Shown: piece after piece, positions 1-64,000 of the stretch | Position numbering within the stretch: the first letter of the stretch is position 1 | Layout: every line of letters begins with the position of its first letter | Virus record (IMG/VR): IMGVR_UViG_2541047680_000004 | Strand: one strand, 5' to 3' | Length of the DNA stretch: 64,000 bases | From: a virus | Taxonomy: Duplodnaviria; Heunggongvirae; Uroviricota; Caudoviricetes | Translations under genes and position numbers: made by a program | The notes under the pieces: model-generated | The model's database searches: none | What the model was told of the DNA's origin: nothing | Seen by the model: the letters and a program-made list of their open reading frames with translations, nothing else

Positions 1-263
1 ATGAACCTATTAATGTCACTTACTTTTACATCGGCAATGTGCGGCAAAACATGTATCAAAATACAATGAACAGCGATCTCTGGCCGACGTCTGGTTATCA
101 GCAGAGATAAGCGAGTGAATAACAGGAATGCGTCCGAGAATCTCATGTCATTGCTGACCTGGGAGATCATAACGGCCTGCATTTGAGATGCTCTTTCGAG
201 ATACTCTATCGCCTCTTTTGAGGTGTTCTCCGCAGCGCGTGCTCTGTCAAAGCTATTTTTCAT
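1..263 (-). CDS. hypothetical protein (N-terminal part only; gene runs off the left edge)
   Basis: Minus-strand ATG at 263 followed by open frame to window edge (MKNSFDRARAAENTSKEAIEYLERAS...). Confidence 0.25.
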   Translation of the reverse strand, partial: MKNSFDRARAAENTSKEAIEYLERASQMQAVMISQVSNDMRFSDAFLLFTRLSLLITRRRPEIAVHCILIHVLPHIADVKVSDINRF

Positions 264-473
264 ATGACAATCACCGAGTTACGCCGATGCACTGTATAAG
301 TAAACAGTATATTAGGCATAGATTCTTATAGGATCAAGAGTAAAAGTAACTCATTTTCAGCAATGATTCCATACATAGTAGGTATGGAATCATTTTGACG
401 TTGTTTTTTGAATTTTAAGGGAAATGGGAGTGAGTTTGGTGGGAATAAAAACGGCTCCTGTGAGCCGTTAAAA

Positions 474-719
474 TCAGAGGGTGCTGACGTATGCAGCCAG
501 TTCTGTGTATCCGCCAATCGGCTGGCCTTCGATCAGCACCTGGGGGATAGTCTCTACCGGTTTACCAACAATTTCACTTAGTTTTTCCTTGTCGATACCG
601 GCAGTGGTGATGTCGATGTACTCATAATCACCGTAGCCATGTCCCTTTAGTTGCTTCGCTAGCTCGACCGCACGTTTGCAGTATGAGCAGTTATCTCGTC
701 CGTAGATAGTGATCGTCAT
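474..719 (-). CDS. glutaredoxin-like protein
   Basis: MTITIYGRDNCSYCKRA... with CxxC redox motif and glutaredoxin-like length; track ORF 474..797 trimmed to the internal Met at 719. Confidence 0.65.
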   Translation of the reverse strand: MTITIYGRDNCSYCKRAVELAKQLKGHGYGDYEYIDITTAGIDKEKLSEIVGKPVETIPQVLIEGQPIGGYTELAAYVSTL

Positions 720-893
720 TGTTACCTCATAGAATTGATATGCAACTTTACTCACAAAGAAGATAGGTATGTGCATACTTATCTTTGCAGTCTGCATTAT
801 AAAGCTATTAAAGCCTCGATCAATCTATTAATTAAGGCATTGTTTGGTTAACATTACCCTAATATTTTATAGTTAGTAGAGTGAAATACATAC

Positions 894-2156
894 ATGCCTT
901 TTTTAATTTTCATTATTATACTACTGCTCACCGTGATTTTTTGGGATTGGGTTGTTTTAAATGGTCAAATTGTTGGAACATTGGCTACAGCATTTGCTTT
1001 TATAGCAACAGCATGGAATGCCTACGAAGCGAGAAAAAGTGCAAAAGCAGCTTTTTCAGCCCTTCAATTAACAACAGAATCATTGTTCGAAATGCGAAAG
1101 AGTGCATTTAAACAATGGTTTGATTCCTTATTAAATCAACATGATGAGCTATGTCTTCTTGCAAAACAAATTATCGATAAACGCAAAATTAATTTAAACA
1201 GCGATGAGTTACATAGACTATATTACCCATTGGTAAAACAGCATGAGGTAATACAGTATGTGAAGCATATTATTAATATTTTTGAGTATGTGGATAGTTC
1301 ATTTTATATTGATGGGGAATGTCTAAAGGAAAAAAGAGCGTATGTGTCACAATTAATTTTCAAAATCCCACCTCAGATGAAGTTGATCATTGCTATCTTT
1401 GGATTAAAGATCGATTATTGTGAACATATTAATTCGGGAAAACTGTGTTGTTTATTAAATAAATATGATTTTTTCAATGATGAAATATTTTTTGATGATG
1501 CTTATTCAGATATGCCTTATCTGGATGCATTCATAAACCTTAGATTCAACAAAATATTCAAATCTCGAATGATAAATTATTTTGATAATATCATTAAAAG
1601 TTATTATGTTCCATCGGACGTTAAAAGGGACTGGATGTTTCGAGACCCAAAGCTCGTACCGTCGGTTCTTATGAATTATAAAACTCCTTGTTCTCCTATA
1701 ATTAATGATTACTTTGAGAAGTTGCCTTTACATGTAAGAAACTACTTTGAGGAACTACTTAAAACCGCGAATGATAGAGTTACTCATTTTGACGTTTACA
1801 TCCCACGCCTTATTGGTTGTTCAATCGTGCAACATTACGAAGATGTGCCTTCCGAAAAAAACAGGTTAAATGACAGGAATGATGTAATAGCTATGGCTGA
1901 AGATTACATCGAGAAAAGAAAATCTAATCAACTAGATTACATACTTGAAGATATATACTTCAAGAGTGACGAAGATATAATCCCAGGCCACCATTTGATT
2001 GTGGCATTTGATGACTATGAATTTAAATTATCACTCATTAAGATAAATGAGAATAAAGATAGCGATAATCTTTTAAATCGAATTTATACTGAATCCAGTA
2101 GCATGGTTAAAGAATATAAGCGCGAAATATTAAAACTGGGCGACTATGTAAAGTAA
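894..2156 (+). CDS. hypothetical membrane protein (two N-terminal TM helices plus about 360-aa soluble domain), low-GC orphan
   Basis: 420-aa ORF, strongly AT-rich relative to surroundings, opposite strand to neighbours, own terminator downstream; N-terminus FLIFIIILLLTVIFWDWVV / IVGTLATAFAFIATAW hydrophobic. Confidence 0.6.
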   Translation: MPFLIFIIILLLTVIFWDWVVLNGQIVGTLATAFAFIATAWNAYEARKSAKAAFSALQLTTESLFEMRKSAFKQWFDSLLNQHDELCLLAKQIIDKRKINLNSDELHRLYYPLVKQHEVIQYVKHIINIFEYVDSSFYIDGECLKEKRAYVSQLIFKIPPQMKLIIAIFGLKIDYCEHINSGKLCCLLNKYDFFNDEIFFDDAYSDMPYLDAFINLRFNKIFKSRMINYFDNIIKSYYVPSDVKRDWMFRDPKLVPSVLMNYKTPCSPIINDYFEKLPLHVRNYFEELLKTANDRVTHFDVYIPRLIGCSIVQHYEDVPSEKNRLNDRNDVIAMAEDYIEKRKSNQLDYILEDIYFKSDEDIIPGHHLIVAFDDYEFKLSLIKINENKDSDNLLNRIYTESSSMVKEYKREILKLGDYVK

Positions 2157-2176
2157 ATTGCACTGTTCAACAAAAA

Positions 2177-2201
2177 AGGGGCCGAAGCCCCTTTGAATTT
2201 T
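2177..2201 (+). terminator. rho-independent terminator
   Basis: aggggccgaagcccct hairpin followed by T-rich tract immediately after the 894..2156 stop. Confidence 0.55.
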
Positions 2202-2348
2202 GCGCTGAAAAAAGTGTTGCTAGGATGTTAGCAAGCTATGGTTAAGAACGTCTGCCGTAATTATCTATCACAGCGTTGAGCGGTCTGGTTTATGTTAGCG
2301 GAGTCTTAATCGAGTTGATTAAAAGGCCAAACCGCTCAACGCTGTGTC

Positions 2349-2435
2349 TGGCGGAGAGTAATGGAATCGAACCATCATCGTTTGCACAATGGGACGGTTT
2401 TCAAGACCGCTTGAGCACCATGCTCCCTACTCTCC
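2349..2435 (-). tRNA. tRNA-Ser (anticodon UGA), class II
   Basis: Hand-folded: acceptor GGAGAGT/ACTCTCC, anticodon loop CTTGAAA, long variable arm, T-loop GGTTCGATTCC, discriminator G + encoded CCA; 87 nt. Confidence 0.75.
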
Positions 2436-2755
2436 AGCTATTGTGATGGTCGGTGCTGAACTCCGACACAGGGTTGTAGCAAGCCCCGCAAAGCGCGCAC
2501 TACTGTAGTTGCGGCACATCAGCCTGTGCATTCATCACAATGGTAAGATCACTACCTTTCGACCAGTCATTGTGCACATGAACGACGATTAACCGTAATG
2601 ATATTATCGTTGTGTTGTGAAGCCAGATGCTTATCTTCTGGTTGCTTCAAAGAGCTGCACTTCCTCACAACGGTAAGAGCACTGGTCTGACTCTATCGAT
2701 TTACGGCCTTGTGGGTCAGTATCGCCGATTCGCCCAATGCTCTTACCTGTTGTGT

Positions 2756-2831
2756 TGGTGCCGGTTAACGGACTTGAACCGCTGGCCATTCGCTTACAAA
2801 ACGACTGCTCTACCAACTGAGCTAAACCGGC
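2756..2831 (-). tRNA. tRNA-Thr (anticodon UGU)
   Basis: Acceptor GCCGGTT/AACCGGC, D-arm GCTCAGTTGGTAGAGC, anticodon loop TTTGTAA, T-loop GGTTCAAGTCC, encoded CCA; one mismatch at base of anticodon stem. Confidence 0.75.
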
Positions 2832-2835
2832 AATT

Positions 2836-2922
2836 TGGTGGGGAGTGATGGAGTCGAACCACCCGAGTCGCCATGACAGTAGATTTACAGTCTACACCGC
2901 TACCTCTACGGACTAACTCCCC
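2836..2922 (-). tRNA. tRNA-Tyr (anticodon GUA), class II
   Basis: Acceptor GGGGAGT/ACTCCCC, anticodon stem GTAGA/TCTAC with loop CTGTAAA, long variable arm, T-loop GGTTCGACTCC, encoded CCA; sequence differs from the E. coli host tRNA-Tyr. Confidence 0.8.
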
Positions 2923-2927
2923 TAAAT

Positions 2928-3002
2928 TGGCGATGGTGGGTGGATTCGAACCACCGACCAGTTGGTTAACAGCCAACTGCTCTACCGCTGAGCTACACCA
3001 TC
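2928..3002 (-). tRNA. tRNA-Asn (anticodon GUU)
   Basis: Perfect cloverleaf: acceptor GATGGTG/CACCATC, D-arm GCTCAGCGGTAGAGC, anticodon stem GTTGG/CCAAC with loop CTGTTAA, T-arm GGTGGTTCGAATCCACC, encoded CCA; differs from host tRNA-Asn. Confidence 0.85.
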
Positions 3003-3780
3003 AATTCAGCACTGCCAGTATTTATTACTCAACAGTGCCAATCGCGACGGTTTAGTTTCTGCCAGGAAACGCACCGCTACTTGCACTTTTCGTTAGTGCC
3101 AGACGCTTTCGACTTCGCTCAATAGTAGAAGGCAAAATCTTTAAGTAGATGATGTTTCTGAGGACAGCACCTACTTTGTAATTTATACAATGTGATGTAT
3201 GGAATCATTTGTTGTGAAAACAGGCACCAATGGCAACAGTGGTTAAACCTACACAACAATCCCGTCTTCACAACGTTGAGGCCACTACTCCGATTGAATG
3301 TTTGCCCAACATGTTACATATCAACGCTCGCCGGTATCTCTGTGAATAGAACCTTAGAATTGATAAAAATGTAATGGCCTCAACGTTGTGTGCTGGCTAA
3401 CCATACCAGCCGGGCTACGTCGCCGCTTTTTAACCCAGTATAAACGACATAATTGAACAAAATGACGTAACAGGATGGGCGGTCAGTGGCTAAGAATCCG
3501 GGAGTCATATGGAGTTGAAAATATACCAACCGCCCATTCTGTTACTTCATCGGAGGGAACATGAATGTTCCCTCCTGCGTTCTGCAATCACACTCGCTCA
3601 GTGTGTCCCATTTCGGTAACGAGGCTGGAAACTGACCTCGCTGGTGTTTGGCTTATTAGGCTACTGCCAGATAGACTTCTTCGTTTGCACTTGTATTTAA
3701 GTTCAAACAGTCGCGTCTCAACGAAAACAAAGTCATCTTATACACAAAAGATAAGTAAGTAAATACTTATCATTGTATTT

Positions 3781-4071
3781 TTATTCGGTTGTGACTTTTT
3801 TGATCAAGGCCACTCTACGACTAGGTGTTCTTGTGATGGTGGCAGTGAATCGTTTCGCCTGGATAGTAATGGTTTCGTTCTCCTTAAGTTGCCCGTAGCG
3901 AGTTTCCACCAGGGTGCCAAGACGCCACAGACCATCATCGATACGTTTATGACTAGCAAATTTAATCAGCAACAGTTTTACGACTAACTGACCTACGTAA
4001 AAGGCGAATGCGACTCCGGCCGCTAAGAAATAGGTGGCCAACCACCAGTCCCAAGAAGTTAAATTGCTCAT
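3781..4071 (-). CDS. hypothetical small membrane protein
   Basis: 96-aa ORF with N-terminal hydrophobic helix (WLATYFLAAGVAFAFYVGQLVV). Confidence 0.4.
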   Translation of the reverse strand: MSNLTSWDWWLATYFLAAGVAFAFYVGQLVVKLLLIKFASHKRIDDGLWRLGTLVETRYGQLKENETITIQAKRFTATITRTPSRRVALIKKVTTE

Positions 4072-4216
4072 TTTCTAACCTTTGTTTCATGAACTACCCG
4101 ATACACACGCTTTCCGATACACAGTGTTTTGGTTTTAAGTTCCTGCTTAATTAAATCACGACAGATGCCGAAGCCGATAAGGAAGCCACCCATAAAAGCT
4201 AATGAGATGTATGGAA

Positions 4217-4432
4217 TCATTTTAACACTCCTGATTCTACTAATTGCTGTAGCAATACTTTCCCTTTATCAGTTAACTGGTAGTTGGCCGAACACTTCGT
4301 TTCAGAAACGTTTGCAACCAACCCTAACCGCTCTAACTTAGCTCGCGTTTTAGGCTTCCAGTACTCAGGGAACTCCGGCCACTTACTGATTTCATGAAGC
4401 GTTTCCTTCTCCCGTTTACTTAATACGATCAT
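4217..4432 (-). CDS. hypothetical small protein
   Basis: 71-aa ORF in phage early-type region. Confidence 0.3.
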   Translation of the reverse strand: MIVLSKREKETLHEISKWPEFPEYWKPKTRAKLERLGLVANVSETKCSANYQLTDKGKVLLQQLVESGVLK

Positions 4433-4591
4433 CCTTAATCTCCTTCACGGTGTTGGTTATTTCTACAATGCGATAAATGCGACCTCGTCTTTCTATAACA
4501 CCGTTTTTAATGTAGTCATTAATGCAACTGGACATCACCACAATACCGATGAAAAAACCAACTGCTAAAAATGCAATCATCCAGCCGAGCA

Positions 4592-5914
4592 TCATTCTTT
4601 ATCTCCGATTCGATCTTCTGTATCGCGTAAGCAACGCGGCCATTTCAGTCGTGGGTGGCGTAAGCTGCCATCCGGCGTTTTCTCGTGACAATGAACCTCG
4701 ACAATACGACCACGGTACTTCTCTTTGTTGTTCCAGATCTCGTCCAGATATTTATGCTTAATGCCGCTCGCACGAACAATCACACCGTTTTCAAGGCGAA
4801 TAACAATTTTTCCAAGCGTGTTGGCAAAACCAGAGTCCGGGTCGCCCGGCTCAAAGTCGATAATTTCACCATCTTCTGAATCTTCGTCTTTTAACTTCCA
4901 CCAGCTGCGGGTACGTTTAAACTCGTAAACAGAGTTCGGATCTTTGCCCATCTCCCCTTCTTCGTTATCGTCCAGGCGTTTCATGAAGCGTTCGATGAAA
5001 TCTTCGTGGCTATGGATGATATAGAACGGATGCAGGTGAATGTCTTGTGCGTAGCCTTCACTGCGATCGTTTTTAAACAACGCCACCAGCATAGCCAGGC
5101 GCTCTTTCAGCTTCATACCTGTCTTTGCATACTCTTTGGATTTAGCCTGTGCCCGCCATTCCGGTAGGAAGAAGTCGAAAACATGATAAATAGCGCCAAT
5201 TGCCTGCACGTTCTTTTTGCGCAATGCAGATACGGACTGGTTAAATGAACCGGCTGTTCCTTCACCATCGAAGAAGATGTGTTTGTGGCCTGAAAGTTTG
5301 CCTAATTCGAGCATTGCTGGCTTTAGGTGATCGAGAGACGTGATTGGATTACCAGTACGAGAAAGGAAGTTAACCTCTTCCTCGTCAACAATAACCTCGC
5401 AAATTACTCGCAAACCATCGAGCTTAAGACTGCCAATCATCGGCCATTTTGCTTTAGGATTTGGCTTGAAGGGGTATTTGTCGCCTTTTTCTTTATACGG
5501 TGACGCCAGCTGCACCTCGAATTTCGGAATGGGATTTTCAAAAACCTTGTTGCATAGGCTAATCCCAACACCTGCTTTCGGGTCTTTTAAGAGGAAACGA
5601 CGGAACACGTCCTGCCCATCGGCGCACATTGACGCCACGATAGACTCAACAGCTGCTATTGCTGCGTTCCCCGTTAGCTCGCGAGAGGCCAGCTTATTCA
5701 GTATATCAATGGCTTTTTCGTCACTTGGGACGGACTCACTAAGCGGCTCTGCCACTTTGTATTTCTTTACCCCAAAACGGATGAAAGGGTTGAGCATCAA
5801 TGAAACCATGCTTTGTTCAAAGTCATCCATGTTGGCCAATGCCTCTTTTTTTGCATTGGTTCCCATAGCTTTCATTTCGTCCAGCTTATGCTTAAGTGCG
5901 ATCAACTTTTTCAT
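4592..5914 (-). CDS. ATP-dependent DNA ligase
   Basis: Adenylation motif I KxDG(x)R present as SLKLDGLRV; 440 aa, size and layout typical of phage ATP-dependent ligases. Confidence 0.8.
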   Translation of the reverse strand: MKKLIALKHKLDEMKAMGTNAKKEALANMDDFEQSMVSLMLNPFIRFGVKKYKVAEPLSESVPSDEKAIDILNKLASRELTGNAAIAAVESIVASMCADGQDVFRRFLLKDPKAGVGISLCNKVFENPIPKFEVQLASPYKEKGDKYPFKPNPKAKWPMIGSLKLDGLRVICEVIVDEEEVNFLSRTGNPITSLDHLKPAMLELGKLSGHKHIFFDGEGTAGSFNQSVSALRKKNVQAIGAIYHVFDFFLPEWRAQAKSKEYAKTGMKLKERLAMLVALFKNDRSEGYAQDIHLHPFYIIHSHEDFIERFMKRLDDNEEGEMGKDPNSVYEFKRTRSWWKLKDEDSEDGEIIDFEPGDPDSGFANTLGKIVIRLENGVIVRASGIKHKYLDEIWNNKEKYRGRIVEVHCHEKTPDGSLRHPRLKWPRCLRDTEDRIGDKE

Positions 5915-6381
5915 TGTTGTTTTGCCTCCATATGTTGATCGATTTGCTCATGTGTTTCTTTTGTTGTTTCTTCAAGCAACGCCGCATACACGTCAGTGAT
6001 CGCTGTTTGTGATGTGGCGCTCTTCTTAACCATGCTATTAATCGTTACACTGTCACGTTTTCGTTTTATAGTTCTGGCTTGTTTATTCCGTTCTTCAACC
6101 TCCTTAATGAGTGCGGTCATATCTTCAAAATACAGAGATTCTCCTTTACGAATCTCTTCAACCATCATTTTTAACGCCTTGCATTTGCCTGCTTTAATAG
6201 CGGTTGCGCACGACTGGAAAGAAGTTCGAGGAAGACGGTTTTCTTTGAAGGCAAGAATGGTGTGCTGGCAAACGGAATAGCTGCAATATGCCGACTCACC
6301 GTTTATCTTTACTTCCTCACAACGAAGTGAATAACTGTTATTTCCTGAAATAGAAGGGATTTTTGACAAATCAGCTTTCAC
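5911..6381 (-). CDS. hypothetical protein (Cys-rich N-terminus)
   Basis: 156-aa ORF overlapping ligase start (operon arrangement). Confidence 0.45.
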   Translation of the reverse strand: MKADLSKIPSISGNNSYSLRCEEVKINGESAYCSYSVCQHTILAFKENRLPRTSFQSCATAIKAGKCKALKMMVEEIRKGESLYFEDMTALIKEVEERNKQARTIKRKRDSVTINSMVKKSATSQTAITDVYAALLEETTKETHEQIDQHMEAKQQ

Positions 6382-6448
6382 AATTACCGCCAGAAATAAT
6401 CTTGTGCTTACCTATCATTATTTGCGTAAAAAACGACACACAGAGAGC

Positions 6449-7225
6449 TTACCAACTTCCCCAGCTAATCATCTTGCGCTGATCGCTTTCTAAGCGATAA
6501 GGGGCAAGAAGCTCTGTGACATGATTGGTGGCGTATGATTTAGCCTCTTGCTTAATCATCGGTAATTCGTTAGCAATCCTGACCATCTTCCCAGCAAATT
6601 CCGCCATTACGCCATCACAAGCCTTCCCCGCATCAACAACGATATGCACAAGATCCAACTGGCTTTTGCACATATCCCAAAGAGACGCGTATTCACTCTC
6701 TCTGATTACATTTACGGCACTATTAGCCCCTTTATTAATCAAAACTTCCAACAGATTTTTCGGGGTAACGAAATCTGCTTTCAGAGATAATGTCTTTTCA
6801 CCACTTATCGAACGCAAGTACTCTTCGTAGTTATTCTTCATCAAACCGCTGCTGCGCATTGCTAGAACTGCTTCTTGAATGGCCGCTTCAATAGTTTCGT
6901 CGTTTGAAAGACAAAAAACGGTATTTGTGTAGATCACTCTGCCATCAAGCCATGCTCCAACCTGCACTTTAAGACTGAGCGGGTTTTCTTTGCTAATAAA
7001 AACAACTAATGCAGAACGCCGTGCACAAGAAGGTTCGCCCCATACGTGTAACTCAACTTTCAGATAAGGCAACCCTGGTAGCGGGATCTCGTCCATACGA
7101 GCAGCGATATGATTCATTGCTGTATTGACGACCTTTCCAATGATGTCTAGTCGACTGCCCTCGCTGATTTCTAAACCTGTTTTATCAATGATGTCACAGG
7201 CCAATTTCTGAATTTCGTCTTTCAT
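6449..7225 (-). CDS. hypothetical protein
   Basis: 258-aa ORF with upstream conserved intergenic motif. Confidence 0.45.
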   Translation of the reverse strand: MKDEIQKLACDIIDKTGLEISEGSRLDIIGKVVNTAMNHIAARMDEIPLPGLPYLKVELHVWGEPSCARRSALVVFISKENPLSLKVQVGAWLDGRVIYTNTVFCLSNDETIEAAIQEAVLAMRSSGLMKNNYEEYLRSISGEKTLSLKADFVTPKNLLEVLINKGANSAVNVIRESEYASLWDMCKSQLDLVHIVVDAGKACDGVMAEFAGKMVRIANELPMIKQEAKSYATNHVTELLAPYRLESDQRKMISWGSW

Positions 7226-7350
7226 ACCAACTCCTAGCTAACAGATGAAAGTATTCTTACAAAAAACTAAGTATGTATCTACTTATCATTTTAGGCGCAA
7301 TAGTTCCCTATACGAAGATGCCGGGCTTATAGTCTGCCCGGCATTCACCA

Positions 7351-7764
7351 TTAATGAGCTACAGCCTCACTGTTGCACATCTTTCTGTAGACCTGCTTAT
7401 AACGCTGTAAGTCATGAGGATCATTAGGTGCCAACGACTTCGATAGGATTTTGTATACCACCCCTTTCGAAAACATGCCCTTTGGCTTCATTTCGAGTTC
7501 AACAACATATGAGTGATAGCCCACGTATGCACCAAAGCCATTTTTGGCGTTCAATTCTCCGCACACAAAGCCTGTCACACTCCCATCGTCATGATCAGTC
7601 CTGACAAACTTATCTTTCCTAAACATCACCGACGTGGGATCTTTCATATCATCCGCAATTGCTTGTTGGCCCAGAGCAATAGCCTTCTCGTCTGTAGGCT
7701 TACACCCCACTAAAGCAAACAAAGACAATAAAGCTCCTGTTAAAATCAGCTTATTTTTGCTCAT
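7351..7764 (-). CDS. putative lipoprotein
   Basis: Signal peptide with lipobox LSLFALVG-C near N-terminus; 137 aa. Confidence 0.55.
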   Translation of the reverse strand: MSKNKLILTGALLSLFALVGCKPTDEKAIALGQQAIADDMKDPTSVMFRKDKFVRTDHDDGSVTGFVCGELNAKNGFGAYVGYHSYVVELEMKPKGMFSKGVVYKILSKSLAPNDPHDLQRYKQVYRKMCNSEAVAH

Positions 7765-7996
7765 GTTGGCTTCCCTTTATTTATATTTATCGCAGGTATT
7801 AGTTAATCAAAACACGAGCAGTGCCACAATAATTAAATGGCGTACTATTTCTTATGGTTATTAGTTTCCCAGTAACTTTACCGACCATAAACTAAATCAA
7901 CAAAGCTGACATATTAACTAAATTTAAGTACCCTTTTTCGCACACTTGACGCTTGCCGCGTCTAAACTGTTCATCCTATATCAACAGAAAAAAAAC

Positions 7997-9142
7997 ATGA
8001 AATACATAAAATCTTCATCGTTGCTGGCATTAACTTTGCTTTTTAACTCTGGATTCGTTAACGCAGACAATAAACAAACGCTGATAGAAGCCGCTACCGC
8101 AGGGGATACCGCAGCACAAAGTGAGTTAGGTACAAATTATTTTGATGGTGTCAATGGTTTTGATAAGGATGTAGTTGAGGCCAAGAAGTGGATTGATCTA
8201 GCTGCAGAAAAGGGAGATAAAGTAGCATATTATGCACTTGGAGTTATGTACACATTTGGCGAGGGTGTAGATAAAGACCTAAATAAAGCTGTTGAGTACT
8301 ACAAACTTGCGGGGGATGCTCGTGAAGGTAGAGCCTACAACAATCTTGGTGCTATTTATCAAAAGGGGATGCTTGGTAAAGTAGATCATGCACTCGCCAT
8401 TAAATACTTCAAACTAGCCTCTGATGCCGGGTATGTTAAAGCAACTTCAGTTCTTGGGGCGTATTACCAATATGGTAAAGGCGTTAAAAAGAATTATAAA
8501 AAGGCTTTTACTTATTACAAAAAGGCGGCAGACCAAGGCAGTTCAGAAGCTATGATAGGATTAGGAATACTATACGATGATGGGTTAGGCGTTAAACGCA
8601 ATGATGCAGAAGCAGTTAAGTGGTATAAAAAGGCAGCGGAACTTGGAAACGCCGACGCCATAACCAATCTTGGCATTATGTATGAGAATGGGGAAGGTGT
8701 AAAAAAGGACTATAAAAAAGCAGCCGACCTTTATCAGACTGCTTGCGATAAAGGAGAAAAAAGAGGCTGCGATTACATTGCAGAACTGAAAGAAAGCGGC
8801 AAATATCGAGCGCCGGCTTCCAAAGCCAAAACAAAATCCGCCACCCAGCGACTTATTGCTAAATCCATTGATAAGGGCGTTAACGCTACATTTACCTGGC
8901 AGGGTGATGATGCTACCTTCACCGCTAATGATGGCAAAGTTGACTGCACCTTCCTGAAGGATTTTTCAGAGAAAGGAGGCAATCTGGCTACCTCGTTTGT
9001 TTGCACCGATAACGTTCAAATCATCCTGAAGCAATTCAGAGATACCAAGAATGCCTACCTCGCGGTAATGACTGACAACTTCAATACAGAAGTTAAATCA
9101 TTTTCGGTCAATGTGTATGTGACTAATACTGGTTCAAACTAG
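7997..9142 (+). CDS. secreted Sel1-repeat (TPR-like) protein
   Basis: Signal peptide MKYIKSSSLLALTLLFNSGFVNA followed by about 7 Sel1-type repeats (A..YxLGxxYxxGxGVxKDxxKAxxWYKKAA pattern); plus strand among minus-strand phage genes. Confidence 0.65.
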   Translation: MKYIKSSSLLALTLLFNSGFVNADNKQTLIEAATAGDTAAQSELGTNYFDGVNGFDKDVVEAKKWIDLAAEKGDKVAYYALGVMYTFGEGVDKDLNKAVEYYKLAGDAREGRAYNNLGAIYQKGMLGKVDHALAIKYFKLASDAGYVKATSVLGAYYQYGKGVKKNYKKAFTYYKKAADQGSSEAMIGLGILYDDGLGVKRNDAEAVKWYKKAAELGNADAITNLGIMYENGEGVKKDYKKAADLYQTACDKGEKRGCDYIAELKESGKYRAPASKAKTKSATQRLIAKSIDKGVNATFTWQGDDATFTANDGKVDCTFLKDFSEKGGNLATSFVCTDNVQIILKQFRDTKNAYLAVMTDNFNTEVKSFSVNVYVTNTGSN

Positions 9143-10387
9143 TGCTGCAATGCCTTTCACCTTGCTTAAGAGTTCAAGCTGTCGTGAATAAGGTTTTGCG
9201 CAATAGTAGGCTTTGATAATCTGCCCCGGTGTCGCATCGCCGGGGTCGAGTCCTTCCTCGCCCAAACACGCAACTTTGACATTAAGACCAATACTTGTGA
9301 GTCGCCTGGCTGCGGCCATAGTGTTGCGTATAGCTTGCTTTTCACTATCCCACATCATGATCACATTACGTAATCCACGCGCCTTGAGCGTCAGGAACGC
9401 GCCCAGCTGATCTTCTGCATCCTGAGTGGTGTTGCCAGATAGATGCATCCCGAACGTTCCTATTGGTTCCACGTAATCACGTAATGTTTCTTCGTCAAAA
9501 ATAGCTCGTTTAACTCCCATAACATCGAACGCCCCCTCACAGACAACTACAGTCTGTTTGCCAACTGCATTATGGCCGTTGTAGAGAAACTTACCTGAAG
9601 CTGGAAGCTGCATAGGAAAGAGGTAGCGGCGGTCTGCTGTACCGGTAATGTCTCGTCCCTGAAATGTCTTCATTACCCCATCCAGATCGTAAACCGGTAT
9701 CAGTACTCGCATATCGAATATCTGTCCTTTTACCTGATCTGTATACGGATCTACATAAGCGTGCTTGCCTTCGACGCAGTATCGTAGGTCAAAATACTTT
9801 GCCATTTCAGGCGATATGTTTCGTTCAACCAGATAGTCTGGAAGACGGCCATCTATAGGAAGTTCGTAATGACGAGGGAGTGCAAGTGGTCCCTCTAACT
9901 CGACTGTGCTTGTAAGCACTATCTCTTCTTTCTTTGGTGCCCACCCCTGGGAAAGAAGAGCGTTCTGCACATATTCCTCGAACTGTCGTCGTGATTTACC
10001 GCTGTAGTACTTGAGGAAGACCAGCTTATTGAACTGAATCTCTTCGGGATGATCACCAGCGAAGCATTTGCCGACGCCACTGGTCAGATTGAAATATACC
10101 TTCCAGTTGGAGCTGCCGCATACCGGACACTCCTTGATATTCACTTCACGACCGCGAGCACTCACGCCTCCACGTCGATAAACGATACCTTCAGTGTCCA
10201 ACCATTGTTCAAAATCTAATTCGGTAATTAGCTCTTTCAGCTCGCTCACGATAATTCCACTTTTAACAGGCAATATTGTGACCAACCTAAATGTTGATAT
10301 AACATAAAGGCTCATGTGTTTTTCTTTTGTGGTTTGGCAAAAGAAAAGTTGTTTCACCAATGAATCAAGCGTGGAGGTGTTCTCCAC
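9134..10387 (-). CDS. DNA primase (zinc-binding domain + TOPRIM), T7 gp4 primase-like
   Basis: CPVCGSS...C zinc ribbon and TOPRIM-like VVCEGAFD motif; immediately downstream of the helicase gene. Confidence 0.7.
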   Translation of the reverse strand: MENTSTLDSLVKQLFFCQTTKEKHMSLYVISTFRLVTILPVKSGIIVSELKELITELDFEQWLDTEGIVYRRGGVSARGREVNIKECPVCGSSNWKVYFNLTSGVGKCFAGDHPEEIQFNKLVFLKYYSGKSRRQFEEYVQNALLSQGWAPKKEEIVLTSTVELEGPLALPRHYELPIDGRLPDYLVERNISPEMAKYFDLRYCVEGKHAYVDPYTDQVKGQIFDMRVLIPVYDLDGVMKTFQGRDITGTADRRYLFPMQLPASGKFLYNGHNAVGKQTVVVCEGAFDVMGVKRAIFDEETLRDYVEPIGTFGMHLSGNTTQDAEDQLGAFLTLKARGLRNVIMMWDSEKQAIRNTMAAARRLTSIGLNVKVACLGEEGLDPGDATPGQIIKAYYCAKPYSRQLELLSKVKGIAALV

Positions 10388-10396
10388 GCTTATTTT

Positions 10397-11737
10397 TTAG
10401 GTAACGTCTAAGATCCGCTCAATGAAGCGCATTTGTTCGAGGTTTTGTTTAACACGAATGCTGATCCCTCCCTGCTGGTTACGTGAACCAGCAAAGTAGA
10501 GACGAGCCTCTCCTTTCGCTTCTTCTTCTTCGGTTTTGTTGATCGTTATTACCAGGTCAGCAATACGTACTTTTTCGATGTTGTCGGCGGCGTGCATCAT
10601 TGTGGCAACTTCTGACGCGCCACCTTCACGGTTTGTCTGCGATGCCGTGATTCCAGCAACGTTATGTTTGTCATAAAGAGCACGTAAATCGGTGTAGATA
10701 CTACGAATGTTGGCGCGATCATCACGAAGGTCATAACTGGCACGCATCAAATCTGCGTAGTCGACAACAAGCATGTCAGGCACCATGCCATTGGCTTTCA
10801 TACTGTTAAGCATACGGTCCAGATCTGCCGGTGACATACTTCCTGACGGACGCTCAACCACCCACAAACTACCAATCCCCTTCGTGGCTCCCAACTCTGC
10901 CAACTTACGATGAACCTCATCGCGCCGTTCCACCAGCTTGGACATTTCTGTCTCCGACAATCTTGCATCAAAACGGTCGGATAAAATGGTGGTGTGAACC
11001 TCCAGCGAAAGATACAGAACATTGTAGCCAGCAAGCGTTGCATTTATGGAAAATTCACCCATTGCGGTCGATTTACCGGATTTAGCGAACCCCATGAAGA
11101 GCACCATTTCACGCTTCGCCCAGCCTTTTTGGTACAGCAACCTATCGAGCAGAGGGAGTCCAGTTGTAATGCTGTTTGGCACATACTCCTCTGAAGCCTC
11201 ATATTCACGCGCTTTCAATCGCTCACTTGCGGAGGTGTAGTAGTCATAGATTCCGGTCGCTTCGTTCGATCCAATCTGCTGAACCTTGGCCATGATTGCC
11301 ATCGCCCCCTGAAAGTCGCCTTTCTCTTTCAGTTCAGCAGCCTTAATCAGAGCATCATCAAACGCTACACTTTTTGCGAAGGTTGATACCTGGTCAACCA
11401 TGTACGAGGTATCGGACAATTTTTCTGCAAGAATGCGCTTAAACGCAGCAACAACATCGGCGAATAGTTCCTCACGGATAGTCTTATCGCGTTTCGCACG
11501 CTTAAGCATATCCAGAATTGCAGATGAAGAGGGCGCGCTCTTGTACATACGGTAATAGCCCGAAACCATATTAACCAATATGGCATTGGCCGCATTGGCA
11601 AATTGGCTAGGCACAACCAGATCTCCCGCACGAGTAAGAAACTCGTGATCACGACAAAAATATGCCGTCAGTCTGTTCTGGAAATCTTCATCAAACTCTT
11701 CGGACAGCCCGCGTCCTGTATGGCAAAGTTCTGTCAT
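10397..11737 (-). CDS. replicative helicase, DnaB/T7 gp4 helicase-like (RecA fold)
   Basis: Walker A GFAKSGKST, Walker B LVVDYADL; 446 aa. Confidence 0.75.
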   Translation of the reverse strand: MTELCHTGRGLSEEFDEDFQNRLTAYFCRDHEFLTRAGDLVVPSQFANAANAILVNMVSGYYRMYKSAPSSSAILDMLKRAKRDKTIREELFADVVAAFKRILAEKLSDTSYMVDQVSTFAKSVAFDDALIKAAELKEKGDFQGAMAIMAKVQQIGSNEATGIYDYYTSASERLKAREYEASEEYVPNSITTGLPLLDRLLYQKGWAKREMVLFMGFAKSGKSTAMGEFSINATLAGYNVLYLSLEVHTTILSDRFDARLSETEMSKLVERRDEVHRKLAELGATKGIGSLWVVERPSGSMSPADLDRMLNSMKANGMVPDMLVVDYADLMRASYDLRDDRANIRSIYTDLRALYDKHNVAGITASQTNREGGASEVATMMHAADNIEKVRIADLVITINKTEEEEAKGEARLYFAGSRNQQGGISIRVKQNLEQMRFIERILDVT

Positions 11738-11756
11738 GTGCTTTCCTTTGTTTTTT

Positions 11757-11769
11757 AAACAAATTGTTT
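11757..11769. promoter_or_regulatory. palindromic operator-like site AAACA-N3-TGTTT
   Basis: aaacaaattgttt 20 bp upstream of the helicase start; same palindrome recurs at 10 sites. Confidence 0.5.
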
Positions 11770-11780
11770 TCTAGTATTAG

Positions 11781-12530
11781 TTAATTAGATAGGGGATCAA
11801 TAAACCGCCGTGCTTCTTCCAGTTCTTCTGGAAAGTGGGCGGAAATAAGGCGCTCTGGAACGATTTCCATTAGCCAGATAGCGGAGAAAATTGCGCGTAT
11901 GCGCTTGCTGCGAGGGATGGTGCGCAAACGCTCCAGAATCCACTCAAAATAGCTTTCCTGAATCGGGTTGAACTGCATGTCTCCCATATGCTTAAAGCTA
12001 ACAAGAGAGTCATCCAGACGGGTTGTTGCGCGTCTGGCTAATTTCTCTTCGAATATCTCAACCAGCTCTGGCTGCCACAAATGCTGTGGGCGCGGCAGCT
12101 TGTCCCACAGCCGTCGTGCAGCTGCGGAAAGAACGGTGGAGATAAAGTAGTCGTATGAGCAGCAATAGCGGTCAGCAAACTGGCGTGCTTTCCATAGAGA
12201 CGTTTTATTGGCAGTCGACAACTCCTGATAAGGCAGGCGTTTTAACCCGGTGGTGAACGGAGCTGTTTCAAAGTGTTCGCGACCGTGCGTCAGCATGATA
12301 TTTGAGTACTGACGTTTGTATGCCTCCGTAAACAGACAGGTGGCCATAAGAGGATGCATGTCTCGGTAATCAAACCACTTCGTCTCGAAGAGTTCAGCCT
12401 CGTCTTTACAGCGCGACAAACCAATGTTTTCAGCGACCCACTTGTCCATAACAGCGGTATTCCACTCTGTCATGAAGTCGTACTGGTCGTTGTCGATGGT
12501 ATCGAAAAAGATTTGGCTCATGTGGCTCAC
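11781..12530 (-). CDS. hypothetical protein (replication module)
   Basis: 249-aa ORF directly upstream of the helicase in the same operon. Confidence 0.45.
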   Translation of the reverse strand: MSHMSQIFFDTIDNDQYDFMTEWNTAVMDKWVAENIGLSRCKDEAELFETKWFDYRDMHPLMATCLFTEAYKRQYSNIMLTHGREHFETAPFTTGLKRLPYQELSTANKTSLWKARQFADRYCCSYDYFISTVLSAAARRLWDKLPRPQHLWQPELVEIFEEKLARRATTRLDDSLVSFKHMGDMQFNPIQESYFEWILERLRTIPRSKRIRAIFSAIWLMEIVPERLISAHFPEELEEARRFIDPLSN

Positions 12531-12637
12531 CTGGTAGGTAGTTACTTACTTATCACGATGGACGGATGATAGCGACTGGTGTCAGTTTTTGGAAGTGAAA
12601 ACGGAAGGGAGTTGTTCTGGTGGTGTCTTTTAAAAGA

Positions 12638-12683
12638 CCTGCTTCCGTATATATTTAATAAGTTACTTATTATTTATATACAG
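12638..12683. repeat. copy 1 of a 43-bp AT-rich repeat (second copy 45937..45984)
   Basis: cctgcttccgtatatatttaataagttacttattatttatata(c)ag, near-identical in both copies, each about 110 bp upstream of an operon start. Confidence 0.7.
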
Positions 12684-12795
12684 AAACAGGCTCCTAATGG
12701 ATACCAAGAACAACATAATTTGACTCCAACTCCAGATGCTATGTCATTGACAGATTTATCAAGGGAGATCATGTTAGAATTAGTGTTTTAGCCTC

Positions 12796-13869
12796 GTGGA
12801 TATTGTCACCATGCGCATGAATAGACTTCCAGGATATGGCCTTCCCGAACTGGCTTTTTGGCCTCAGCCTAAATATGAACGGAATAAATGGTCGATGTTC
12901 TGTCTGAAACTCCGTAATGATGGAACCCTTGCTTGGTATCGGCGATATGTTGATCGTGGTATGCCAAACCACGCTGTTGATGACGACTACGATAACTATC
13001 CTGAAGCAAGAAAAGCGGCATTAGAGCTGAATAAAAACGTGAGCTTTGACATTGAAAAACTTCCTCTATCTATGTTTCAAAAGAAGTCATTGCGTTTGAA
13101 AGTTGACAAAGCACTCAAAGCCAAATCACGTCTCATGGATGAAGAGTATATAATGCTCAACGAAGCAATTAAGGCACACGCCAACGATCCGCGAGTGACA
13201 TTAAATGAGTTAATAATTAACCCAGATTACGAAACTTTGCGTCAACCCCTTTTTGACGTGCTAAGCGAGATGCCTTACTTACATTTTGTTTTTCTTCCCA
13301 AATTCCAAGTTTCACTTCAACTCGTTGCTCCTAACACTTGGGAATGTTCATATAACAACAAAGCTAAGACAGCGAAGATCTGCTACCAAGAACGCATAGC
13401 CAGAGGTTTTGGTTTATCAGGTGCTGCACATTGGGGAAAAACAAAAGCGACTATTCGCTCAATGCTTCTGCCGCGTGCTAACCGGTTACTGCAACTCGCC
13501 AGCGTAAAAAGAATGCTGGATGAAGCTCTCAGGAATGGGCAAAAGGTACTGGTTGTTGGCAACTTTGTTTTCTGGTTTGAGGACAAAAATCAGGTAGGTT
13601 GGAGTGTTAAAGTTGCTAGCGAAAGCGAAACCACCTCAAGAGGCAATACGCTCTGGAAAGAAGGAACTATCATTTCAAAAAATCACGGTCGAATTGTCGT
13701 GCTGCCGTATACAAAAGAAAACGGTAAACATGTAAAAGGTTATACCAAGAATGCCCCTAACGACGGCAATGCAATTCCTAGACATAAGGATGAGTATGTT
13801 GAGTTGCCCTTTGAAATTTTGGATGGTGACTTGATGTTCAGTCTGTTCGGTGAGCTTAACTACGAATAG
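12796..13869 (+). CDS. hypothetical protein (plus-strand orphan)
   Basis: 357-aa ORF with bidirectional hairpin terminator at 13,880-13,920. Confidence 0.45.
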   Translation: MDIVTMRMNRLPGYGLPELAFWPQPKYERNKWSMFCLKLRNDGTLAWYRRYVDRGMPNHAVDDDYDNYPEARKAALELNKNVSFDIEKLPLSMFQKKSLRLKVDKALKAKSRLMDEEYIMLNEAIKAHANDPRVTLNELIINPDYETLRQPLFDVLSEMPYLHFVFLPKFQVSLQLVAPNTWECSYNNKAKTAKICYQERIARGFGLSGAAHWGKTKATIRSMLLPRANRLLQLASVKRMLDEALRNGQKVLVVGNFVFWFEDKNQVGWSVKVASESETTSRGNTLWKEGTIISKNHGRIVVLPYTKENGKHVKGYTKNAPNDGNAIPRHKDEYVELPFEILDGDLMFSLFGELNYE

Positions 13870-13929
13870 CTTTCATAGAACGAAATATTTCTAAGGCTGT
13901 CCAATGCAGACCAGCCTTAGAGATTTATA

Positions 13930-14289
13930 TCAACCTTTCTTCATTAACTCGCGTTTAATTTCATCGGTACGCATCGTGACATCGGCAGCAGTGATCGCCT
14001 CGTTCAGCTTCACGATGTCCTCGATTTCCTGCGGTGTCTTCTCCGCAAGATGGAAAATAGCAGCACGAATCACATCAGAGCGGGTGAATTTCTCGAAGCG
14101 AGGGATGAACTTCATCATCTCCAGCAGTTCGAAGTATTCGTCTTCCAGTGACATTGTGCGGCTTTTAATTTTCTCTTTGCCACGAGTCGGGCGTCCCTGT
14201 GGTCTGACTGGTTGGCGCAAAGGAGTTGTGTTCTTAGCCGGTGCATCAGGCTCTTTGCGCTTTGCTAGGTCACCCATTTTCATGGACAT
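13930..14289 (-). CDS. putative ribbon-helix-helix centromere-binding protein (ParG-like)
   Basis: Small protein translationally coupled to parA; predicted beta-strand/helix/helix segment SRTMSLEDEYFELLEMM...RSDVIRAAIFHLAEK. Confidence 0.4.
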   Translation of the reverse strand: MSMKMGDLAKRKEPDAPAKNTTPLRQPVRPQGRPTRGKEKIKSRTMSLEDEYFELLEMMKFIPRFEKFTRSDVIRAAIFHLAEKTPQEIEDIVKLNEAITAADVTMRTDEIKRELMKKG

Positions 14290-14957
14290 TATTCTTCTTC
14301 CTCCAGACTCAACAGATAATCTACAAATTCTTCAAACTCGGCTTCCGCCTTTTTGTCGCGCTCGCTACCGGTCATTTCAAAGATAGAACGACCAGACTCT
14401 TCCGCATCATCATAGACGTTGCGGTTATATAGATTGACTGGCGCAGACTCGATGCCAAACGTCTCAACAATCTCTTTAGCCGCCAGAATGCGAGACACTT
14501 GTGATGGCAAAGCCGGGCACTGGTTCATGACCGCGCGGACCTTCACTTTATCGTTTACATTACGAACATTGTCGATAATAGGATCGATGTCACGCAGAGA
14601 TTTCAAATCACGACGCTTAGGACGAAGCGGGATAATGATAACGTCGGCCATCAGCATCGCTTGTCGCTGAATTTCGGAGTCAAAGCCACCAGCATCTACC
14701 ACTACATACTCAGCTCTACCCTGAAGCGATTTTAGGTGCTTAATGATGTCATCCTGAACGTATGCAAAAGGAATCAGCTCAAGGTCTTCGTTCTGTCGAC
14801 GGTCTTCACACCAGCTCGTTGTCGTGCGCTGAATATCTATATCGGTGATATAAACCTTCTTCTTCTTTTTGACTTTCAGGCAAACGGCAATTTGCTGGGC
14901 TACGGTGGATTTGCCTGGCCCGCCCTTTGTGCCGCCAACCACAAAGATCTTGGTCAT
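14289..14957 (-). CDS. parA: ParA-family partition ATPase (short, type Ib-like)
   Basis: Deviant Walker A GGTKGGPGKST, Walker B-like VVVDAGG; 222 aa. Confidence 0.75.
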   Translation of the reverse strand: MTKIFVVGGTKGGPGKSTVAQQIAVCLKVKKKKKVYITDIDIQRTTTSWCEDRRQNEDLELIPFAYVQDDIIKHLKSLQGRAEYVVVDAGGFDSEIQRQAMLMADVIIIPLRPKRRDLKSLRDIDPIIDNVRNVNDKVKVRAVMNQCPALPSQVSRILAAKEIVETFGIESAPVNLYNRNVYDDAEESGRSIFEMTGSERDKKAEAEFEEFVDYLLSLEEEE

Positions 14958-14992
14958 TGGAGAGTTCCCTTTGCGTATATAATTATCGTCTG

Positions 14993-15005
14993 AAACAACT
15001 TGTTT
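14993..15005. promoter_or_regulatory. palindromic operator-like site AAACA-N3-TGTTT upstream of parA
   Basis: aaacaacttgttt 36 bp upstream of parA start. Confidence 0.5.
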
Positions 15006-15105
15006 TCTTATATGTGATATAGCCTAAATGCCTACGGCTGTGGTGTAAAGGTTTAATGATAGGTACATAGGTGGGCTTAATAACAAAAAACCCGCCGTAG
15101 CGGGT

Positions 15106-15879
15106 TTATTGATTCATAGATCGTTTACTCAGAATGTTCACTATATGAGTACAAGCACCTGGGGTGAGATTGATTTTATTAGTCCCCCACTCTTCACGTC
15201 TTCGCATCTGGCCTCCGTCAGACTTACCGATATCCCACGGAATAAAACCACTTACGCCACAGGCATCCTCACCCAATTCCTCTATAAAATTTTCGTTCTT
15301 CGTATCGTAAATTTCGACCAGTCCATGTTTGCGCATACTCACAGCCCAAAGAGTTGCGCCTTTTATCGTCTGTAACGTATCGCAAACCAAGTACTGATAC
15401 TTATCTACGAGATAAAGGTAAGCAAAACTTGCGATGCCTAATCCCATATAATCAGCATGAGTAAAAACCCCTCTAATCTGCTTGGCGCTGACTTTTACTC
15501 CAGATTTATCCTTGATTGGAAACTCGCAGTAGGCCACGCGGAAGACTGTTTGGACTGGCTGCCCCACATGCAACTTGTAGGATTCAATTTCTGCTCCTAT
15601 CTCAAGAGGTGTGTAACCAGCACGTTTGAGTCGCTTAACTTCCTGCTCTTGGTAATCAGGATCACATGACTCAAGACACTCGCCAACAATACAGCGTTCA
15701 TAGGCCGAATCAACAAGCTCGTATTCGGTAAATCGAATTAGATCGAAACCTCGGGAGATAAAATAGAACTCACCGAGAGCGATAATTCTCGTCGCTCTCG
15801 GCATTTCAGACAAGACCTTGCTGTAGTCTTCTATTTCAGGGATTAATCTGTTCGCCTGACCAATTAGAGATGGTGCCAT
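15106..15879 (-). CDS. hypothetical protein
   Basis: 257-aa ORF followed by bidirectional terminator (cccgccgtagcggg). Confidence 0.4.
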   Translation of the reverse strand: MAPSLIGQANRLIPEIEDYSKVLSEMPRATRIIALGEFYFISRGFDLIRFTEYELVDSAYERCIVGECLESCDPDYQEQEVKRLKRAGYTPLEIGAEIESYKLHVGQPVQTVFRVAYCEFPIKDKSGVKVSAKQIRGVFTHADYMGLGIASFAYLYLVDKYQYLVCDTLQTIKGATLWAVSMRKHGLVEIYDTKNENFIEELGEDACGVSGFIPWDIGKSDGGQMRRREEWGTNKINLTPGACTHIVNILSKRSMNQ

Positions 15880-16283
15880 GAAGTATTCTGTGCCGTTGAT
15901 GGTTCCATATCATCGATTTTACAGAATTTCTTCATAAAAGACTCTACAACTTGTTTGATTCGTGAAGAAATATCACGATCTAAACACTTCAAGTCAGGAT
16001 ATTGTTCAGCAACATCTAAAACAAAAGAGGTTCGTTTACCGTTAGCGACAACCTCGGCCAACGGTTTAACCAGTGACGTAGAATTAGAGACCTTTTCGGC
16101 ACGCGCCACATCGCTCTTAAAAGTGACGATGAAGTGCTGGCGGTTAGCTGATTCACGGCACAACATACGTCGCACTTCTACTGCGTCTTCACTGTTGTGA
16201 ATACGCATAGGAAAGCTGTCGATAACCGCAGTATTGGTGCGGATCGTCTGCATAGAACGCGTATTGTCATGATAATTTAGCAT
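15864..16283 (-). CDS. hypothetical protein
   Basis: 139-aa ORF. Confidence 0.4.
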   Translation of the reverse strand: MLNYHDNTRSMQTIRTNTAVIDSFPMRIHNSEDAVEVRRMLCRESANRQHFIVTFKSDVARAEKVSNSTSLVKPLAEVVANGKRTSFVLDVAEQYPDLKCLDRDISSRIKQVVESFMKKFCKIDDMEPSTAQNTSWHHL

Positions 16284-16492
16284 ATATCCACCTTAGCCGT
16301 TAACACAAGTGTCATTGCGGCACCCCTCTCGGGGTTGAAGGCTACGAGAATGCGTAGCCTGTATGTGCCCACTTACGTGGATGCCTAATAAATCTACATC
16401 AAATTACTAAATGATTCAACATGAGCTTGAGTGAACAGGCGTGTATATGAGTGAAGATGCCATCTTTAGGATAAAAGGTAAACTGAGATCAA

Positions 16493-16717
16493 TCATCGAC
16501 TCAGTTCAGGTGCCCCCCACTCACACAGCCTTTCACCTATCGTATTGTGGATAAGCAACTGTCGCTCCGTTTCCTCAGTCATAAAATCCTCTCTACTCAC
16601 ATAGATAGGATTTGCAGCATCGCAGAATAGCACGCCTGGAGCCTGCGTCTTAATCACGCACCCATTTATCAAACAGCTCGCGATGAACACCAGAGGCATC
16701 TTTTTGCCGCACTTCAT
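16493..16717 (-). CDS. o-spanin lipoprotein (Rz1-like), starting inside Rz in another frame
   Basis: MKCGKKMPLVFIAS-C lipobox; ORF begins within the Rz-like gene and extends past its stop. Confidence 0.45.
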   Translation of the reverse strand: MKCGKKMPLVFIASCLINGCVIKTQAPGVLFCDAANPIYVSREDFMTEETERQLLIHNTIGERLCEWGAPELSR

Positions 16718-16901
16718 TAACCGTTTCATTTTTGACATCCACTGTGCTTTGAAGTCGTTTTCTGTCTTCCTGTTTTGCCTTCTCTTCCATTGCTCGTCGC
16801 GCCGCATTCCCGCCCATCGTGTAAGCGCCGACCAGAACGAAAAGAACGGCAGCCAGCGTAATCAAAGCAACTTTTAGCTTTGTCATCAGGCTGCCTAGCA
16901 T
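16650..16901 (-). CDS. i-spanin (Rz-like)
   Basis: N-terminal TM helix then charged coiled-coil region; adjacent to endolysin. Confidence 0.55.
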   Translation of the reverse strand: MLGSLMTKLKVALITLAAVLFVLVGAYTMGGNAARRAMEEKAKQEDRKRLQSTVDVKNETVNEVRQKDASGVHRELFDKWVRD

Positions 16902-16902
16902 A

Positions 16903-17622
16903 TTAGACCATCCCTTTCTGGTGTTTTCTTACCTGCGACCAGGCAATGAATCCTGCCACAACAATAGTGGCAATACCGAAGATGATGCGTACTGTATCCC
17001 CGCTAGAGATATGACCTTGTGCTTTATCCATAGCAGCGGAAACCTGTGGCATAACATCGGCCAGCTGTGCCAGACCAATACCTGCTGTAACAGTTGCGCC
17101 TGCGGTTTCTTTAGTTACAGGAACAGCCTTCACGGTTTTCACCGGCTTAACGACGCCAGCTCGACGCAGACCTTCCTCAATAACTTCTGCCGCATACCAG
17201 GTGTTCAGCGTTTTTAGCGGACCTCGCCCATTCTCATGGCGAATGATTGCCTCAACCAAAGGTCGAAGGATGTCGTAATCATGCAGATCGATGATCATGT
17301 CTGCGGTTACACCAACGGCTTTAGACACCTCATTAATGTAGGCGTCAGTGTTGTTTTCATTCGGCGGTGCCCAACGTTCAATAACTTCACGAATGGTATC
17401 GATACTTGAGCCGTCTTTTGCGCGACGTTTGTCGTGGTAGGTAATTAGAGTCACCGCCAGCGCACGAATCCCCCAAACAGGGTCTTTAAACGTGCAAAAG
17501 CGCGGTTCGTCTGGATTCGCAACCAGACCTTGCCACGGTGATCCTTTATCAAGATTACCGGGGTTATTATTACGAATGCCTCTCGGAGTCTTCATCCTTG
17601 ATCTCCTGTTATTGCAGTCCAT
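16903..17622 (-). CDS. putative endolysin with C-terminal hydrophobic segment
   Basis: Position between holin-like and spanin genes; GIRNNNPGN motif region; C-terminal IIFGIATIVVAGFIAW helix. Confidence 0.45.
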   Translation of the reverse strand: MDCNNRRSRMKTPRGIRNNNPGNLDKGSPWQGLVANPDEPRFCTFKDPVWGIRALAVTLITYHDKRRAKDGSSIDTIREVIERWAPPNENNTDAYINEVSKAVGVTADMIIDLHDYDILRPLVEAIIRHENGRGPLKTLNTWYAAEVIEEGLRRAGVVKPVKTVKAVPVTKETAGATVTAGIGLAQLADVMPQVSAAMDKAQGHISSGDTVRIIFGIATIVVAGFIAWSQVRKHQKGMV

Positions 17623-17944
17623 TTTTTACGCCATACGCGGCTAACCCCAAAAGCAGTGCAGTAATAATGAACGACGTTATTTTAGAAACAATGCCGCCAA
17701 AGAACCCACTGGAGATGGAATCTAACCGGTTAAGGAGTTTGTCCAGATTGGAGTGTTGAATACTATGTTGCGCCGGGGTCATATCACCAAAGTAGGTTTT
17801 CAGCTGATCATTGACCTCTTGGCCAATTTCTTCACGTAGCTCTTTACCTAATTTACCAACAACCTCCCGAGCAACGATCGCGGCAATACGCTCAACTTGC
17901 TCTGTTGTAACGCCCGCCATCTCGTTCGACATATTTTCCTCCAT
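17609..17944 (-). CDS. putative holin / lysis membrane protein
   Basis: 111-aa protein with C-terminal TM helix (ITSFIITALLLGLAAYGV) immediately upstream of endolysin. Confidence 0.4.
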   Translation of the reverse strand: MEENMSNEMAGVTTEQVERIAAIVAREVVGKLGKELREEIGQEVNDQLKTYFGDMTPAQHSIQHSNLDKLLNRLDSISSGFFGGIVSKITSFIITALLLGLAAYGVKNGLQ

Positions 17945-18013
17945 GAAAAGTCAAATCGGGATGGCGGATTTATATCACATTTCACCCTTTTGTTGTAGGT
18001 GTGTGCTTACCTA

Positions 18014-18244
18014 TCATTCAGCATTGCAACGGACTGATGAGAAAGCACCTACTCCAACCCATCGCCAGTTATAGATGCTACCCGCTTTGTATAAGGTATA
18101 GTCGTTCACTTTTTTAACAGCATATATGGGTATGACTGTCTCCTGTCCACCAATGATAGCCTCACCATAACATATAGGTGTCGGCAATTTCTGGCAGCCA
18201 GTAAGAGAGAGAACAACAGCTATTGTTAGAAATAATCTTTTCAT
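18014..18244 (-). CDS. small lipoprotein, Cor/Llp-like superinfection-exclusion candidate
   Basis: 76 aa, lipobox LSLTG-C, located between the tail fiber genes and the lysis cassette as cor/llp are in T1/phi80/T5-type phages. Confidence 0.5.
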   Translation of the reverse strand: MKRLFLTIAVVLSLTGCQKLPTPICYGEAIIGGQETVIPIYAVKKVNDYTLYKAGSIYNWRWVGVGAFSSVRCNAE

Positions 18245-18254
18245 CGTTTACTCA

Positions 18255-18863
18255 TCAGTTATACAGATTTCTATTTATTACCGGTACTCTGCCATTTACA
18301 CTAAAACTATGGCCGCCATTAAGTTGGTTTACGAATATAGAGCTAACAGTATTTCCATATGCCGCATATCCATAAACCATTGTCATGGCCCCGCCCGGTA
18401 CTGGAACCGCGAACACATTTGCATATGTTGGGATTATCGCTGGCGGGTAATCAAAAACATGCCCTCCAGAACTGTTCCACTCCGTATTATTAAGAAAGGT
18501 AAATGAAAGTGGGATATTTGCCGTATTATAGATCTCCTCTCCTCGCGCATTGAAAAAACTCATGCCCCAAGTTTCTTTTTTGGCTATACCTTTCGAAAAT
18601 ACGTATATCGTGGCACTAGAGTCGCTACCCTGACCTCCGAAACTGTAAATCACCTGGTTGTTACGCACTATTCTGTTGGCTATTAATGAAACAGCTTTCG
18701 AATAGGCAACAAAAATCATCGGTGAACGATCTGGAGATATTTGGGTGTTAAACTCTGTCCCGCCGGACAAAGAAACAACCTGCTTTCTCTGAAAAACGAT
18801 AGGAGACAAAGAAGGAGACATCCAGACCTTCCCGTCAGATCGATATATCTTGCTTCCGTACAT
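18255..18863 (-). CDS. hypothetical tail-fiber-associated protein
   Basis: 202-aa ORF, start overlaps stop of the upstream gene (TAATG). Confidence 0.4.
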   Translation of the reverse strand: MYGSKIYRSDGKVWMSPSLSPIVFQRKQVVSLSGGTEFNTQISPDRSPMIFVAYSKAVSLIANRIVRNNQVIYSFGGQGSDSSATIYVFSKGIAKKETWGMSFFNARGEEIYNTANIPLSFTFLNNTEWNSSGGHVFDYPPAIIPTYANVFAVPVPGGAMTMVYGYAAYGNTVSSIFVNQLNGGHSFSVNGRVPVINRNLYN

Positions 18864-19117
18864 TATTTTTGAAAAACCAATATGTTTAAATTACCACTAG
18901 CTCCAGACCACGAAATGGTATTTCCAGAAACCGTAAGACTTGTGTATTTTCCATTGGTTACGTCCATTATGTAATAGTCGATTCCCAATCCCGCCTCAAC
19001 CTCATATGTTCTACTTCCTGAACCAGAGGGAGTAAAATAATCGAGGTAATAAACAGGGGCCAACGCATCGACCATCTCCTGTCTTGATGGCGACCAAACC
19101 TGTGCACCATAGCTCAT
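18863..19117 (-). CDS. hypothetical protein (tail-fiber-associated)
   Basis: 84-aa ORF directly downstream of the long tail fiber gene. Confidence 0.4.
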   Translation of the reverse strand: MSYGAQVWSPSRQEMVDALAPVYYLDYFTPSGSGSRTYEVEAGLGIDYYIMDVTNGKYTSLTVSGNTISWSGASGNLNILVFQK

Positions 19118-19177
19118 AAATATATCCTTATACTTTTAAGCAGGGGCTGGTTTAGTTCCAGCCCCGATTGAAGTTGT

Positions 19178-22100
19178 TTATTCTTTAGGTGAATTTAACT
19201 TCGTTTCAAGCTCCTCAACCCTTTTGGTCAATTGCTGAATATGATGAATGAGTGGTACAACCAAACGCTCATACATCACTCCTTCAGCGACCATACCATT
19301 TGAGGAAATATCTCCTGGAGAATCATTATTTGTTGGTTCACGCCAATGGACATATTGCGGGGCAATCTCACCAACCTCTTCAGCAATAAGGCCGTAATAC
19401 CCCCAATCCTTTCGGTCACCTCGACAAATTGAACGATACCAAACAGGTCTTAATGACAAAAGTTCATCAGCATATCGATCTTGTAATGTTTCAATATCCT
19501 TTTTATAGCGCCTTGAAGATGTTGAACGCCAAACTGTATTGATACCTGGGTTTGGATCAATGTACATATTGGCACCGCTAGTAGTTGTGCCAATATCCCA
19601 TATAGCAAACCCTCCACTACCGCCTGATTTGACAACCAGTGTTTCAGCAATAATATCCAGGTTGCCACTATAGCCTGTCAGTGATGATCTGCTTGCATAG
19701 GAACTTAGAAGGTTTGTTACCTCTGTTTTCGTATAAGCATTAAGGTTAGCCGCAGTCAAAGTAATATCGGCAGAGCCATCAAACGCCACACCAGCAATTT
19801 TCCTTGCTGTCTGCAATTTTGTGGCTGTTGCGGCATTACCAGTAGTATTCTGATTACCGGTTGTATTCACACCAGGGATTGAATCCTTAGCGGTATATAC
19901 CTGCGCCCACGCTGACCATGCCGCATCAGTGGTATCTCTTCTGGAGCGAATGAAAACCGGCGCATGTGCACCGCTCGTACCACTCCAGCCAATAAGCAAC
20001 TCGCCCTCACCAGCAGCACTCGCACCTTTCATGTGCAATACGTTGCCATACGTGGTCGGGTAGCTATTGTTGTACGCCTCGTACATTTGAATGCCAGCAG
20101 TACCTTGAGTAGAACCGCTTAAAGCCGTAACTCGACCACGAGAAACCAATGTATTAATATTGATATCACCTGAACCATCAAACTTAACACCATTGATGTT
20201 TCTCGCTGTTTGCAACTTCGTAGCTGTTGAAGCATTGCCATTCAAGCTACCATTTACGCCACCAGTAACATTTAGTCCATTACCAATAGACACAACACCG
20301 CTGCTATTATTAATTATAATCGGTCGCAAACTGTTCCATGAACCTAACGTATCTCCTGATGCTGTTAGCATGAAATATGTGCTGCCGCCGTCATTACGGA
20401 TAAAGAACCCGTAGTTACCGTAAGCAATGCGGAAACCATTTGCATATTTTGAAACGATCTCACCAGAAGACGTCAACCCTCCAGATAATGTGCCACCTGA
20501 AAGCGGTAATGCTCCTACATCAGAAGCTGTTGGTTTGTTTCTAGTGTTATAAGAACGACGCCAGCCTGGCGCATAATCACTCCCATTGTACACATAAATA
20601 AATTCCGCATTATTAACACCACCATGACCTGATGTTGTTGCCGTTGTAACACGAATAGTGTAGTGGCTTGTTGCCTTATTACTAAACACCTCAATCACGG
20701 AACCAGATAGATCGATCCTACCGCAACCAGTGTCGTCTATATAATTATTGTTGGCGTAAGTCCATGAGCACCGTGCGATCCAATGTTTGTTTGTAAATGC
20801 CCCCTGATTGTTTAGCCAAGTTATAAATTGAGCAGTCGTAAATGCCGTTCCGTTACCACTATTTAACCATCCAGCGGCAGCGGTTGGTGCGTTTATATCA
20901 GCCGGCTGAGGCATAAATCCAGTCGTGTAAACCTGCTCCCAACCACTTTCAAAACCATAGCCATCTCTTGAGGAACGGTAGAACAGACCACCATTTTTAT
21001 AGTGAGCTTTAATTTGAAGCGTACGGCAACTACCTACACCGGTATAAAAGTTGGCAAGAATATAACTGGCGCCTGTTCTAGTTACATTGTAAGCACCAGA
21101 TTCAGCATTCCACGGCACGCCACCATCAGCATCCGCATATGACCCTGTTGCCCTTCTTGCGAAAGCGGCAACATGCGCAGCGGTTAAAGTGATATCAGTA
21201 GAACCATCAAATGGAACACCGGATATTTTTCTTGCAGTCTGAAGTTTTGTAGCAGTTGCAGCATTACCAGTGGTGTTCTGATTACCCGTAGTGTTTACAC
21301 CTGGAAGGTTGATATTTGCAGAACCGTCGAAACCAACTCCACCGATAGATCTTGCCGTCTGCAATTTCGTTGCTGTACTTGCATTACCATTTAATGTTCC
21401 GGTGATCCCACCAGTAACAGACAACGGACCTGAAACTGTTCCTCCGGTTGTTGGCAGTGCTCCAATATCTAACGGCGTCGGTTTCTGATGTGTGCTATAC
21501 ATCGTATAAACAACACCATCGGTAACGCTGGAAGGCTTACTCGCTGAATATGTTGGCGATGTATAAACAGAAACTGACGCATTTGCAGTACAATCCCAAT
21601 GGATATTTACACTCGTCGCATAATTGCCAATTTCAACGTAAATATCATATGTATCGCCGGATGTGTTGATCCAGGCGAAATTCGTTAATCCGACAGCTGT
21701 ACGCTTCCACAAAGCACCTGTAATCCCTTTGGGGTTTCCATTGCCTGCTCGTAGAACCAGTTCTGAAATGCCTGCCTGATGTGGGGAGCCGACGTTGTAA
21801 CCAGCGCCACCAATCAATGCGATGTAAACGATGGAACTCGCTTGTGGCATTGTAACAGTAGCCAGTTTGAACCACCCGGCCCCGCCAGAGAAAGACATCG
21901 TTATTGAATTTAAAGTACCAATATCTTTCGGCGTTAATGTGATATCCGCAGTCAGTGCTTTCCCGTTAATTTTTCGGTTAGATGGCACCCTGCTGTTCGC
22001 ATTGTCATTGACTACTTTAACTGCTTTTGGCGTTGCGGCCAGCGATTCACTGGTGCTGTCGACAGCACTGCTAAGTTTCACAACACCTTTAGTTGTAAGG

Positions 22101-23476
22101 CTTGCGTCTTCCATCGCAACTGCACCGGCAATCTCTTCAGCACGATCAGCAGCAGCTTCCGCACGGGTCGCAGCGGATTCAGCAGCAGTTTTGCTCTGAG
22201 ATGCTGCCGTCGCACTGCCTGCCGCCTCTGTTGCTTTCGTGGATGCCGTCGTGGCGCTGCCCTTCGCTGCTGACGCCTGTCTGGTCGCCTCATCTTTTGA
22301 AGCAGACGCAGATGATGCCGATGACGCTGCCGAACTGGCGGACGATGCGGCTGCCGTTTTTGAGGATTCTGCACGGGTTTCCGACGCTTTCGCGTTCGTT
22401 TCGGATGTCTTCGCTGCGGAAGCAGACCTCGCTGCTGCGCTGGCCTGTTCAGTGGCTTCGCCAGCCTTCGTTGTGGCTGTTGAAGCAGATGATGCGGCAC
22501 TTTCTGCCGATTTTCCGGCGGCGGTGGCACTGGCTGAGGCCTGCCCGGCACTTGTTGACGCGGCACTGGCAGACGACGCAGCCGCTGTTTTTGAGCCTGC
22601 CGCAGCCGAGGCGCTCTGTCCCGCTGCCGTTTCAGAAGACCTGGCGTTCGTCTCGGACGTTTTTGCCGCCTTCGCGGAATTTCCTGCCGCCGTTGCCGAG
22701 GAAGCGGCATTACTGGCGCTCGAGGCTGCGCTCGTTTCTGATGATTTCGCTGCCTCTTTTGAGGCCGCCGCATCCCGGGCTGAGGTGGCAGCTTCTGACG
22801 CCTTCGTGGTCGCGGTGGATGCAGAAGTGGCTGCAGATTTTTGTGACGCTGCAGCATTCGTTTCAGACGTTTTCGCGGCACCGGCACTGGTGGCCGCCGC
22901 GCTTTTTGAGGACTCTGCAGCGGATGCACTTTGAGACGCTTGAGAGGCTTTTTCTCCAGCGGTATTGGCGCTTTCTGCTGCTGCGGCAGCACTGGCCGCC
23001 GCCTCACGAGCTTTGTCGCCAGCAGCATCAATCGCGTCAGTGTTATTTTTATACCACTCAACGTTTTCGTTGTGCTCGTTGACGATCTGCATTAGCGGCT
23101 TAACGGTCACTTCTGTACCGTCTTCACGCTCGATTGTCACCTCATCCAGAGCAGTCAACCAACTGCGCATGGACTTGGAATCAGCCGACATACGCGACAT
23201 TAGTGCTGTAAAGCGCGCGCTAAACTGTGTTAAGTCGCCTTCATAGGTCGTAATGATTCGGCACGGAACTTCAGACTGAGTTTCGCCGGTATAGGGTTCT
23301 GAGAGAACAATGTTCGTATCACTGGTTACGCGCTTGATCTCATACAGCTTATTGTCGGGGCCAATGACGATCATCCCCGGCAACACACCATTAGCTGTTA
23401 CGTTCCAGGCTGTCCCTGCCCCAACCAGAGTATTGCTGCCCTGTGTAAATGTGATAGTACCTTCCCTGTACCACAT
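19178..23476 (-). CDS. long (side / L-shaped) tail fiber with C-terminal S74 intramolecular chaperone domain
   Basis: 1432 aa; Ala/Ser-rich stalk; four GNAATATKLQTAR-type fibre repeats; C-terminal auto-processing chaperone-like segment. Confidence 0.8.
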   Translation of the reverse strand: MWYREGTITFTQGSNTLVGAGTAWNVTANGVLPGMIVIGPDNKLYEIKRVTSDTNIVLSEPYTGETQSEVPCRIITTYEGDLTQFSARFTALMSRMSADSKSMRSWLTALDEVTIEREDGTEVTVKPLMQIVNEHNENVEWYKNNTDAIDAAGDKAREAAASAAAAAESANTAGEKASQASQSASAAESSKSAAATSAGAAKTSETNAAASQKSAATSASTATTKASEAATSARDAAASKEAAKSSETSAASSASNAASSATAAGNSAKAAKTSETNARSSETAAGQSASAAAGSKTAAASSASAASTSAGQASASATAAGKSAESAASSASTATTKAGEATEQASAAARSASAAKTSETNAKASETRAESSKTAAASSASSAASSASSASASKDEATRQASAAKGSATTASTKATEAAGSATAASQSKTAAESAATRAEAAADRAEEIAGAVAMEDASLTTKGVVKLSSAVDSTSESLAATPKAVKVVNDNANSRVPSNRKINGKALTADITLTPKDIGTLNSITMSFSGGAGWFKLATVTMPQASSIVYIALIGGAGYNVGSPHQAGISELVLRAGNGNPKGITGALWKRTAVGLTNFAWINTSGDTYDIYVEIGNYATSVNIHWDCTANASVSVYTSPTYSASKPSSVTDGVVYTMYSTHQKPTPLDIGALPTTGGTVSGPLSVTGGITGTLNGNASTATKLQTARSIGGVGFDGSANINLPGVNTTGNQNTTGNAATATKLQTARKISGVPFDGSTDITLTAAHVAAFARRATGSYADADGGVPWNAESGAYNVTRTGASYILANFYTGVGSCRTLQIKAHYKNGGLFYRSSRDGYGFESGWEQVYTTGFMPQPADINAPTAAAGWLNSGNGTAFTTAQFITWLNNQGAFTNKHWIARCSWTYANNNYIDDTGCGRIDLSGSVIEVFSNKATSHYTIRVTTATTSGHGGVNNAEFIYVYNGSDYAPGWRRSYNTRNKPTASDVGALPLSGGTLSGGLTSSGEIVSKYANGFRIAYGNYGFFIRNDGGSTYFMLTASGDTLGSWNSLRPIIINNSSGVVSIGNGLNVTGGVNGSLNGNASTATKLQTARNINGVKFDGSGDININTLVSRGRVTALSGSTQGTAGIQMYEAYNNSYPTTYGNVLHMKGASAAGEGELLIGWSGTSGAHAPVFIRSRRDTTDAAWSAWAQVYTAKDSIPGVNTTGNQNTTGNAATATKLQTARKIAGVAFDGSADITLTAANLNAYTKTEVTNLLSSYASRSSLTGYSGNLDIIAETLVVKSGGSGGFAIWDIGTTTSGANMYIDPNPGINTVWRSTSSRRYKKDIETLQDRYADELLSLRPVWYRSICRGDRKDWGYYGLIAEEVGEIAPQYVHWREPTNNDSPGDISSNGMVAEGVMYERLVVPLIHHIQQLTKRVEELETKLNSPKE

Positions 23477-23567
23477 GTTGAATATGCTCCTTGATTTGGT
23501 GGGCTATCCTTGCCCCCATTAAGTGTGTACCTACTTATTTTTACCGATATAAATATTTTTTTCTACA

Positions 23568-26500
23568 TTACAGAAGGCCAATTCTTACTCGTAGGACGTT
23601 GTTATCGTCATAAACGTCAATCCGCTGACCATTTATGACCAGTCGCCCATTACCCCCGCTATTACCGTTGATCTCAAGCGTTCCATTTTTGCCGAACCGC
23701 CATCCAGATCTACCGCTAACAAAATTGGTAGATTGCAGATCGCCTACTTTTGCATTGGTGATTGTGCCATCCTTGATATACGCACCATTCATATAGGCGA
23801 TACTGTTTTCGATAACAAATGGCGTGGTGATCTTCCCGTTAACAGAGTTGACCAAACCAAACCTGTCAGCCTGCACCAAAAACTGAGAAAGGCCAGTGGT
23901 GTCGATACCAAGCGCAATACCAGCAACATACTTCTGCCCTCCGCTCGTTGAAGTTTCCATTTTCAACGTCCACGCGGTTGACACTTTTTTGTTGGTATCA
24001 GCAATAGCTGTTGCCTGCTGTTGAATTGTCGCGGTATTTCCATCCACCTCTGCTTTCAGAGTATCGATTCGCCCACTCAGAGCATTATCTGCCTGCGTTC
24101 TCGCTGTCGTTTCAGTTGTTACCGCCGCGGAAATGTTGGCTGCCGTTTGAGACTCTAAGTTTGTGATTTGAGTCGCCAATGCAGCATCTTGCTCTGTACG
24201 CGTTTTCGTTTCGGTTGCTACAGCCGCTTTAATATCCTCTTTGTATTGAGAGGTCAGCTTGGTGATCTGAGACGACAACGCCGAGTCAGCATCAGTTCGA
24301 GCCTGCGTTTCAACTGCAACGGCCGCACTAATATCTTTCGCTGTCTGTGCTTTTAAACTTGAAACCTCTTTTGTTAAAGCGGTATCACCATCAGCACGAG
24401 CCGTTGTTTCTCTGGCAAGAGATGCCTCGAGATCATTAGCTTTTGCTGTAAGAGACGAAATCTGAGTGGACAATGCACTATCGGCATCAGTCCTTGCCTT
24501 TGTCTCTACAGCAACCGCTGCGGCAATATCAGTTCCGGTTTGTGCTCGCAGGCTGTTAATTTCTCGTGAGAGCGCCTGGTCAGCACTTGCTCTGGCCTCC
24601 TGCTCCTGAGTGATGGCAGCGGATATATCACCGTCAACCTTTGACTGAAGCTGGTTTATTAGTTTGGCTAACGCAGAGTCCCCGCTTGCTCGGGCCTCCT
24701 GCTCACTACGTATTGCAGCAGAAATATCATCATCAACCTTTGCCTGAAGTTGGGTGATCTGGCTTGCCAGAGCCGAATCTTCCGTTGCTCGGGCTTCTTG
24801 CTCTTCCTTAATAGCTGCGACGATATCGTTGCTTACTTTCGACTCAAGCTGAGTGATCTGTGTCGTCAGAGCTTCATCGGCAGATGTGCGAGCCTCCTGC
24901 TCTGTACTAATCGCCGCGCTGATATCTCCTTCAAACTTAGATTGCAGCTGAGTGACACGCTTTGCCAACGCTTCATCGCCATCGGCACGAGCGGTGGACT
25001 CTTCCAGAATACTGGCCTTAATGTCTTCGCCAATTTCTACGCGAATTTCCTCAACCTTCGTGGCCATTGCAGACATATCATCAGCAAAGGTTTTCTGTGT
25101 TGTTGCGATCTTCGCGTTATTGACCATCTGCTTGTGCTGGTCTTCATCTTGACGAAGAGCCAGGTCAATATTTGTTTTGGCTAACGCCTCAATGTTCGTA
25201 GTCAGTTCTGCACTGGCACGATCGACCTCTGCAACCGTCTTTTTCATTTCTTCAACGGCAGCGGAGCTTTCCTCTACCGTTGACTGCAACACTTCCAGTT
25301 GTTTAGCGTTTGCAGCATCGCCTTCAACACGAGCCTCGCTTTCCTTAGCAATAAGAGCCGCCGCTTCATCTCTTGCAGCCTTTATTGCCTCGACTGTATT
25401 AGCGAGAGCTTTATCGTGTTCAGATACGGTGTTTTCGATTTCAACAATTGCAGCATCAGTGGCATCAATTTTTTCAAACGCTTCATTGACCTTGTCGATC
25501 GTTGCCGAAACCTCACCTTTAAGCTCGGTTTGTGCGTTCTCCAAAGCATCGCTACGCTCGTTGAATTTTATTTCAAAACCCGCGAGGTTATCGCTGAACT
25601 GCTTATCTAATTCAGCTATATCTTCCTTAACGTCGTTTACCGACCCCTCCAAAGATTCGACGCTCTGGTTGATATGCTCATTTAACTCGTCAACTGCTTC
25701 TTGAGAGGCTTTGCTGTTGATGTCCTCAAGCAGAGCCTGACCAAGCTCGGAAGATGTAATTTTGCCAGCCAGGAACGACAGTACATCGCGAGTTGTCGCC
25801 TCTGTACCCAAGTTTGAGTTCGGAGGGCTTAACATACCTCGCTTGTTCGATGCTCGAACCCAGTAATACCACGTTTCGCTATCCCCAAGACCAGCATGTG
25901 TAAAGGTGGTGCTTGCAGACTCTGCGATCAGTTTCGCCGTATCCAGATTGTTGGTCTGGGATGCGTAAACATTAATGTGATCAAGGTCTACCGAATCTGG
26001 ATTAACCCAATTCAGTATCACATTACGATAGTCTCCAACGGCCGTTAATGACGTTGGGGCATCCGGCGGTGTCATTGTGCCCAACACCTGATAAACGGTA
26101 CTGATAATCTCTGTTTTTTTACCGTTGAATGAAACCGCATACAGTTGGAAGTCGTAGCGTCCATTCTCCGCGACATTAACGATTTCGTATTGCTCTTCGG
26201 TTACACGCGCCGATTGCCAGTTCGATACATTGTTTTCATCAGAACGTCGCCAACTGATCCAATACTCTGGAGATTTTCCTTCCCATGTTGCAGTCAGTTT
26301 TACTGACAGGTTGCCCGGGCTTGAGAGATAAGTCCCTTCAGTGATTTGCAGATTAGATGGCTTGGAGTAAGTTGGGTCCAATACCGTCGTATTCTGCGGG
26401 ATCAGCGTTGCACCATTGTCGATTGCCTCATATTTAGACGGATTGTTCTCAACAGCGGTGATGTCAAAGCTACCCGGCGTTTCCCCCTGCGCGATGTTAA

Positions 26501-28298
26501 CGATGCGAACGCGCATAGGTTCGAGATCTGGTTCTGTAATTGTCCAGACACCGTTCAAAACAGGCGTTTCCGCTGACGACAGGGCTTTTGAAAACGTAAC
26601 CTTTGTTATGTTTTCGCCAGTTTCAAGAACATCGCGTTCAACGATTTTGCCTTCCTGATTCAATATCCGAATAAAGCTGCCGCTTTTAGCTAACGACACA
26701 GGCGCATCGAGAGTGATGCTGTTTTTGGTAAACTCCACAATTCGACCGGAGTTACGTTTACCTGCACGATATTTGTTCTGAATCAGAACGGTTTCACCGG
26801 GCATCAGAAATGAGGCGTCTAAGCCGGCAGTAAATGTAATTACATCCGACTCCATTCTGGCGGTATACAAAAGCCACAAACCAACTCGGTGAGCCTGGCC
26901 TCGGCTTGTACATCCAAATGCTACGACTTCTGTTTTACGCTCACCATAACGGCGCATTGCGTCCTGATCTTCAACGTACTCGATGTTTTGCTTATAACCG
27001 TCCTCCTTGTTGTTGTAGGTTACGAGCGCAACGGATGGGCGATCTTTACGCGCAGAACCTTTATAGGTAAACAGTCCATCTTTGACGTTGGAGTTGGTAA
27101 ACATCATTACCGGATCTGATGGGCTATCCTGCATGATGTTAACCATGCCACCAGCCCAAAACACCATGCCGCGGAATGCACCGGCAATATCCTGAATTAA
27201 TCGGTATGCGTCTTGTCGACTGGTGATCTGCGTATTGATTGCAAAGCGTTTCTCTTTACCCCCAAAGCCATCATCGACCTCTTCGTCACAATATCGACCA
27301 ATCTGGTAGAGCTGGCCGAGGTCAATCATGGATTCCGACACAAATTGCCCAAGACCATACCGAGTATTGGTAAGCAAATCGTAGAGAATCCACGCAGGGT
27401 TTGAAGAAGACAACAGCTTAAAAGTACCGTCCCATACGCCGACATAAGTATTGGTGTATTCGTTGTAGTTTGACGGTACTCGGATTTTGATACCGCGCAC
27501 CAAATACGAACGGGAAGGCATTGTGCTACCAAACTGCTCTGAATTGACCTTCAAGCCAACAAGAGCAGAGTTAGGGTAGTTCATTGGCGTGTCGACAATC
27601 TCACCGATGGAATCAACCCATGTGTCGTTGTAGAGGTACTGGCTACTATTATCATCTGTAAGACGAATCACCCTAACCTTGTATGCACGACCAGGCTTAG
27701 GCAGTTTCAGCTCATAGCTACGGTAATACACGCCGGTTTTCTTTGCCGTTAGCGTGATATCAACGCTTTTCTCACCTTCTGCCACTACATCAGAAAATGT
27801 TGCGTCTGCGTTGGCGATCTGGAATTTGTACTTCACCGTAGTGCCATTTGTATCGCCAGAGCTTTTATCAACGCTACGTAAAGAGGGGAATTTCATGATG
27901 ACACGAACGCGATCAGCTTCATCGTTATCGATTGAAACCGTAACGTCGTGTGTTTTTTTAAGCTGAATATTTACGGACTTAGGCGTTTCGACAAAATCAA
28001 AACCAGCCATTGGCGTCTGATCTTGTGAGCCGTCACGAAAATCCCATGTAATACCGCTGAAGTTGGAAGAGCCATCTTCATTCAAGATCGGTAAATCGTC
28101 GATGAAGATCGACTTTGCGCCATTTACCAGGCCACCGATAACCCCCTCGCCAAGAAGGTCGAGGATGGCTGCCATAGCACGAGAATTGACAGTATCATCA
28201 GCTTCAACCGGGGTACGGCTGGAGCTTTTACTTTTCTTGCCACCAGCACCGGCAATAAGAAGCGGTAATTTTTTCTTCTTGAACTGTTCCATGTCCAA
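23568..28298 (-). CDS. central tail fiber / host specificity protein (lambda J-like) with expanded coiled-coil repeat insert
   Basis: 1576 aa; blocks matching lambda J (PNSALVGLKVNSEQFGS, FGCTSRGQAHRVGLWL, C-terminal VAGIALGID...FLV region); about 14 tandem 28-aa repeats. Confidence 0.85.
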   Translation of the reverse strand: MDMEQFKKKKLPLLIAGAGGKKSKSSSRTPVEADDTVNSRAMAAILDLLGEGVIGGLVNGAKSIFIDDLPILNEDGSSNFSGITWDFRDGSQDQTPMAGFDFVETPKSVNIQLKKTHDVTVSIDNDEADRVRVIMKFPSLRSVDKSSGDTNGTTVKYKFQIANADATFSDVVAEGEKSVDITLTAKKTGVYYRSYELKLPKPGRAYKVRVIRLTDDNSSQYLYNDTWVDSIGEIVDTPMNYPNSALVGLKVNSEQFGSTMPSRSYLVRGIKIRVPSNYNEYTNTYVGVWDGTFKLLSSSNPAWILYDLLTNTRYGLGQFVSESMIDLGQLYQIGRYCDEEVDDGFGGKEKRFAINTQITSRQDAYRLIQDIAGAFRGMVFWAGGMVNIMQDSPSDPVMMFTNSNVKDGLFTYKGSARKDRPSVALVTYNNKEDGYKQNIEYVEDQDAMRRYGERKTEVVAFGCTSRGQAHRVGLWLLYTARMESDVITFTAGLDASFLMPGETVLIQNKYRAGKRNSGRIVEFTKNSITLDAPVSLAKSGSFIRILNQEGKIVERDVLETGENITKVTFSKALSSAETPVLNGVWTITEPDLEPMRVRIVNIAQGETPGSFDITAVENNPSKYEAIDNGATLIPQNTTVLDPTYSKPSNLQITEGTYLSSPGNLSVKLTATWEGKSPEYWISWRRSDENNVSNWQSARVTEEQYEIVNVAENGRYDFQLYAVSFNGKKTEIISTVYQVLGTMTPPDAPTSLTAVGDYRNVILNWVNPDSVDLDHINVYASQTNNLDTAKLIAESASTTFTHAGLGDSETWYYWVRASNKRGMLSPPNSNLGTEATTRDVLSFLAGKITSSELGQALLEDINSKASQEAVDELNEHINQSVESLEGSVNDVKEDIAELDKQFSDNLAGFEIKFNERSDALENAQTELKGEVSATIDKVNEAFEKIDATDAAIVEIENTVSEHDKALANTVEAIKAARDEAAALIAKESEARVEGDAANAKQLEVLQSTVEESSAAVEEMKKTVAEVDRASAELTTNIEALAKTNIDLALRQDEDQHKQMVNNAKIATTQKTFADDMSAMATKVEEIRVEIGEDIKASILEESTARADGDEALAKRVTQLQSKFEGDISAAISTEQEARTSADEALTTQITQLESKVSNDIVAAIKEEQEARATEDSALASQITQLQAKVDDDISAAIRSEQEARASGDSALAKLINQLQSKVDGDISAAITQEQEARASADQALSREINSLRAQTGTDIAAAVAVETKARTDADSALSTQISSLTAKANDLEASLARETTARADGDTALTKEVSSLKAQTAKDISAAVAVETQARTDADSALSSQITKLTSQYKEDIKAAVATETKTRTEQDAALATQITNLESQTAANISAAVTTETTARTQADNALSGRIDTLKAEVDGNTATIQQQATAIADTNKKVSTAWTLKMETSTSGGQKYVAGIALGIDTTGLSQFLVQADRFGLVNSVNGKITTPFVIENSIAYMNGAYIKDGTITNAKVGDLQSTNFVSGRSGWRFGKNGTLEINGNSGGNGRLVINGQRIDVYDDNNVLRVRIGLL

Positions 28299-28309
28299 AA
28301 AATCCTTGA

Positions 28310-28900
28310 TTACATAAGCTGGTCGATGGTGATAGAAGAACTCACGACCTGTGAGCCAACTAAAATTTCCTCGCCATAGATAAGCTGTACAGGGTTCCCC
28401 TGGTTTGTTGTGTTTTGAGGTCCATCAAAGTAATAAGAGTTCGAGTTATCCGCCTGCCTCACACTTTCGTTAGTGGCTTGCGGAGATATGATTTGCGCTA
28501 TACCGCCCATCATCAGTGACAAACCGAGAGGCGCAAGAGCGGGCACCCATATCGAGGCAACCATTAATACTGCTCCAACAACCGTCTGAAACCATCCAAA
28601 AGCAGATCCACCACTTCCTCGCGGAACAGGGGTAATGCGGATTTTTGCAATATTGTCAGACTGCCCCATCATCTGATATTCACTCTCGTCCACAGACCAC
28701 TTGTGGCCCTGTTTATTGGTGATCTGGATGTGGTATCTGTCATAGGTTTTGATATTGCGCTTCATCCATGCTTTAAACCCAGGCTTGTTGGCCTCAATTA
28801 AATCCAGAGCCTGTTTTGTATTACGCACCTTTAGATGCCAGTGGCGGCCAAAATGTTTGGCCATAGGGCCGCCAAGCTGCACATGAACTAACTCAGACAC
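28310..28900 (-). CDS. tail assembly protein I-like
   Basis: 196 aa, hydrophobic central segment, lambda I-like position between K and J. Confidence 0.75.
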   Translation of the reverse strand: MSELVHVQLGGPMAKHFGRHWHLKVRNTKQALDLIEANKPGFKAWMKRNIKTYDRYHIQITNKQGHKWSVDESEYQMMGQSDNIAKIRITPVPRGSGGSAFGWFQTVVGAVLMVASIWVPALAPLGLSLMMGGIAQIISPQATNESVRQADNSNSYYFDGPQNTTNQGNPVQLIYGEEILVGSQVVSSSITIDQLM

Positions 28901-29712
28901 GTCTCATCTCCCTTGAGCAAGTCTCTGTGACGCAAGTGATGCGTCGTATGTTTCTGATACATCCCGCCGTAATAAGCACGACAACTAAGGCGGTCGATCT
29001 GGTGATGAAGAATCATTCCATCGCCGATATAAACCGCACAGTGGTCAGGCATTTTTCCGTATTGGATAAAGAAGACGTCCCCACGTTGAGGTTCTGTTCC
29101 GGGCGCAAGCCGTACCAATCCTTCGTTTCGGTAGTTCTGATCGAGAATGTCGTTATCGCCGGTGTACCACGATGGAATATGCAGGTGTGCGTTCGGGTTT
29201 AGTTCGACGTTAAACTCACGCTTCAAATAGTCCCGACACAACATCCAGCAATCAAATACGCCAAATACATACGGTCTGCCCAGGTATGGCATTTCGAAAC
29301 CATCAGGTGTGATCACATTCATCTCGCTAAAATGGAAAGGGGCATCTCCCTCAACATTCTTGCGAATAGCCAGAATCATCCACGGAACTTCCGTCGCTTC
29401 GCAGCCTGCACGATCGGCATAAGATGCTTCTGCTGATTCATCAGTATGTGAATGCCAGATTGCGATAACATCACCCGCATCCTCTGCCGCCATAATGTCG
29501 TCAACGTGCATTACAAAAGTGTTCTGCGGGTTCTCCGAAACATTCCGCGCTTCCATAAAGCGATATTTGTCGCCATTAGTTCTAACCAGAAAGCCACACG
29601 CTTCATTAGGGTAGCGATTTATGGCGCAGAGATAGATTTGCTGCATAACGTCAGAGCCAAGCTCAGGGATTGCTTTATTACCCATACCGCGTAGCTCCAA
29701 TAAATCCGCCAA
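28888..29712 (-). CDS. minor tail protein K-like (MPN/JAMM + NlpC/P60)
   Basis: HSHTDE metal-binding motif and Cys/His NlpC-P60-type segment (DCWML...H); lambda K position. Confidence 0.8.
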   Translation of the reverse strand: MADLLELRGMGNKAIPELGSDVMQQIYLCAINRYPNEACGFLVRTNGDKYRFMEARNVSENPQNTFVMHVDDIMAAEDAGDVIAIWHSHTDESAEASYADRAGCEATEVPWMILAIRKNVEGDAPFHFSEMNVITPDGFEMPYLGRPYVFGVFDCWMLCRDYLKREFNVELNPNAHLHIPSWYTGDNDILDQNYRNEGLVRLAPGTEPQRGDVFFIQYGKMPDHCAVYIGDGMILHHQIDRLSCRAYYGGMYQKHTTHHLRHRDLLKGDETCLS

Positions 29713-30409
29713 AATGGATCACACCGTCGGCAAAATAATTCCGACGCGCATTACAGGCGTCATAACGTTTTGTGCAGTAATCCGCACCAGACATAGACGT
29801 CTGCTGGTTATTTTTGTCGAAATATGGACCGGTATAGCCGCATTCTGGCCCTCGGTATTTCCACGGGCAGGTGTTTTTAATGATCTGACGATACGGCAGT
29901 TGCACCCCCATCAAATCGAACACACTGGACAATTCAAACTCGACAACCTGATGAGTTTCGAGAGTTTTCTGTTCGATAAACCACATTTCATCCGGGAAAT
30001 GTTGGTTTGGATCTGCTGTTGGGTTGCCGTCTTTAAAATTAACGGCATCGAGGAAGCGAGCCAGCGTCATCTTGCGAATAATGCGGCAGCCAACAAGATC
30101 GTCGTTCGCCTGAACTTCCGCAGAGACGGTTCCGGCAAAGTTCGATACCTGAATTTTTGGACGTGGCAACGTTCCCTGGCCAGTTTTGTCAAAGCCTGAT
30201 GCTTTGATTGGCCACGGCTCGTATGTCACTCCTTGCCAGACGACCGGTTGCATCAGTTCGTTTGTTCCGGCGTGGAAGAATAGCTTCCCCCCTGAAGTTG
30301 TGTTCGACATATCCAGTACGAACAACTCAATGAGTGCAGAGGGAGATAAGCTCTGAATATCAGCTTTAATTCCCATTGTTTCATCCTTGAAATAAGTAGG
30401 CGCTAACAT
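29678..30409 (-). CDS. minor tail protein L-like
   Basis: 243 aa with C-terminal Cys cluster (CPWKYRGPECGYTGPY...C..C), lambda L position. Confidence 0.8.
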   Translation of the reverse strand: MLAPTYFKDETMGIKADIQSLSPSALIELFVLDMSNTTSGGKLFFHAGTNELMQPVVWQGVTYEPWPIKASGFDKTGQGTLPRPKIQVSNFAGTVSAEVQANDDLVGCRIIRKMTLARFLDAVNFKDGNPTADPNQHFPDEMWFIEQKTLETHQVVEFELSSVFDLMGVQLPYRQIIKNTCPWKYRGPECGYTGPYFDKNNQQTSMSGADYCTKRYDACNARRNYFADGVIHFGGFIGATRYG

Positions 30410-30458
30410 CCTGTCAGCGCCACAATGATAGTAAATTAGTACTTACTTATCCAGATAC

Positions 30459-30794
30459 TTAAGCCTCAAATACTTGTCTGAATGTAGCAGTTAAGACACA
30501 GTACCCCTGATATCGCTTGACCGTATGACTGTCACATACAACTACAATCTGCTTGCCTCTTGGATTAACCCAATAGAACGATTCAACACCTGATCGCTCA
30601 GTCAGGAAGTCATCGATTGCATTAATTTCGTTGTATGATCTGGTAAAGGTTAACGACCATTCTTCTTTAATACGATTAAGACCTTGAGCCTGTCGCTGCT
30701 CGTAGTCATCACCAAAATTAAGTACCGTTACATTCGGTTTTACGCTCTTTTCAGATTCGTAATCTGGATACCAATTAAACGTTTGTCTTTCCAT
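30459..30794 (-). CDS. minor tail protein M-like
   Basis: 111 aa, immediately downstream of tape measure gene as in lambda. Confidence 0.7.
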   Translation of the reverse strand: MERQTFNWYPDYESEKSVKPNVTVLNFGDDYEQRQAQGLNRIKEEWSLTFTRSYNEINAIDDFLTERSGVESFYWVNPRGKQIVVVCDSHTVKRYQGYCVLTATFRQVFEA

Positions 30795-30836
30795 CTCACA
30801 TCCTTGTGAGACTGCCCCGGTCGGGGCAGTCGATAG

Positions 30837-33800
30837 TTAGTTACGTTGAGTGTTTGGGTTGAGTGATCCGCCAGGGCGTTTCTCTTGAGCGATAGTCTCA
30901 AGCGCGATTGCTTTCATCCGTTGAGCGGCATTGTTCCATATGCTTTCTGTATCGCCGGATTCTGTCGTGCTACCGTCACTATGGACGTTGATCTCAATTG
31001 ATACAGGAGAAAGAACATTTCCGCCTCCACTCATACCATCGGTACTGAGCGTTACAGGGATTGTTCGGCCATCAGGCAATGGAACATACGCCTCATTCAT
31101 AGAACCTTCCCCAAACAACGCTAATTGAGGCGAGTTAGCAATACCGCCTTTCTGGTATGCCCCGAGCGGGATCACGCCGTCTTTTCCGAATATTCCTCCA
31201 TTTGCAAACTTCGGGATTGCAGGAATGCCTTTAGTTCCGTCAGCCACACTGCTGGTTGCGGTTTTAGCAGAGCTTGATGTCACGCTGTCGAAACCACCGC
31301 CAGCCCAAGCTGAAACAAGACCAGATGCAACCGTTGCTCCAAAACTCAACCACTTATTACCAGAGCCGGAAGCATTAGCTCCAAGCATTGCAAACGCGGC
31401 AGACAGCGCGCCGGTAACAGAGCTGAGGTTCTGCATCGAGAAGATGGAGTCCTTCACGGCTTTTGTCTCGGCATCTTTGGCTTCAGTGCTATCAAATAGC
31501 CCTGATACCCAGCTACCAATCGCATTTGTTGCAGTGCCAATTGCGCTGGTGGTCTGCTGTGTTGTTTGCCCCAATCCAGTTACCGAACTGGACGTCTCCT
31601 TCGTGGCTTCTCCTACCGACTTGTCGCCGTTAACAGTGTTGCCCATTCGTACCCCTTGATTGGCAACGGCGGAAGCAACCCCGGTCAGCAAATTACCACT
31701 CTGTGAACTACCAGCTGCGGTGGTTCCCATCCCCAACATGTTCATTAGAGGCAGCGTGATTTGCGACTTCACGACCATATTGGTGATATCTTTCAAAATG
31801 GACTGAGATAGGCTGGAGAAGCTCATCTTCCCGTTAATAACGAAATCAGTCAGGACATCAGTTAAGCCACTAAACAAATCAGTCCAGGTGCTTTCGATCT
31901 GCTCTGCCAAGTTTTCGTATTCCAGTGCCAACTTCTGCGTCGCAGTCCCCGTCTCTTTAATAAGCGCGGTATTGCCAGCAGCAATCAGTTGATTGATTTT
32001 CTTTGTATAAAGCGCCACAACTTTAGGATCAGACGCCTTATCACGAAGTTCTATCAACGCTTTGAGATTGCGGTTGTAGGTGTCTTCGAAATCAGCAACT
32101 TTCTCTTCGCGAGACGGCGTATAGCCAGCACTAATAATGGAATCCGCCTCCGGTGCCCAAGTGGAGATCATCTGCTCAACATTGCGGCGATTAAACATCT
32201 CGCGATATTCAGGTGTCGCATTTTTGAGGTCTTCAAGACGTTTTTTCGCCTTGTCGATCATCTCTTGAGTGATGAACTCGTTAGGAACCGCATTAGCCAA
32301 ATCTGTCAGCGATTTCGTTGTATCGCGAAGAGACTGATCAAACGATACCGTAGCCTTAGAGCTTTCACCCATTTGCCCCATAAGCTGATCGGCTTTGTCC
32401 AGAGCCTTCTGGTATCCGGCTGCCAGTTTCTGTTGCGCTGCCTGTTCCTTCTTGGCCGCACGCTGCGAGGCGTTAGCTGATCGTTGGGCTGCTTTCTCGG
32501 CAGCTGCTGCATCCTGTTCACGAGCTTTAGTTAGTGCAGCAATGGCTGCGGCACGCTCTTCATCGCTCATTTTCTCCAGAGAGCTGGCGCTGGATGCTTT
32601 CTGCAAATTAAGCTGCGTCTTGAGTTGTTTAGGCCCAATAATCGGCTTACCTTCGAAGTCCATCATCGGAGTGCCGTCAGGCAAAGTACGCTGATAAGTC
32701 GCAGAATCCATCTGGTTTCGCATATATTGCGCCAACGCCTTCTGAGCAGCTTTATCAGTTGTACCTAACCCAAGAACAGTCCCCTGGTTTGACATTACGC
32801 CCTTACCAGTTTTGGCCGCGTTATCTCTCTCGAACTCTGCCTGAGTAAGTTCCTGAGCAACGGCTTCCAAATGCTCCTGATAACCACGAATACTGCCTTG
32901 CAGTTTCTGGATTTGCTCGGTATTGCCATCCTTTTTGGCTTTTTCAAGCTGATCATTAAGAGTCGCGATTTGCTTCTCGGTCGCATTCTTACGAGAAGAA
33001 AGTGAATCAACCAGTTTTTGCGCAGGCTCCAGATAGCTTTTGTTTACCGTTTCACGTAACGGTGCCAATAGCTTGTTCTTTTCGTCATCTGAAAGTGAAC
33101 CGTCATCATTGATTTTCTGAATCTTATCCAGAGCCTCCTGCCGGGCTTTCACGAATGTTGCCGCGAAAATCTGGTTTTCCTCTCGAATTTTCTCAATCTG
33201 AGATTCGGCAGCCTCTTTAGCCAAACGCTTTGCTACAGCGCCGTCACCAAGAGCTATCGTGCCGGTTATCTTTTGATACTCTTCCTGATTTTTTTTCAGG
33301 CGTGCTTCGATGTCAGCCTTCGACTCTTTGTGAGTAATAACACCGGCAGAGTTAGATACGTAATTAACGCCCTCACCATTTTTTAATGCTCGTTGATCAG
33401 CGAGAATCTGCTTTTCGAGCTTTTCTGCGCGATCGGCCATCTGTGCTCGTTTGGCCGCTGTCATCGCCTCTGGTATTTTCCTAATCTCGTCAACGACCTT
33501 TGAAGTTTCGCTGCGGAGCATGGTCATGTACGTGATTAGGCCAGCAACAGCTACAGTGGCAACTGTAAATGCTGCCCCTATAGGGTTTGCTGCAATGAAC
33601 GCCGTTAATCCCGCAAAAGCGCCTTTAAGCCCCGTAATCGCCCCACGGATGGCGAAAATAAGAGAGGGGATCGGAGCCAGCCCCATACGTGCCGCACGAT
33701 TGAATCGAGTTACTGCTGTAGCACCGAGATTAAATGGAGTCTGTATGGCGGTCGCCATCGTGGCAAAGGTGCTAACCATCTGGCTCCCAGCGCCAACTAC

Positions 33801-35411
33801 CCCCATGATCCCTGCTCGCATCAGTTTGAACGCAACCATCGCGGCCACGACCTTACCGAGATTAATTACCAGCTCTTGGTTCTTTGCTAACCATTGAGCA
33901 AGCTGACGCAACCCATCGATTGCCGTTGTTAACCCCGAACCTAAAGAATTGGCAAACGAAATCCCTTCGGCGCTATTCATGATTGAAGCCAGTTCTTTCA
34001 TCCCCTTCGATAGAGAATCCAGATATCCGGCCTGACCAACCCGATCAGCAAATAACGTGAATGACGTCTGAAGTTGCGCCAGCGCACCTGTGTAGGTTTG
34101 CATCATGTCTTTCGCTGCGTTCTCATTCTCCGCACGCAGACCAACAAACATCAGAGACAACGCCTGTTTTGCCTCAACCGTACCGCTGGCAACGGCTTTA
34201 GTCAGTTCCCCCATAGTGATGCCTGCGGCGTCTGCCATTGCCTGCATCGCGTTAGGAACGGCTTCACCTAATTGCTGACGTAGCTCTTCCATTGACACAA
34301 CGCCCTTACCGGACATCTGCTGAACGGCCACAGCCGCACGTTTCAACAGCTCACTATCACCACCAAAACGAGCAACGGAGTCCACCAGCGCCTTCAGAGA
34401 ACCATCGGTTGGATCTAAGCCAGCAGAACGAAACTTCACGAAGGAGTCTGTTAACGCCTGCATCGCGAACGGCGCATTTTGAGCCATGTCTACGATGTAC
34501 TTCATATCATCAGCGGCAGCCTGGCCCGGGTTGGACTTCTCCTTATTCAACCCTCGAAGCATCACCCGCATACGTTCCATTTCGGCCGCAGCTTCAACAA
34601 TAGGCTTCTGCCACCCAAACATGATGTCAGTAACCGTTCTGGCTGCATCTCCGATCTCGCCAAGCAGGAAAATGTTGCCACGAAGGCCAGAGAACATACC
34701 TCCTTCGTTACTTTTACCGCTATGGCCAGAAGCGCCGCTACGCCGCCCGCTACCACCATCGCCACTTCCAGATGTACGAACGCGTACCGGCTTGCTAATC
34801 AGTTGCTGACGTCCGATAACTTCGTCCATCTGCTCACGAACCTTTTTCAGTCCCTCGGCAGCCTGACTCGTTGTGACACCCCAATTACTGAGTCGCTTCG
34901 TCGTGGTATTAAGGCGCGTATTCATGCCACTCACGGACGCAGAGGCTTCTTTGACCTCCGTACCAAAGCGGCTTGCGCTTTTGCTTGCATAGGTCGCCCA
35001 ATCAGAGAAATCATTTAGCTCTGATTGCACTTTACGTAATGACGCGGTGAGTTTATCTACTGAAGAAGTTGTCGTATCGACGCGCTCAATCAGGGCTTTA
35101 AGACCAGAATTGAGGCTGGTGATGTTGCCACGCATTTTACGCGTAGCATCTGAAGCAAGCTCAAAACCGGCAGCTACATCCTGTAGTTTATCTGCAGTAG
35201 AATCGAGCTTGCTTTCCAGAACGCCAATGATACGGGCGACCGAACCCAAAGAGCGTTCAAAGGTTTGGATTTTTTGAGCAGGCTTTGTTACCTGCTCACC
35301 AAATCGAGTAAGCAGTTTCCCCGCACGATCGATTGACGCTGTAAACTGTTTGTCTTCCAGCGACAGGATAAACTCTACGTTTTGTGACATTCCCTTGTCA
35401 TCCTCTGCCAA
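30837..35411 (-). CDS. tail tape measure protein
   Basis: 1524 aa, extensive coiled-coil/helical repeats, hydrophobic central segments, Gly-rich C-terminus; located between G/T chaperones and M. Confidence 0.85.
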   Translation of the reverse strand: MAEDDKGMSQNVEFILSLEDKQFTASIDRAGKLLTRFGEQVTKPAQKIQTFERSLGSVARIIGVLESKLDSTADKLQDVAAGFELASDATRKMRGNITSLNSGLKALIERVDTTTSSVDKLTASLRKVQSELNDFSDWATYASKSASRFGTEVKEASASVSGMNTRLNTTTKRLSNWGVTTSQAAEGLKKVREQMDEVIGRQQLISKPVRVRTSGSGDGGSGRRSGASGHSGKSNEGGMFSGLRGNIFLLGEIGDAARTVTDIMFGWQKPIVEAAAEMERMRVMLRGLNKEKSNPGQAAADDMKYIVDMAQNAPFAMQALTDSFVKFRSAGLDPTDGSLKALVDSVARFGGDSELLKRAAVAVQQMSGKGVVSMEELRQQLGEAVPNAMQAMADAAGITMGELTKAVASGTVEAKQALSLMFVGLRAENENAAKDMMQTYTGALAQLQTSFTLFADRVGQAGYLDSLSKGMKELASIMNSAEGISFANSLGSGLTTAIDGLRQLAQWLAKNQELVINLGKVVAAMVAFKLMRAGIMGVVGAGSQMVSTFATMATAIQTPFNLGATAVTRFNRAARMGLAPIPSLIFAIRGAITGLKGAFAGLTAFIAANPIGAAFTVATVAVAGLITYMTMLRSETSKVVDEIRKIPEAMTAAKRAQMADRAEKLEKQILADQRALKNGEGVNYVSNSAGVITHKESKADIEARLKKNQEEYQKITGTIALGDGAVAKRLAKEAAESQIEKIREENQIFAATFVKARQEALDKIQKINDDGSLSDDEKNKLLAPLRETVNKSYLEPAQKLVDSLSSRKNATEKQIATLNDQLEKAKKDGNTEQIQKLQGSIRGYQEHLEAVAQELTQAEFERDNAAKTGKGVMSNQGTVLGLGTTDKAAQKALAQYMRNQMDSATYQRTLPDGTPMMDFEGKPIIGPKQLKTQLNLQKASSASSLEKMSDEERAAAIAALTKAREQDAAAAEKAAQRSANASQRAAKKEQAAQQKLAAGYQKALDKADQLMGQMGESSKATVSFDQSLRDTTKSLTDLANAVPNEFITQEMIDKAKKRLEDLKNATPEYREMFNRRNVEQMISTWAPEADSIISAGYTPSREEKVADFEDTYNRNLKALIELRDKASDPKVVALYTKKINQLIAAGNTALIKETGTATQKLALEYENLAEQIESTWTDLFSGLTDVLTDFVINGKMSFSSLSQSILKDITNMVVKSQITLPLMNMLGMGTTAAGSSQSGNLLTGVASAVANQGVRMGNTVNGDKSVGEATKETSSSVTGLGQTTQQTTSAIGTATNAIGSWVSGLFDSTEAKDAETKAVKDSIFSMQNLSSVTGALSAAFAMLGANASGSGNKWLSFGATVASGLVSAWAGGGFDSVTSSSAKTATSSVADGTKGIPAIPKFANGGIFGKDGVIPLGAYQKGGIANSPQLALFGEGSMNEAYVPLPDGRTIPVTLSTDGMSGGGNVLSPVSIEINVHSDGSTTESGDTESIWNNAAQRMKAIALETIAQEKRPGGSLNPNTQRN

Positions 35412-35667
35412 ATATTTGCATCAGTTGCTCTTTGGCGTCAGGGTCTGCCTTATCCTGGCTTGGATCGTAGACTTTATCTGTTACGACTGGTCTTCCAATC
35501 CTGAGTTGCAAACCCTCCATGAACGCCTTCACAGCCTCGCCATCCGCCTGGGACGCACGAGCGACTTGTAAGTTGCGGACATCCTCTTCCGCACGCAGAC
35601 GGTCTATATTGCGACTGAGCATCCAGAACATCGTGAGAGGAACGTTCAGTAGCTCTAATGGCGACAC
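35398..35667 (-). CDS. tail assembly chaperone T-like segment (expressed as G-T fusion by -1 frameshift)
   Basis: Frame is open upstream to 35,784 overlapping the 3' end of the G-like gene in the -1 frame; track ORF starts at GTG. Confidence 0.5.
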   Translation of the reverse strand: MSPLELLNVPLTMFWMLSRNIDRLRAEEDVRNLQVARASQADGEAVKAFMEGLQLRIGRPVVTDKVYDPSQDKADPDAKEQLMQIFGRG

Positions 35668-35747
35668 GGCGTAGTGAGCAACTACACGACTGAAATAGAA
35701 TCCGAGATCTATTGAGACGGTCCTTGTCCCGGATTCATCGCGGGAAA

Positions 35748-36065
35748 TTACTTTGCCCCTTCGCCAGCCGCTTTTTCGTTTTCTTCATCAATCACTTCCA
35801 TAGCGAAGGTGAAGATCTGCTGGAGTTGCGGAACAGTCAGTTTTTCAAGAACTTCGTCAGGTACTGAAGGGATAACCTTACGAACCAGATCTGCATAAGC
35901 TGTCACTTGCTCAACAGGAGACATGTTCATGAGATCTTTACCTTCCATCTGCTTGATGGAAACGAACAGACCTACCGTCATTTCAACGATGGGATATTCC
36001 TGACCGCCAAATTTGATGCTTTTCTTCGGAGGCAGAATGGAATCGAGATCGAGTAATTTGGTCAT
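35748..36065 (-). CDS. tail assembly chaperone G-like
   Basis: 105 aa acidic protein between major tail and tape measure genes with overlapping -1 frame ORF. Confidence 0.6.
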   Translation of the reverse strand: MTKLLDLDSILPPKKSIKFGGQEYPIVEMTVGLFVSIKQMEGKDLMNMSPVEQVTAYADLVRKVIPSVPDEVLEKLTVPQLQQIFTFAMEVIDEENEKAAGEGAK

Positions 36066-36120
36066 TGGTTAAAATCCTTTTAAAAGAGAGGCCCATCCTG
36101 AGCCTCTGCTTAATTACTGA

Positions 36121-36903
36121 TTAATCTGCGGGGTTAATCGTTACTGACTTAGTTGCCTTCTTACCACCGCTATTGCTGGTGAAGGAGATATTTGTAGAAC
36201 CCTGCGCCACACCACGTACCAGACCCGTTTGATCTACCGTGGCCTTTTCCTGGTCTTCGGATTCCCAAACACCGGTTTTGTCTGCGGCATCAGCTGGAGT
36301 GATTTCGGCTGTCAGTTGCACAGTTTCTCCAGCTTTTACGGTTGGAGATTCCGGTGAGATCGACACAGTTTTTACCGGTTTAGGACCGCTCATTTTGCCC
36401 AGAACGCCTTCATCATCCGGGTATGCGCTGAACTGAACAGAGAACACACGAACATCATCAGACTGGTAGGTCATAGTGAAGTTGCCCGCGGTTGCCGCTT
36501 TCGGGATGGTCAACACATAGTCGGTGGTGTCCTGCGGAGTCAGAACCAGCTCCTTCGCCACATCAATCAGGTTAACGCCCTGTGCAGATGTGATCGTGAC
36601 AGAGTTGTCATCTTCGCTCAGAGTAGAACCAGGCATCAGGTCAACCATGTTTTGGAGTACAGACTCAGCCAGAGGCGCGGTGATGGTAATGTTGCGCCCC
36701 TGAACTAATTCGGAAATTACGGTCTGCCCCAACTGATCGACGGTGACTTTCAGCGTTTCAGTGGCTACTTCAACCTGAACACCACCTTTGGTGTAACCCA
36801 AATCCACACCACCAAACGACACCTTACAGGCACCAAGTTTGATGTTTTTTACATGGGTATTAGACATTGATGGAAAACTCCTTTTTCCGTTAATTCTACG
36901 CAT
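36121..36903 (-). CDS. major tail protein (V-like) with C-terminal Ig-like (Big_2) domain
   Basis: 260 aa; C-terminal segment VSISPESPTVKAGETVQLTAEITPADAADKTGVWESEDQEKATVDQTGLVRGVAQGS typical of Big_2. Confidence 0.75.
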   Translation of the reverse strand: MRRINGKRSFPSMSNTHVKNIKLGACKVSFGGVDLGYTKGGVQVEVATETLKVTVDQLGQTVISELVQGRNITITAPLAESVLQNMVDLMPGSTLSEDDNSVTITSAQGVNLIDVAKELVLTPQDTTDYVLTIPKAATAGNFTMTYQSDDVRVFSVQFSAYPDDEGVLGKMSGPKPVKTVSISPESPTVKAGETVQLTAEITPADAADKTGVWESEDQEKATVDQTGLVRGVAQGSTNISFTSNSGGKKATKSVTINPAD

Positions 36904-36941
36904 TCATTGCGCTAATAGTAAGTATATACTTACTAATTGAG

Positions 36942-37298
36942 TTAATTCAATAAATAGCCAGCAAATTCAACAGGAATGCCTGCTTCTATTAATGCCCCAT
37001 CATTTTTGGGATAAATGATTGGCATCGCCATCGGTCGTACAAGTCGAAAATAAACACCACCAGATTCCGTTTCCTCTACTGGAAACATCTCAATGATTTT
37101 ATTGGCTTTCTCAACCGTCGTAGTAATTGACGAACCACGCACAATGATTGTGAATGATTCGAGATAAAAGCCCTGTAGCTCATGATCGATGCTGATACCG
37201 GTATTTGGGTTAATAAGCAGGACGCCAGATTTCACATTGGCAGGCAAGTAGTGACAGAAAATGTCAGTCCCGACCGTGCCAATCTTTGCCTTCTGCAT
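36942..37298 (-). CDS. tail terminator/completion protein (U-like), start trimmed
   Basis: Position upstream of major tail gene; track ORF 36942..37448 overlaps the upstream gene, internal Met at 37298 used. Confidence 0.4.
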   Translation of the reverse strand: MQKAKIGTVGTDIFCHYLPANVKSGVLLINPNTGISIDHELQGFYLESFTIIVRGSSITTTVEKANKIIEMFPVEETESGGVYFRLVRPMAMPIIYPKNDGALIEAGIPVEFAGYLLN

Positions 37299-37326
37299 CA
37301 AACTTGCAAACGCTTCAATAAACACA

Positions 37327-37800
37327 TTAACCTCTCGTAAATCCGGCTTTTCTGGCAGCCTCAAGAATCGCTTCTGAGAACTGCTTCTCGCTAATTTCCA
37401 CCGCTCTTTCCAGAAAGTGTGGCCCAACACGGGGTTTAACACCGGCAATTGGTGGGTTTGTCACGTTCTTCATTCGAGAAAGATAACCGAGTCGGTATTT
37501 ACCCAGCTCCATGTACTTAGCATAGTCACCTACTTCTACGCCCGGATGCCCCTGACGTGGTTTTGCTCCAGACACAGAAAGCTCAATACGCAGCCCTGAA
37601 TAACCTTCTTTAATCACCCTGGCAAAGATGGCTGTCTCCAGAGATCCGGTTTCCAGCGGGGCCATTGCACGGCTGAGACGCTCAACCAAACGCGCCAGCT
37701 TTTCCATGTCCCGAATAAGATATCGCTTAAATGCTTTCTGGCTGTTGTTGAGTCGATTCCCCGCACGTTTGAACTGATGCGCATCGTATTTCAGACCCAT
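37327..37800 (-). CDS. head-tail joining / tail component protein
   Basis: 157-aa ORF in connector region. Confidence 0.45.
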   Translation of the reverse strand: MGLKYDAHQFKRAGNRLNNSQKAFKRYLIRDMEKLARLVERLSRAMAPLETGSLETAIFARVIKEGYSGLRIELSVSGAKPRQGHPGVEVGDYAKYMELGKYRLGYLSRMKNVTNPPIAGVKPRVGPHFLERAVEISEKQFSEAILEAARKAGFTRG

Positions 37801-38135
37801 ATATTCGCCCCTACTTCAAGATGCCCAGGTCTTCCTCGTAGCCCCCAGCGGCGATGAACACTGGACACCTTTAATTTTTGACCTTCAAGGATCAGTACAT
37901 CATCAAGTTGTACAGCCGCTTCCAAAGGGACAACTAACACAGCATCAAACAGCTCCAGACTCGCCTTACCACGACTACCAGAGCTATCAGCACGAACTGA
38001 CGATTTCTCATTACTCTGTTCGAACTTAACCACGCCGACATTCGTCTTCCTGACGAATTGTAATTGCGCCTCACCGTAAACGTTCTTTGCGCCAAAGCGG
38101 TAGATCGCAATTTCTGTTTGCCATGAAATATTCAT
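37791..38135 (-). CDS. head-tail connector protein (start trimmed)
   Basis: Connector-region ORF; internal Met chosen to avoid overlap with upstream gene. Confidence 0.35.
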   Translation of the reverse strand: MNISWQTEIAIYRFGAKNVYGEAQLQFVRKTNVGVVKFEQSNEKSSVRADSSGSRGKASLELFDAVLVVPLEAAVQLDDVLILEGQKLKVSSVHRRWGLRGRPGHLEVGANIWV

Positions 38136-38214
38136 GCTCTCTCCCTGTTGTTGTCGGTCGCTCTCATTACTGGCCAAAAACCCTTTAGACCAAAAGTAAA
38201 TAATGCGACTGGCG

Positions 38215-39048
38215 TTACGCACGGCGAACAATCATACGGTTGTTGATGTAACTGACCAGCAAGCGCCAGGTACTACGAGCCACATGCACGTTTGCAGCTT
38301 TACCGGTACGGTACATGTTGGTTGTTTCACCGATGGACTCTGACAAAATGCCATCCTCTCGTGCTGCGGCTACATCATTGCCATTTGCGATCTCACACGC
38401 TTCGTTGACAACGGCAAGCATCAACGCTTCTTTGAAGTAGTCAGGGAACTCTTCAAACTTCTCCTGCGTCATCTTTTCCCAATCGACTAAATCATGCCGG
38501 TACGCTCCATCTGCTCCCCACGGAATATCATACACATTCAGCATATTTTGAGGGCGATCGTATCGGTCAAAGTCGATACGTAGAATTTTGCGGATTGAGA
38601 ACGGTAAAGTTTTAATTCGTCTGGTAGCCTCAATGAGACGCTTGCGCATTAAGCCTTCACCATCCGACAGCAAAGTGTCCCCATTCAGCATATCGATCGC
38701 CTGCATTTGAGCATCAGCGACAGTTGCAAACGACTGTTCTGGTATCGACAGTTCAAAACTATTCAGCAGAACATACATTTGCCGCTCTTCATGCGTCAGA
38801 CCCGATGCAACAGCCTTCACAATGACGTACCGCAGATCTCGCTCTTTCTCAGAGAGCTGGTTATATTCAGCCGACACGACGACCGGAATCGACATTTGAC
38901 CGCTGGTAATTTCTAGCGGCTCGCCATCAACGAGAATAGCCCCGGTGCTGTCCTTTACTGTGTAGGTGGCAGATTCGATATCCAGCACGTTGAAGGCAAA
39001 TGAAAGAGAAACAGCTTCACCGCTACGATACGAGTCGATCTGCGCCAT
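38215..39048 (-). CDS. hypothetical structural protein
   Basis: 277-aa ORF between capsid and tail modules. Confidence 0.4.
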   Translation of the reverse strand: MAQIDSYRSGEAVSLSFAFNVLDIESATYTVKDSTGAILVDGEPLEITSGQMSIPVVVSAEYNQLSEKERDLRYVIVKAVASGLTHEERQMYVLLNSFELSIPEQSFATVADAQMQAIDMLNGDTLLSDGEGLMRKRLIEATRRIKTLPFSIRKILRIDFDRYDRPQNMLNVYDIPWGADGAYRHDLVDWEKMTQEKFEEFPDYFKEALMLAVVNEACEIANGNDVAAAREDGILSESIGETTNMYRTGKAANVHVARSTWRLLVSYINNRMIVRRA

Positions 39049-39482
39049 TACTCACCGCCTTGTGCTTTCAGGATGCCGTCAATCATTTCGACAATTCCTT
39101 TCGCTTTGACACCAACCTGATTACCAATAACTCGTAGACCGGCAATACCTTCGTTGTCTGCAATTGACTCCAGCTCTTCTCGTGTGAAAGTCTGGATCTG
39201 TTTGGCCGGTTCATCTGGTGTCCCACGTTTCATTGGCACAATGTCAGGCGCTGCTGGCTCGGTAATCAGGTCTGCTGTCAATTCACCACGATCACTGTAT
39301 GCGGCAGACGGAGAAACATTTTTGCCCTCTACTGTTGACGCTCGCATTGAAGCACAAATCCTCTGCTGATCGATAAAAGGCAACTCCGCTACGGATACCC
39401 CGTTCTCGAACTGAACGCCACACAGCATTCCCGAATAACCGGAAAATTGCGGTTCTAATAAAACAATTTTTGCTGGTTTCAT
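39048..39482 (-). CDS. hypothetical structural protein
   Basis: 144-aa ORF translationally coupled to the downstream gene. Confidence 0.4.
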   Translation of the reverse strand: MKPAKIVLLEPQFSGYSGMLCGVQFENGVSVAELPFIDQQRICASMRASTVEGKNVSPSAAYSDRGELTADLITEPAAPDIVPMKRGTPDEPAKQIQTFTREELESIADNEGIAGLRVIGNQVGVKAKGIVEMIDGILKAQGGE

Positions 39483-39526
39483 AACGCTTTCTCTCTACAT
39501 GGGCGGCTTTCGCCGCCCAATATTGA

Positions 39527-40447
39527 TTATTCCTGTGCAGCAGTGACTTCTACGGTCGCTGTCGCTTTGTGGCTACCATCTTGGGTAGTAACCTCGATTG
39601 TGGCAGTACCAGCCGCAACGCCAGTTACAACACCGGTTTCGCTATCCACCGTTGCAAACTCGGTATTTTTGGATTCCCAAGTAACGGTTTTATTTGTTGC
39701 TCCTGCCGGCTCGACATTTGCGGACAGCTGAACAGTTTTGTTTGCCTCAACGGTTGTGCTATTTGGGTCGATTTCGACGCCGGTAACAGCCACAACAGGC
39801 GCAGTTACTTCCACCGTTGCAGTTGCCTTTTTGCTGCCATCTTGGGAAACGATCTCAATCGTCGCAGTGCCAACTTCTACACCAGTAACGTTCCCGCTCT
39901 GGTCTACCGTTGCCTTATCTTCATTTTTGGAAGACCAGGTAACAGCCTTATTCGTCGCATTTGACGGCTGAACATTCGCTTTCAGACTGACTGATTTCCC
40001 TTTCTCAACAGACGTTGATTCTGGCGTTACCGTTACGGATTGAACGGCTACCGGATTTACGGTGACTTCCACTGAAGCGGAAAGCTGGGTTTCCTGATCA
40101 GTTGCAGTAATTTTTACTTTGCCTGGTGCTACGCCAGTTACTAATCCAGTGCCGTTAACGGTTGCAATTTGGTCATTTGCTGACTTCCAGGTGAATGAAC
40201 TGGCACTCTTACCCATACTAATACCTGCACTAAGTTGAACAGTTTTCCCAACCAAAACTGACGGTGAAGCCGGGGTTATGTTTACGGATTGGGAGAGGGG
40301 AACCGCCTGCAAACAAGCAGATAGCTGACTTTGTTGCCGCTCGGTTAAAGGTTCATCGGAGATAGAATTGGTAAATCCGGCACGGCACATATGCCCCGTA
40401 AAATCCGAAAATGCCTCTTCCGTAATCTTCATCTTTTGTTCTGGCAT
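39527..40447 (-). CDS. Ig-like (three Big_2 domains) protein, putative head decoration
   Basis: Three repeats of ..TV.P.S.TV..GKTVQLSA.V.P..ATNK.VTW.S.N...ATVD..G.VTGV..G.ATI.. directly downstream of major capsid gene. Confidence 0.6.
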   Translation of the reverse strand: MPEQKMKITEEAFSDFTGHMCRAGFTNSISDEPLTERQQSQLSACLQAVPLSQSVNITPASPSVLVGKTVQLSAGISMGKSASSFTWKSANDQIATVNGTGLVTGVAPGKVKITATDQETQLSASVEVTVNPVAVQSVTVTPESTSVEKGKSVSLKANVQPSNATNKAVTWSSKNEDKATVDQSGNVTGVEVGTATIEIVSQDGSKKATATVEVTAPVVAVTGVEIDPNSTTVEANKTVQLSANVEPAGATNKTVTWESKNTEFATVDSETGVVTGVAAGTATIEVTTQDGSHKATATVEVTAAQE

Positions 40448-40520
40448 TTCTCGCTCCTACAAAAAGGGTGGGCGTATAGCCCACCCTTTAACATAGATAA
40501 CTACTTATCTACTACACTGA

Positions 40521-41396
40521 TTAAATTTTTACATTGGTCAGTGCAGCGATAGCCTTATCATGCTTATTCGCCAGAGAGCAGTACCACTTCACACGGGTAC
40601 GTACTGCGTCTTTGTTCTGTACAGTACCAATGTTTTCAACAACGATACCTGCGTTATCGCCGCCATACAGACCAGTAACGCCGTTCTCTTCTGACAGATG
40701 CAGGCAGTAGATGCTTGCTTTGCCAGCATCGGTCGGGATGAAGTCGTTGATGATGAACGGAACGCCGTTATGACACAGCATCGGACGACCAAAGTTCTCC
40801 ATCATGATTTCAGACGGACCTACGTTTACTGTACGCAGCAGCGCACGATAAGCACGCAGGTGCTCTGAACGCATCATGATGCAGTCAGCACCAAGATCTT
40901 TCACCGCATCGACCAGTTCGTCGAACATAGAGAAAGTCATAGATGCACCGGCGATATCGATCTTCTGATCTGCGTGCATCAGGCGTGGAATGCCGTCAAA
41001 CGCCTTGTTGTTGGAGCTGGAGTCACCCAAAATCAGGTTGCGACGGAACGCACGAGCCAGACCTTTAACTTTCTGACGAACCTGAATAGCCAACTGGTTG
41101 TTGGTGTCGGCCATAGTGGTCGCCAGGAATTTATCAACGTCTACGTCACCAGCCAGAATACGCAGTTTCGCAACGCATTCTTCGAAGGTTGCTGCACCTT
41201 CAGGGATGGTGTCGTTAACGTCGATGAAGGTAGCTTCACTCAGCGTTTTTTCACGGTTGTACAGATATGCCTTTGAATTAATTTTCATAAAAGGCAGGAT
41301 GGCAAACAGGTCATCGCGATCGATGATAGTTTCGATCACACCCTGTTCAAGTTCGTTGTTAGACAGCTTTTCAGCTTCTTCACGCAGTAATGGCAT
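40521..41396 (-). CDS. major capsid protein
   Basis: 291-aa ORF between scaffold and decoration genes; strong terminator hairpin after stop. Confidence 0.7.
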   Translation of the reverse strand: MPLLREEAEKLSNNELEQGVIETIIDRDDLFAILPFMKINSKAYLYNREKTLSEATFIDVNDTIPEGAATFEECVAKLRILAGDVDVDKFLATTMADTNNQLAIQVRQKVKGLARAFRRNLILGDSSSNNKAFDGIPRLMHADQKIDIAGASMTFSMFDELVDAVKDLGADCIMMRSEHLRAYRALLRTVNVGPSEIMMENFGRPMLCHNGVPFIINDFIPTDAGKASIYCLHLSEENGVTGLYGGDNAGIVVENIGTVQNKDAVRTRVKWYCSLANKHDKAIAALTNVKI

Positions 41397-41421
41397 CTAT
41401 CAATTCCCTTTGATTTAGATG

Positions 41422-42309
41422 TTACTTAAGTCCAATTTTCCCCAGACCGGAGGCCAACTTATCCATAGTCGACTTGTTCTTCGGTTGGGATATTGTGTAG
41501 GTCGATTTGGAATGTGAGCCTACACCCTGCTTGGCTTCGCTACGCATCAATGCGTCAGCTTCCGGATCTGCCCGCACAATGCGTTCAATCGCGGATTCAA
41601 ACGGCAACGGCTTACCTTCACCGTCAACCAGAACAGCTCGTTCTTTGTGACCTGCCGGTTTGTCATAACCCACTACGCTACCGTCTTCACCCACTTCAAA
41701 ATGAGAACCGTAGATCACGCGGGCTTTTGCCGGGGTCATCAGAACTTTGTCACGTAGGAAGAGAGAGTTACTGAAGGAAGCGCCCACGGTCATCTCGACT
41801 AATTGAGATTTCAGTGATGCGTTTTCACTTTCCAGTGCTGCATAACGTTCGTCACGCTGTGCCAGCTCTGCCTGGTGTGCTTCGATCATCTGTTTTTTAA
41901 CAGCATCGAACTCACCACGACGCTCCAGTTCAGCTTGCTCCGCCTCACGACGTGCGTTTTCTGCGGCCTGTTCAGCTTCTAAAAGCTGGCGAGCACGAGC
42001 CGGATCGATATCACCGTACTGAGCAAGCTGATCGGCCAATGTGCGCTCTTTCTCTTTGCGCTTCATGTTCTCCTTCAGCAGTTCAGCACCAGCTTTCTTG
42101 GTTTTACGAAGTTCGGCCAGTAACTCTTCCTGAGTCATGCCAGCGTATTCGTCATCGCCCTTCGGCTGCTCTTTTTGTTCACCCTGTTTGTCAGGATCTT
42201 GTGTACTCTGCTCATTATCAGCAGCTACACCGCCAGCGCCTCCACGCTCATGCGCTTCAGCGACATCCATCAGACCACGACGGGCCAAAAGCATTTGCCA
42301 CAGATTCAT
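41422..42309 (-). CDS. scaffolding protein
   Basis: 295 aa, highly charged helical/coiled-coil (EAEQAAENARREAEQAELERR), between portal and capsid. Confidence 0.6.
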   Translation of the reverse strand: MNLWQMLLARRGLMDVAEAHERGGAGGVAADNEQSTQDPDKQGEQKEQPKGDDEYAGMTQEELLAELRKTKKAGAELLKENMKRKEKERTLADQLAQYGDIDPARARQLLEAEQAAENARREAEQAELERRGEFDAVKKQMIEAHQAELAQRDERYAALESENASLKSQLVEMTVGASFSNSLFLRDKVLMTPAKARVIYGSHFEVGEDGSVVGYDKPAGHKERAVLVDGEGKPLPFESAIERIVRADPEADALMRSEAKQGVGSHSKSTYTISQPKNKSTMDKLASGLGKIGLK

Positions 42310-42330
42310 AAAAATTCCTTTTGTTACTTA

Positions 42331-43905
42331 TCACTCGTTCTCTTGAGTAGATGAGTCCCCATTCCCTCGGGGTTGATCTTGCCCTCTTTCTTGGGCTGCA
42401 CCACGATCATAAGTAAGTGCTGACTTATTTTCAAGGGTATTTAGATCATTTTTTGGAGGAAAATTCAAGAGATCTTTATCAAATTCCTTTTTCATCGCCT
42501 CAGTAATGTTCGGGAAAATCTTCTCAATAAGCATTTCCATCTGGTGACGACGTACAGAGTCCGGTGCCTGAAGTAATGACAGTTTCTCGGCAACAGAAAA
42601 TTCATCAGTAAGGCCACGAATATCGAAACTTTCTGGATACGCAATTAAAGAGTGGTCTTCGTCCAGATCTACCCCCATCCATTTCGCAACCAGTAGCATG
42701 ATTTGGCGTTCAGCCCTTTCCAGACGCTCTGCTTTTGTGACAAGCAAGCTATTTACACGCTGGAAGTCATACATTTTTGCGGCACCAGATGAGTTATCGA
42801 TTCCCTGTGCGTTGTCCTGCTTCGTTCGCTCACCAGCTACACCAACTGAATGGTAGATTTCGTTAATCACCGTCTTAATCGTAGTGATGATCATCTGAGC
42901 TTGTTTCGGGTCTGGTGACAGATAAAACGGCTGGTTTCCACCTTCAGAATCGTAGGTGAAGACTCGCTTTGTGCCCATTTCAAGCACTTTAGTGTGGTTT
43001 TCATCACCAGGTAAAAGCGACTGTACTGGTATAGCCAACTGGCTAAATGTCTGATCCTGAATAATGGCATCAAGGTTTGACAGATAGTTTGCAACCGCAC
43101 GATCAAGATAAGCGATATCATCGATCAACGATGGGCTGAAATACGGTGATTCACTTTCTCCAATACAATCAACAGGAAACACAGGAACTACGCTGAGATT
43201 ATGCTCACCGCTATCCTCTAAAATAACTTTTGCCTGACGGCGACCTGCTCCACCAGCGCCCTTCTTCACTTCCTCACGGAACAGATACCACTCGTTTTGT
43301 GTCCACAGACGATAACGTTGGTATTCCTGACCTGTAGAAGTAAAAGGATCTGCGTCATCGCGAGCGACTTCCACAATTAACGCCCATAACATATTCCCGT
43401 CGTCGTCCCATGCCACATCCAGCATTTGCTGAGGTGAAATCCAGTAGGCGTAGGCGCGAGCATCTTTCTTTTTCTCGTCAGCTACTGACTCAACATCACC
43501 ACTCATCGTGCTATCGACAACAACCCATATGCGACCGTAAATAGACGACTGCAAATCAATAGCGGCCATAAATGAGTCAATAGAGGCATTCTGGCGAGTC
43601 GCACGTTTCCAGAAATTGCGGATCTGCTCTGGTGCCTCTTCGATATTTCTATGAATGTCTTCTTTAAAGAGATATTTGTTGATGAGGTTTACCACCTCAC
43701 GAGTGTGGTTGAAGCGATAAGCACGTTCAACTCGCTCCTTAAACTCCTGATCTCCCTCTTTAAAGTAACGAAAGATATTGTCTGTAAACCAACCACGCCC
43801 GCCAGCGTAAGTGCTGGCGAGGAAGTCCCAATGTTCTTTTTTCTTTTCGTATTCCGGGTGGCGTCGCGCCACCAGATCCTTAATTTGTTTGTCGTTCAAT
43901 TCCAT
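42331..43905 (-). CDS. portal protein
   Basis: 524 aa directly downstream of terminase large subunit. Confidence 0.65.
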   Translation of the reverse strand: MELNDKQIKDLVARRHPEYEKKKEHWDFLASTYAGGRGWFTDNIFRYFKEGDQEFKERVERAYRFNHTREVVNLINKYLFKEDIHRNIEEAPEQIRNFWKRATRQNASIDSFMAAIDLQSSIYGRIWVVVDSTMSGDVESVADEKKKDARAYAYWISPQQMLDVAWDDDGNMLWALIVEVARDDADPFTSTGQEYQRYRLWTQNEWYLFREEVKKGAGGAGRRQAKVILEDSGEHNLSVVPVFPVDCIGESESPYFSPSLIDDIAYLDRAVANYLSNLDAIIQDQTFSQLAIPVQSLLPGDENHTKVLEMGTKRVFTYDSEGGNQPFYLSPDPKQAQMIITTIKTVINEIYHSVGVAGERTKQDNAQGIDNSSGAAKMYDFQRVNSLLVTKAERLERAERQIMLLVAKWMGVDLDEDHSLIAYPESFDIRGLTDEFSVAEKLSLLQAPDSVRRHQMEMLIEKIFPNITEAMKKEFDKDLLNFPPKNDLNTLENKSALTYDRGAAQERGQDQPRGNGDSSTQENE

Positions 43906-43931
43906 TTGAATAACCTTAGATAATTACTTAC

Positions 43932-45188
43932 CTATCGAGAACCACCAAGAATAACACGGTTTTTGACTGGATACCTACGATGTACTGGATAGCCCAATGC
44001 GTCTGCACTATGCTCAATGCCACCTGTCTTATCCATATCTCGTGTTCCAGGCTTGTAGATGACTTTTTCCAGTGAATCAATCAAATGCTTGCACTTCGGA
44101 TCGATATACAGCCGGATATCTCCAGATGCGGTCATCAGCATTCGGTTAACAGCATTAACACGATCCGCAATTGGCGGGTGCTTTTTCGAATAATCGACAC
44201 GTAAGAATCCCTTCTCTTTGAATATGTCGACGTCAGACTCCCCGCGAGCATGTTGGCGATAAGCACCTGCCGGATCTGGAAATATCGTTATCTGTGATTT
44301 CCAGCGCCAGAAGCGTCTCTCAAGCTCATCACAAACCTCTGCCGTGTTAGAGGAAAAGAGCACCAATTCATCAATTGCCCATAGCTCACCATTTGGCTGA
44401 GGTTGCAAAATTACGGAAGACATCGGGTCAATGTTGAAGTCCTGCCCTACCCATATAGGTAACCGAGGGTTGAACTGAAGCGGTTTTACATGCACGTTAC
44501 GATCGAACGGGTAGTAAACGCGCCCGGACATGTTCTCAAAGCTGGCCAGGTACTCCTGAGCGAACGATTTGGGGTCCATATCGTTCTTAGCAGCTTCAAT
44601 TTCCGCCGTAGGTACAAACGGAGAATCGGCAGTTACAAACTGCCAGCTCTTCCACTGTCCCTTTCTTTGCAGCTCTACGTTCTGGCCTATAGTCCACAGT
44701 TTGTGAAATTCCGAGAAGCCTTTTGGCGTACCAATGATCAGTGCACCGCCGCGTGTCGATGAAAGAGTAGGTCGTAACACCTTGTACCAAGTGTCAGCCT
44801 TCATATCCTGAAATTCATCAAGCACTACAAAATGCAACGCTACGCCGCGCAGAGTGTCAGGCTTATCAGCACCTTTGAGGGCGATCTCCGAACCGTTCTT
44901 CAACACGATTGTCATCGTGGTGTCGTTCTTTTTCCTAACCCACTTACGAGGCAGAACTTCCTGTAGATCGTCCCACAAAATCTGGCGAGCCATCTGGTAA
45001 GTAGGAGCGACATACCAGACCCTTTGCTTTTTTTCCTTTGCCGCCGCACGAATAATAGTGGAGATCGACAACCGGGATTTTCCCCAGCGTCGACCAGCAC
45101 AAACAACTTTAAATCGATGCGGAGACTGGAAGACTTTCATCTGTCCAGAATGCAGTTGCACAAGACTGAGCGAGGACGGGATTGCCAT
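43932..45188 (-). CDS. terminase large subunit
   Basis: N-terminal Walker A (CAGRRWGKSR), Walker B-like VVLDEF, C-terminal nuclease-type acidic residues. Confidence 0.8.
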   Translation of the reverse strand: MAIPSSLSLVQLHSGQMKVFQSPHRFKVVCAGRRWGKSRLSISTIIRAAAKEKKQRVWYVAPTYQMARQILWDDLQEVLPRKWVRKKNDTTMTIVLKNGSEIALKGADKPDTLRGVALHFVVLDEFQDMKADTWYKVLRPTLSSTRGGALIIGTPKGFSEFHKLWTIGQNVELQRKGQWKSWQFVTADSPFVPTAEIEAAKNDMDPKSFAQEYLASFENMSGRVYYPFDRNVHVKPLQFNPRLPIWVGQDFNIDPMSSVILQPQPNGELWAIDELVLFSSNTAEVCDELERRFWRWKSQITIFPDPAGAYRQHARGESDVDIFKEKGFLRVDYSKKHPPIADRVNAVNRMLMTASGDIRLYIDPKCKHLIDSLEKVIYKPGTRDMDKTGGIEHSADALGYPVHRRYPVKNRVILGGSR

Positions 45189-45820
45189 TATTCGTCCTCC
45201 CCTTCACTTCCATCATCTGTCGCATCAAATTCGCTTAGAGCTTCTTCTTCCAACGTCTCAAGCAATTCGTCATCGATGATTTCAGGCTCGTCGTCTTCCT
45301 GACGTAATTTCGCCACCTGGGAAGGCGTAAGCTCACCAAATACCAGATTCGGAATTTCTTCCTCGTCATTTTCCGCATGATCCATGCCCAATGCTTTGGA
45401 CGAAACTTCAAAGCATTTTGCAAGGGTATTACTGGCTCTCTGTAAGCTCTTGAGAGAATCCTCAATCGCCCCTAAAGGCTTACCCTCACGTTTGGCCGTA
45501 GTGACTTCGACCATCACCATCTGCCCCAACGCATACGCCCAGCCGTCATAACGTGTACGACGTTCTTCTATCTTTTCCGCACGGGCTTTAGCGCGAAGCT
45601 CTGCGTCAGATTTAAGAGACTCACGAACCATCTTCCCAACAGAGTCCGCGCCTTTCTCTAATCCTCGCTTTTTGAAATGTCTGGAGAGTGTTTCACGACG
45701 AATGCCGTACTCTTCCTCCAGCTTTGAGAGTGTATATTCGCCTGACGTCCATTTGGCTTCAGCTTCGGCCCACTCCGCTGGTGTCAGGCGAGTTTTTACC
45801 TCGTCTTTTTCGACCGTCAT
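45188..45820 (-). CDS. terminase small subunit
   Basis: 210 aa with N-terminal HTH-like segment (TLSKLEEEYGIRRETLSRHF) and acidic C-terminus; stop overlaps TerL start. Confidence 0.6.
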   Translation of the reverse strand: MTVEKDEVKTRLTPAEWAEAEAKWTSGEYTLSKLEEEYGIRRETLSRHFKKRGLEKGADSVGKMVRESLKSDAELRAKARAEKIEERRTRYDGWAYALGQMVMVEVTTAKREGKPLGAIEDSLKSLQRASNTLAKCFEVSSKALGMDHAENDEEEIPNLVFGELTPSQVAKLRQEDDEPEIIDDELLETLEEEALSEFDATDDGSEGEDE

Positions 45821-45860
45821 AGATCCCTCTAAAACACACAGAGCGCGTCCATGCGCTCTA

Positions 45861-45898
45861 AAACAACTTGTTTACTGCATCTGCTAACCAACTTGTTT
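45861..45898. promoter_or_regulatory. two tandem AAACA-N3-TGTTT operator-like palindromes upstream of terminase operon
   Basis: aaacaacttgttt (45861-45873) and aaccaacttgttt (45886-45898), 40-80 bp upstream of TerS start. Confidence 0.5.
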
Positions 45899-45936
45899 TC
45901 TGGGGTGTTTAATTAGGTCTGGCATGTCTTACGAAG

Positions 45937-45984
45937 CCTGCTTCCGTATATATTTAATAAGTTACTTATTATTTATATATACAG
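45937..45984. repeat. copy 2 of the 43-bp AT-rich repeat
   Basis: Near-identical to 12638..12683. Confidence 0.7.
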
Positions 45985-46015
45985 ATGCAGGTCTTTAAAT
46001 AAGCTCCCAGACCGA

Positions 46016-46282
46016 TTACATCACCAGTAACTTCGCTTTGGCTCGACCTAAAGTGGTTAACCCAAGAGTTCGGCGGTGATAGCGATTGTCACTGCGTTGG
46101 CGCGTATGCCCTTTCTCCACCAGCCCCTTTTTTATCAGAGCGCGAATTGAGAACTGGATACTTTGCTTGGTTGTCTTGTACGGCAAAACTTCAAGCAATT
46201 CGTCCAGGTCAAGTAGATGACCTCGCTCATAACCGAGATTGAGCGTTTTGATGATGTCCTTTTGTTTATCGGTTAACGTCAT
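46016..46282 (-). CDS. small winged-helix-like protein
   Basis: 88 aa, basic C-terminus; helix-turn-helix-like segment. Confidence 0.35.
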   Translation of the reverse strand: MTLTDKQKDIIKTLNLGYERGHLLDLDELLEVLPYKTTKQSIQFSIRALIKKGLVEKGHTRQRSDNRYHRRTLGLTTLGRAKAKLLVM

Positions 46283-46291
46283 GGCAAATCC

Positions 46292-47182
46292 TTATGCCGG
46301 TAAAGCAATTTCTAACGGTTTATCCAAAGGTTGTTTGTCGAATGCCAGCAGTGGCAGCGTGTCAGGCAGTCGACGGCCAAAGTCAGGGTTTCGGTACACA
46401 CCATACAACGGAGACGTAAAGCTCAGGTTGTGAATGTCCTTGAGCAGCTTCACAATGCTGGCCTCGTCCACCAGACTGTCGGCAATGTCCTGAATCGTCG
46501 TGCCACGATTCCGCCCAGCTTTTGCCAGGGAACTGTTCTTGTGGTAGTCCGCCACCAGATCACGCAGTGCACGGCGACGACGAGACTCGCTCATTGCGAA
46601 CAATTCTTTGACGATCGCCTCGTTATCACCCGGGTCGGAACGGAAATGGCGCTGGAATACACGCAGTGCACTTTCATAGCTCTTCGGTCGCTCAGGGCGG
46701 ATGAACTTAAACCCTGCTTTCATGGCGAAGGGATTGTATTTGCTCATCGAGGACTGGATCTCAATGATTGGCCGGTCATGCATCCTGCTAACCAGGTTAA
46801 TCATTCGATAAGAGACGCCTACGCCACGATACTGAGTATCCACAACTGAGCGACTGATCACCGCAAAGTTGTTATTCACGTACCGACCCCAGTACTGGTT
46901 AGCCACGGTGGTATTAGTGGTTGGTTTCAACTTAGGAAACATGCGGTGGCGAGGTGCCAGCAGTAGTTTCGGGTAAGCCATAACCACGACGCCCACCAGA
47001 CGGTCATCAAGTTCGCAGCGATAGTAAGTTGGCGCGAAAGGTTTGCCGTCTGTTTTGTAGTGAAGCGACTTAAGAGCGTGCCAGTCCTCTACAGTTCCCT
47101 TTGTGACAGTCATTCGCTCCAGAAAGTCCAGATGACGCGGAAACTCTTCAGGGCGGTAGCGTTTAATGATGATGTCCGTCAT
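46292..47182 (-). CDS. GNAT-fold acetyltransferase-like protein
   Basis: CoA-binding-type motif VVDTQYRGVGVSYRMINLV (R-G-x-G-x-S) in a 296-aa protein. Confidence 0.4.
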   Translation of the reverse strand: MTDIIIKRYRPEEFPRHLDFLERMTVTKGTVEDWHALKSLHYKTDGKPFAPTYYRCELDDRLVGVVVMAYPKLLLAPRHRMFPKLKPTTNTTVANQYWGRYVNNNFAVISRSVVDTQYRGVGVSYRMINLVSRMHDRPIIEIQSSMSKYNPFAMKAGFKFIRPERPKSYESALRVFQRHFRSDPGDNEAIVKELFAMSESRRRRALRDLVADYHKNSSLAKAGRNRGTTIQDIADSLVDEASIVKLLKDIHNLSFTSPLYGVYRNPDFGRRLPDTLPLLAFDKQPLDKPLEIALPA

Positions 47183-47844
47183 AAATGAACCTCATCATGA
47201 CTACCATTGTGATATTCCACCTTCACGCGTTCTTTGTAGTGCTTGGTGATCTGCATATCCGGGCGCAGCGCGTTCTTCAGGTCTTCGTGAGTCGTCGCCA
47301 CCATTACCGTCGCACCAACCTTTCGAGCGGCACGCTGGAGGTTAGATGCCACAACCTGAGCGGTTACACGGTCTAGAACAGCACCGAACTCGTCAGCAGC
47401 CCACACTTTAGCGCCTGACTCAATCAGTTTGGCAATCTTGAGACGATATTTCTGACCGTCTGACATTTCAGAAGGCTTGCGAACAAACAGATATGCATCG
47501 TTCAGACCAGCCATAGATAACAACCCAAGCGCATCGCTGGTCGTTTTGCCCAACTGATCGATGACGTTAACCTCATTATCGAAGGTAAAATCATCGATGG
47601 AGGCTACAGACAGCCCTTCATCCTTCATCTGTCGTTGCAACTCGCGCAGCACAACGGATTTGCCGGAACCGGATTGGCCGGTGATGTACACCACATCGCC
47701 CTGCTTCACTTCCAGCTCCAGATTGTCGTAAAGCGTCCACTCTTTTTCGTCCAGGCCAAGCCCGAACGACTCAGCGATTTCCAACGTGCGCGTGGTTTTA
47801 TTTACGCGTGTCTGAAACGATACGTTGATGATGTATTTGCTCAT
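47179..47844 (-). CDS. stand-alone ABC-type ATPase (nucleotide-binding domain only)
   Basis: Walker A GQSGSGKS, signature-like MSDGQKYR, Walker B VWAADEF, H-loop TTHED. Confidence 0.65.
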   Translation of the reverse strand: MSKYIINVSFQTRVNKTTRTLEIAESFGLGLDEKEWTLYDNLELEVKQGDVVYITGQSGSGKSVVLRELQRQMKDEGLSVASIDDFTFDNEVNVIDQLGKTTSDALGLLSMAGLNDAYLFVRKPSEMSDGQKYRLKIAKLIESGAKVWAADEFGAVLDRVTAQVVASNLQRAARKVGATVMVATTHEDLKNALRPDMQITKHYKERVKVEYHNGSHDEVHL

Positions 47845-48542
47845 ACAGCCATCTCCCCGGAAGAGATCTTCTCCGCATATGCCACAAATGCGTCTACCCC
47901 GCTTTCTCCCGTCATTTCTTCCATGTGGGCAAGCAAATCACCAACAACAATGGCAGAGCCAGCAGGAAGCGTTTTAAAGCCCAATACGTCGACAACACGT
48001 ACTTCTTCCGCTGCAACTTCACGACTGATCTCGGTGTGTTCATCCTTCTGTCGTTTAGTTTCTTCGCCAAGATCGATAACTAGCGAGTCGGTGTCCATTT
48101 CTTCTGTCATGCTGCCAACGAGAACATTCAACTCACGCTCTTCAAAGCCGAAAACCTCGATATCGTCCAGAACAAGCGACTCAAGCTCTTTCTGTAGCTT
48201 AATTGCATCGTAATCAATGCTGGCAAGTCGGTTATCTTCAAGGCGCTTCGCACGAACCTCGTCATCACTGAGATCATCGCGAACAATAACCGGTACGCGC
48301 TCAAGTCCAGCAAAAATTGCAGCCTCACGGCGGCCGTGGCCAGTAATAATTACGTCGTTCTTATCGACCGTAATTGGCTGGTCAAATCCGCGCTTTTTAA
48401 TGGCTGCGGCTAGATCTCGGATCTGCTGTTCATCATGCTTTTTGGCATTCATCTCATAGGGAATAAGATCTGCCGGGTCGCGATATACGATTTCAAACTT
48501 TTTGGTCATTACATACGCTCCTTGTAGTAGTCGACCAGCCAC
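47841..48542 (-). CDS. ParB N-terminal domain (ParB/Srx-like) protein
   Basis: ITGHGRREAA motif resembling the ParB GxxRxxA box. Confidence 0.6.
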   Translation of the reverse strand: MAGRLLQGAYVMTKKFEIVYRDPADLIPYEMNAKKHDEQQIRDLAAAIKKRGFDQPITVDKNDVIITGHGRREAAIFAGLERVPVIVRDDLSDDEVRAKRLEDNRLASIDYDAIKLQKELESLVLDDIEVFGFEERELNVLVGSMTEEMDTDSLVIDLGEETKRQKDEHTEISREVAAEEVRVVDVLGFKTLPAGSAIVVGDLLAHMEEMTGESGVDAFVAYAEKISSGEMAV

Positions 48543-49207
48543 ACCAGAGCCTCACCAGCGTTCTCCATTTCATTACCGGTGTTAATAGCCTGCTCTTTGA
48601 TGATGTTTTTTATGGTTTCTGCAACACGATCTGACGCATCGAAAGTTACTTTGAAGCGCATGGTCTGATGTTCCGCCCCCACACGTTCGGTTTTCTCTCG
48701 TTTGTCGGTATCGACAGGCTCATCACTACCACGAGACAACGCCTCCAGTGCTTCAAGGTCGATTGCCGCCTCTTTTGCTAAAACCATCGAGATTTCGTCG
48801 TCATACGGGGCGATTTCAGACAGTTGATAGTCAAGTTCTGACTGAATTTCTTCAATGAAGCGTTGCAATGCGATTTGGTCGTCTTCACCGTATCGCTCGT
48901 TGTCCACCAGTGACATCTGTTTAGCTACGACATCGCTAATTTTGCCCACAGAAAGCACTGGAACCGTTGAAATTCCTTGCTCAATAGCGGCACGCCAGCG
49001 ATGTTCGCCGCCGAGGATTTCAAAAAATCCATCTTCAAGTTCACGAGCCAAAATTGGCTTAAAAAAGCCCAATTTTTCGATAGAACCTTTCAGTTTTTCA
49101 AAATTCTGCGCACCAACCGAATTGGTGTTCCAGGTATTCGGGCGAAGGTTGGCAACATCAACCTGCAAAATCGTGATTTTTACATCCATTTTATTGCTAC
49201 AATCCAC
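48509..49207 (-). CDS. ParB N-terminal domain (ParB/Srx-like) protein
   Basis: ILGGEHRWRAA motif resembling the ParB GxxRxxA box. Confidence 0.6.
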   Translation of the reverse strand: MDCSNKMDVKITILQVDVANLRPNTWNTNSVGAQNFEKLKGSIEKLGFFKPILARELEDGFFEILGGEHRWRAAIEQGISTVPVLSVGKISDVVAKQMSLVDNERYGEDDQIALQRFIEEIQSELDYQLSEIAPYDDEISMVLAKEAAIDLEALEALSRGSDEPVDTDKREKTERVGAEHQTMRFKVTFDASDRVAETIKNIIKEQAINTGNEMENAGEALVWLVDYYKERM

Positions 49208-49271
49208 TAAGTAATCACTTACTTATTATAATAGCCAAATAACATACAAAAGGCACTAAGGAAAGAGGTTT

Positions 49272-50831
49272 ATGACTGTTCGGATTGTATCTAACGCAGT
49301 TAATGCGCTTATTTCTGGCGCAGATGACAAGGTAAAGCAACTGGTGCAACAGATGTTGAGCTACGAAGTCGAGACTGGCGACTGGAAGGGCACAAGCACA
49401 ATGTTCAACTGGAGTAAAAACTCGTTCCCTGCAGGCTTTGCCAAGCCTGTAGCGGCGAACTTGAACAAGGCGGGCATCAAATGTGTTCATATCCGCAAAG
49501 ACAAAGCCCCGGCGCTTGGAAAACCAAATCCGGCGGTTAACCCATTCCCATACAATCCTGATTATGCGTATCAGGATCAGACTGTGGAAACACTGGTTCG
49601 AGAGGGAATGATGATTGCGCAGATCGCTACTGGTGGCGGGAAATCTAACGTTGCCTGCAAAGCAGCTGCACGTATCGGTCGAATGACATTATTTTTAACA
49701 ACCCGCTCTGTTCTGATGTTTCAAATGGCCGAAAACTTCCAGAGATCCATCGACTACCGCGCCGAAAATGGCGAACCGTGGTTAAAAGACCAAAAGGTTG
49801 GAGTCATTGGCTCGGGTGAGTTCCAGGTATCACGACATATCAACGTCGCTACAGTTCAAACTCTTGCAAGTTTCCTCGAAGAACCACCACGCGATGCAAC
49901 ACCAGATAAGAAAAGCTACCACCTCAAACGTCGGGAGTTGGTGAAACGCTTCCTTTCAAGTGTCTCTCTTCTTATTCTGGAAGAGGCGCATGAGTCTTCA
50001 GGCTCAAATTTCTATGACATCGCCAGATTATGTGTGAACGCAGACTATCGTCTGGCGCTTACAGCCACGCCGTTCATGAAGGATTCGACGGAAGCCAACA
50101 TGCGCCTGATGGCGGTGGCCGGGCGAATTGAAATTAAAGTCACAGAAAAGTACCTGATTGATCGAGGCATTCTGGCAAAGCCGTACTTCCTTTATCATAA
50201 AGTTGCCTACAAGCCAGACGAGGCCAGAATCAAGGCCGAACTTGCCAACAAACACCTCAATTTTAGAGTTGGTATGAGCACCGCCTACCAAAAGGCTTAT
50301 CAGTTGGGGATCGTGTATAATTTGGGACGTAACGAGGCCATTGTTCGCGAAGCATTGCTCTATAAGCAACATTCTCTCAATTGTATGACTCTGGTTCGTC
50401 TTAAACGCCACGGGCAAATCCTGATGGAAATGATGAAAGAGTCCGGCCTTAGAGTTGACTTCATCTATGGGGAATCTAACCAGGCGACAAGGCAAGCAAA
50501 GCTGAACAGTTTAGCGTCTGGAGAAATAGATGTTTTAATAGGCTCGACTATTCTGGATGTCGGTGTTGATGTGCCAAGCGTTGGTGCGGTCATTCTTGCT
50601 GGTGGTGGGAAAGCAGAAGTTGAAATGAGGCAGCGTGTCGGTCGTGGCTTACGAGCAAAAAAAAATCAGGCAAACGTGTGTTTTATCACTGATTTCATTG
50701 ACATTAGCAACAAATACCTGTTGTCTCACTCTTATGAGCGAAAACACATCATCGACACCACACCTGGCTTTGCAGAAGGTGTATTGCCTATTGATGGAGC
50801 ATTCGATTTTGGAGTTCTGAAACGAGATTAG
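49272..50831 (+). CDS. superfamily 2 DEAH-box helicase
   Basis: Motif I ATGGGKS, motif II LILEEAHE, motif III TATP, motif VI QRVGRGLR. Confidence 0.8.
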   Translation: MTVRIVSNAVNALISGADDKVKQLVQQMLSYEVETGDWKGTSTMFNWSKNSFPAGFAKPVAANLNKAGIKCVHIRKDKAPALGKPNPAVNPFPYNPDYAYQDQTVETLVREGMMIAQIATGGGKSNVACKAAARIGRMTLFLTTRSVLMFQMAENFQRSIDYRAENGEPWLKDQKVGVIGSGEFQVSRHINVATVQTLASFLEEPPRDATPDKKSYHLKRRELVKRFLSSVSLLILEEAHESSGSNFYDIARLCVNADYRLALTATPFMKDSTEANMRLMAVAGRIEIKVTEKYLIDRGILAKPYFLYHKVAYKPDEARIKAELANKHLNFRVGMSTAYQKAYQLGIVYNLGRNEAIVREALLYKQHSLNCMTLVRLKRHGQILMEMMKESGLRVDFIYGESNQATRQAKLNSLASGEIDVLIGSTILDVGVDVPSVGAVILAGGGKAEVEMRQRVGRGLRAKKNQANVCFITDFIDISNKYLLSHSYERKHIIDTTPGFAEGVLPIDGAFDFGVLKRD

Positions 50832-50833
50832 TT

Positions 50834-51112
50834 ATGAGTGAAAAGAAAACAACTTACTGTCAGGTAGCATTGTCTGATAAGGCCAATGACAAACTTGGAA
50901 AGTTTCAAGTGAAACTAAAAGAAAAAAATATCAAAATGTCTAAGGCTGAAGTCATAAATACCATTCTGGAACAATTGACAATGGCCGACTTTGACAAGGT
51001 TATATCTTCTGTCGGGGCTTCCGCTAAGACTCGTGAGAAAATCATGCGTATCTATGAGAACTCTAATATGACAAAGGAAGATCTCGAAACGCTATTAAGC
51101 AGATTAAAATAA
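50834..51112 (+). CDS. small ribbon-helix-helix-like protein
   Basis: 92 aa; beta-strand/helix/helix pattern TYCQVALSDKANDKLGKF...SKAEVINTILEQL. Confidence 0.35.
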   Translation: MSEKKTTYCQVALSDKANDKLGKFQVKLKEKNIKMSKAEVINTILEQLTMADFDKVISSVGASAKTREKIMRIYENSNMTKEDLETLLSRLK

Positions 51113-51180
51113 TCACGCTATCAATTAGGGAGACAAAGATGAAGTCTCCCATACTGTTCACTTTCTGTTCTAAAACTATC

Positions 51181-51603
51181 ATGAAATACTCGCTTCTCCC
51201 TCTACTAACGTTACCAGTGTTGATGCTTACCGCGTGCCAATCACGCCCAATATCAATCCATGACGCCAAACCAGCACCGCAGGCCAAAGTGTTCAAGTAT
51301 CAAAGCGCAGCGCCAGCTACGTTGGTGGTAATGAGAGACACAGGTTTTGTAGGAGCTGGATGTGATGCTTCCATTTTCATCAACGGCGAAACTGTCGCAA
51401 AACTGGCTACAGGCGAAAAAGCGACTTTCCATTTAAATGCCGGAGAATTAATTGTGGGTGCATCTCTTGAAGGTGCAGGTTTATGTGCTCTAAACCCCGC
51501 TCGTCAAGAGCGAGAAACGACTCTGAAGAATGGAGACACAAAAGCGTTCAGGGTGTTCACCAGCAATTCTGGTGACATCGACATTCTGCCAACAACTCTG
51601 TGA
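51181..51603 (+). CDS. lipoprotein
   Basis: Signal peptide MKYSLLPLLTLPVLMLTA-C lipobox. Confidence 0.55.
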   Translation: MKYSLLPLLTLPVLMLTACQSRPISIHDAKPAPQAKVFKYQSAAPATLVVMRDTGFVGAGCDASIFINGETVAKLATGEKATFHLNAGELIVGASLEGAGLCALNPARQERETTLKNGDTKAFRVFTSNSGDIDILPTTL

Positions 51604-51607
51604 TGAC

Positions 51608-52132
51608 ATGACAACCAAAGATATTACCTACGGTATCCAAGCTGAACTCTGGCCGCGAGATTACACTAACGTTGAAAAACTACTGATGTTCTGGCGCAGA
51701 GAACAAATTCCTGTAAGGGTCACTCTCGAAGATGGCCAGGCGTTTTGCATGTACGTTTATGGCCTCATGCCATCTCGTAACAAAGTTGACCTTTGCCCAG
51801 CCCCTTTTGACAAAGAAAATCGTATAAGGCTCCCACTTGAACGCATTAGTACAATTGAATCAGGTGTGGTTGACAGTATCGCTCACGATTTCAAAGGTCG
51901 ACTAACAGTTCACCCTGATTATGTCGATAATCGGCCATCACGCCGCGATTTTTTTGCAATTTGCAACCAAGCCTACAAAGCAAACAAATCTATAAGGGTG
52001 TACATGGCGGATGGCCGTGAAATTGAGGGGGTGTCAGCAGGCGCAGATGCTTGTCAGGTTACACTACGTGTCGAGAACGGTAGAAAAATAGTTGTTTTGT
52101 TCGATTGGGTTGAACGAATTTTGCCTTTTTGA
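51608..52132 (+). CDS. hypothetical protein
   Basis: 175-aa ORF (internal Met with reasonable spacing after lipoprotein stop). Confidence 0.45.
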   Translation: MTTKDITYGIQAELWPRDYTNVEKLLMFWRREQIPVRVTLEDGQAFCMYVYGLMPSRNKVDLCPAPFDKENRIRLPLERISTIESGVVDSIAHDFKGRLTVHPDYVDNRPSRRDFFAICNQAYKANKSIRVYMADGREIEGVSAGADACQVTLRVENGRKIVVLFDWVERILPF

Positions 52133-52135
52133 GTT

Positions 52136-52444
52136 ATGAAATCGATATTGTTACCACCATTATTTTTACTTTGCTCAGTTGCGGCAAATGCAATGGACTA
52201 TAAGCCTGTCATTCAGTCGCTGATGAATGACGTGTGCTCAACGTCTCAGAATGTATCAGTTTGCATGTATCAATTTTCGGCAGCCGTAAAAGCAGGAAAA
52301 GCGATAGGTGAGAATGTGGAACTGTGTAAGAAAGTGGCAAATGAAGAACGGGCAATGTTGGATTGCGAATCTAGCGAGTCATCGGCACAGTTCGTTGATG
52401 CGCTATTTGACACCAATCGTAAGGCTGTAGAGTCTGTTCAATAA
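52136..52444 (+). CDS. small secreted Cys-containing protein
   Basis: Signal peptide MKSILLPPLFLLCSVAANA; four Cys in mature part. Confidence 0.5.
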   Translation: MKSILLPPLFLLCSVAANAMDYKPVIQSLMNDVCSTSQNVSVCMYQFSAAVKAGKAIGENVELCKKVANEERAMLDCESSESSAQFVDALFDTNRKAVESVQ

Positions 52445-52458
52445 ATCTATAAGGTTAA

Positions 52459-52486
52459 TAACCGGCTAAGTCCGGTTATTATTTTT
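52459..52486 (+). terminator. rho-independent terminator
   Basis: aaccggctaagtccggtt hairpin followed by T-tract. Confidence 0.55.
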
Positions 52487-52726
52487 CACATCACTTCTTT
52501 ATATCTATAAATCAAATAATCTAAATATATAAGGTCGAAAGCCGGAATCGATTATTTATTTAGGGAACACCTTCGACGATCTCGCTTTTATTTCTAGGAC
52601 TTTCATCCCTGCAAAAAAAACTTAAAAAAACACTTGCAATCTTTTTTCGCGTATCGATAATTGAACTCGTCGAAAGCGAAGACGCTAACGACAATAAATT
52701 TTAAATTTACATAAGGAAAAATTATC

Positions 52727-53377
52727 ATGGCTAACATTATCATTTCTAAAAAGTCCATCATTGAAGCTGCATCTATTGTATCCGACGAGCTGCGCGAAAA
52801 AGCAGATCTGGCAACTCAAACATATAACGAACATTATAAAAATGGTACGCACACTAAAGCAGACAAAGCAAATATGCAAGCTGCGACCACTAAACTTGCT
52901 TACTTCATCAACAACGTCGTAAACGCAGTAGAAGACGAAAAATTATGCTCTGTTTTCTACTATGCGATTAAAGCAAGCAAACAAGCGCCAGAAGTATTTT
53001 TCCGTGATGCAATGACTAATAGTTATTCTCTGGAAAAACTGGTTTATCTGGTTAAATCAATTAAATCTGGTAAATGCGTTTATTCCGTCGCTGATATGTC
53101 TGGATCTCGTGTATTCGCTTTAATCGATATGATTAACGACGAGATCGACACGTTCACTAATGGCGCTGTTTTCGATTTAATGAATGAAGCTAAAAAAGCG
53201 TGTGAAATTAAATTGGACGCTGGCTATACTCAAGCCAACCAGTTGATCAATCTTTGCGAACGTCTTGGACTTGTTGAAAAAGTCAAAGGAGCTGGGAGTG
53301 CGAAAGCTGGTACTCAGCAATATCGCTTTATTAAAAATGATTTCTACAATTATTTAGCTGATGCTTTCAAAGCGTAA
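52727..53377 (+). CDS. hypothetical protein (AT-rich cassette gene 1)
   Basis: 216-aa ORF with AT-rich codon usage, strong RBS-like aaggaaaaa upstream. Confidence 0.5.
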   Translation: MANIIISKKSIIEAASIVSDELREKADLATQTYNEHYKNGTHTKADKANMQAATTKLAYFINNVVNAVEDEKLCSVFYYAIKASKQAPEVFFRDAMTNSYSLEKLVYLVKSIKSGKCVYSVADMSGSRVFALIDMINDEIDTFTNGAVFDLMNEAKKACEIKLDAGYTQANQLINLCERLGLVEKVKGAGSAKAGTQQYRFIKNDFYNYLADAFKA

Positions 53378-53425
53378 TTAATGGAATCAAGCGCCCACTA
53401 TGGGCGCTTTAAAGGAGCTTTAAAG

Positions 53426-53629
53426 ATGGTCAGCTATGACAAGATCCGCGCGGAATATCGCGCAAAGTATCGCGCTTATAAACTGGAATTAATCGATGAT
53501 TTGATCGCGCAACGCGACCAATTAAATTTTACGTTTTCTGATTTGCTTAACAACAAGCGAGATTGCAAGCGTAAACGTGAATACTTACGTTTAAGCGCAT
53601 TAATCGGAAAACTTCAAAATTCTATTTAA
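53426..53629 (+). CDS. hypothetical small protein (AT-rich cassette gene 2)
   Basis: 67 aa; start chosen at Met with aaggag RBS; track ORF 53381..53629 begins inside a hairpin. Confidence 0.4.
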   Translation: MVSYDKIRAEYRAKYRAYKLELIDDLIAQRDQLNFTFSDLLNNKRDCKRKREYLRLSALIGKLQNSI

Positions 53630-53648
53630 TTTTTTAAGGAGCTTAATC

Positions 53649-53879
53649 ATGTTTGTTCTTATCGCTGGCGTTAACGTCCATAATGAATATTATGTTAATC
53701 GCATCGCTGGGATCGCTGGTTACGCTGGGCGCGCAGTCGAGCTTATAGATGAAACGACGCGCAAAATTGACTTATTGAGCGACCAGGAGCGAAAAAAAGC
53801 AGACGTGAACGACGCTGATATATTTTTAATGTTAAAAGCGTTTGTAGAAATGGGATTTGAAATCAGTCTACATAAATAA
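53649..53879 (+). CDS. hypothetical small protein (AT-rich cassette gene 3)
   Basis: 76-aa ORF followed by terminator. Confidence 0.4.
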   Translation: MFVLIAGVNVHNEYYVNRIAGIAGYAGRAVELIDETTRKIDLLSDQERKKADVNDADIFLMLKAFVEMGFEISLHK

Positions 53880-53883
53880 AATC

Positions 53884-53908
53884 GAGCGCCCACTATGGGC
53901 GCTTTTTT
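53884..53908 (+). terminator. rho-independent terminator
   Basis: gagcgcccactatgggcgc hairpin + TTTTTT; same hairpin without T-tract at 53,389-53,410. Confidence 0.6.
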
Positions 53909-53930
53909 CGTTTCCAATACTCCCACCAAA

Positions 53931-53956
53931 ACGCGCCAATGATGGCGCGTTTTTTA
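53931..53956 (+). terminator. rho-independent terminator (second in tandem)
   Basis: acgcgccaatgatggcgcgt hairpin + TTTTTT. Confidence 0.55.
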
Positions 53957-54370
53957 TTGTCTTTAACTCACTCCAACAACATAAAAATAAGCGCCAAAAT
54001 AACGCCATAGACGCGCTTTTATATCCTTACCAGTACATACCCATTACTTAACACATTAACGCGCTTAAAACGCGTTATATTGCGCTATAGAGTATGGTTA
54101 ATCATTGGCTTTTAGTCTTGCTTTATGATCCGCGTTTATTTGTCGGCGCGGATCGGCATTTTGTTTTGTTCCGTATCCGCTCGCGTATTATGTGCGCGTG
54201 ATTTTTCACATAATCACACCACTTAATCACGTATGTGATTATGCTACGAAAGAAATCTGGATGTCTCAGGCGACGAAAGTCATCATAATTTTCCCCGCTC
54301 ACCTGTCCGACAACCGCTGGTTGGATTCCACCAGCTTCCCGATGTTTTTTCTACACAAAGGCGAATGCAG

Positions 54371-54450
54371 CCGTTTCCCGAAAAAATCCTGGCCGTTCCC
54401 CGTCGGCTCATGAATACGTTCCTCGCCGTTTCTGAAAATTTCCCTGCGGC
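54371..54450. repeat. iteron cluster A (3-4 direct repeats, consensus CCGTTTCCCGAAA)
   Basis: ccgtttcccgaaaa / ccgttccccgtcgg / ccgtttctgaaaat / ttccctgcgg spaced about 22-33 bp. Confidence 0.6.
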
Positions 54451-54495
54451 AGCTGGTGGCTATAGAGAAAGGGCCGTTTCTGGCCCTCTTCTCAG

Positions 54496-54978
54496 TTACA
54501 CGCCATCAAGGATGTGGATGCGGTTGCTTGCGTATACATTCAGCATAAAGTTAGCGCAAAACAGTTTCCATGTATCAACGCCAGCGGTATACGTAATGTT
54601 TTTGCATTTAATCGCATTGTTGGCGATCCGCATCCCCTGCGATACTGCTTCATCGTCGGAAAATTTGAACGACGATTGAGTTTTAATCCAGACAGAAATC
54701 TGCGTAGCAAACTCAATCAGCTTAGACTGGCAGAATCGCCCGGAGCGTACCGGGAAGACGAACGTTCCGAATCCAGAATTAACCACATATGCTTTCTCAA
54801 ATACCCTCGAGTAACGACGATTGCCAATGATGTCGCGTGCAATAATGCATTTTTCTTGTGCTGACAGTTCTACCGTCTCATTGTCGCGCCATGCACCAAG
54901 TACTCGTTTTTCAATGTCAGAGAACGTTACAGCGATATTGCCATGTGCGGGTGCGTTTACAGTAGCGATAAAATTCAT
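54496..54978 (-). CDS. hypothetical protein (small-gene cassette 1)
   Basis: 160-aa ORF; operator palindrome at 54,999-55,011 upstream. Confidence 0.45.
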   Translation of the reverse strand: MNFIATVNAPAHGNIAVTFSDIEKRVLGAWRDNETVELSAQEKCIIARDIIGNRRYSRVFEKAYVVNSGFGTFVFPVRSGRFCQSKLIEFATQISVWIKTQSSFKFSDDEAVSQGMRIANNAIKCKNITYTAGVDTWKLFCANFMLNVYASNRIHILDGV

Positions 54979-55328
54979 GATTAATTCCTTATCGTAAATA
55001 ACAAATTGTTTTCTTGTTGGTGTTAATTATCGTTGTACGAATAAGGCGTCAAAGTGGAAAGTTGCGGTAGCCGGACGGGAACAGGTGGGTTTGTCGGTTG
55101 CCTGGAGGTAAGAGGTTGGTGTTTTTAGCCTGCGGGAAACAGGATGGTCATTTAAGGCCACCAATGCTGATGGCCTTAATAATTATCGACCGATTACGCT
55201 AAGGATCTTTTCCTCAACTGATTTGTTGTTGCGACTAAACTGCCTTGCGTATCTGATGACAGAAGAGGCGTTTTGCTTTCTGACCATCTCGGCTCTTTCC
55301 TTCAGGCGTTTCTTGAAATCGCCCATAT

Positions 55329-55703
55329 TTACCACCAGGCGCAGAAGGTCAGTCTGTTATTGTGAAAGTCGTGGTTCCTGATCAGGTCTTCCACAAGTTT
55401 TTTCAGCTTATCCACGTCATGCCAGTAACCTTCGTCGTACTCCTGACTGCCGAAGAAAAAACCTTCCCGAGTAGGCAAGTACTCTTCGCAATTGCTTTCG
55501 TTTATGTGCATCAAATGAGCTTTCAGAAGACAAATGTCATTCATCGTTAATTCTAAAAGCTCACAATTTTCGACTTCACCTACGTTGCGCTCCATCCACC
55601 CAACGAGCGCATTGAACTTACGGAAGTAAGCAACCTGCTTTCTGGATGCCTCGTTATTCAGATCGTTTTTAGGCTGTGTCTCGATATAGATATCAAGTCC
55701 CAT
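55329..55703 (-). CDS. hypothetical protein (small-gene cassette 2)
   Basis: ORF with AAGGAA RBS before ATG at 55,703; operator-like palindrome at 55,763-55,775. Confidence 0.4.
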   Translation of the reverse strand: MGLDIYIETQPKNDLNNEASRKQVAYFRKFNALVGWMERNVGEVENCELLELTMNDICLLKAHLMHINESNCEEYLPTREGFFFGSQEYDEGYWHDVDKLKKLVEDLIRNHDFHNNRLTFCAWW

Positions 55704-55820
55704 GATGGTTTCCTTATTAAGTTGCTTCAGTGAAATCATTTTCACAAATCAGATAAGGCAGAAAACAAATTGTTATCGGGCATAATAAAATGGCGCGGTT
55801 TACGCGCCATTTAAAGAGGA

Positions 55821-56216
55821 TTAAGCGAATACGCTTTCAGGGATTAAGGTGTCGGCAGGAATGCCAGAGGTAATGCGCAGACCGTACTGGCCAATCCAGG
55901 TGGTGCTGGTGTTCAGGCTGGAGGCGAATACGGTGTTAACCATATTCATCATGGTTTCAAACACCTCTTCATCAACCTGGCGGAAGTAGTTCTCGATTTT
56001 CAGCAGCAGCGGGTCAGTTGCATCGAGAATGGACTGGTATTGAGTCGCGTACTCGCCGTCGGAGGCATCACCTTTACGCACGATCGTACTGGCCTGTACT
56101 TCGGCACCAGTTTCGGTGTTGTACGTAACAACGGTGATTTTTGCCACATTCTTACCTTCGGCGGTTTCAGAGGCATAGTAAACATCAACTGTCAGTTTTT
56201 CGCGTTTAACGGTCAT
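55821..56216 (-). CDS. hypothetical protein (small-gene cassette 3)
   Basis: ORF with GGAGAG RBS before ATG at 56,216. Confidence 0.45.
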   Translation of the reverse strand: MTVKREKLTVDVYYASETAEGKNVAKITVVTYNTETGAEVQASTIVRKGDASDGEYATQYQSILDATDPLLLKIENYFRQVDEEVFETMMNMVNTVFASSLNTSTTWIGQYGLRITSGIPADTLIPESVFA

Positions 56217-56342
56217 TTCACTCTCCGTAGTGTATTGGTTATTTTTATATTCTATGATCGTAAGTATGTACTTACAATACAAAAAAGCCCCGTAAGGATG
56301 GCGGGGCTGTCGTACTGTCGACTAATTACCACTTGCACATTA

Positions 56343-56654
56343 TCAGGCTATTGCCATCACTGATGCTCTCTGAATTTCTTGCTGGGCCACGCGGTTAACT
56401 TCCATCAAGGCCAGTTCGAGCTGATGTTCCGGCCACATTCTTTGAAACGCCATCCAGCCTTTTCCACGCTGGCGACGAACATTCATTACATAACGAGTAA
56501 AGGTGTTTTTATCGAAAGACACCGCTGTTTCACGGAACAGACGAATAGAGGTTCCATTGGCAACGATGTCCAGCAAAGTTAATTGAGCAACCAGCGCAGG
56601 CTTCTCTTTTCTCTTCTGGTCTTTGTCCAGACCAAGAACCAATGATTTTTTCAT
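56343..56654 (-). CDS. hypothetical protein, possible DNA-binding regulator (small-gene cassette 4)
   Basis: ATG at 56,654 lies 12 bp downstream of palindrome 56,666-56,678; terminator hairpin after stop. Confidence 0.45.
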   Translation of the reverse strand: MKKSLVLGLDKDQKRKEKPALVAQLTLLDIVANGTSIRLFRETAVSFDKNTFTRYVMNVRRQRGKGWMAFQRMWPEHQLELALMEVNRVAQQEIQRASVMAIA

Positions 56655-56665
56655 CACAACTCCGT

Positions 56666-56678
56666 AAACAACTTGTTT
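56666..56678. promoter_or_regulatory. palindromic operator-like site AAACA-N3-TGTTT
   Basis: aaacaacttgttt immediately upstream of gene start 56,654. Confidence 0.5.
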
Positions 56679-56808
56679 TCTCAATGGCGTAAATAATACC
56701 AGTAAGAAAACGGCTACAAAGCATAATGATCAGGTGTATGAGCGATATGCAGGTTCTTCCCTGCGGCTACAGATGAAGTTAAGCCAGCATTGCTGGCTTT
56801 GGTTGGGT

Positions 56809-57138
56809 TTACTCGAATACTTCAAGAAACTCCTGAACGTCCCAATGCTGGACGAGGTGAAGATAGACCTTAGAAATCACGTCATTTTCGCTATCGCATG
56901 TGAAGTAGTACTTCTGGCTGCGGTTGTATGTGTCCACACAAAATTCGCTCATATCCATAAAGTCAGCATCTTCACCCATGTCGCAAATCATCAAAGCAGG
57001 TGCATCATCACGAGTCATCAGCTCCAGCACCCATCTTGAATTAATCAGAGTGGAAGACCAACCTTCCAGCTCATAGAACTGGTCAAACTCTTTTTGAGTT
57101 AATTTCTTGATTTGGTTGATGTCGATATTTGCAAACAT
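56809..57138 (-). CDS. small acidic protein (small-gene cassette 5)
   Basis: 109 aa with about 22 Asp/Glu; ATG at 57,138 is 13 bp downstream of palindrome 57,151-57,163. Confidence 0.45.
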   Translation of the reverse strand: MFANIDINQIKKLTQKEFDQFYELEGWSSTLINSRWVLELMTRDDAPALMICDMGEDADFMDMSEFCVDTYNRSQKYYFTCDSENDVISKVYLHLVQHWDVQEFLEVFE

Positions 57139-57150
57139 AAAGCAATCCTT

Positions 57151-57163
57151 AAACAACATGTTT
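57151..57163. promoter_or_regulatory. palindromic operator-like site AAACA-N3-TGTTT
   Basis: aaacaacatgttt. Confidence 0.5.
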
Positions 57164-57499
57164 TCTTGATGGTGTTATTATCGCAATAACGCACAGGCGA
57201 AAAAGGATTTTATTCCGGTGAATATGGTTTTGGCAGTGAGTTTTCAGGTTCAGTACCGAGTATACTTTTTACATTATTCTGATTTAGTGGCCGAAGGTGG
57301 CTGGTGGGCAGAATAATCCTCTCCCCGAAAACCTACTGAAATCGATTGTGACCCGTTGGCTGTCTGGCACAATTACGCTGTAGCTGGGCATTCAGAGGGA
57401 ATCCAGCGGTAAGCAAGTCCGCCTACGTGAGCGCCTCTCTTCTTCCCGCACATTACAGGTGGGTAGCCGCAACTCTCCCTCTCGCTATACCGGTACGCC

Positions 57500-57635
57500 G
57501 CCGTTCCTGAACCGGCATCGAGCCTTTTCCCGAAATCCACACAGGCAACTCGACCGTTTCCCTGAAAACCTCCAGCCGTTCCCCGAAGGCAACCCAGCCT
57601 TTTCTGTAGCGGGATGCAACCTTTTCCCTGTATGG
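57500..57635. repeat. iteron cluster B (6 direct repeats, about 22-bp period, consensus CCGTTTCCCGAAA)
   Basis: gccgttcctgaacc, gccttttcccgaaa, accgtttccctgaaaa, gccgttccccgaagg, gccttttctgtagc, accttttccctgta at about 57,501, 57,524, 57,555, 57,576, 57,598, 57,621. Confidence 0.65.
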
Positions 57636-57749
57636 ACCGAAGGCTGACCGTAGGGGTTTTACGGGGGATAAAATCAGGAGTTGAATAAATACGAAAAAGG
57701 AGGCGACACCCCTCCTTCCCTCCCCACTTATACATACCTGGCTTCTTCG

Positions 57750-58600
57750 CTATACATGTTGTGTTTTCTTCGTGTTTTATCTGTCTCAACCTCTCTATAG
57801 GCGTTAATGCTCACTCCTTCCAGAACCTTCTATACGGCGACTATTTCTGTTGGTGAATTGGGTGTGTTGTTCTCTCTGTCGGTGTATGTGGTTTCGTTCG
57901 TTTTGCGGTGGTTCTTCTATGGGGTGTTCTCGTCGTTTTGGTGATTGTTCTTCTCCGTGTATGGAGTAATGGCAGGTGGGCGATTCCTTTCGTTATTGTG
58001 TTTGAGTTGTTTGTCTGGAGTGTGTGAAAGGCTTTTGTAGTTATTCGTGTATTGGGTAATGGCGTTTCCCGTGATTGTTATGTTTCGTGTCTTTTGGGAT
58101 TGAGAGAAACCTTGCGGTTACAGGCTTCGTTGGGGTTTCAGTGATTCTGGTGTTTCTTCGCTGTTTGGGTAATGGCGTGTCGTGGGTATCGCGCGTATGA
58201 ATGTTTTCGGATTGCCTGTGAAAGTTAGGTTGGTTGTCCGGTAGCCTGGGGAGAAGAGGTGGGTCTTTTCGGTAGCCTGCCATAAAGAGGTTGGTTGTTT
58301 TGGGTAATGGTATATGTGTTATTTAGTTGTTTTGTTATGCCTGAAAATAAGTTGTTTATATGGTTGTGTAACGCAACGGGAGCGATTTTGAGCGTGTGTT
58401 TTTGTTGGTAGTGTGTTGAGTCGTCTGTGGTGAAAATTGGACGCTGTGGCGCTATCTGCTGCGTAGAATTACGGGTATAAGAAGTGATGTGTGATAACGT
58501 CAATTTTTTAGACCAAATCGGGAGAAAGCGTTGATGTTTCGTTGATCTGTTATTTAGTTGTTTTCTTATTGGTATAAACAACCATAACCTATTGATATTT
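57750..58600. repeat. GT-skewed non-coding tract with short dispersed repeats
   Basis: Plus strand almost devoid of C-runs, rich in G/T; repeated tgggtaatgg (x4), gttatttagttgtttt (x2), ggtagcctg...agaggttgg (also at 55,060-55,130). Confidence 0.55.
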
Positions 58601-58700
58601 AATGATGTGATTGCTGGTATGGGAGGGGAGTAGTGGCGATCAACGGGTTCTTATAGAAAAGAATCAAATTGTGACCGCCATTATCAATAAGTTGCAACCG

Positions 58701-59306
58701 TTAGTTGTTCAGATAAACATTTGGAACACGGACGTAGAACTTACTGTTACCGGTAAGTTCCAGAGTAATGTTAATGTCATTACCATTGTCTAGTGTAGCC
58801 GTCGCTCTATAGAACTTATCAGTTACCTTTTCGTCAATATTAACCTTGATGCATTTCGCCGCAGTAGAACCATTATGCTCTTTCAGAATAGTTGTCACGA
58901 CAGGACATGCGGCTTCCTCAATGACGCCATCTTCCTGTTTCGGTATTACAATGAAGAATACGTAAGCCAGCAAGGTAACGACTATAATAAATGGCAGTCT
59001 ACTGCTCTTTGTTATAGTCGCACGCTTCCATAGGTAGATTGGCATGAAAACTATTCCCCATAAAATAGCAGGTGGCTCATAGCCGGATTCCGAAATCGCC
59101 ATTCTGTCAGCCACTAATAATCCGATGGCAGCTAAACTTCCAATTAATACAGCATAATTTGCATACTCTTCGTTCGGAATGCCGAAGCAAATTGGAATAA
59201 AAGCTAAAATCCACGCATAAGTGTTATTCAAAGGTTTTTTTTGTTGGTTATTGGTTTCCATCACATCCATCTCATCACTTAAATTACTTGTATATATTAT
59301 CAACAT
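58701..59306 (-). CDS. hypothetical integral membrane protein
   Basis: About 4 predicted TM helices then soluble C-terminal domain; 201 aa. Confidence 0.45.
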   Translation of the reverse strand: MLIIYTSNLSDEMDVMETNNQQKKPLNNTYAWILAFIPICFGIPNEEYANYAVLIGSLAAIGLLVADRMAISESGYEPPAILWGIVFMPIYLWKRATITKSSRLPFIIVVTLLAYVFFIVIPKQEDGVIEEAACPVVTTILKEHNGSTAAKCIKVNIDEKVTDKFYRATATLDNGNDINITLELTGNSKFYVRVPNVYLNN

Positions 59307-59382
59307 TTAACAAACATAACCTAAACACACAGCAGATATAGCATTACAAACTCATTGTGAAAACCATTATCATAGGAAACGA

Positions 59383-59568
59383 TTAGATGAGATGGTCTAA
59401 TTCATCATCTATCATGGCTTTGACGCTGGAGTCATTCACTCCATATTTATTTATGAGCTGTTTCAGCTCTGGCGAAAACTGAAGGTAGATATCGTGAGCG
59501 TTTTTCACTGTAGGTTCAACGCCACGCATTTCAAGCGCCTTTAGTAGATATGAGTCTTCTTTAAGCAT
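59383..59568 (-). CDS. hypothetical small protein
   Basis: 61-aa ORF. Confidence 0.3.
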   Translation of the reverse strand: MLKEDSYLLKALEMRGVEPTVKNAHDIYLQFSPELKQLINKYGVNDSSVKAMIDDELDHLI

Positions 59569-59604
59569 AAATTCTCCGTTATCTAGTATGAAGCGATTGC
59601 CGGA

Positions 59605-59904
59605 TTACCATTGCCAGCACTCAAGCCCTTCAACGACCGGTGCGCCACAATCAAAATGTACAGAGTCAAAGCCTACATCAAGTACTTTCTGAATGTTCGC
59701 AATCGCGCCCTCGGATATACCATATCGACGCAACTCATCTATCCAGTCATCGTCCTGTAACCCGGCGTGGACAATGCAACCGTACTCAATTTGTGAAACC
59801 CAATCCAGCTCATTGCTTGCGATCATGAATCGGCGAGCATCTTCCTCTGATGTATGAGATGAGCTGATCAATGCCACCTGGTAGGCTTGGGTAATGTTCA
59901 ACAT
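59605..59904 (-). CDS. hypothetical protein
   Basis: ORF with ATG at 59,904 located 14 bp downstream of operator palindrome 59,918-59,930. Confidence 0.4.
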   Translation of the reverse strand: MLNITQAYQVALISSSHTSEEDARRFMIASNELDWVSQIEYGCIVHAGLQDDDWIDELRRYGISEGAIANIQKVLDVGFDSVHFDCGAPVVEGLECWQW

Positions 59905-59917
59905 TTCAACCACTCCA

Positions 59918-59981
59918 AAACAAGTTGTTTTCTTATGTGGTTTATTATCTCCATCAACAAAAGGCAGAAAACATATTGTTT
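59918..59981. promoter_or_regulatory. two AAACA-N3-TGTTT operator-like palindromes at the right edge of the element
   Basis: aaacaagttgttt (59,918-59,930) and aaacatattgttt (59,969-59,981). Confidence 0.5.
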
Positions 59982-60015
59982 TAGGTACTGTGTAAATCAG
60001 AAGGGATTGTGTCTA

Positions 60016-60045
60016 TATGAAAATGCCCGGCGTGTTGCCGGGCAT
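60016..60045 (-). terminator. rho-independent terminator of metG
   Basis: atgcccggcgtgttgccgggcat hairpin followed by T-tract on the minus strand, about 20 bp past the metG stop. Confidence 0.6.
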
Positions 60046-60065
60046 TGCGAAGAGAGGTTGTTTAA

Positions 60066-62099
60066 TTACTTAACCTGGTGGCCAGGTTTAGCACCAGCAT
60101 CCGGGCTTAACAGGAAGATATCTTTCCCGCCGGGGCCAGCAGCCATCACCATGCCTTCAGAGATACCGAAGCGCATTTTACGCGGAGCCAGGTTAGCCAC
60201 CATAATTGTGTGACGACCAATCAGTGCCTGTGGGTCTGGATAAGCAGAACGGATGCCTGAGAAGACATTACGCTTTTCACCACCGAGATCCAGCGTCAGG
60301 CGCAGCAGCTTGTCAGAACCTTCAACAAACTCTGCGTTTTCAATCAGCGCCACGCGCAGGTCAACTTTAGCGAAGTCGTCAAAGGTGATGGTTTCCTGAA
60401 TCGGGTCGTCTGCCAGTGGGCCAGTTACCGGTGCGGCTGTGGCTTTCACTTCTTCTTTGGATGCTTCCACCAGTGCTTCCACCTGTTTCATATCGATACG
60501 GTTATACAATGCCTTGAACGGATTCACTTTATGGCCCAGCAGCGGTTGCTGGATACCATCCCAGGTCAGTTCTGTATTCAGGAATGCTTCTGCACGTTCA
60601 GTCAGTTTCGGCAGTACCGGTTTCAAGTAAGTCATCAGCACGCGGAACAGGTTAATGCCCATAGAGCAAATCGCCTGCAGATCGGCATCGCGTCCTTCCT
60701 GCTTCGCCACCACCCACGGAGCCTGTTCATCAACATAGCGGTTAGCCAGGTCAGCCAGTGCCATGATTTCACGGATAGCTTTACCAAATTCGCGGCTTTC
60801 CCATGCTTCGCCAATCACTTCAGCGGCATCAGTAAAGGTTTTGTACAGTTGCGGGTCAGCCAGTTCGCTTGCCAGCACGCCGTCAAAACGCTTGTTGATA
60901 AAGCCTGCATTACGGGAGGCCAGGTTAACCACTTTGTTCACGATATCGGCATTCACGCGCTGAACGAAATCCTCCAGGTTGAGATCGATATCATCAATGC
61001 GCGAAGAGAGTTTCGCAGTGTAGTAGTAACGCAGGCTGTCGGCGTCAAAATGATTCAGCCAGGTGCTGGCTTTAATAAAGGTACCGCGAGACTTAGACAT
61101 CTTCGCGCCGTTCACCGTCACATAGCCATGAACAAACAGGTTGGTCGGCTTGCGGAAGTTGCTGCCTTCCAGCATTGCTGGCCAGAACAGACTGTGGAAG
61201 TAAACAATATCTTTACCGATGAAGTGGTACAGCTCGGCGGTGGAGTCTTTCTTCCAGTATTCATCGAAGCTTACGCTGTCGCCGCGCTTGTCGCACAGAT
61301 TCTTGAAAGAACCCATATAGCCAATCGGCGCATCTAGCCAGACGTAGAAATATTTACCCGGCGCGTTCGGAATTTCAAAACCGAAATACGGCGCGTCGCG
61401 GGAGATATCCCACTGTTGCAGGCCAGATTCAAACCACTCCTGCATTTTATTTGCCACCTGCTCCTGCAACGCACCGCTGCGGGTCCATGCCTGCAACATT
61501 TCGCTGAAAGAGGGCAGATCAAAGAAGAAGTGTTCAGAATCACGCATTACCGGCGTAGCGCCAGAAACCACCGATTTCGGCTCGATCAATTCAGTCGGGC
61601 TGTAGGTCGCGCCGCAGACTTCGCAGTTATCGCCGTATTGATCCGGGGATTTACATTTCGGGCAGGTGCCTTTCACAAAACGATCCGGCAGGAACATGCC
61701 TTTTTCCGGGTCGTACAACTGAGAGATAGTGCGATTTTTAATAAAACCGTTCTCTTTCAGGCGAGTATAGATAAGCTCAGACAACTGACGGTTCTCTTCG
61801 CTGTGCGTCGAGTGATAGTTGTCATAGCTGATGTTAAAGCCTGCGAAATCAGTCTGGTGTTCCTGACTCATTTCGCCAATCATCTGCTCCGGTGTGATAC
61901 CAAGTTGCTGTGCTTTCAGCATGATCGGCGTACCGTGGGCATCGTCGGCACAGATGAAATTAACCTCGTGGCCGCGCATTCGCTGGTAACGAACCCAGAC
62001 ATCAGCCTGGATGTGCTCCAGCATATGGCCGAGGTGGATTGAGCCGTTAGCGTACGGCAGCGCGCACGTCACCAGAATTTTCTTCGCGACTTGGGTCAT
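60066..62099 (-). CDS. metG: methionyl-tRNA synthetase
   Basis: 677-aa product beginning [26 protein letters not shown] (HIGH motif) with KMSKS motif, matching enterobacterial MetG as recalled from memory; track ORF 60066..62228 has a spurious N-terminal extension. Confidence 0.95.
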
Positions 62100-62256
62100 A
62101 GTAGGCATTACTTCTTTGTAGTGAAAAGGGGCTTGATAGTAACAAAATGGCCTTATGTCTGCCATGTGATAACAGCATTTCTCATAAATGATTAAATGTC
62201 GCAGCTGGAGTACACTACAAGGCGACAATTGCGCAAATTAAAATAAAGGAGACGGG

Positions 62257-63357
62257 ATGAGCGAGTCCAAATCGCCGGATGCCCTGAGAGCAATGGTAGC
62301 CGGTACGCTGGCTAATTTTCAGCACCCAACCCTGAAACACAACCTGACTACGCTTAAAGCGTTACACCATGTTGCGTTGATGGATGACACACTGCATGTC
62401 GAACTAATCATGCCTTTCGTGTGGAATAAGCCTTTTGAAGACCTGAAAGAGCAATGTAGTGGTGATCTGCTCCGTATCACTGGCGCAAAGGCTATTGACT
62501 GGAAGCTGTCGTACAACATTGCCACGCTTAAGCGCGTCAAAAACCAACCAGGCATTAATGGTGTTAAGAATATTATCGCCGTAAGCTCAGGCAAGGGCGG
62601 TGTAGGCAAATCGTCCACAGCAGTAAACTTGGCACTGGCTTTGGCTGCTGAAGGTGCGAAAGTTGGTATTTTGGATGCCGATATCTATGGTCCATCAATT
62701 CCAACCATGCTGGGCGCGGAAAACCAACGTCCAACCTCACCGGACGGTACTCACATGGCACCTATCATGTCTCATGGCCTGGCAACCAACTCTATTGGTT
62801 ATCTGGTCACCGACGACAATGCAATGGTGTGGCGTGGACCGATGGCCAGCAAGGCGCTGATGCAGATGTTGCAGGAAACACTGTGGCCTGATCTGGACTA
62901 TCTCGTTCTCGATATGCCGCCGGGCACTGGTGATATTCAATTGACGCTGGCGCAGAACATTCCTGTAACTGGTGCGGTTGTGGTAACTACGCCGCAAGAC
63001 ATCGCGCTGATCGATGCGAAGAAAGGCATTGTGATGTTCGAAAAAGTCGAAGTGCCGGTACTAGGTATCGTCGAAAACATGAGTGTGCATATTTGCAGTA
63101 ACTGCGGTCATCACGAGCCAATTTTTGGCACCGGTGGCGCACAGAAACTGGCCGAGAAATACAACACGCAGTTGTTAGGCCAAATGCCACTTCATATCTC
63201 TCTTCGTGAAGATCTGGATAACGGAACACCAACCGTTATTAGTCGTCCAGATAGCGAATTTACGGCTATTTATCGTGACCTCGCAGATCGCGTTGCTGCC
63301 CAAATGTATTGGCAAGGTGAAGTAATACCTGGCGAAATCGCATTCCGCGCAGTGTGA
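62257..63357 (+). CDS. apbC: Fe-S cluster carrier ATPase Mrp/ApbC
   Basis: Product ...SPDALRAMVAGTLANFQHPTLKHNLTTLKALHHV... with P-loop SGKGGVGKSS and CxxC (CSNCGHH); divergent from metG as in E. coli. Confidence 0.9.
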   Translation: MSESKSPDALRAMVAGTLANFQHPTLKHNLTTLKALHHVALMDDTLHVELIMPFVWNKPFEDLKEQCSGDLLRITGAKAIDWKLSYNIATLKRVKNQPGINGVKNIIAVSSGKGGVGKSSTAVNLALALAAEGAKVGILDADIYGPSIPTMLGAENQRPTSPDGTHMAPIMSHGLATNSIGYLVTDDNAMVWRGPMASKALMQMLQETLWPDLDYLVLDMPPGTGDIQLTLAQNIPVTGAVVVTTPQDIALIDAKKGIVMFEKVEVPVLGIVENMSVHICSNCGHHEPIFGTGGAQKLAEKYNTQLLGQMPLHISLREDLDNGTPTVISRPDSEFTAIYRDLADRVAAQMYWQGEVIPGEIAFRAV

Positions 63358-63394
63358 TAAAAAGGTGGTGCAATGCACCACCTAAACAGTTCTC

Positions 63395-63784
63395 CTACAT
63401 CACAGGACAATCATCAAACTCGCCACTTCTTGCGTCGTTGATAATGTGAGTGATCACACCAAACACGGCATTGCTGCCCGTGCATCCATCATCATCCTTT
63501 GGCAATGCTTCCTTCTTACCAGTTCTTAAATCCTCCAGATGCTGACGTGGATACTTCCGGTATCTTTTTACGCGATATTCCCCATCCAGAGCACATACAA
63601 GAAGAGATCCATCAACAGGAGTCAGTGAGGAATCGACCACCAGCAATGCACCCTGCAATATTCCCTCACGATGATGACTATCAGCCGCCCTCATGAAGTA
63701 GGTCGCTGAAGGATGTCTAATTATCTGCTGATCAAGAGAAATACGGCTCTCAGCATAATCCGCCGCAGGAGAAGGGAAGCCCAT
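63395..63784 (-). CDS. UmuD-prime-like S24 peptidase-family protein (natively lacks the N-terminal arm)
   Basis: Begins MGFPSPAADYAE, matching UmuD from Gly25 onward (GFPSPAADY...HPSATYF); in-frame stop 4 codons upstream of ATG. Confidence 0.7.
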   Translation of the reverse strand: MGFPSPAADYAESRISLDQQIIRHPSATYFMRAADSHHREGILQGALLVVDSSLTPVDGSLLVCALDGEYRVKRYRKYPRQHLEDLRTGKKEALPKDDDGCTGSNAVFGVITHIINDARSGEFDDCPVM

Positions 63785-63802
63785 AATACTCGCCTCTTAA
63801 TG

Positions 63803-63818
63803 CTGTATATGCATACAG
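63803..63818. promoter_or_regulatory. LexA (SOS) box
   Basis: CTGTATATGCATACAG = CTGT-N8-ACAG, 19 bp upstream of the UmuD-prime-like start. Confidence 0.75.
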
Positions 63819-64000
63819 TATATGTTGAAGCTATATATTTTTGAACTCTATCTCTTAAAAAAGATGTTAATAAGATGCTAACTATTGAAAGGCATAAATA
63901 TATACAATTCCAACAAACGTTATTTTTAACAAATTTTTACTTCCCATTGACTTTCCCAGACTCCTTGTCTGAACTAATGTCCGCGGAAACCACTTTTTCC

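Follow-up and report, generated by a model that had tools for sequence, protein, structure and literature searches.

Rho loads preferentially on untranslated, C-rich, unstructured RNA; some 80 nt, and not 800, suffice for a rut region, which does not require conserved discrete repeats either. The non-coding tract of a phage-plasmid described here resembles Rho terminators and leaders (lambda tR1 and P4 t_imm; the rho, mgtA, and rpoS leaders) in that it is untranslated and, as minus-strand RNA, C-rich, G-poor, and unstructured, in that its RNA vanishes without an intrinsic terminator, and in that it lies upstream of a regulated target. It differs from them in being about 10 times longer than the usual rut site, in containing conserved discrete repeats, and in that an iteron array takes the place of a coding gene as its presumed target. 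With the transcription-activated or RNA-primed origins (ColE1 RNA II, lambda ori activation, T4 oriF/oriG, and mitochondrial LSP-CSB) the locus shares a promoter-like element several hundred nt before the presumed origin, a purine/G-rich RNA segment just before that origin, and strong strand asymmetry. In contrast to those systems, the RNA of the tract would be mostly C/A-rich and without conserved structure, and a start of DNA synthesis at this position is a presumption. Split iteron systems (P4 ori/crr; R6K gamma plus alpha/beta; P1 oriR/incA) likewise contain two clusters of 22-bp-spaced repeats a few kb apart, whereas here the typed RepA (IncFIB) has different iterons, located 33 kb away; we know of no GT-skewed tract described in the split iteron systems of P4, R6K, or P1. 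Finally, the RfaH ops/JUMPStart elements have a core, CGGTAG..TG, that is also invariant in this untranslated region, although here it occupies the wrong strand with respect to the promoter-like element and the genes, lacks G1 and G2, and is not followed by a same-strand operon.

The window, i.e., the complete stretch of 64,000 nt that was analysed (IMG/VR record IMGVR_UViG_2541047680_000004), is an SSU5/pHCM2-type phage-plasmid. Such elements are frequently encountered among clinical E. coli, Klebsiella, Enterobacter, and Salmonella, and resistance genes can form part of their cargo, as with blaCTX-M-15 on the SSU5-like plasmid pECOH89 (PMC3999498). Among the searchable papers on the origin, iterons, intergenic regions, and transcription maps of SSU5 and pHCM2, nothing was found on the tract or on the non-RepA iterons. 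The tract makes up most of a 1.5-kb gap without genes, which is present in 838 plasmids and 12 phages. An earlier note on this DNA placed it at the right end of the element; however, metG, apbC, and the genes beyond them belong to the same phage-plasmid in Cyrano/pLF82 and PhiR41_1, and the tract is therefore internal. A likeness to the injection-stop region of T5, which the note had offered for comparison, or to a terminal region is not supported by the same arrangement, as the locus is internal in circular plasmids and in phage records, with phage genes on both sides, and the terminase genes lie about 14 kb away. The minus strand carries the flanking genes and nearly all other genes of the element. 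To the right of an inverted repeat at 58635-58680 the gene content differs among relatives (a variable cargo-gene hotspot), placing the tract exactly where the conserved core gives way to variable accessory genes, which could explain how the element tolerates foreign genes with their own promoters and keeps its core functions undisturbed. All ten flanking proteins fell in PHROGs of unknown function, with no significant Pfam match except DUF5983, and a comparison of the left neighbour protein with genome contigs returned a single uninformative locus. The features of the region are listed below from right to left, i.e., in the direction of the minus strand.

58585..58694: two inverted matches to the established IHF consensus WATCAANNNNTTR, at 58597..58585 (minus) and 58682-58694 (plus), predicted from the consensus

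58635..58680, minus strand: inverted repeat GGCGATCA...TGACCGCC at the right edge of the conserved block, from alignment and folding

57830..58690, no strand assigned: non-coding tract, G+T-rich on the plus and C+A-rich on the minus strand, the core of the finding, from composition, relatives, and lack of coding periodicity

58545..58569, minus strand: first copy of a 25-mer, ATAAGAAAACAACTAAATAACAGAT, member of a dispersed motif

58475..58509, minus strand: promoter-like bipartite element, from its fixed spacing among relatives

58314..58338, minus strand: second copy of the 25-mer, within the most AT-rich 40-mer of the gap, from repeat search

58239..58300, plus strand: two tandem 31-bp units, CGGTAGCCTG-N5-AAGAGGTGGGT-N5, from invariant alignment columns

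57966..58310, plus strand: four GTAATGG(C) copies (57966-57972, 58056-58062, 58169-58175, and 58304-58310), from over-representation and alignment

57690..57835, minus strand: purine-rich segment (66% purine) including AGTGGGGAGGGAAGGAGGGGT at 57728..57708, from composition

57495..57640, plus strand: six iterons with core CCKTTYCCC, spaced by 22, 31, 22, 22, and 22 bp, from repeat search and alignment

57318..57334, plus strand: solitary copy of the same iteron type

57300..57307, plus strand: Chi octamer GCTGGTGG, kept in those E. coli and Klebsiella relatives in which the segment occurs

57155..57200, minus strand: promoter/operator-like motif (GATAAT, 9 nt, AAGAAAACATGTTGTTT) before the gene at 56809-57159

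54365..54459, plus strand: second cluster of the same iterons, 3.1 kb left of the first

The plus strand of 57830-58690 consists for 73% of G+T, about 7 SD above the window mean, and the best 800-bp G+T fraction amounts to 0.709 (window mean 0.500, sd 0.029). Base composition at 57830-58470 is 14.5% A, 12.5% C, 32.6% G, and 40.4% T, and in 100-bp windows across approximately 57850-58500 the GC skew ranges from +0.36 to +0.61 and the AT skew from -0.24 to -0.82. In pLF82, the complete relative of 108 kb (phage Cyrano), the 1-kb bin of the tract is the only one with a strongly positive GC skew (+0.37). Of the GT tract of about 850 bp previously drawn at 57750-58600, the skew is confirmed by these values and the limits have to be shifted slightly, since the first 80 nt (57750-57830) are C+T-rich and the G+T skew extends from approximately 57830 to 58690. 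Read as minus-strand RNA, all 78-nt windows between 58682 and 57851 have a C/G ratio of 2-10, as compared to a median of 0.88 and a 95th percentile of 1.75 window-wide. The GC content is 44-49% in the tract and 44-51% beside the iterons, and the most AT-rich 40-mer of the gap, at 58311-58350, has 22.5% GC.

Comparison with relatives, which had been suggested as a check, revealed that the tract is kept across hundreds of SSU5/pHCM2-type phage-plasmids, with a G+T fraction of 0.62-0.70 across 39 non-redundant relatives. Moreover, the skew outlasts sequence divergence in the distant relatives L084 (up to 0.80 G+T per 100 bp) and L086 (0.58-0.70). One natural plasmid has an IS3 inside the tract, and the tract is therefore dispensable for plasmid maintenance. 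That tolerance, together with the silence of the tract in the lysogen and the persistence of truncated copies as debris in large Klebsiella plasmids, would agree with a skew that arose neutrally through mutation bias or was left over from a decayed gene, with function confined to the short conserved blocks at the right end. This explanation is nevertheless quite unlikely, given that no other such region occurs in 108 kb, that the skew and the GTAATGG copies are kept at approximately 67-73% nucleotide identity and beyond, and that transcription leftward from the promoter-like element would be expected to leave the opposite mutational skew. The copies in large Klebsiella plasmids had also been considered as an independent module, a candidate that was rejected as they derive from the Klebsiella version of the phage-plasmid and have been truncated by IS3.

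The earlier statement that the tract holds no convincing ORF is borne out. Substitutions in the tract lack 3-periodicity (p 0.2-0.99), which a neighbouring real gene does display (p 1.5e-4), and the ORFs of the tract are not conserved among relatives. The length of the ORFs on either strand is explained by base composition alone, since a stop codon requires A on the plus and T on the minus strand, and these bases are rare there. Protein coding was consequently rejected, as the ORFs follow base composition, and the annotation of two hypothetical proteins over the tract in phage records very probably does not correspond to real genes. The proposal of a structured non-coding RNA locus fared no better: the best E-value in an Rfam search of the tract was 1.2, far below gathering scores, the fold z-scores were +0.74 (plus strand) and -1.6 (minus strand), and alignment folding of 7 and 38 relatives yielded no consensus supported by covariation, one invariant boundary hairpin aside, with a consensus energy of only about -15 kcal/mol (425 columns, 38 sequences). 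The minus-strand RNA folds weakly (-150 kcal/mol per 980 nt, versus -258 for the other strand) and contains long unpaired stretches. A role as Hfq sponge was discarded since ARN runs are not enriched (214 of 500 shuffles equal the tract), and so was a role as antisense regulator, for which the matches of at least 14 nt in the element comprised one of 14 nt at chance level (E 0.34) and copies of a promoter-associated motif. These results make it very improbable that the tract encodes a structured or sponge RNA or small hydrophobic plus-strand peptides, even though open frames occur on both strands and one hydrophobic ORF (columns 872-982) recurs in several relatives.

The short repeats reported earlier are real. 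GTAATGG occurs four times in the tract, against an expectation of about 0.16 and a maximum of 2 among shuffles; three of the four copies are exact TGGGTAATGG, three extend to the longer unit TTCTTCTCCGTGTATGGAGTAATGGC, and relatives have 4-6 copies each (0.08-0.16 expected), including L084 and L086. The sequence TGTTATTTAGTTGTTTT is found twice, within the two 25-mers, which belong to a dispersed motif with 8 matches versus 2.1 expected (reached in 0 of 100 shuffles) and of which the other members are positioned just upstream of minus-strand gene starts. The 31-bp units, among the best-conserved blocks of the tract, contain the only CGGTAGNNTG sites of the window and are present in relatives in 1-3 copies at a spacing of 29-31 bp. 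This tandem pair was absent from the earlier note. TRF detected no tandem array in the window or in pHCM2, and the GT tract itself contains no iteron array. A function as decoy for the neighbouring FljA-like RNA-binding protein was rejected as well: the 9-mer ACCCAATAC is all that the tract motif has in common with the E. coli fliC leader, about 0.36 chance matches are expected, and it is carried by one or two motif copies.

On the basis of these repeats the tract may be regarded as an array of sites (GTAATGGC units, 31-bp repeats, and 25-mers) for DNA-binding proteins of the element, acting as regulator, partition or handcuffing complex, or scaffold, in which case the skew would arise because G/T-rich sites in the same orientation and their spacers dominate. 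The strong over-representation of the repeats, the spacing of the 31-bp units by about three helical turns, the occurrence of 25-mer family members at several promoters, and the higher G+T content of conserved alignment columns (76%) than of variable ones (63%) are consistent with such an array. However, those variable columns and the spacers are themselves skewed, distant relatives keep the composition and lose most of the sequence, and the binding proteins are postulated, all of which renders it improbable as the explanation of the tract.

The CGGTAGCCTG copy at 58270 has the core C3-G8 as well as T11 and G12 of the ops sequence GGCGGTAGnnTG, is invariant in 7 relatives, and could make the tract a rightward (plus-strand) leader with an RfaH recruitment site, of which the G-rich and C-poor RNA would resist Rho; the restriction of CGGTAGNNTG to the two tract copies would fit this notion. 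Against it, the site lacks G1 and G2. In 4 of 7 relatives, position 4 of the copy at 58239 is T, and a change of this position (G4C) abolished recruitment in the study cited for ops. Moreover, no plus-strand promoter was found, every phage-plasmid relative examined carries its downstream genes on the minus strand, the promoter-like element faces the opposite way, and there is no RNA in LB. A function in RfaH recruitment is therefore most unlikely.

The promoter-like element comprises an A-tract (58509-58504), TTGACG (58503-58498; 5 of 6 positions matching TTGACA), a 17-nt spacer, and TTATAC (58480-58475), with TATACC and an 18-nt spacer as alternative reading of the -10. It is unique within the window and was present in all 65 family sequences that gave a match; in 36 of 36 distinct variants, L084 and L086 included, the 17-nt spacing is fixed and the spacer sequence varies. 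Measured against sigma-70 promoters (TTGACA and TATAAT, 16-18 bp apart), the spacing fits, whereas the -10 is non-canonical, because T at -7 is absent, and the lysogen shows no RNA. From its position, the element would start leftward transcription near 58468, into the tract. At the right boundary, the stem of the inverted repeat is perfect only as minus-strand RNA, because of a G-U pair.

Published RNA-seq of the LF82 lysogen (PMC9928086, S1 table) allowed the coverage of the tract to be checked, as had been proposed, and virtually no reads were found. CYRAN_102, the cargo gene just upstream, reaches 57 FPKM in LB and about 590 at maximum in other conditions, and CYRAN_103, which covers window positions 58225-58581, stays at 0 FPKM in LB and does not exceed about 14 in other conditions, the strandedness of these counts being unstated (PMC9928086). 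CYRAN_105 varies independently of the tract in the same data (PMC9928086). Between CYRAN_102 and the tract, Cyrano contains no intrinsic terminator (hairpin plus T-run). Accordingly, transcript is lost without an intrinsic terminator (from 57-590 to 0-14 FPKM, strandedness unstated), as is expected of a rut region, and the other expected properties, i.e., at least about 80 untranslated nt with more C than G and little structure, are found on the minus strand of the tract. The RNA of the lysogen already ends no more than about 110 nt past the cargo gene, and the other 700 nt are therefore not needed for insulating from that gene.

The tract is tentatively interpreted, as the best of the explanations and with a probability of roughly 0.35, as a Rho-sensitive leader or insulator that gates transcription into the orphan iteron site. 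It would then be the DNA image of a conserved untranslated zone transcribed leftward, as part of a 1.5-kb control region. The proposed order along the minus strand is the cargo hotspot, the boundary hairpin, IHF-like and operator-like sites, and the element AAAAAA-TTGACG-17 nt-TTATAC, followed by about 640 nt of C/A-rich, G-poor, essentially unstructured RNA and a purine-rich stretch of about 130 nt that includes a G-run, ending in this lineage in a hairpin with U-run. Next downstream would come the six 22-bp non-RepA iterons, and then a small-gene operon with its own promoter. As C-rich unstructured RNA is the preferred substrate of Rho, transcription would be stopped before the iterons, so that in the quiescent plasmid transcripts from the cargo genes or from the weak promoter of the tract itself would be halted there. 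Upon induction, activation of the promoter by a regulator, release from Rho, or both could allow transcription to reach the purine segment and the iterons. A second origin or control site, probably a lytic one, would be turned on or primed by this transcript, with GTAATGGC and the 31-bp repeats as putative binding sites for element proteins that set the switch. Firing of the promoter, termination by Rho, and the identity of the iterons as an origin are all inferred. Points counted in favour of the gate were the minus-strand orientation of the genes, the C-rich and weakly folding RNA, the loss of transcript in the lysogen, the promoter-like element with its fixed spacing, the skew kept even in variable columns and distant relatives, the orphan iterons, and the winged-helix protein encoded at their second cluster. 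Points counted against the gate were the length of the tract (about 10 times that of a usual rut), the clade-limited terminal hairpin, the tolerated IS3, and the -10 without T at -7.

The iterons adjoining the tract, which had been pointed out before, are genuine, with six units at a spacing of about 22 bp; in having at least 3 direct repeats of 17-22 bp that follow the helical phase, the array resembles iteron origins. The second cluster is positioned at the far side of a five-gene minus-strand operon. RepA (IncFIB) is flanked by ATCCACTATAGAGAGC-type repeats that are unlike these iterons, and the existence of a second origin or control site is plausible on that ground. No Rep family match was obtained for the genes neighbouring the iterons, and the 216-aa family-specific protein beside the second cluster (52727-53377) gave only weak winged-helix matches (E at least 0.02). 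In 57100-58750, no DnaA box TTATCCACA was found with at most 1 mismatch, GATC is depleted, and no long AT-rich unwinding element is present, the only AT-rich 40-mer being 670 bp from the iterons; with no DnaA box, depleted GATC, and one short AT-rich patch, the iterons are a putative origin. The purine richness of the segment between tract and iterons is kept in all clades including L084. In the lineage of the window this segment ends in a hairpin with T-run (57720..57694), and this terminator-like hairpin has its strong form in the E. coli clade alone, its counterpart in the pHCM2 clade being weak.

The same surroundings admit that the tract acts as DNA in a second (lytic) origin, in which the iterons would bind an initiator of the element and the skewed kilobase would serve for helicase/primase loading or as an RNA-primer/R-loop zone. 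The skew would then result from selection that keeps the C/A strand unstructured, or from deamination on a plus strand that is often single-stranded, G+T enrichment being a known signature of a strand that spends time in that state. The tract adjoins orphan iterons, of which another cluster lies at a distance of 3.1 kb; this layout is similar to that of P4 ori/crr or R6K, and the element has its own DnaE, DnaB-like helicase, and ligase; a conserved polypurine/polypyrimidine run between tract and iterons and the IHF-consensus sites also fit. Conversely, in addition to the lack of a DnaA box, the GATC depletion, and a GC content of 44-49% that is not AT-rich, no Rep gene was found, with the weak winged-helix neighbour as the nearest match, and the IS3 insertion is tolerated in a maintained plasmid. 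The G content of the tract, 33%, is lower than R-loop predictors usually demand; moreover, the promoter-like element points in the wrong direction for a G-rich RNA. Taken together, a direct role of the tract as origin DNA is possible, if rather doubtful.

The Rho-sensitive gate can be extended to the proposal that the entire 1.5-kb gap is a lytic-cycle switch, in which a kilobase-long Rho landing pad, encoded by composition, would silence the orphan iteron origin and an induced, leftward, polypurine-ended transcript would activate or prime it. This extended version is unlikely; if true, it would represent a design of origin control that is undescribed for any plasmid or phage. The tract is a candidate for the second origin or control switch in the transition from plasmid to lytic replication.

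Further to the left, the promoter/operator-like motif at 57155-57200 marks, as judged from its sequence and from the independent variation of CYRAN_105, the start of the next leftward transcription unit. A cluster of Chi or near-Chi sites acting against RecBCD was considered and rejected, as such sites are not enriched: the tract holds one 7/8 match, and the exact Chi at 57300 is located outside it. Another Chi is located at 54452, at the second iteron cluster.

On the plus strand, G and T dominate positions 57830-58690 of the window, a non-coding tract lying in a 1.5-kb gene-free gap. The region 57200-58700 was 97% identical to Escherichia phage Cyrano (the E. coli LF82 plasmid pLF82, NC_011917); phages CMS-2020a and PhiR41_1 matched it at 94-97% identity and Salmonella phage SSU5 in part. 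The window aligns to the stretch of pLF82 from ~20 kb to 81 kb. A more sensitive search detected the region, mostly at 60-80% identity, in 838 plasmid records from Klebsiella, Escherichia, Enterobacter, Salmonella (including pHCM2), Citrobacter, and Cronobacter, as well as in 12 phage records, and no description of it was found in the searchable literature. The tract is a genuine cis-acting region, shared across the family and uncharacterised, with a probable regulatory role and a probable link to the orphan iterons beside it. The best fit, with a probability of roughly one in three, is an untranslated minus-strand leader or insulator that would be sensitive to Rho.

The earlier note had placed the tract at the right end of the element. 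However, metG and apbC, to its right, are annotated within related phage-plasmids, and the tract is therefore internal; it also fails the defining context of the T5-type terminal region with which it had been compared. The full-length methionyl-tRNA synthetase gene metG (60066-62228, minus strand) and apbC/mrp (about 62.3-63.4 kb, plus strand) are likewise carried by Cyrano, PhiR41_1, and pECAZ155_2, and represent host housekeeping genes in the role of phage-plasmid cargo. The minus strand carries almost every gene of the element, among them those flanking the gap on either side. Right of 58695 gene content varies among relatives, with a membrane protein in the window, a coiled-coil protein in Cyrano, and IS1, a GIY-YIG nuclease, or a SMEK-domain protein elsewhere. 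A 61-aa ORF at 59383-59568 (minus strand) gave a weak, sub-threshold match to the family of the T7 gp5.9 RecBCD inhibitor (E 0.0057; 17 bits, cut-off 24.5).

The base composition at 57830-58470 was 14.5% A, 12.5% C, 32.6% G, and 40.4% T, and the highest G+T content over 800 bp reached 0.709 (window mean 0.500, sd 0.029). In 1-kb bins of the complete 108-kb pLF82, the tract bin was the only strongly positive one, with a GC skew of +0.37 and all others between -0.19 and +0.10. The skew extends from ~57830 to 58690, so that the GT-rich interval initially reported at 57750-58600 holds except for its first 80 nt, which are C+T-rich instead. The repeated units noticed there are also genuine: GTAATGG occurs four times (0.16 expected; maximum of 2 in 300 shuffles), and the 17-mer TGTTATTTAGTTGTTTT twice. 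A 31-bp tandem pair, which the note does not mention, occupies 58239-58300. Elsewhere, a 1-kb stretch within the tail-gene region (22001-23000) combines unusually high GC (0.57-0.62) with a strong negative AT skew (-0.30 to -0.38).

Both strands hold long ORFs, since the bases that stop codons require, A on the plus strand and T on the minus strand, are the rare ones. NCBI annotation leaves a 1.4-1.6-kb gap here in pLF82 and six other relatives, and two phage records annotate minus-strand hypothetical proteins over both the tract and the iterons (CYRAN_103 and CYRAN_104 of Cyrano, at 7028-7384 and 6134-6538 of its locus L001; 6944-7330 and 6150-6419 of the related locus L002), all of them very likely spurious products of the base composition. 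Neither position nor frame of the ORFs was conserved among seven relatives, and substitutions between relatives lacked 3-periodicity over the tract (p 0.2-0.99), whereas it was clear in the neighbouring gene 56809-57159, which had 5, 1, and 16 changes at the three codon positions in turn (p 1.5e-4). These data rule out the tract as a gene and bear out the original impression of no convincing ORF. The suggested structured RNA failed every test: Rfam gave no match (best E 1.2), plus-strand folding was no better than shuffles (z +0.74), the minus-strand RNA folded weakly with long unpaired stretches (-150 kcal/mol over 980 nt, z -1.6), and consensus folding of 7 and 38 relatives yielded energies of about -15 to -23 kcal/mol and almost no covariation. 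Only one hairpin recurred consistently, formed by the right-boundary inverted repeat (58635-58680); it is of invariant sequence and perfect as minus-strand RNA only (G-U pair). A functional RNA or peptide product is thus very improbable.

Among 39 variants differing pairwise by more than 3%, tract G+T ranged from 0.62 to 0.70 with 2-6 copies of GTAATGG. The distant relatives L084 and L086, located through the product of a neighbouring gene (53% and 62% identical), have a gene-free gap in matching position, with G+T per 100 bp of up to 0.80 and 0.58-0.70, respectively, and retain GTAATGG copies despite mostly changed sequence. Conserved alignment columns were 76% G+T and variable columns still 63%, and therefore the composition itself is maintained, not motifs alone. 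A neutral by-product is accordingly improbable; a protein-binding array with incidental skew, which would account for the discrete repeats, is somewhat less so, although it leaves the maintained composition aside. IS3-family elements repeatedly interrupt or truncate the tract (related loci L016, 4808-5970; L004 and L005, about 4500-5470), and the natural plasmid pECAZ155_2 carries an intact IS3 within it. Large IncF Klebsiella plasmids hold IS3-bounded fragments of the Klebsiella version, one of which is directly followed by DUF262 and type I restriction-modification genes. The contig JAEWTL010000044.1, labelled 'MAG: Bacillota bacterium', has a 95%-identical copy of gene 56809-57159 and the promoter-like element of the tract; it probably comes from an enterobacterial phage-plasmid and was mis-binned.

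Read on the minus strand from the cargo hotspot, the gap contains the following features.

58635-58680, minus strand: boundary hairpin (inverted repeat), start of the conserved block
Beside the boundary hairpin: two predicted IHF sites (consensus matches)
58555, minus strand: 25-mer of a dispersed motif, reading AAGAAAACAAnTTGTTT after a GATAAT-like hexamer
58509-58475, minus strand: promoter-like element AAAAAA-TTGACG-17 nt-TTATAC, conserved hexamers and spacing
57835-57690, minus strand: purine-rich segment (66%) with run AGTGGGGAGGGAAGGAGGGGT, purine richness conserved in all clades
57720..57694, minus strand: 10-bp hairpin with T-run (E. coli clade), with a weaker counterpart in the pHCM2 clade
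57495-57640: six iterons, core CCKTTYCCC, spacing 22, 31, 22, 22, 22 bp
57318: solitary iteron copy
57300: conserved Chi
Leftmost: promoter/operator motif of gene 56809-57159

The promoter-like element is unique within the window. Every one of the 65 family sequences with a match (36 variants, including the two distant elements) keeps its hexamers and has a spacer that is always 17 nt long but varies in sequence; this pattern resembles the usual footprint of a promoter, though the -10 is non-canonical. Leftward from ~58468 the predicted RNA is C/A-rich, with a C/G ratio of 2-10 per 78-nt window as far as 57851 (window median 0.88). The dispersed minus-strand motif (GATAAT-like hexamer, about 9 nt, near-palindrome AAGAAAACAAnTTGTTT) also lies a short way before the starts of minus-strand genes at 14997, 55003, 56670, 57155, and 59922, and at pLF82 88813; one of these genes encodes a ParA-like ATPase, and the set resembles a regulon whose promoters carry operators for a putative repressor.

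Expression in the LF82 lysogen was taken as log2(FPKM+5) from the S1 table of PMC9928086, which does not state strand-specific counting. CYRAN_102, the cargo gene bordering the gap on the right, had 57 FPKM in LB and reached as much as about 590 FPKM under other conditions, and CYRAN_103 (window 58225-58581), in counts of unstated strandedness, had 2.32 (0 FPKM) in both LB replicates and at most about 14 FPKM outside LB; CYRAN_104, over the iterons, had about 9 FPKM, and CYRAN_105, the next gene leftward, varied independently (PMC9928086). Since no hairpin with T-run lies between CYRAN_102 and CYRAN_103 in Cyrano, RNA is lost without an intrinsic terminator, no more than about 110 nt past the stop of the cargo gene and exactly where the C-rich unstructured zone starts. 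The promoter-like element of the tract is silent in the lysogen.

In its working the tract would most resemble Rho-dependent terminators and leaders, perhaps in combination with transcription-activated origins, and in sequence it has the features of a rut region. Such a leader or insulator would keep transcription that starts among the accessory genes of the hotspot from reaching iterons and core, and on induction could also hand a regulated transcript to the iterons. Against this reading stand the length of the tract (~800 nt, where a rut site needs about 80), the end of lysogen RNA already at its very start, the discrete repeats, for which Rho does not account, and the poor -10. It is further opposed by the lack of a DnaA box, by GATC depletion (1.2 per kb versus 3.9 per kb), and by the IS3 inside the pECAZ155_2 tract. 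An RfaH-dependent leader is hardly credible, as the tract fails the defining context of the ops element.

A DNA-level role in a second origin is possible, though less likely than the Rho-sensitive leader. The repeats adjoining the tract are of the kind found in iteron origins; no Rep gene, DnaA box, or unwinding element was found beside them. The typed replicon, IncFIB repA (pLF82 31-1086), lies 33 kb from the iterons, and the repeats around it, of ATCCACTATAGAGAGC type, are quite unlike them. The CCKTTYCCC iterons are orphans, distinct from those of RepA. They recur in one place only, 54365-54445, followed by a Chi site; this iteron-plus-Chi arrangement (54365-54459) mirrors that at 57300-57640, and the two clusters bracket a five-gene operon.

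The search for functions of the flanking proteins returned none known. Just left of the second cluster, a 216-aa protein (52727-53377, plus strand) restricted to this phage-plasmid family was modelled (pLDDT 82) as a helical domain with a C-terminal winged helix, weakly matching (E 0.02-0.2) Orc1/Cdc6 winged-helix regions, RTP, TubR, and MarR/PadR proteins; it is a candidate, and no more, for binding iterons or repeats. At 51530-52132 (plus strand) a full-length homologue of FljA is encoded (Pfam PF03614, E 2.5e-84; weak Hfq-like signal), conserved in L084 and L086. FljA is an RNA-binding translational repressor of phase-1 flagellin, and the phage-plasmid might use its homologue to shut off host flagellin.

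Follow-up and report, generated by a model that had tools for sequence, protein, structure and literature searches.

Towards the right-hand end of a 64,000-nt stretch of viral DNA (Caudoviricetes; IMG/VR record IMGVR_UViG_2541047680_000004; hereafter the window), a short open reading frame (ORF) that resembles umuD stands behind a LexA-type operator and converges on a host-like copy of apbC (mrp). The protein that it would encode begins at the equivalent of the residue at which UmuD is cleaved. The questions raised by this locus are what the gene is, how it came to lie beside apbC, and what a UmuD-like protein that starts in its cleaved form could do when no polymerase gene accompanies it. The range 63395–63818, singled out in a preliminary description of the window, corresponds to the humD ORF together with its operator (Table 1). 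That description holds in part, in that gene and regulation had been read correctly and the genomic context wrongly.

Table 1. Coordinates of humD, its control elements and its neighbours in the window
Feature	Position	Strand	Details
LexA (SOS) operator, predicted	63801..63820	.	core CTGTATATGCATACAG at 63803-63818; coding-strand 20-mer TACTGTATGCATATACAGCA
Sigma-70-type promoter TTCAAA-17-TATACT, putative	63817..63845	minus	consensus match
In-frame TAA	63797-63799	minus	five codons 5' of the humD ATG
Ribosome-binding site (RBS) AAGAGG	63793-63798	minus	8 nt 5' of the humD ATG; read from the sequence
humD CDS	63395..63784	minus	129 aa, ATG start, stop codon included; from the ORF list
GC-rich hairpin AGGTGGTGCATTGCACCACCT, then T run	63363..63383	.	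between apbC and humD
apbC (mrp)	62257..63357	+	convergent neighbour of humD; from the ORF list and annotation; outside the humD unit
metG (methionine--tRNA ligase)	60066..62099	minus	other half of the captured host-like module

Judged by its sequence, the gene is humD, a natively truncated orphan gene of the UmuD' type with the S24 fold that lies behind a LexA box. Its product scores 219.8 bits (E=8e-66) with the NCBIfam equivalog NF051876 ('HumD family translesion DNA polymerase'), whose cutoff is 120, and the match runs from end to end, with residues 1–129 on profile positions 1–129 of 129. The NCBIfam model for the autoproteolytic subunit of Pol V scored 87 bits, under its cutoff of 110, and the lexA equivalog TIGR00498 scored 27.2 bits, under its cutoff of 110.95; in Pfam, the protein consists of the Peptidase_S24 domain only. 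Residues 25–139 of Escherichia coli K-12 UmuD could be aligned with the humD ORF by tblastn at 42% identity, starting from HumD G2, and the best matches to solved structures were UmuD' (1umu, E=7e-23) and residues 25–136 of 8gmt_B. An AlphaFold model of HumD has a mean pLDDT of 71.6, with core blocks at 84–90 and residues 1–24 and 126–129 below 50, and its best match in Foldseek is again UmuD'. In the alignment M1-G2 of HumD falls on C24-G25 of UmuD, and S36 and K73 occupy the positions of UmuD S60 and K97, such that the likeness to UmuD holds in the form that had been proposed: the arm is missing and the Ser/Lys dyad is kept. The N-terminal arm with its Cys/Ala-Gly site for RecA*-stimulated cleavage is absent, as HumD begins at the Gly, and the N-terminal DNA-binding domain and cleavable linker of LexA/CI-type repressors are likewise absent from the 129-aa protein. 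The gene is already known and is not of a new kind, since it belongs to a named family (NF051876) and is annotated as HumD in RefSeq, where the identical protein (WP_000506720.1) is named 'HumD family translesion DNA polymerase'.

Relatives of the gene are found on a range of phage genomes. By tblastn, the gene of phage Cyrano encodes a protein of 100% identity, humD of P1, RCS47 and SJ46 follow at 91.5–93% and that of D6 at 90.7%, and the genes of N15 (gp26), phiKO2 (Gp23), HK140 and HK639 show 64–71% identity. The GenBank note on P1 HumD reads 'DNA repair; functionally complements E. coli UmuD'', and HumD has been described as an already activated short form of UmuD both in a passage of one article (PMC7092418) and in the title of another (McLenigan et al. 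1999, J Bacteriol 181:7005). P1 HumD (AAQ14181.1) and the window protein are both 129 aa long, are 91.5–93% identical and start at the equivalent of UmuD Gly25, and they share the same tail (GEFDDCPVI in P1, GEFDDCPVM here). In both cases the gene has a LexA box ~35 nt upstream, is without a umuC partner and resides on a phage-plasmid. The elements themselves differ, however, the present one being an SSU5-like phage-plasmid of siphovirus type, and so do the neighbouring genes: here humD faces the convergent captured pair apbC-metG, whereas in P1 it is situated between the divergent, LexA-regulated lxr and phd-doc. The operator reads CTGTATGCATATACAG here and CTGTATAAATGAACAG in P1.

The more distant homologues, from N15 and phiKO2 and, as 'UmuD-like' moron genes, from HK140 and HK639, are of similar design, being orphan and natively truncated, with an M-G-F-P start and an EFDD-x-P tail; they too are preceded by LexA boxes on temperate phages or phage-plasmids, often after tail-fibre genes. 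Unlike the window HumD, the N15 and HK140 proteins have Thr in place of the catalytic Ser, and in HK140 the gene takes second place in a two-gene operon, the LexA box lying between this operon and a divergent dinI and being common to both. E. coli UmuD' (1UMU, 1AY9, 1I4V) resembles HumD in its fold, in the dyad positions and in the N-terminus of the cleavage product, but it arises after translation, from a 139-aa precursor whose gene shares an operon with umuC, whereas HumD is translated directly and has no partner gene; in addition, HumD has a 14-aa acidic C-terminal extension and a small internal insertion. The umuDC-type operon of Salmonella phage vB_SosS_Oslo is comparable as an SOS-boxed S24 accessory subunit on a mobile element, yet its UmuD is the opposite of HumD in keeping the arm and the Cys-Gly site (...YLVPCGFPSP), in lying adjacent to a 422-aa UmuC, and in having no acidic tail. 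MucAB and RumAB are conventional phage- or plasmid-borne operons of this umuDC type.

Whether the truncation is native depends on where translation can begin. The ORF has the N-terminus MGFPSPAADY (coding start MGFPSPAADYAESRISLDQQ), and the earlier claim that it starts at the equivalent of UmuD Gly25 stands, as the protein opens M-G-F-P-S-P and G2 aligns with UmuD G25. On the coding strand the ATG is preceded by TAA GAG GCG AGT ATT. An in-frame stop upstream had been correctly recognized; it lies five codons before the ATG, with four sense codons between, and none of these four is a start codon. As the TAA leaves no room for an N-terminal arm, a longer, arm-bearing form of the product is ruled out, and with it the alternative upstream start that would have given a full-length UmuD. 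The layout of the coding strand before the gene can be written TTCAAA-N17-TATACTGTATGCATATACAGCATTAAGAGGCGAGTATT-ATG, and the RBS within it is conserved in Cyrano and in a relic copy of the gene in SJ46.

The operator had previously been called a perfect canonical SOS box. This is true of the core palindrome CTGTATATGCATACAG but not of the full 20-mer TACTGTATGCATATACAGCA, which agrees at 17/20 positions with the LexA consensus TACTGTATATATATACAGTA; the humD box is thus a perfect core palindrome within an imperfect full box. For the loose pattern CTGT-N8-ACAG, 0.93 occurrences are expected in the window and three are seen, which is not significant on its own because 8 of 100 shuffled sequences also reach three. 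The strict pattern CTGTAT-N4-ATACAG, with up to one mismatch allowed, was found twice in the window against 0.16 expected, a count reached by 0/100 shuffles. The box overlaps the -10 element of the putative humD promoter (itself a consensus match, of a kind that is not enriched over shuffles), and this predicted arrangement would be the classical layout of an SOS-repressed promoter. Comparison with other elements points the same way: LexA boxes are found at -32 to -37 before the humD homologues of P1, SJ46, Cyrano, N15 and Hafnia phage yong1, and in P1, N15 and yong1 the position of the box has been kept although the remaining flanking DNA cannot be aligned. The GenBank record of P1 places, 20 nt ahead of humD, a site labelled 'LexA binding site in the regulatory region of lxr and humD'. 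At the level of sequence, the humD promoter region accordingly contains a predicted LexA operator.

The absence of a polymerase gene was confirmed on both sides of humD. Downstream, no umuC-like partner is present, as had been stated, the convergent apbC being found there instead. When E. coli UmuC was used in tblastn against the window and the whole of a related 115.7-kb plasmid, the best match had E=1, and no Y-family polymerase is listed amongst the 136 annotated features of that plasmid (115,685 bp). A hidden umuC or dinB partner is ruled out by these two results, and the umuC homologue that would have marked a conventional umuDC-type operon is absent. A divergent lxr of the P1 type sharing the operator is also absent, with homology to P1 beginning at the LexA box. 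Upstream, the next annotated gene is co-oriented and ~800 bp away; within this gap there is no convincing ORF, and a search of Rfam for non-coding RNA gave only sub-threshold matches (RNAI scored 24 bits, the gathering score being 47). Beyond the gap lie co-oriented phage genes of the ead/Ea22 type. The hairpin between apbC and humD is probably a bidirectional terminator serving both genes, and in the related plasmid a further terminator-like hairpin is located ~280 bp upstream of the humD promoter (12839-12822). With such hairpins on both sides, humD can be regarded as an insulated single-gene unit.

The presence of apbC and metG next to humD had given the locus the appearance of an E. coli chromosome, and it had been proposed that humD replaces what lies next to mrp in K-12 and that a second accessory insertion follows to the right of the window. 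Neither proposal holds. The 701 bases around humD match 808 E. coli records, in which 777 of 891 places are on plasmids, and the best twenty matches are all plasmids of 100–120 kb. Positions 44000–64000 of the window are 96–98% identical, over 78–95% of the length, to phages CMS-2020a, PhiR41_1 and Cyrano, and ~82% identical over 35% to Salmonella phage SSU5. The window is also collinear with the related 115,685-bp E. coli plasmid, which encodes RepB and ParB alongside terminase, portal, capsid and tail proteins, as well as RecA, DnaE, a DnaB-like helicase, primase, ligase, NrdAB, ThyA and DfrA51. The metG-apbC pair itself has ~90% nucleotide identity to its chromosomal counterpart (present in 5426/5426 E. 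coli genomes) and is 95–99% identical to copies in 215 records, chiefly plasmids of this kind, and the homology of the module stops at the apbC stop codon. These comparisons identify the window as SSU5-like phage-plasmid DNA, with metG-apbC as a captured pair on it. An E. coli chromosomal island is ruled out, given that the best matches are plasmids of 108–117 kb and SSU5-group phages and that the chromosomal metG-apbC is at ~90%, and the idea of a second insertion is unfounded, metG-apbC being a captured module without homology past the end of apbC. The capture of this host pair by the element explains the apparently chromosomal setting.

With the gene and its setting defined, it is likely that humD is an SOS-repressed, self-contained unit whose pre-activated product joins the UmuC of the host in a Pol V-like polymerase. 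Pol V consists of UmuD'2C acting with RecA. In an undamaged cell, host LexA bound to the box over the -10 element would keep humD off, as suggested by the sequence and by the annotation of P1; upon DNA damage LexA would be cleaved and HumD made. HumD would start where RecA-mediated self-cleavage would cut UmuD, and as its start coincides with that cleavage point it should need no activation step. It would then dimerize in the manner of UmuD' and assemble with host UmuC, and with RecA, into a translesion polymerase of the Pol V type, the host supplying the polymerase subunit of which the element brings none. For both the host chromosome and the phage-plasmid, damage tolerance and mutagenesis would in this way rise sooner than through the slowly cleaved UmuD. 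The pairing with UmuC is suggested by the 92% identity to P1 HumD, whose complementation of UmuD' is published, and an action on host Pol V, one of the two functions put forward in the preliminary description, agrees by analogy with the published role of this P1 protein.

Two considerations bear on how far the pairing with host UmuC describes the natural role of HumD. P1 HumD reportedly needs a high-copy vector to complement well and is said to be poorly expressed, such that substitution within Pol V may not be its main role in nature. The related plasmid, moreover, has its own RecA and DnaE, and the partners of HumD could therefore be encoded by the element and not by the host. The C-terminus of the window protein reads ...NDARSGEFDDCPVM and ends RSGEFDDCPVM. 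Amongst the closest homologues (120 cluster representatives of at least 67% identity), M-G is found at the position of UmuD C24-G25 in 116, and a C-terminus of the form [GA]EFDDCPV[MI] is nearly universal, whilst the residue at the position of the catalytic Ser is Ser in 75 of them, Thr in 43 and Ala in two. R119, E122, D124 and P127 never vary in an alignment of 46 homologues, where F123, D125, C126 and V128 are at least 90% conserved, which places the tail amongst the most conserved segments of the protein; the catalytic-Ser position is not conserved in the same set.

A wider set of 150 representatives at 50% identity, obtained by exhaustive search, connects these features with the loss of the arm. 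Of the 150, 60 carry an arm of 14 aa or more at the N-terminus, and none of these 60 has the acidic tail. All 21 complete, natively truncated clusters start with M-G, and about half have tails of the EFDD-x-P type, including ...GGEFDDTPF. In the arm-bearing homologues the dyad is largely intact (Ser in 36/39, Lys in 35/39); in the truncated clusters the equivalent of Ser60 is Ser in only one of 21, that to which P1 and the window belong, and the equivalent of Lys97 is Lys in seven. The conserved new C-terminal peptide is thus a mark of the HumD clade. Native truncation has arisen, or spread, widely, with the dyad decaying after loss of the arm, and in HumD the Ser/Lys pair is probably vestigial. 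Tail variants of the type ...EFDDTPF bring to mind the C-terminal motif of SSB, DDDIPF (PMC5872125), a motif-level impression in which the spacing is off by one residue; most HumD tails end in M, I or L, not in F as DDDIPF does.

A tail that is conserved in HumD and missing from UmuD' points to an interaction that the UmuD' model leaves unexplained. One candidate, which is offered tentatively and at low confidence, is that the acidic tail acts as a short linear interaction motif like the tip of SSB, tethering HumD to replisome or repair proteins that bind SSB, or else to a partner encoded by the element, with the dyad being vestigial; were this so, HumD would have a function beyond plain substitution for UmuD'. 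A literature search for a mimic of the SSB tail linked to UmuD or HumD returned nothing relevant. In the model the last residues of HumD have a pLDDT below 50, and when docking of the tail was examined only one of five AlphaFold models was confident. What the HumD-specific tail does, alongside a probably vestigial dyad, is the sole subject here with some novelty, and the tail that is specific to truncated proteins, along with dyad decay, could provide a lead on how phages rewire Pol V.

The same observations would fit a broader, though unlikely, account in which HumD, once induced by SOS, acts mainly as a modulator by binding to RecA filaments or forming heterodimers with host UmuD or UmuD', its conserved tail serving as a tether to a replisome or SSB-interacting partner, with the outcome that recombination is damped, the UmuD checkpoint altered or replication of the phage-plasmid shielded during damage. 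Such a role would agree with conservation of the tail (with its four invariant residues in 46 homologues) alongside a catalytic Ser that is not conserved, with the restriction of the tail to natively truncated homologues (0/60 arm-bearing representatives), with the low model confidence of the extreme tail, as expected of a flexible peptide, and with the RecA and replication proteins that the element carries for itself. The likeness of the ...EFDDTPF variants to the SSB motif (PMC5872125) can be added on the same side, but it is a motif-level one, with its spacing off by one and with tails ending mostly in M, I or L, and the reported complementation of UmuD' by P1 HumD suffices to explain why the gene has been retained. 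Partnership with host UmuC remains the preferred reading.

The other function put forward in the preliminary description, that of a LexA- or CI-like decoy or repressor-like protein that either binds DNA or is a rival substrate in RecA*-stimulated cleavage, is very improbable. It draws on the S24 fold common to LexA and lambda CI and on the retention of Ser36 and Lys73. HumD, however, has neither the N-terminal DNA-binding domain (compare the 27.2 bits with TIGR00498 against 110.95) nor an Ala/Cys-Gly cleavage site, and a protein that begins at the Gly cannot serve as a competing cleavage substrate. In most truncated lineages, furthermore, the dyad has been lost (Ser 1/21, Lys 7/21), which argues that protease chemistry is not the function under selection.

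Comparison of the coding sequences indicates how strongly the gene has been maintained. The window humD and P1 humD share 84% of their nucleotides and their products 91.5% of residues, with dS=0.99, dN=0.042 and dN/dS=0.043, and the window gene differs from that of Cyrano at 12 synonymous and 0 non-synonymous sites, all of which shows strong purifying selection on humD. The suggestion that humD is a functionless, decaying remnant of a umuDC operon from which the 5' end and umuC were deleted, as the missing arm and missing umuC might imply, is effectively refuted by these selection and conservation data, namely a dN/dS of 0.04 over a dS of ~1, a start exactly at the G25 equivalent in 116/120 homologues and 21/21 complete truncated clusters, the possession of its own RBS, operator and terminator, a family-specific C-terminal extension that was gained and not lost, and a functional orthologue in P1.

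The gene also shows signs of movement between elements. DNA homology to P1 extends from the LexA box to the humD stop codon, and operator and gene can on this basis be viewed as a mobile unit. The P1-like phage SJ46 shares a further ~250 bp upstream of humD in the form of a relic, situated 1.4 kb from SJ46's own humD, in which half of an SSU5-type operator survives together with the RBS and the first codons. The humD cassette of operator, gene and terminator thereby offers a documented case of transfer between the unrelated P1-like and SSU5-like phage-plasmid lineages. Elements of both types also spread resistance genes, and the carriage of an SOS-inducible, pre-activated mutagenesis factor hence bears on stress-induced mutation in clinical E. 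coli. The relic in SJ46 itself is best read, from its remaining parts, as the trace of a recombination between P1-like and SSU5-like phage-plasmid lineages.

The HumD protein and its relatives were compared across a protein set comprising P0001 and P0121-P0269, with attention to residues 36, 73 and 116-129 of the window protein. Among the natively truncated UmuD' homologs, the serine of the catalytic dyad was kept in 1 of 21 clusters and the lysine in 7 of 21; for homologs that bear the UmuD-type N-terminal arm, the corresponding counts were 36/39 and 35/39. Judged from these alignments, the catalytic dyad is mostly gone from the natively truncated forms. A conserved acidic C-terminal tail, whose sequence is reminiscent of the C-terminal tip of SSB, is confined to truncated forms (0/60 arm-bearing homologs).

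The genetic setting of humD and its homologs was examined in related elements and in the window (see table). The lambdoid phage HK140 has its HumD homolog in second position within a small operon; the LexA box of this operon (1221-1236) is common to a divergent dinI gene, such that one operator serves two modulators of RecA and the SOS response. Related plasmid NZ_JBWDPU010000001.1, which is of the same phage-plasmid type as the window, encodes its own RecA and DnaE (Pol III alpha), the dnaE copy being interrupted by IS100, alongside a helicase, a primase, a ligase, NrdAB, ThyA and DfrA51. With a RecA encoded on an element that also carries an orphan UmuD'-type gene, it may be asked whether HumD partners this RecA or another.

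A relic in the P1-like Salmonella phage SJ46 retains a DnaA-box-like TGTGGATAA stretch, half of a LexA box, a ribosome-binding site and an ATG, and lies 1.4 kb from the phage's own humD, with two divergent genes intervening. That this phage holds a remnant of the region upstream of an SSU5-type humD suggests that P1-like and SSU5-like humD cassettes have recombined in the past. In the gap upstream of the SSU5-type humD itself, a search for open reading frames found nothing convincing; a terminator-like hairpin is located at 12839-12822 of the related plasmid locus (L001), and Rfam gave nothing above threshold in the gap, an RNAI-like match (12815-12904) scoring 24 bits where the gathering score is 47.

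Features of the window and of related elements
Feature	Location	Strand	Basis or remark
Relic of SSU5-type humD upstream region	Salmonella phage SJ46 (L007) 4349-4583		
RecA and DnaE genes	NZ_JBWDPU010000001.1 (L004) 4413-5486 and 12211-15099		Related plasmid, outside window
AT-rich gap, ~800 bp, upstream of humD	L001 12486-13281 (window 63785-64000 and past its right end)		
Second strong LexA-type box, caCTGTATAAGTAAACAGta	Window 292-307 (flanks 290-309)		Pattern search of window
metG-apbC pair	Window 60066-63357		Nucleotide comparison with E. coli genomes
tRNA cluster (Ser-tga, Thr-tgt, Tyr-gta, Asn-gtt)	Window 2349-3002	minus	Four tRNA genes found in window
Small operon with HumD homolog	Phage HK140 (L010) 910-1890		

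The second LexA-type box precedes by ~29 nt the ATG (263..261, minus strand) of a tyrosine recombinase/integrase gene that is incomplete, extending beyond the left end of the window. The recombinase of the phage-plasmid may, like humD, be under SOS control. The metG-apbC pair shares ~90% nucleotide identity with its chromosomal counterpart, which is found in 5426/5426 E. coli genomes, whilst copies at 95-99% identity to the window occur in 215 records, mostly plasmids; the similarity stops precisely at the stop codons of both genes. On sequence grounds, the pair is a captured, host-like module, and a full methionyl-tRNA synthetase is an unusual cargo for a phage-plasmid. The four-tRNA cluster is annotated in the related plasmid as well.
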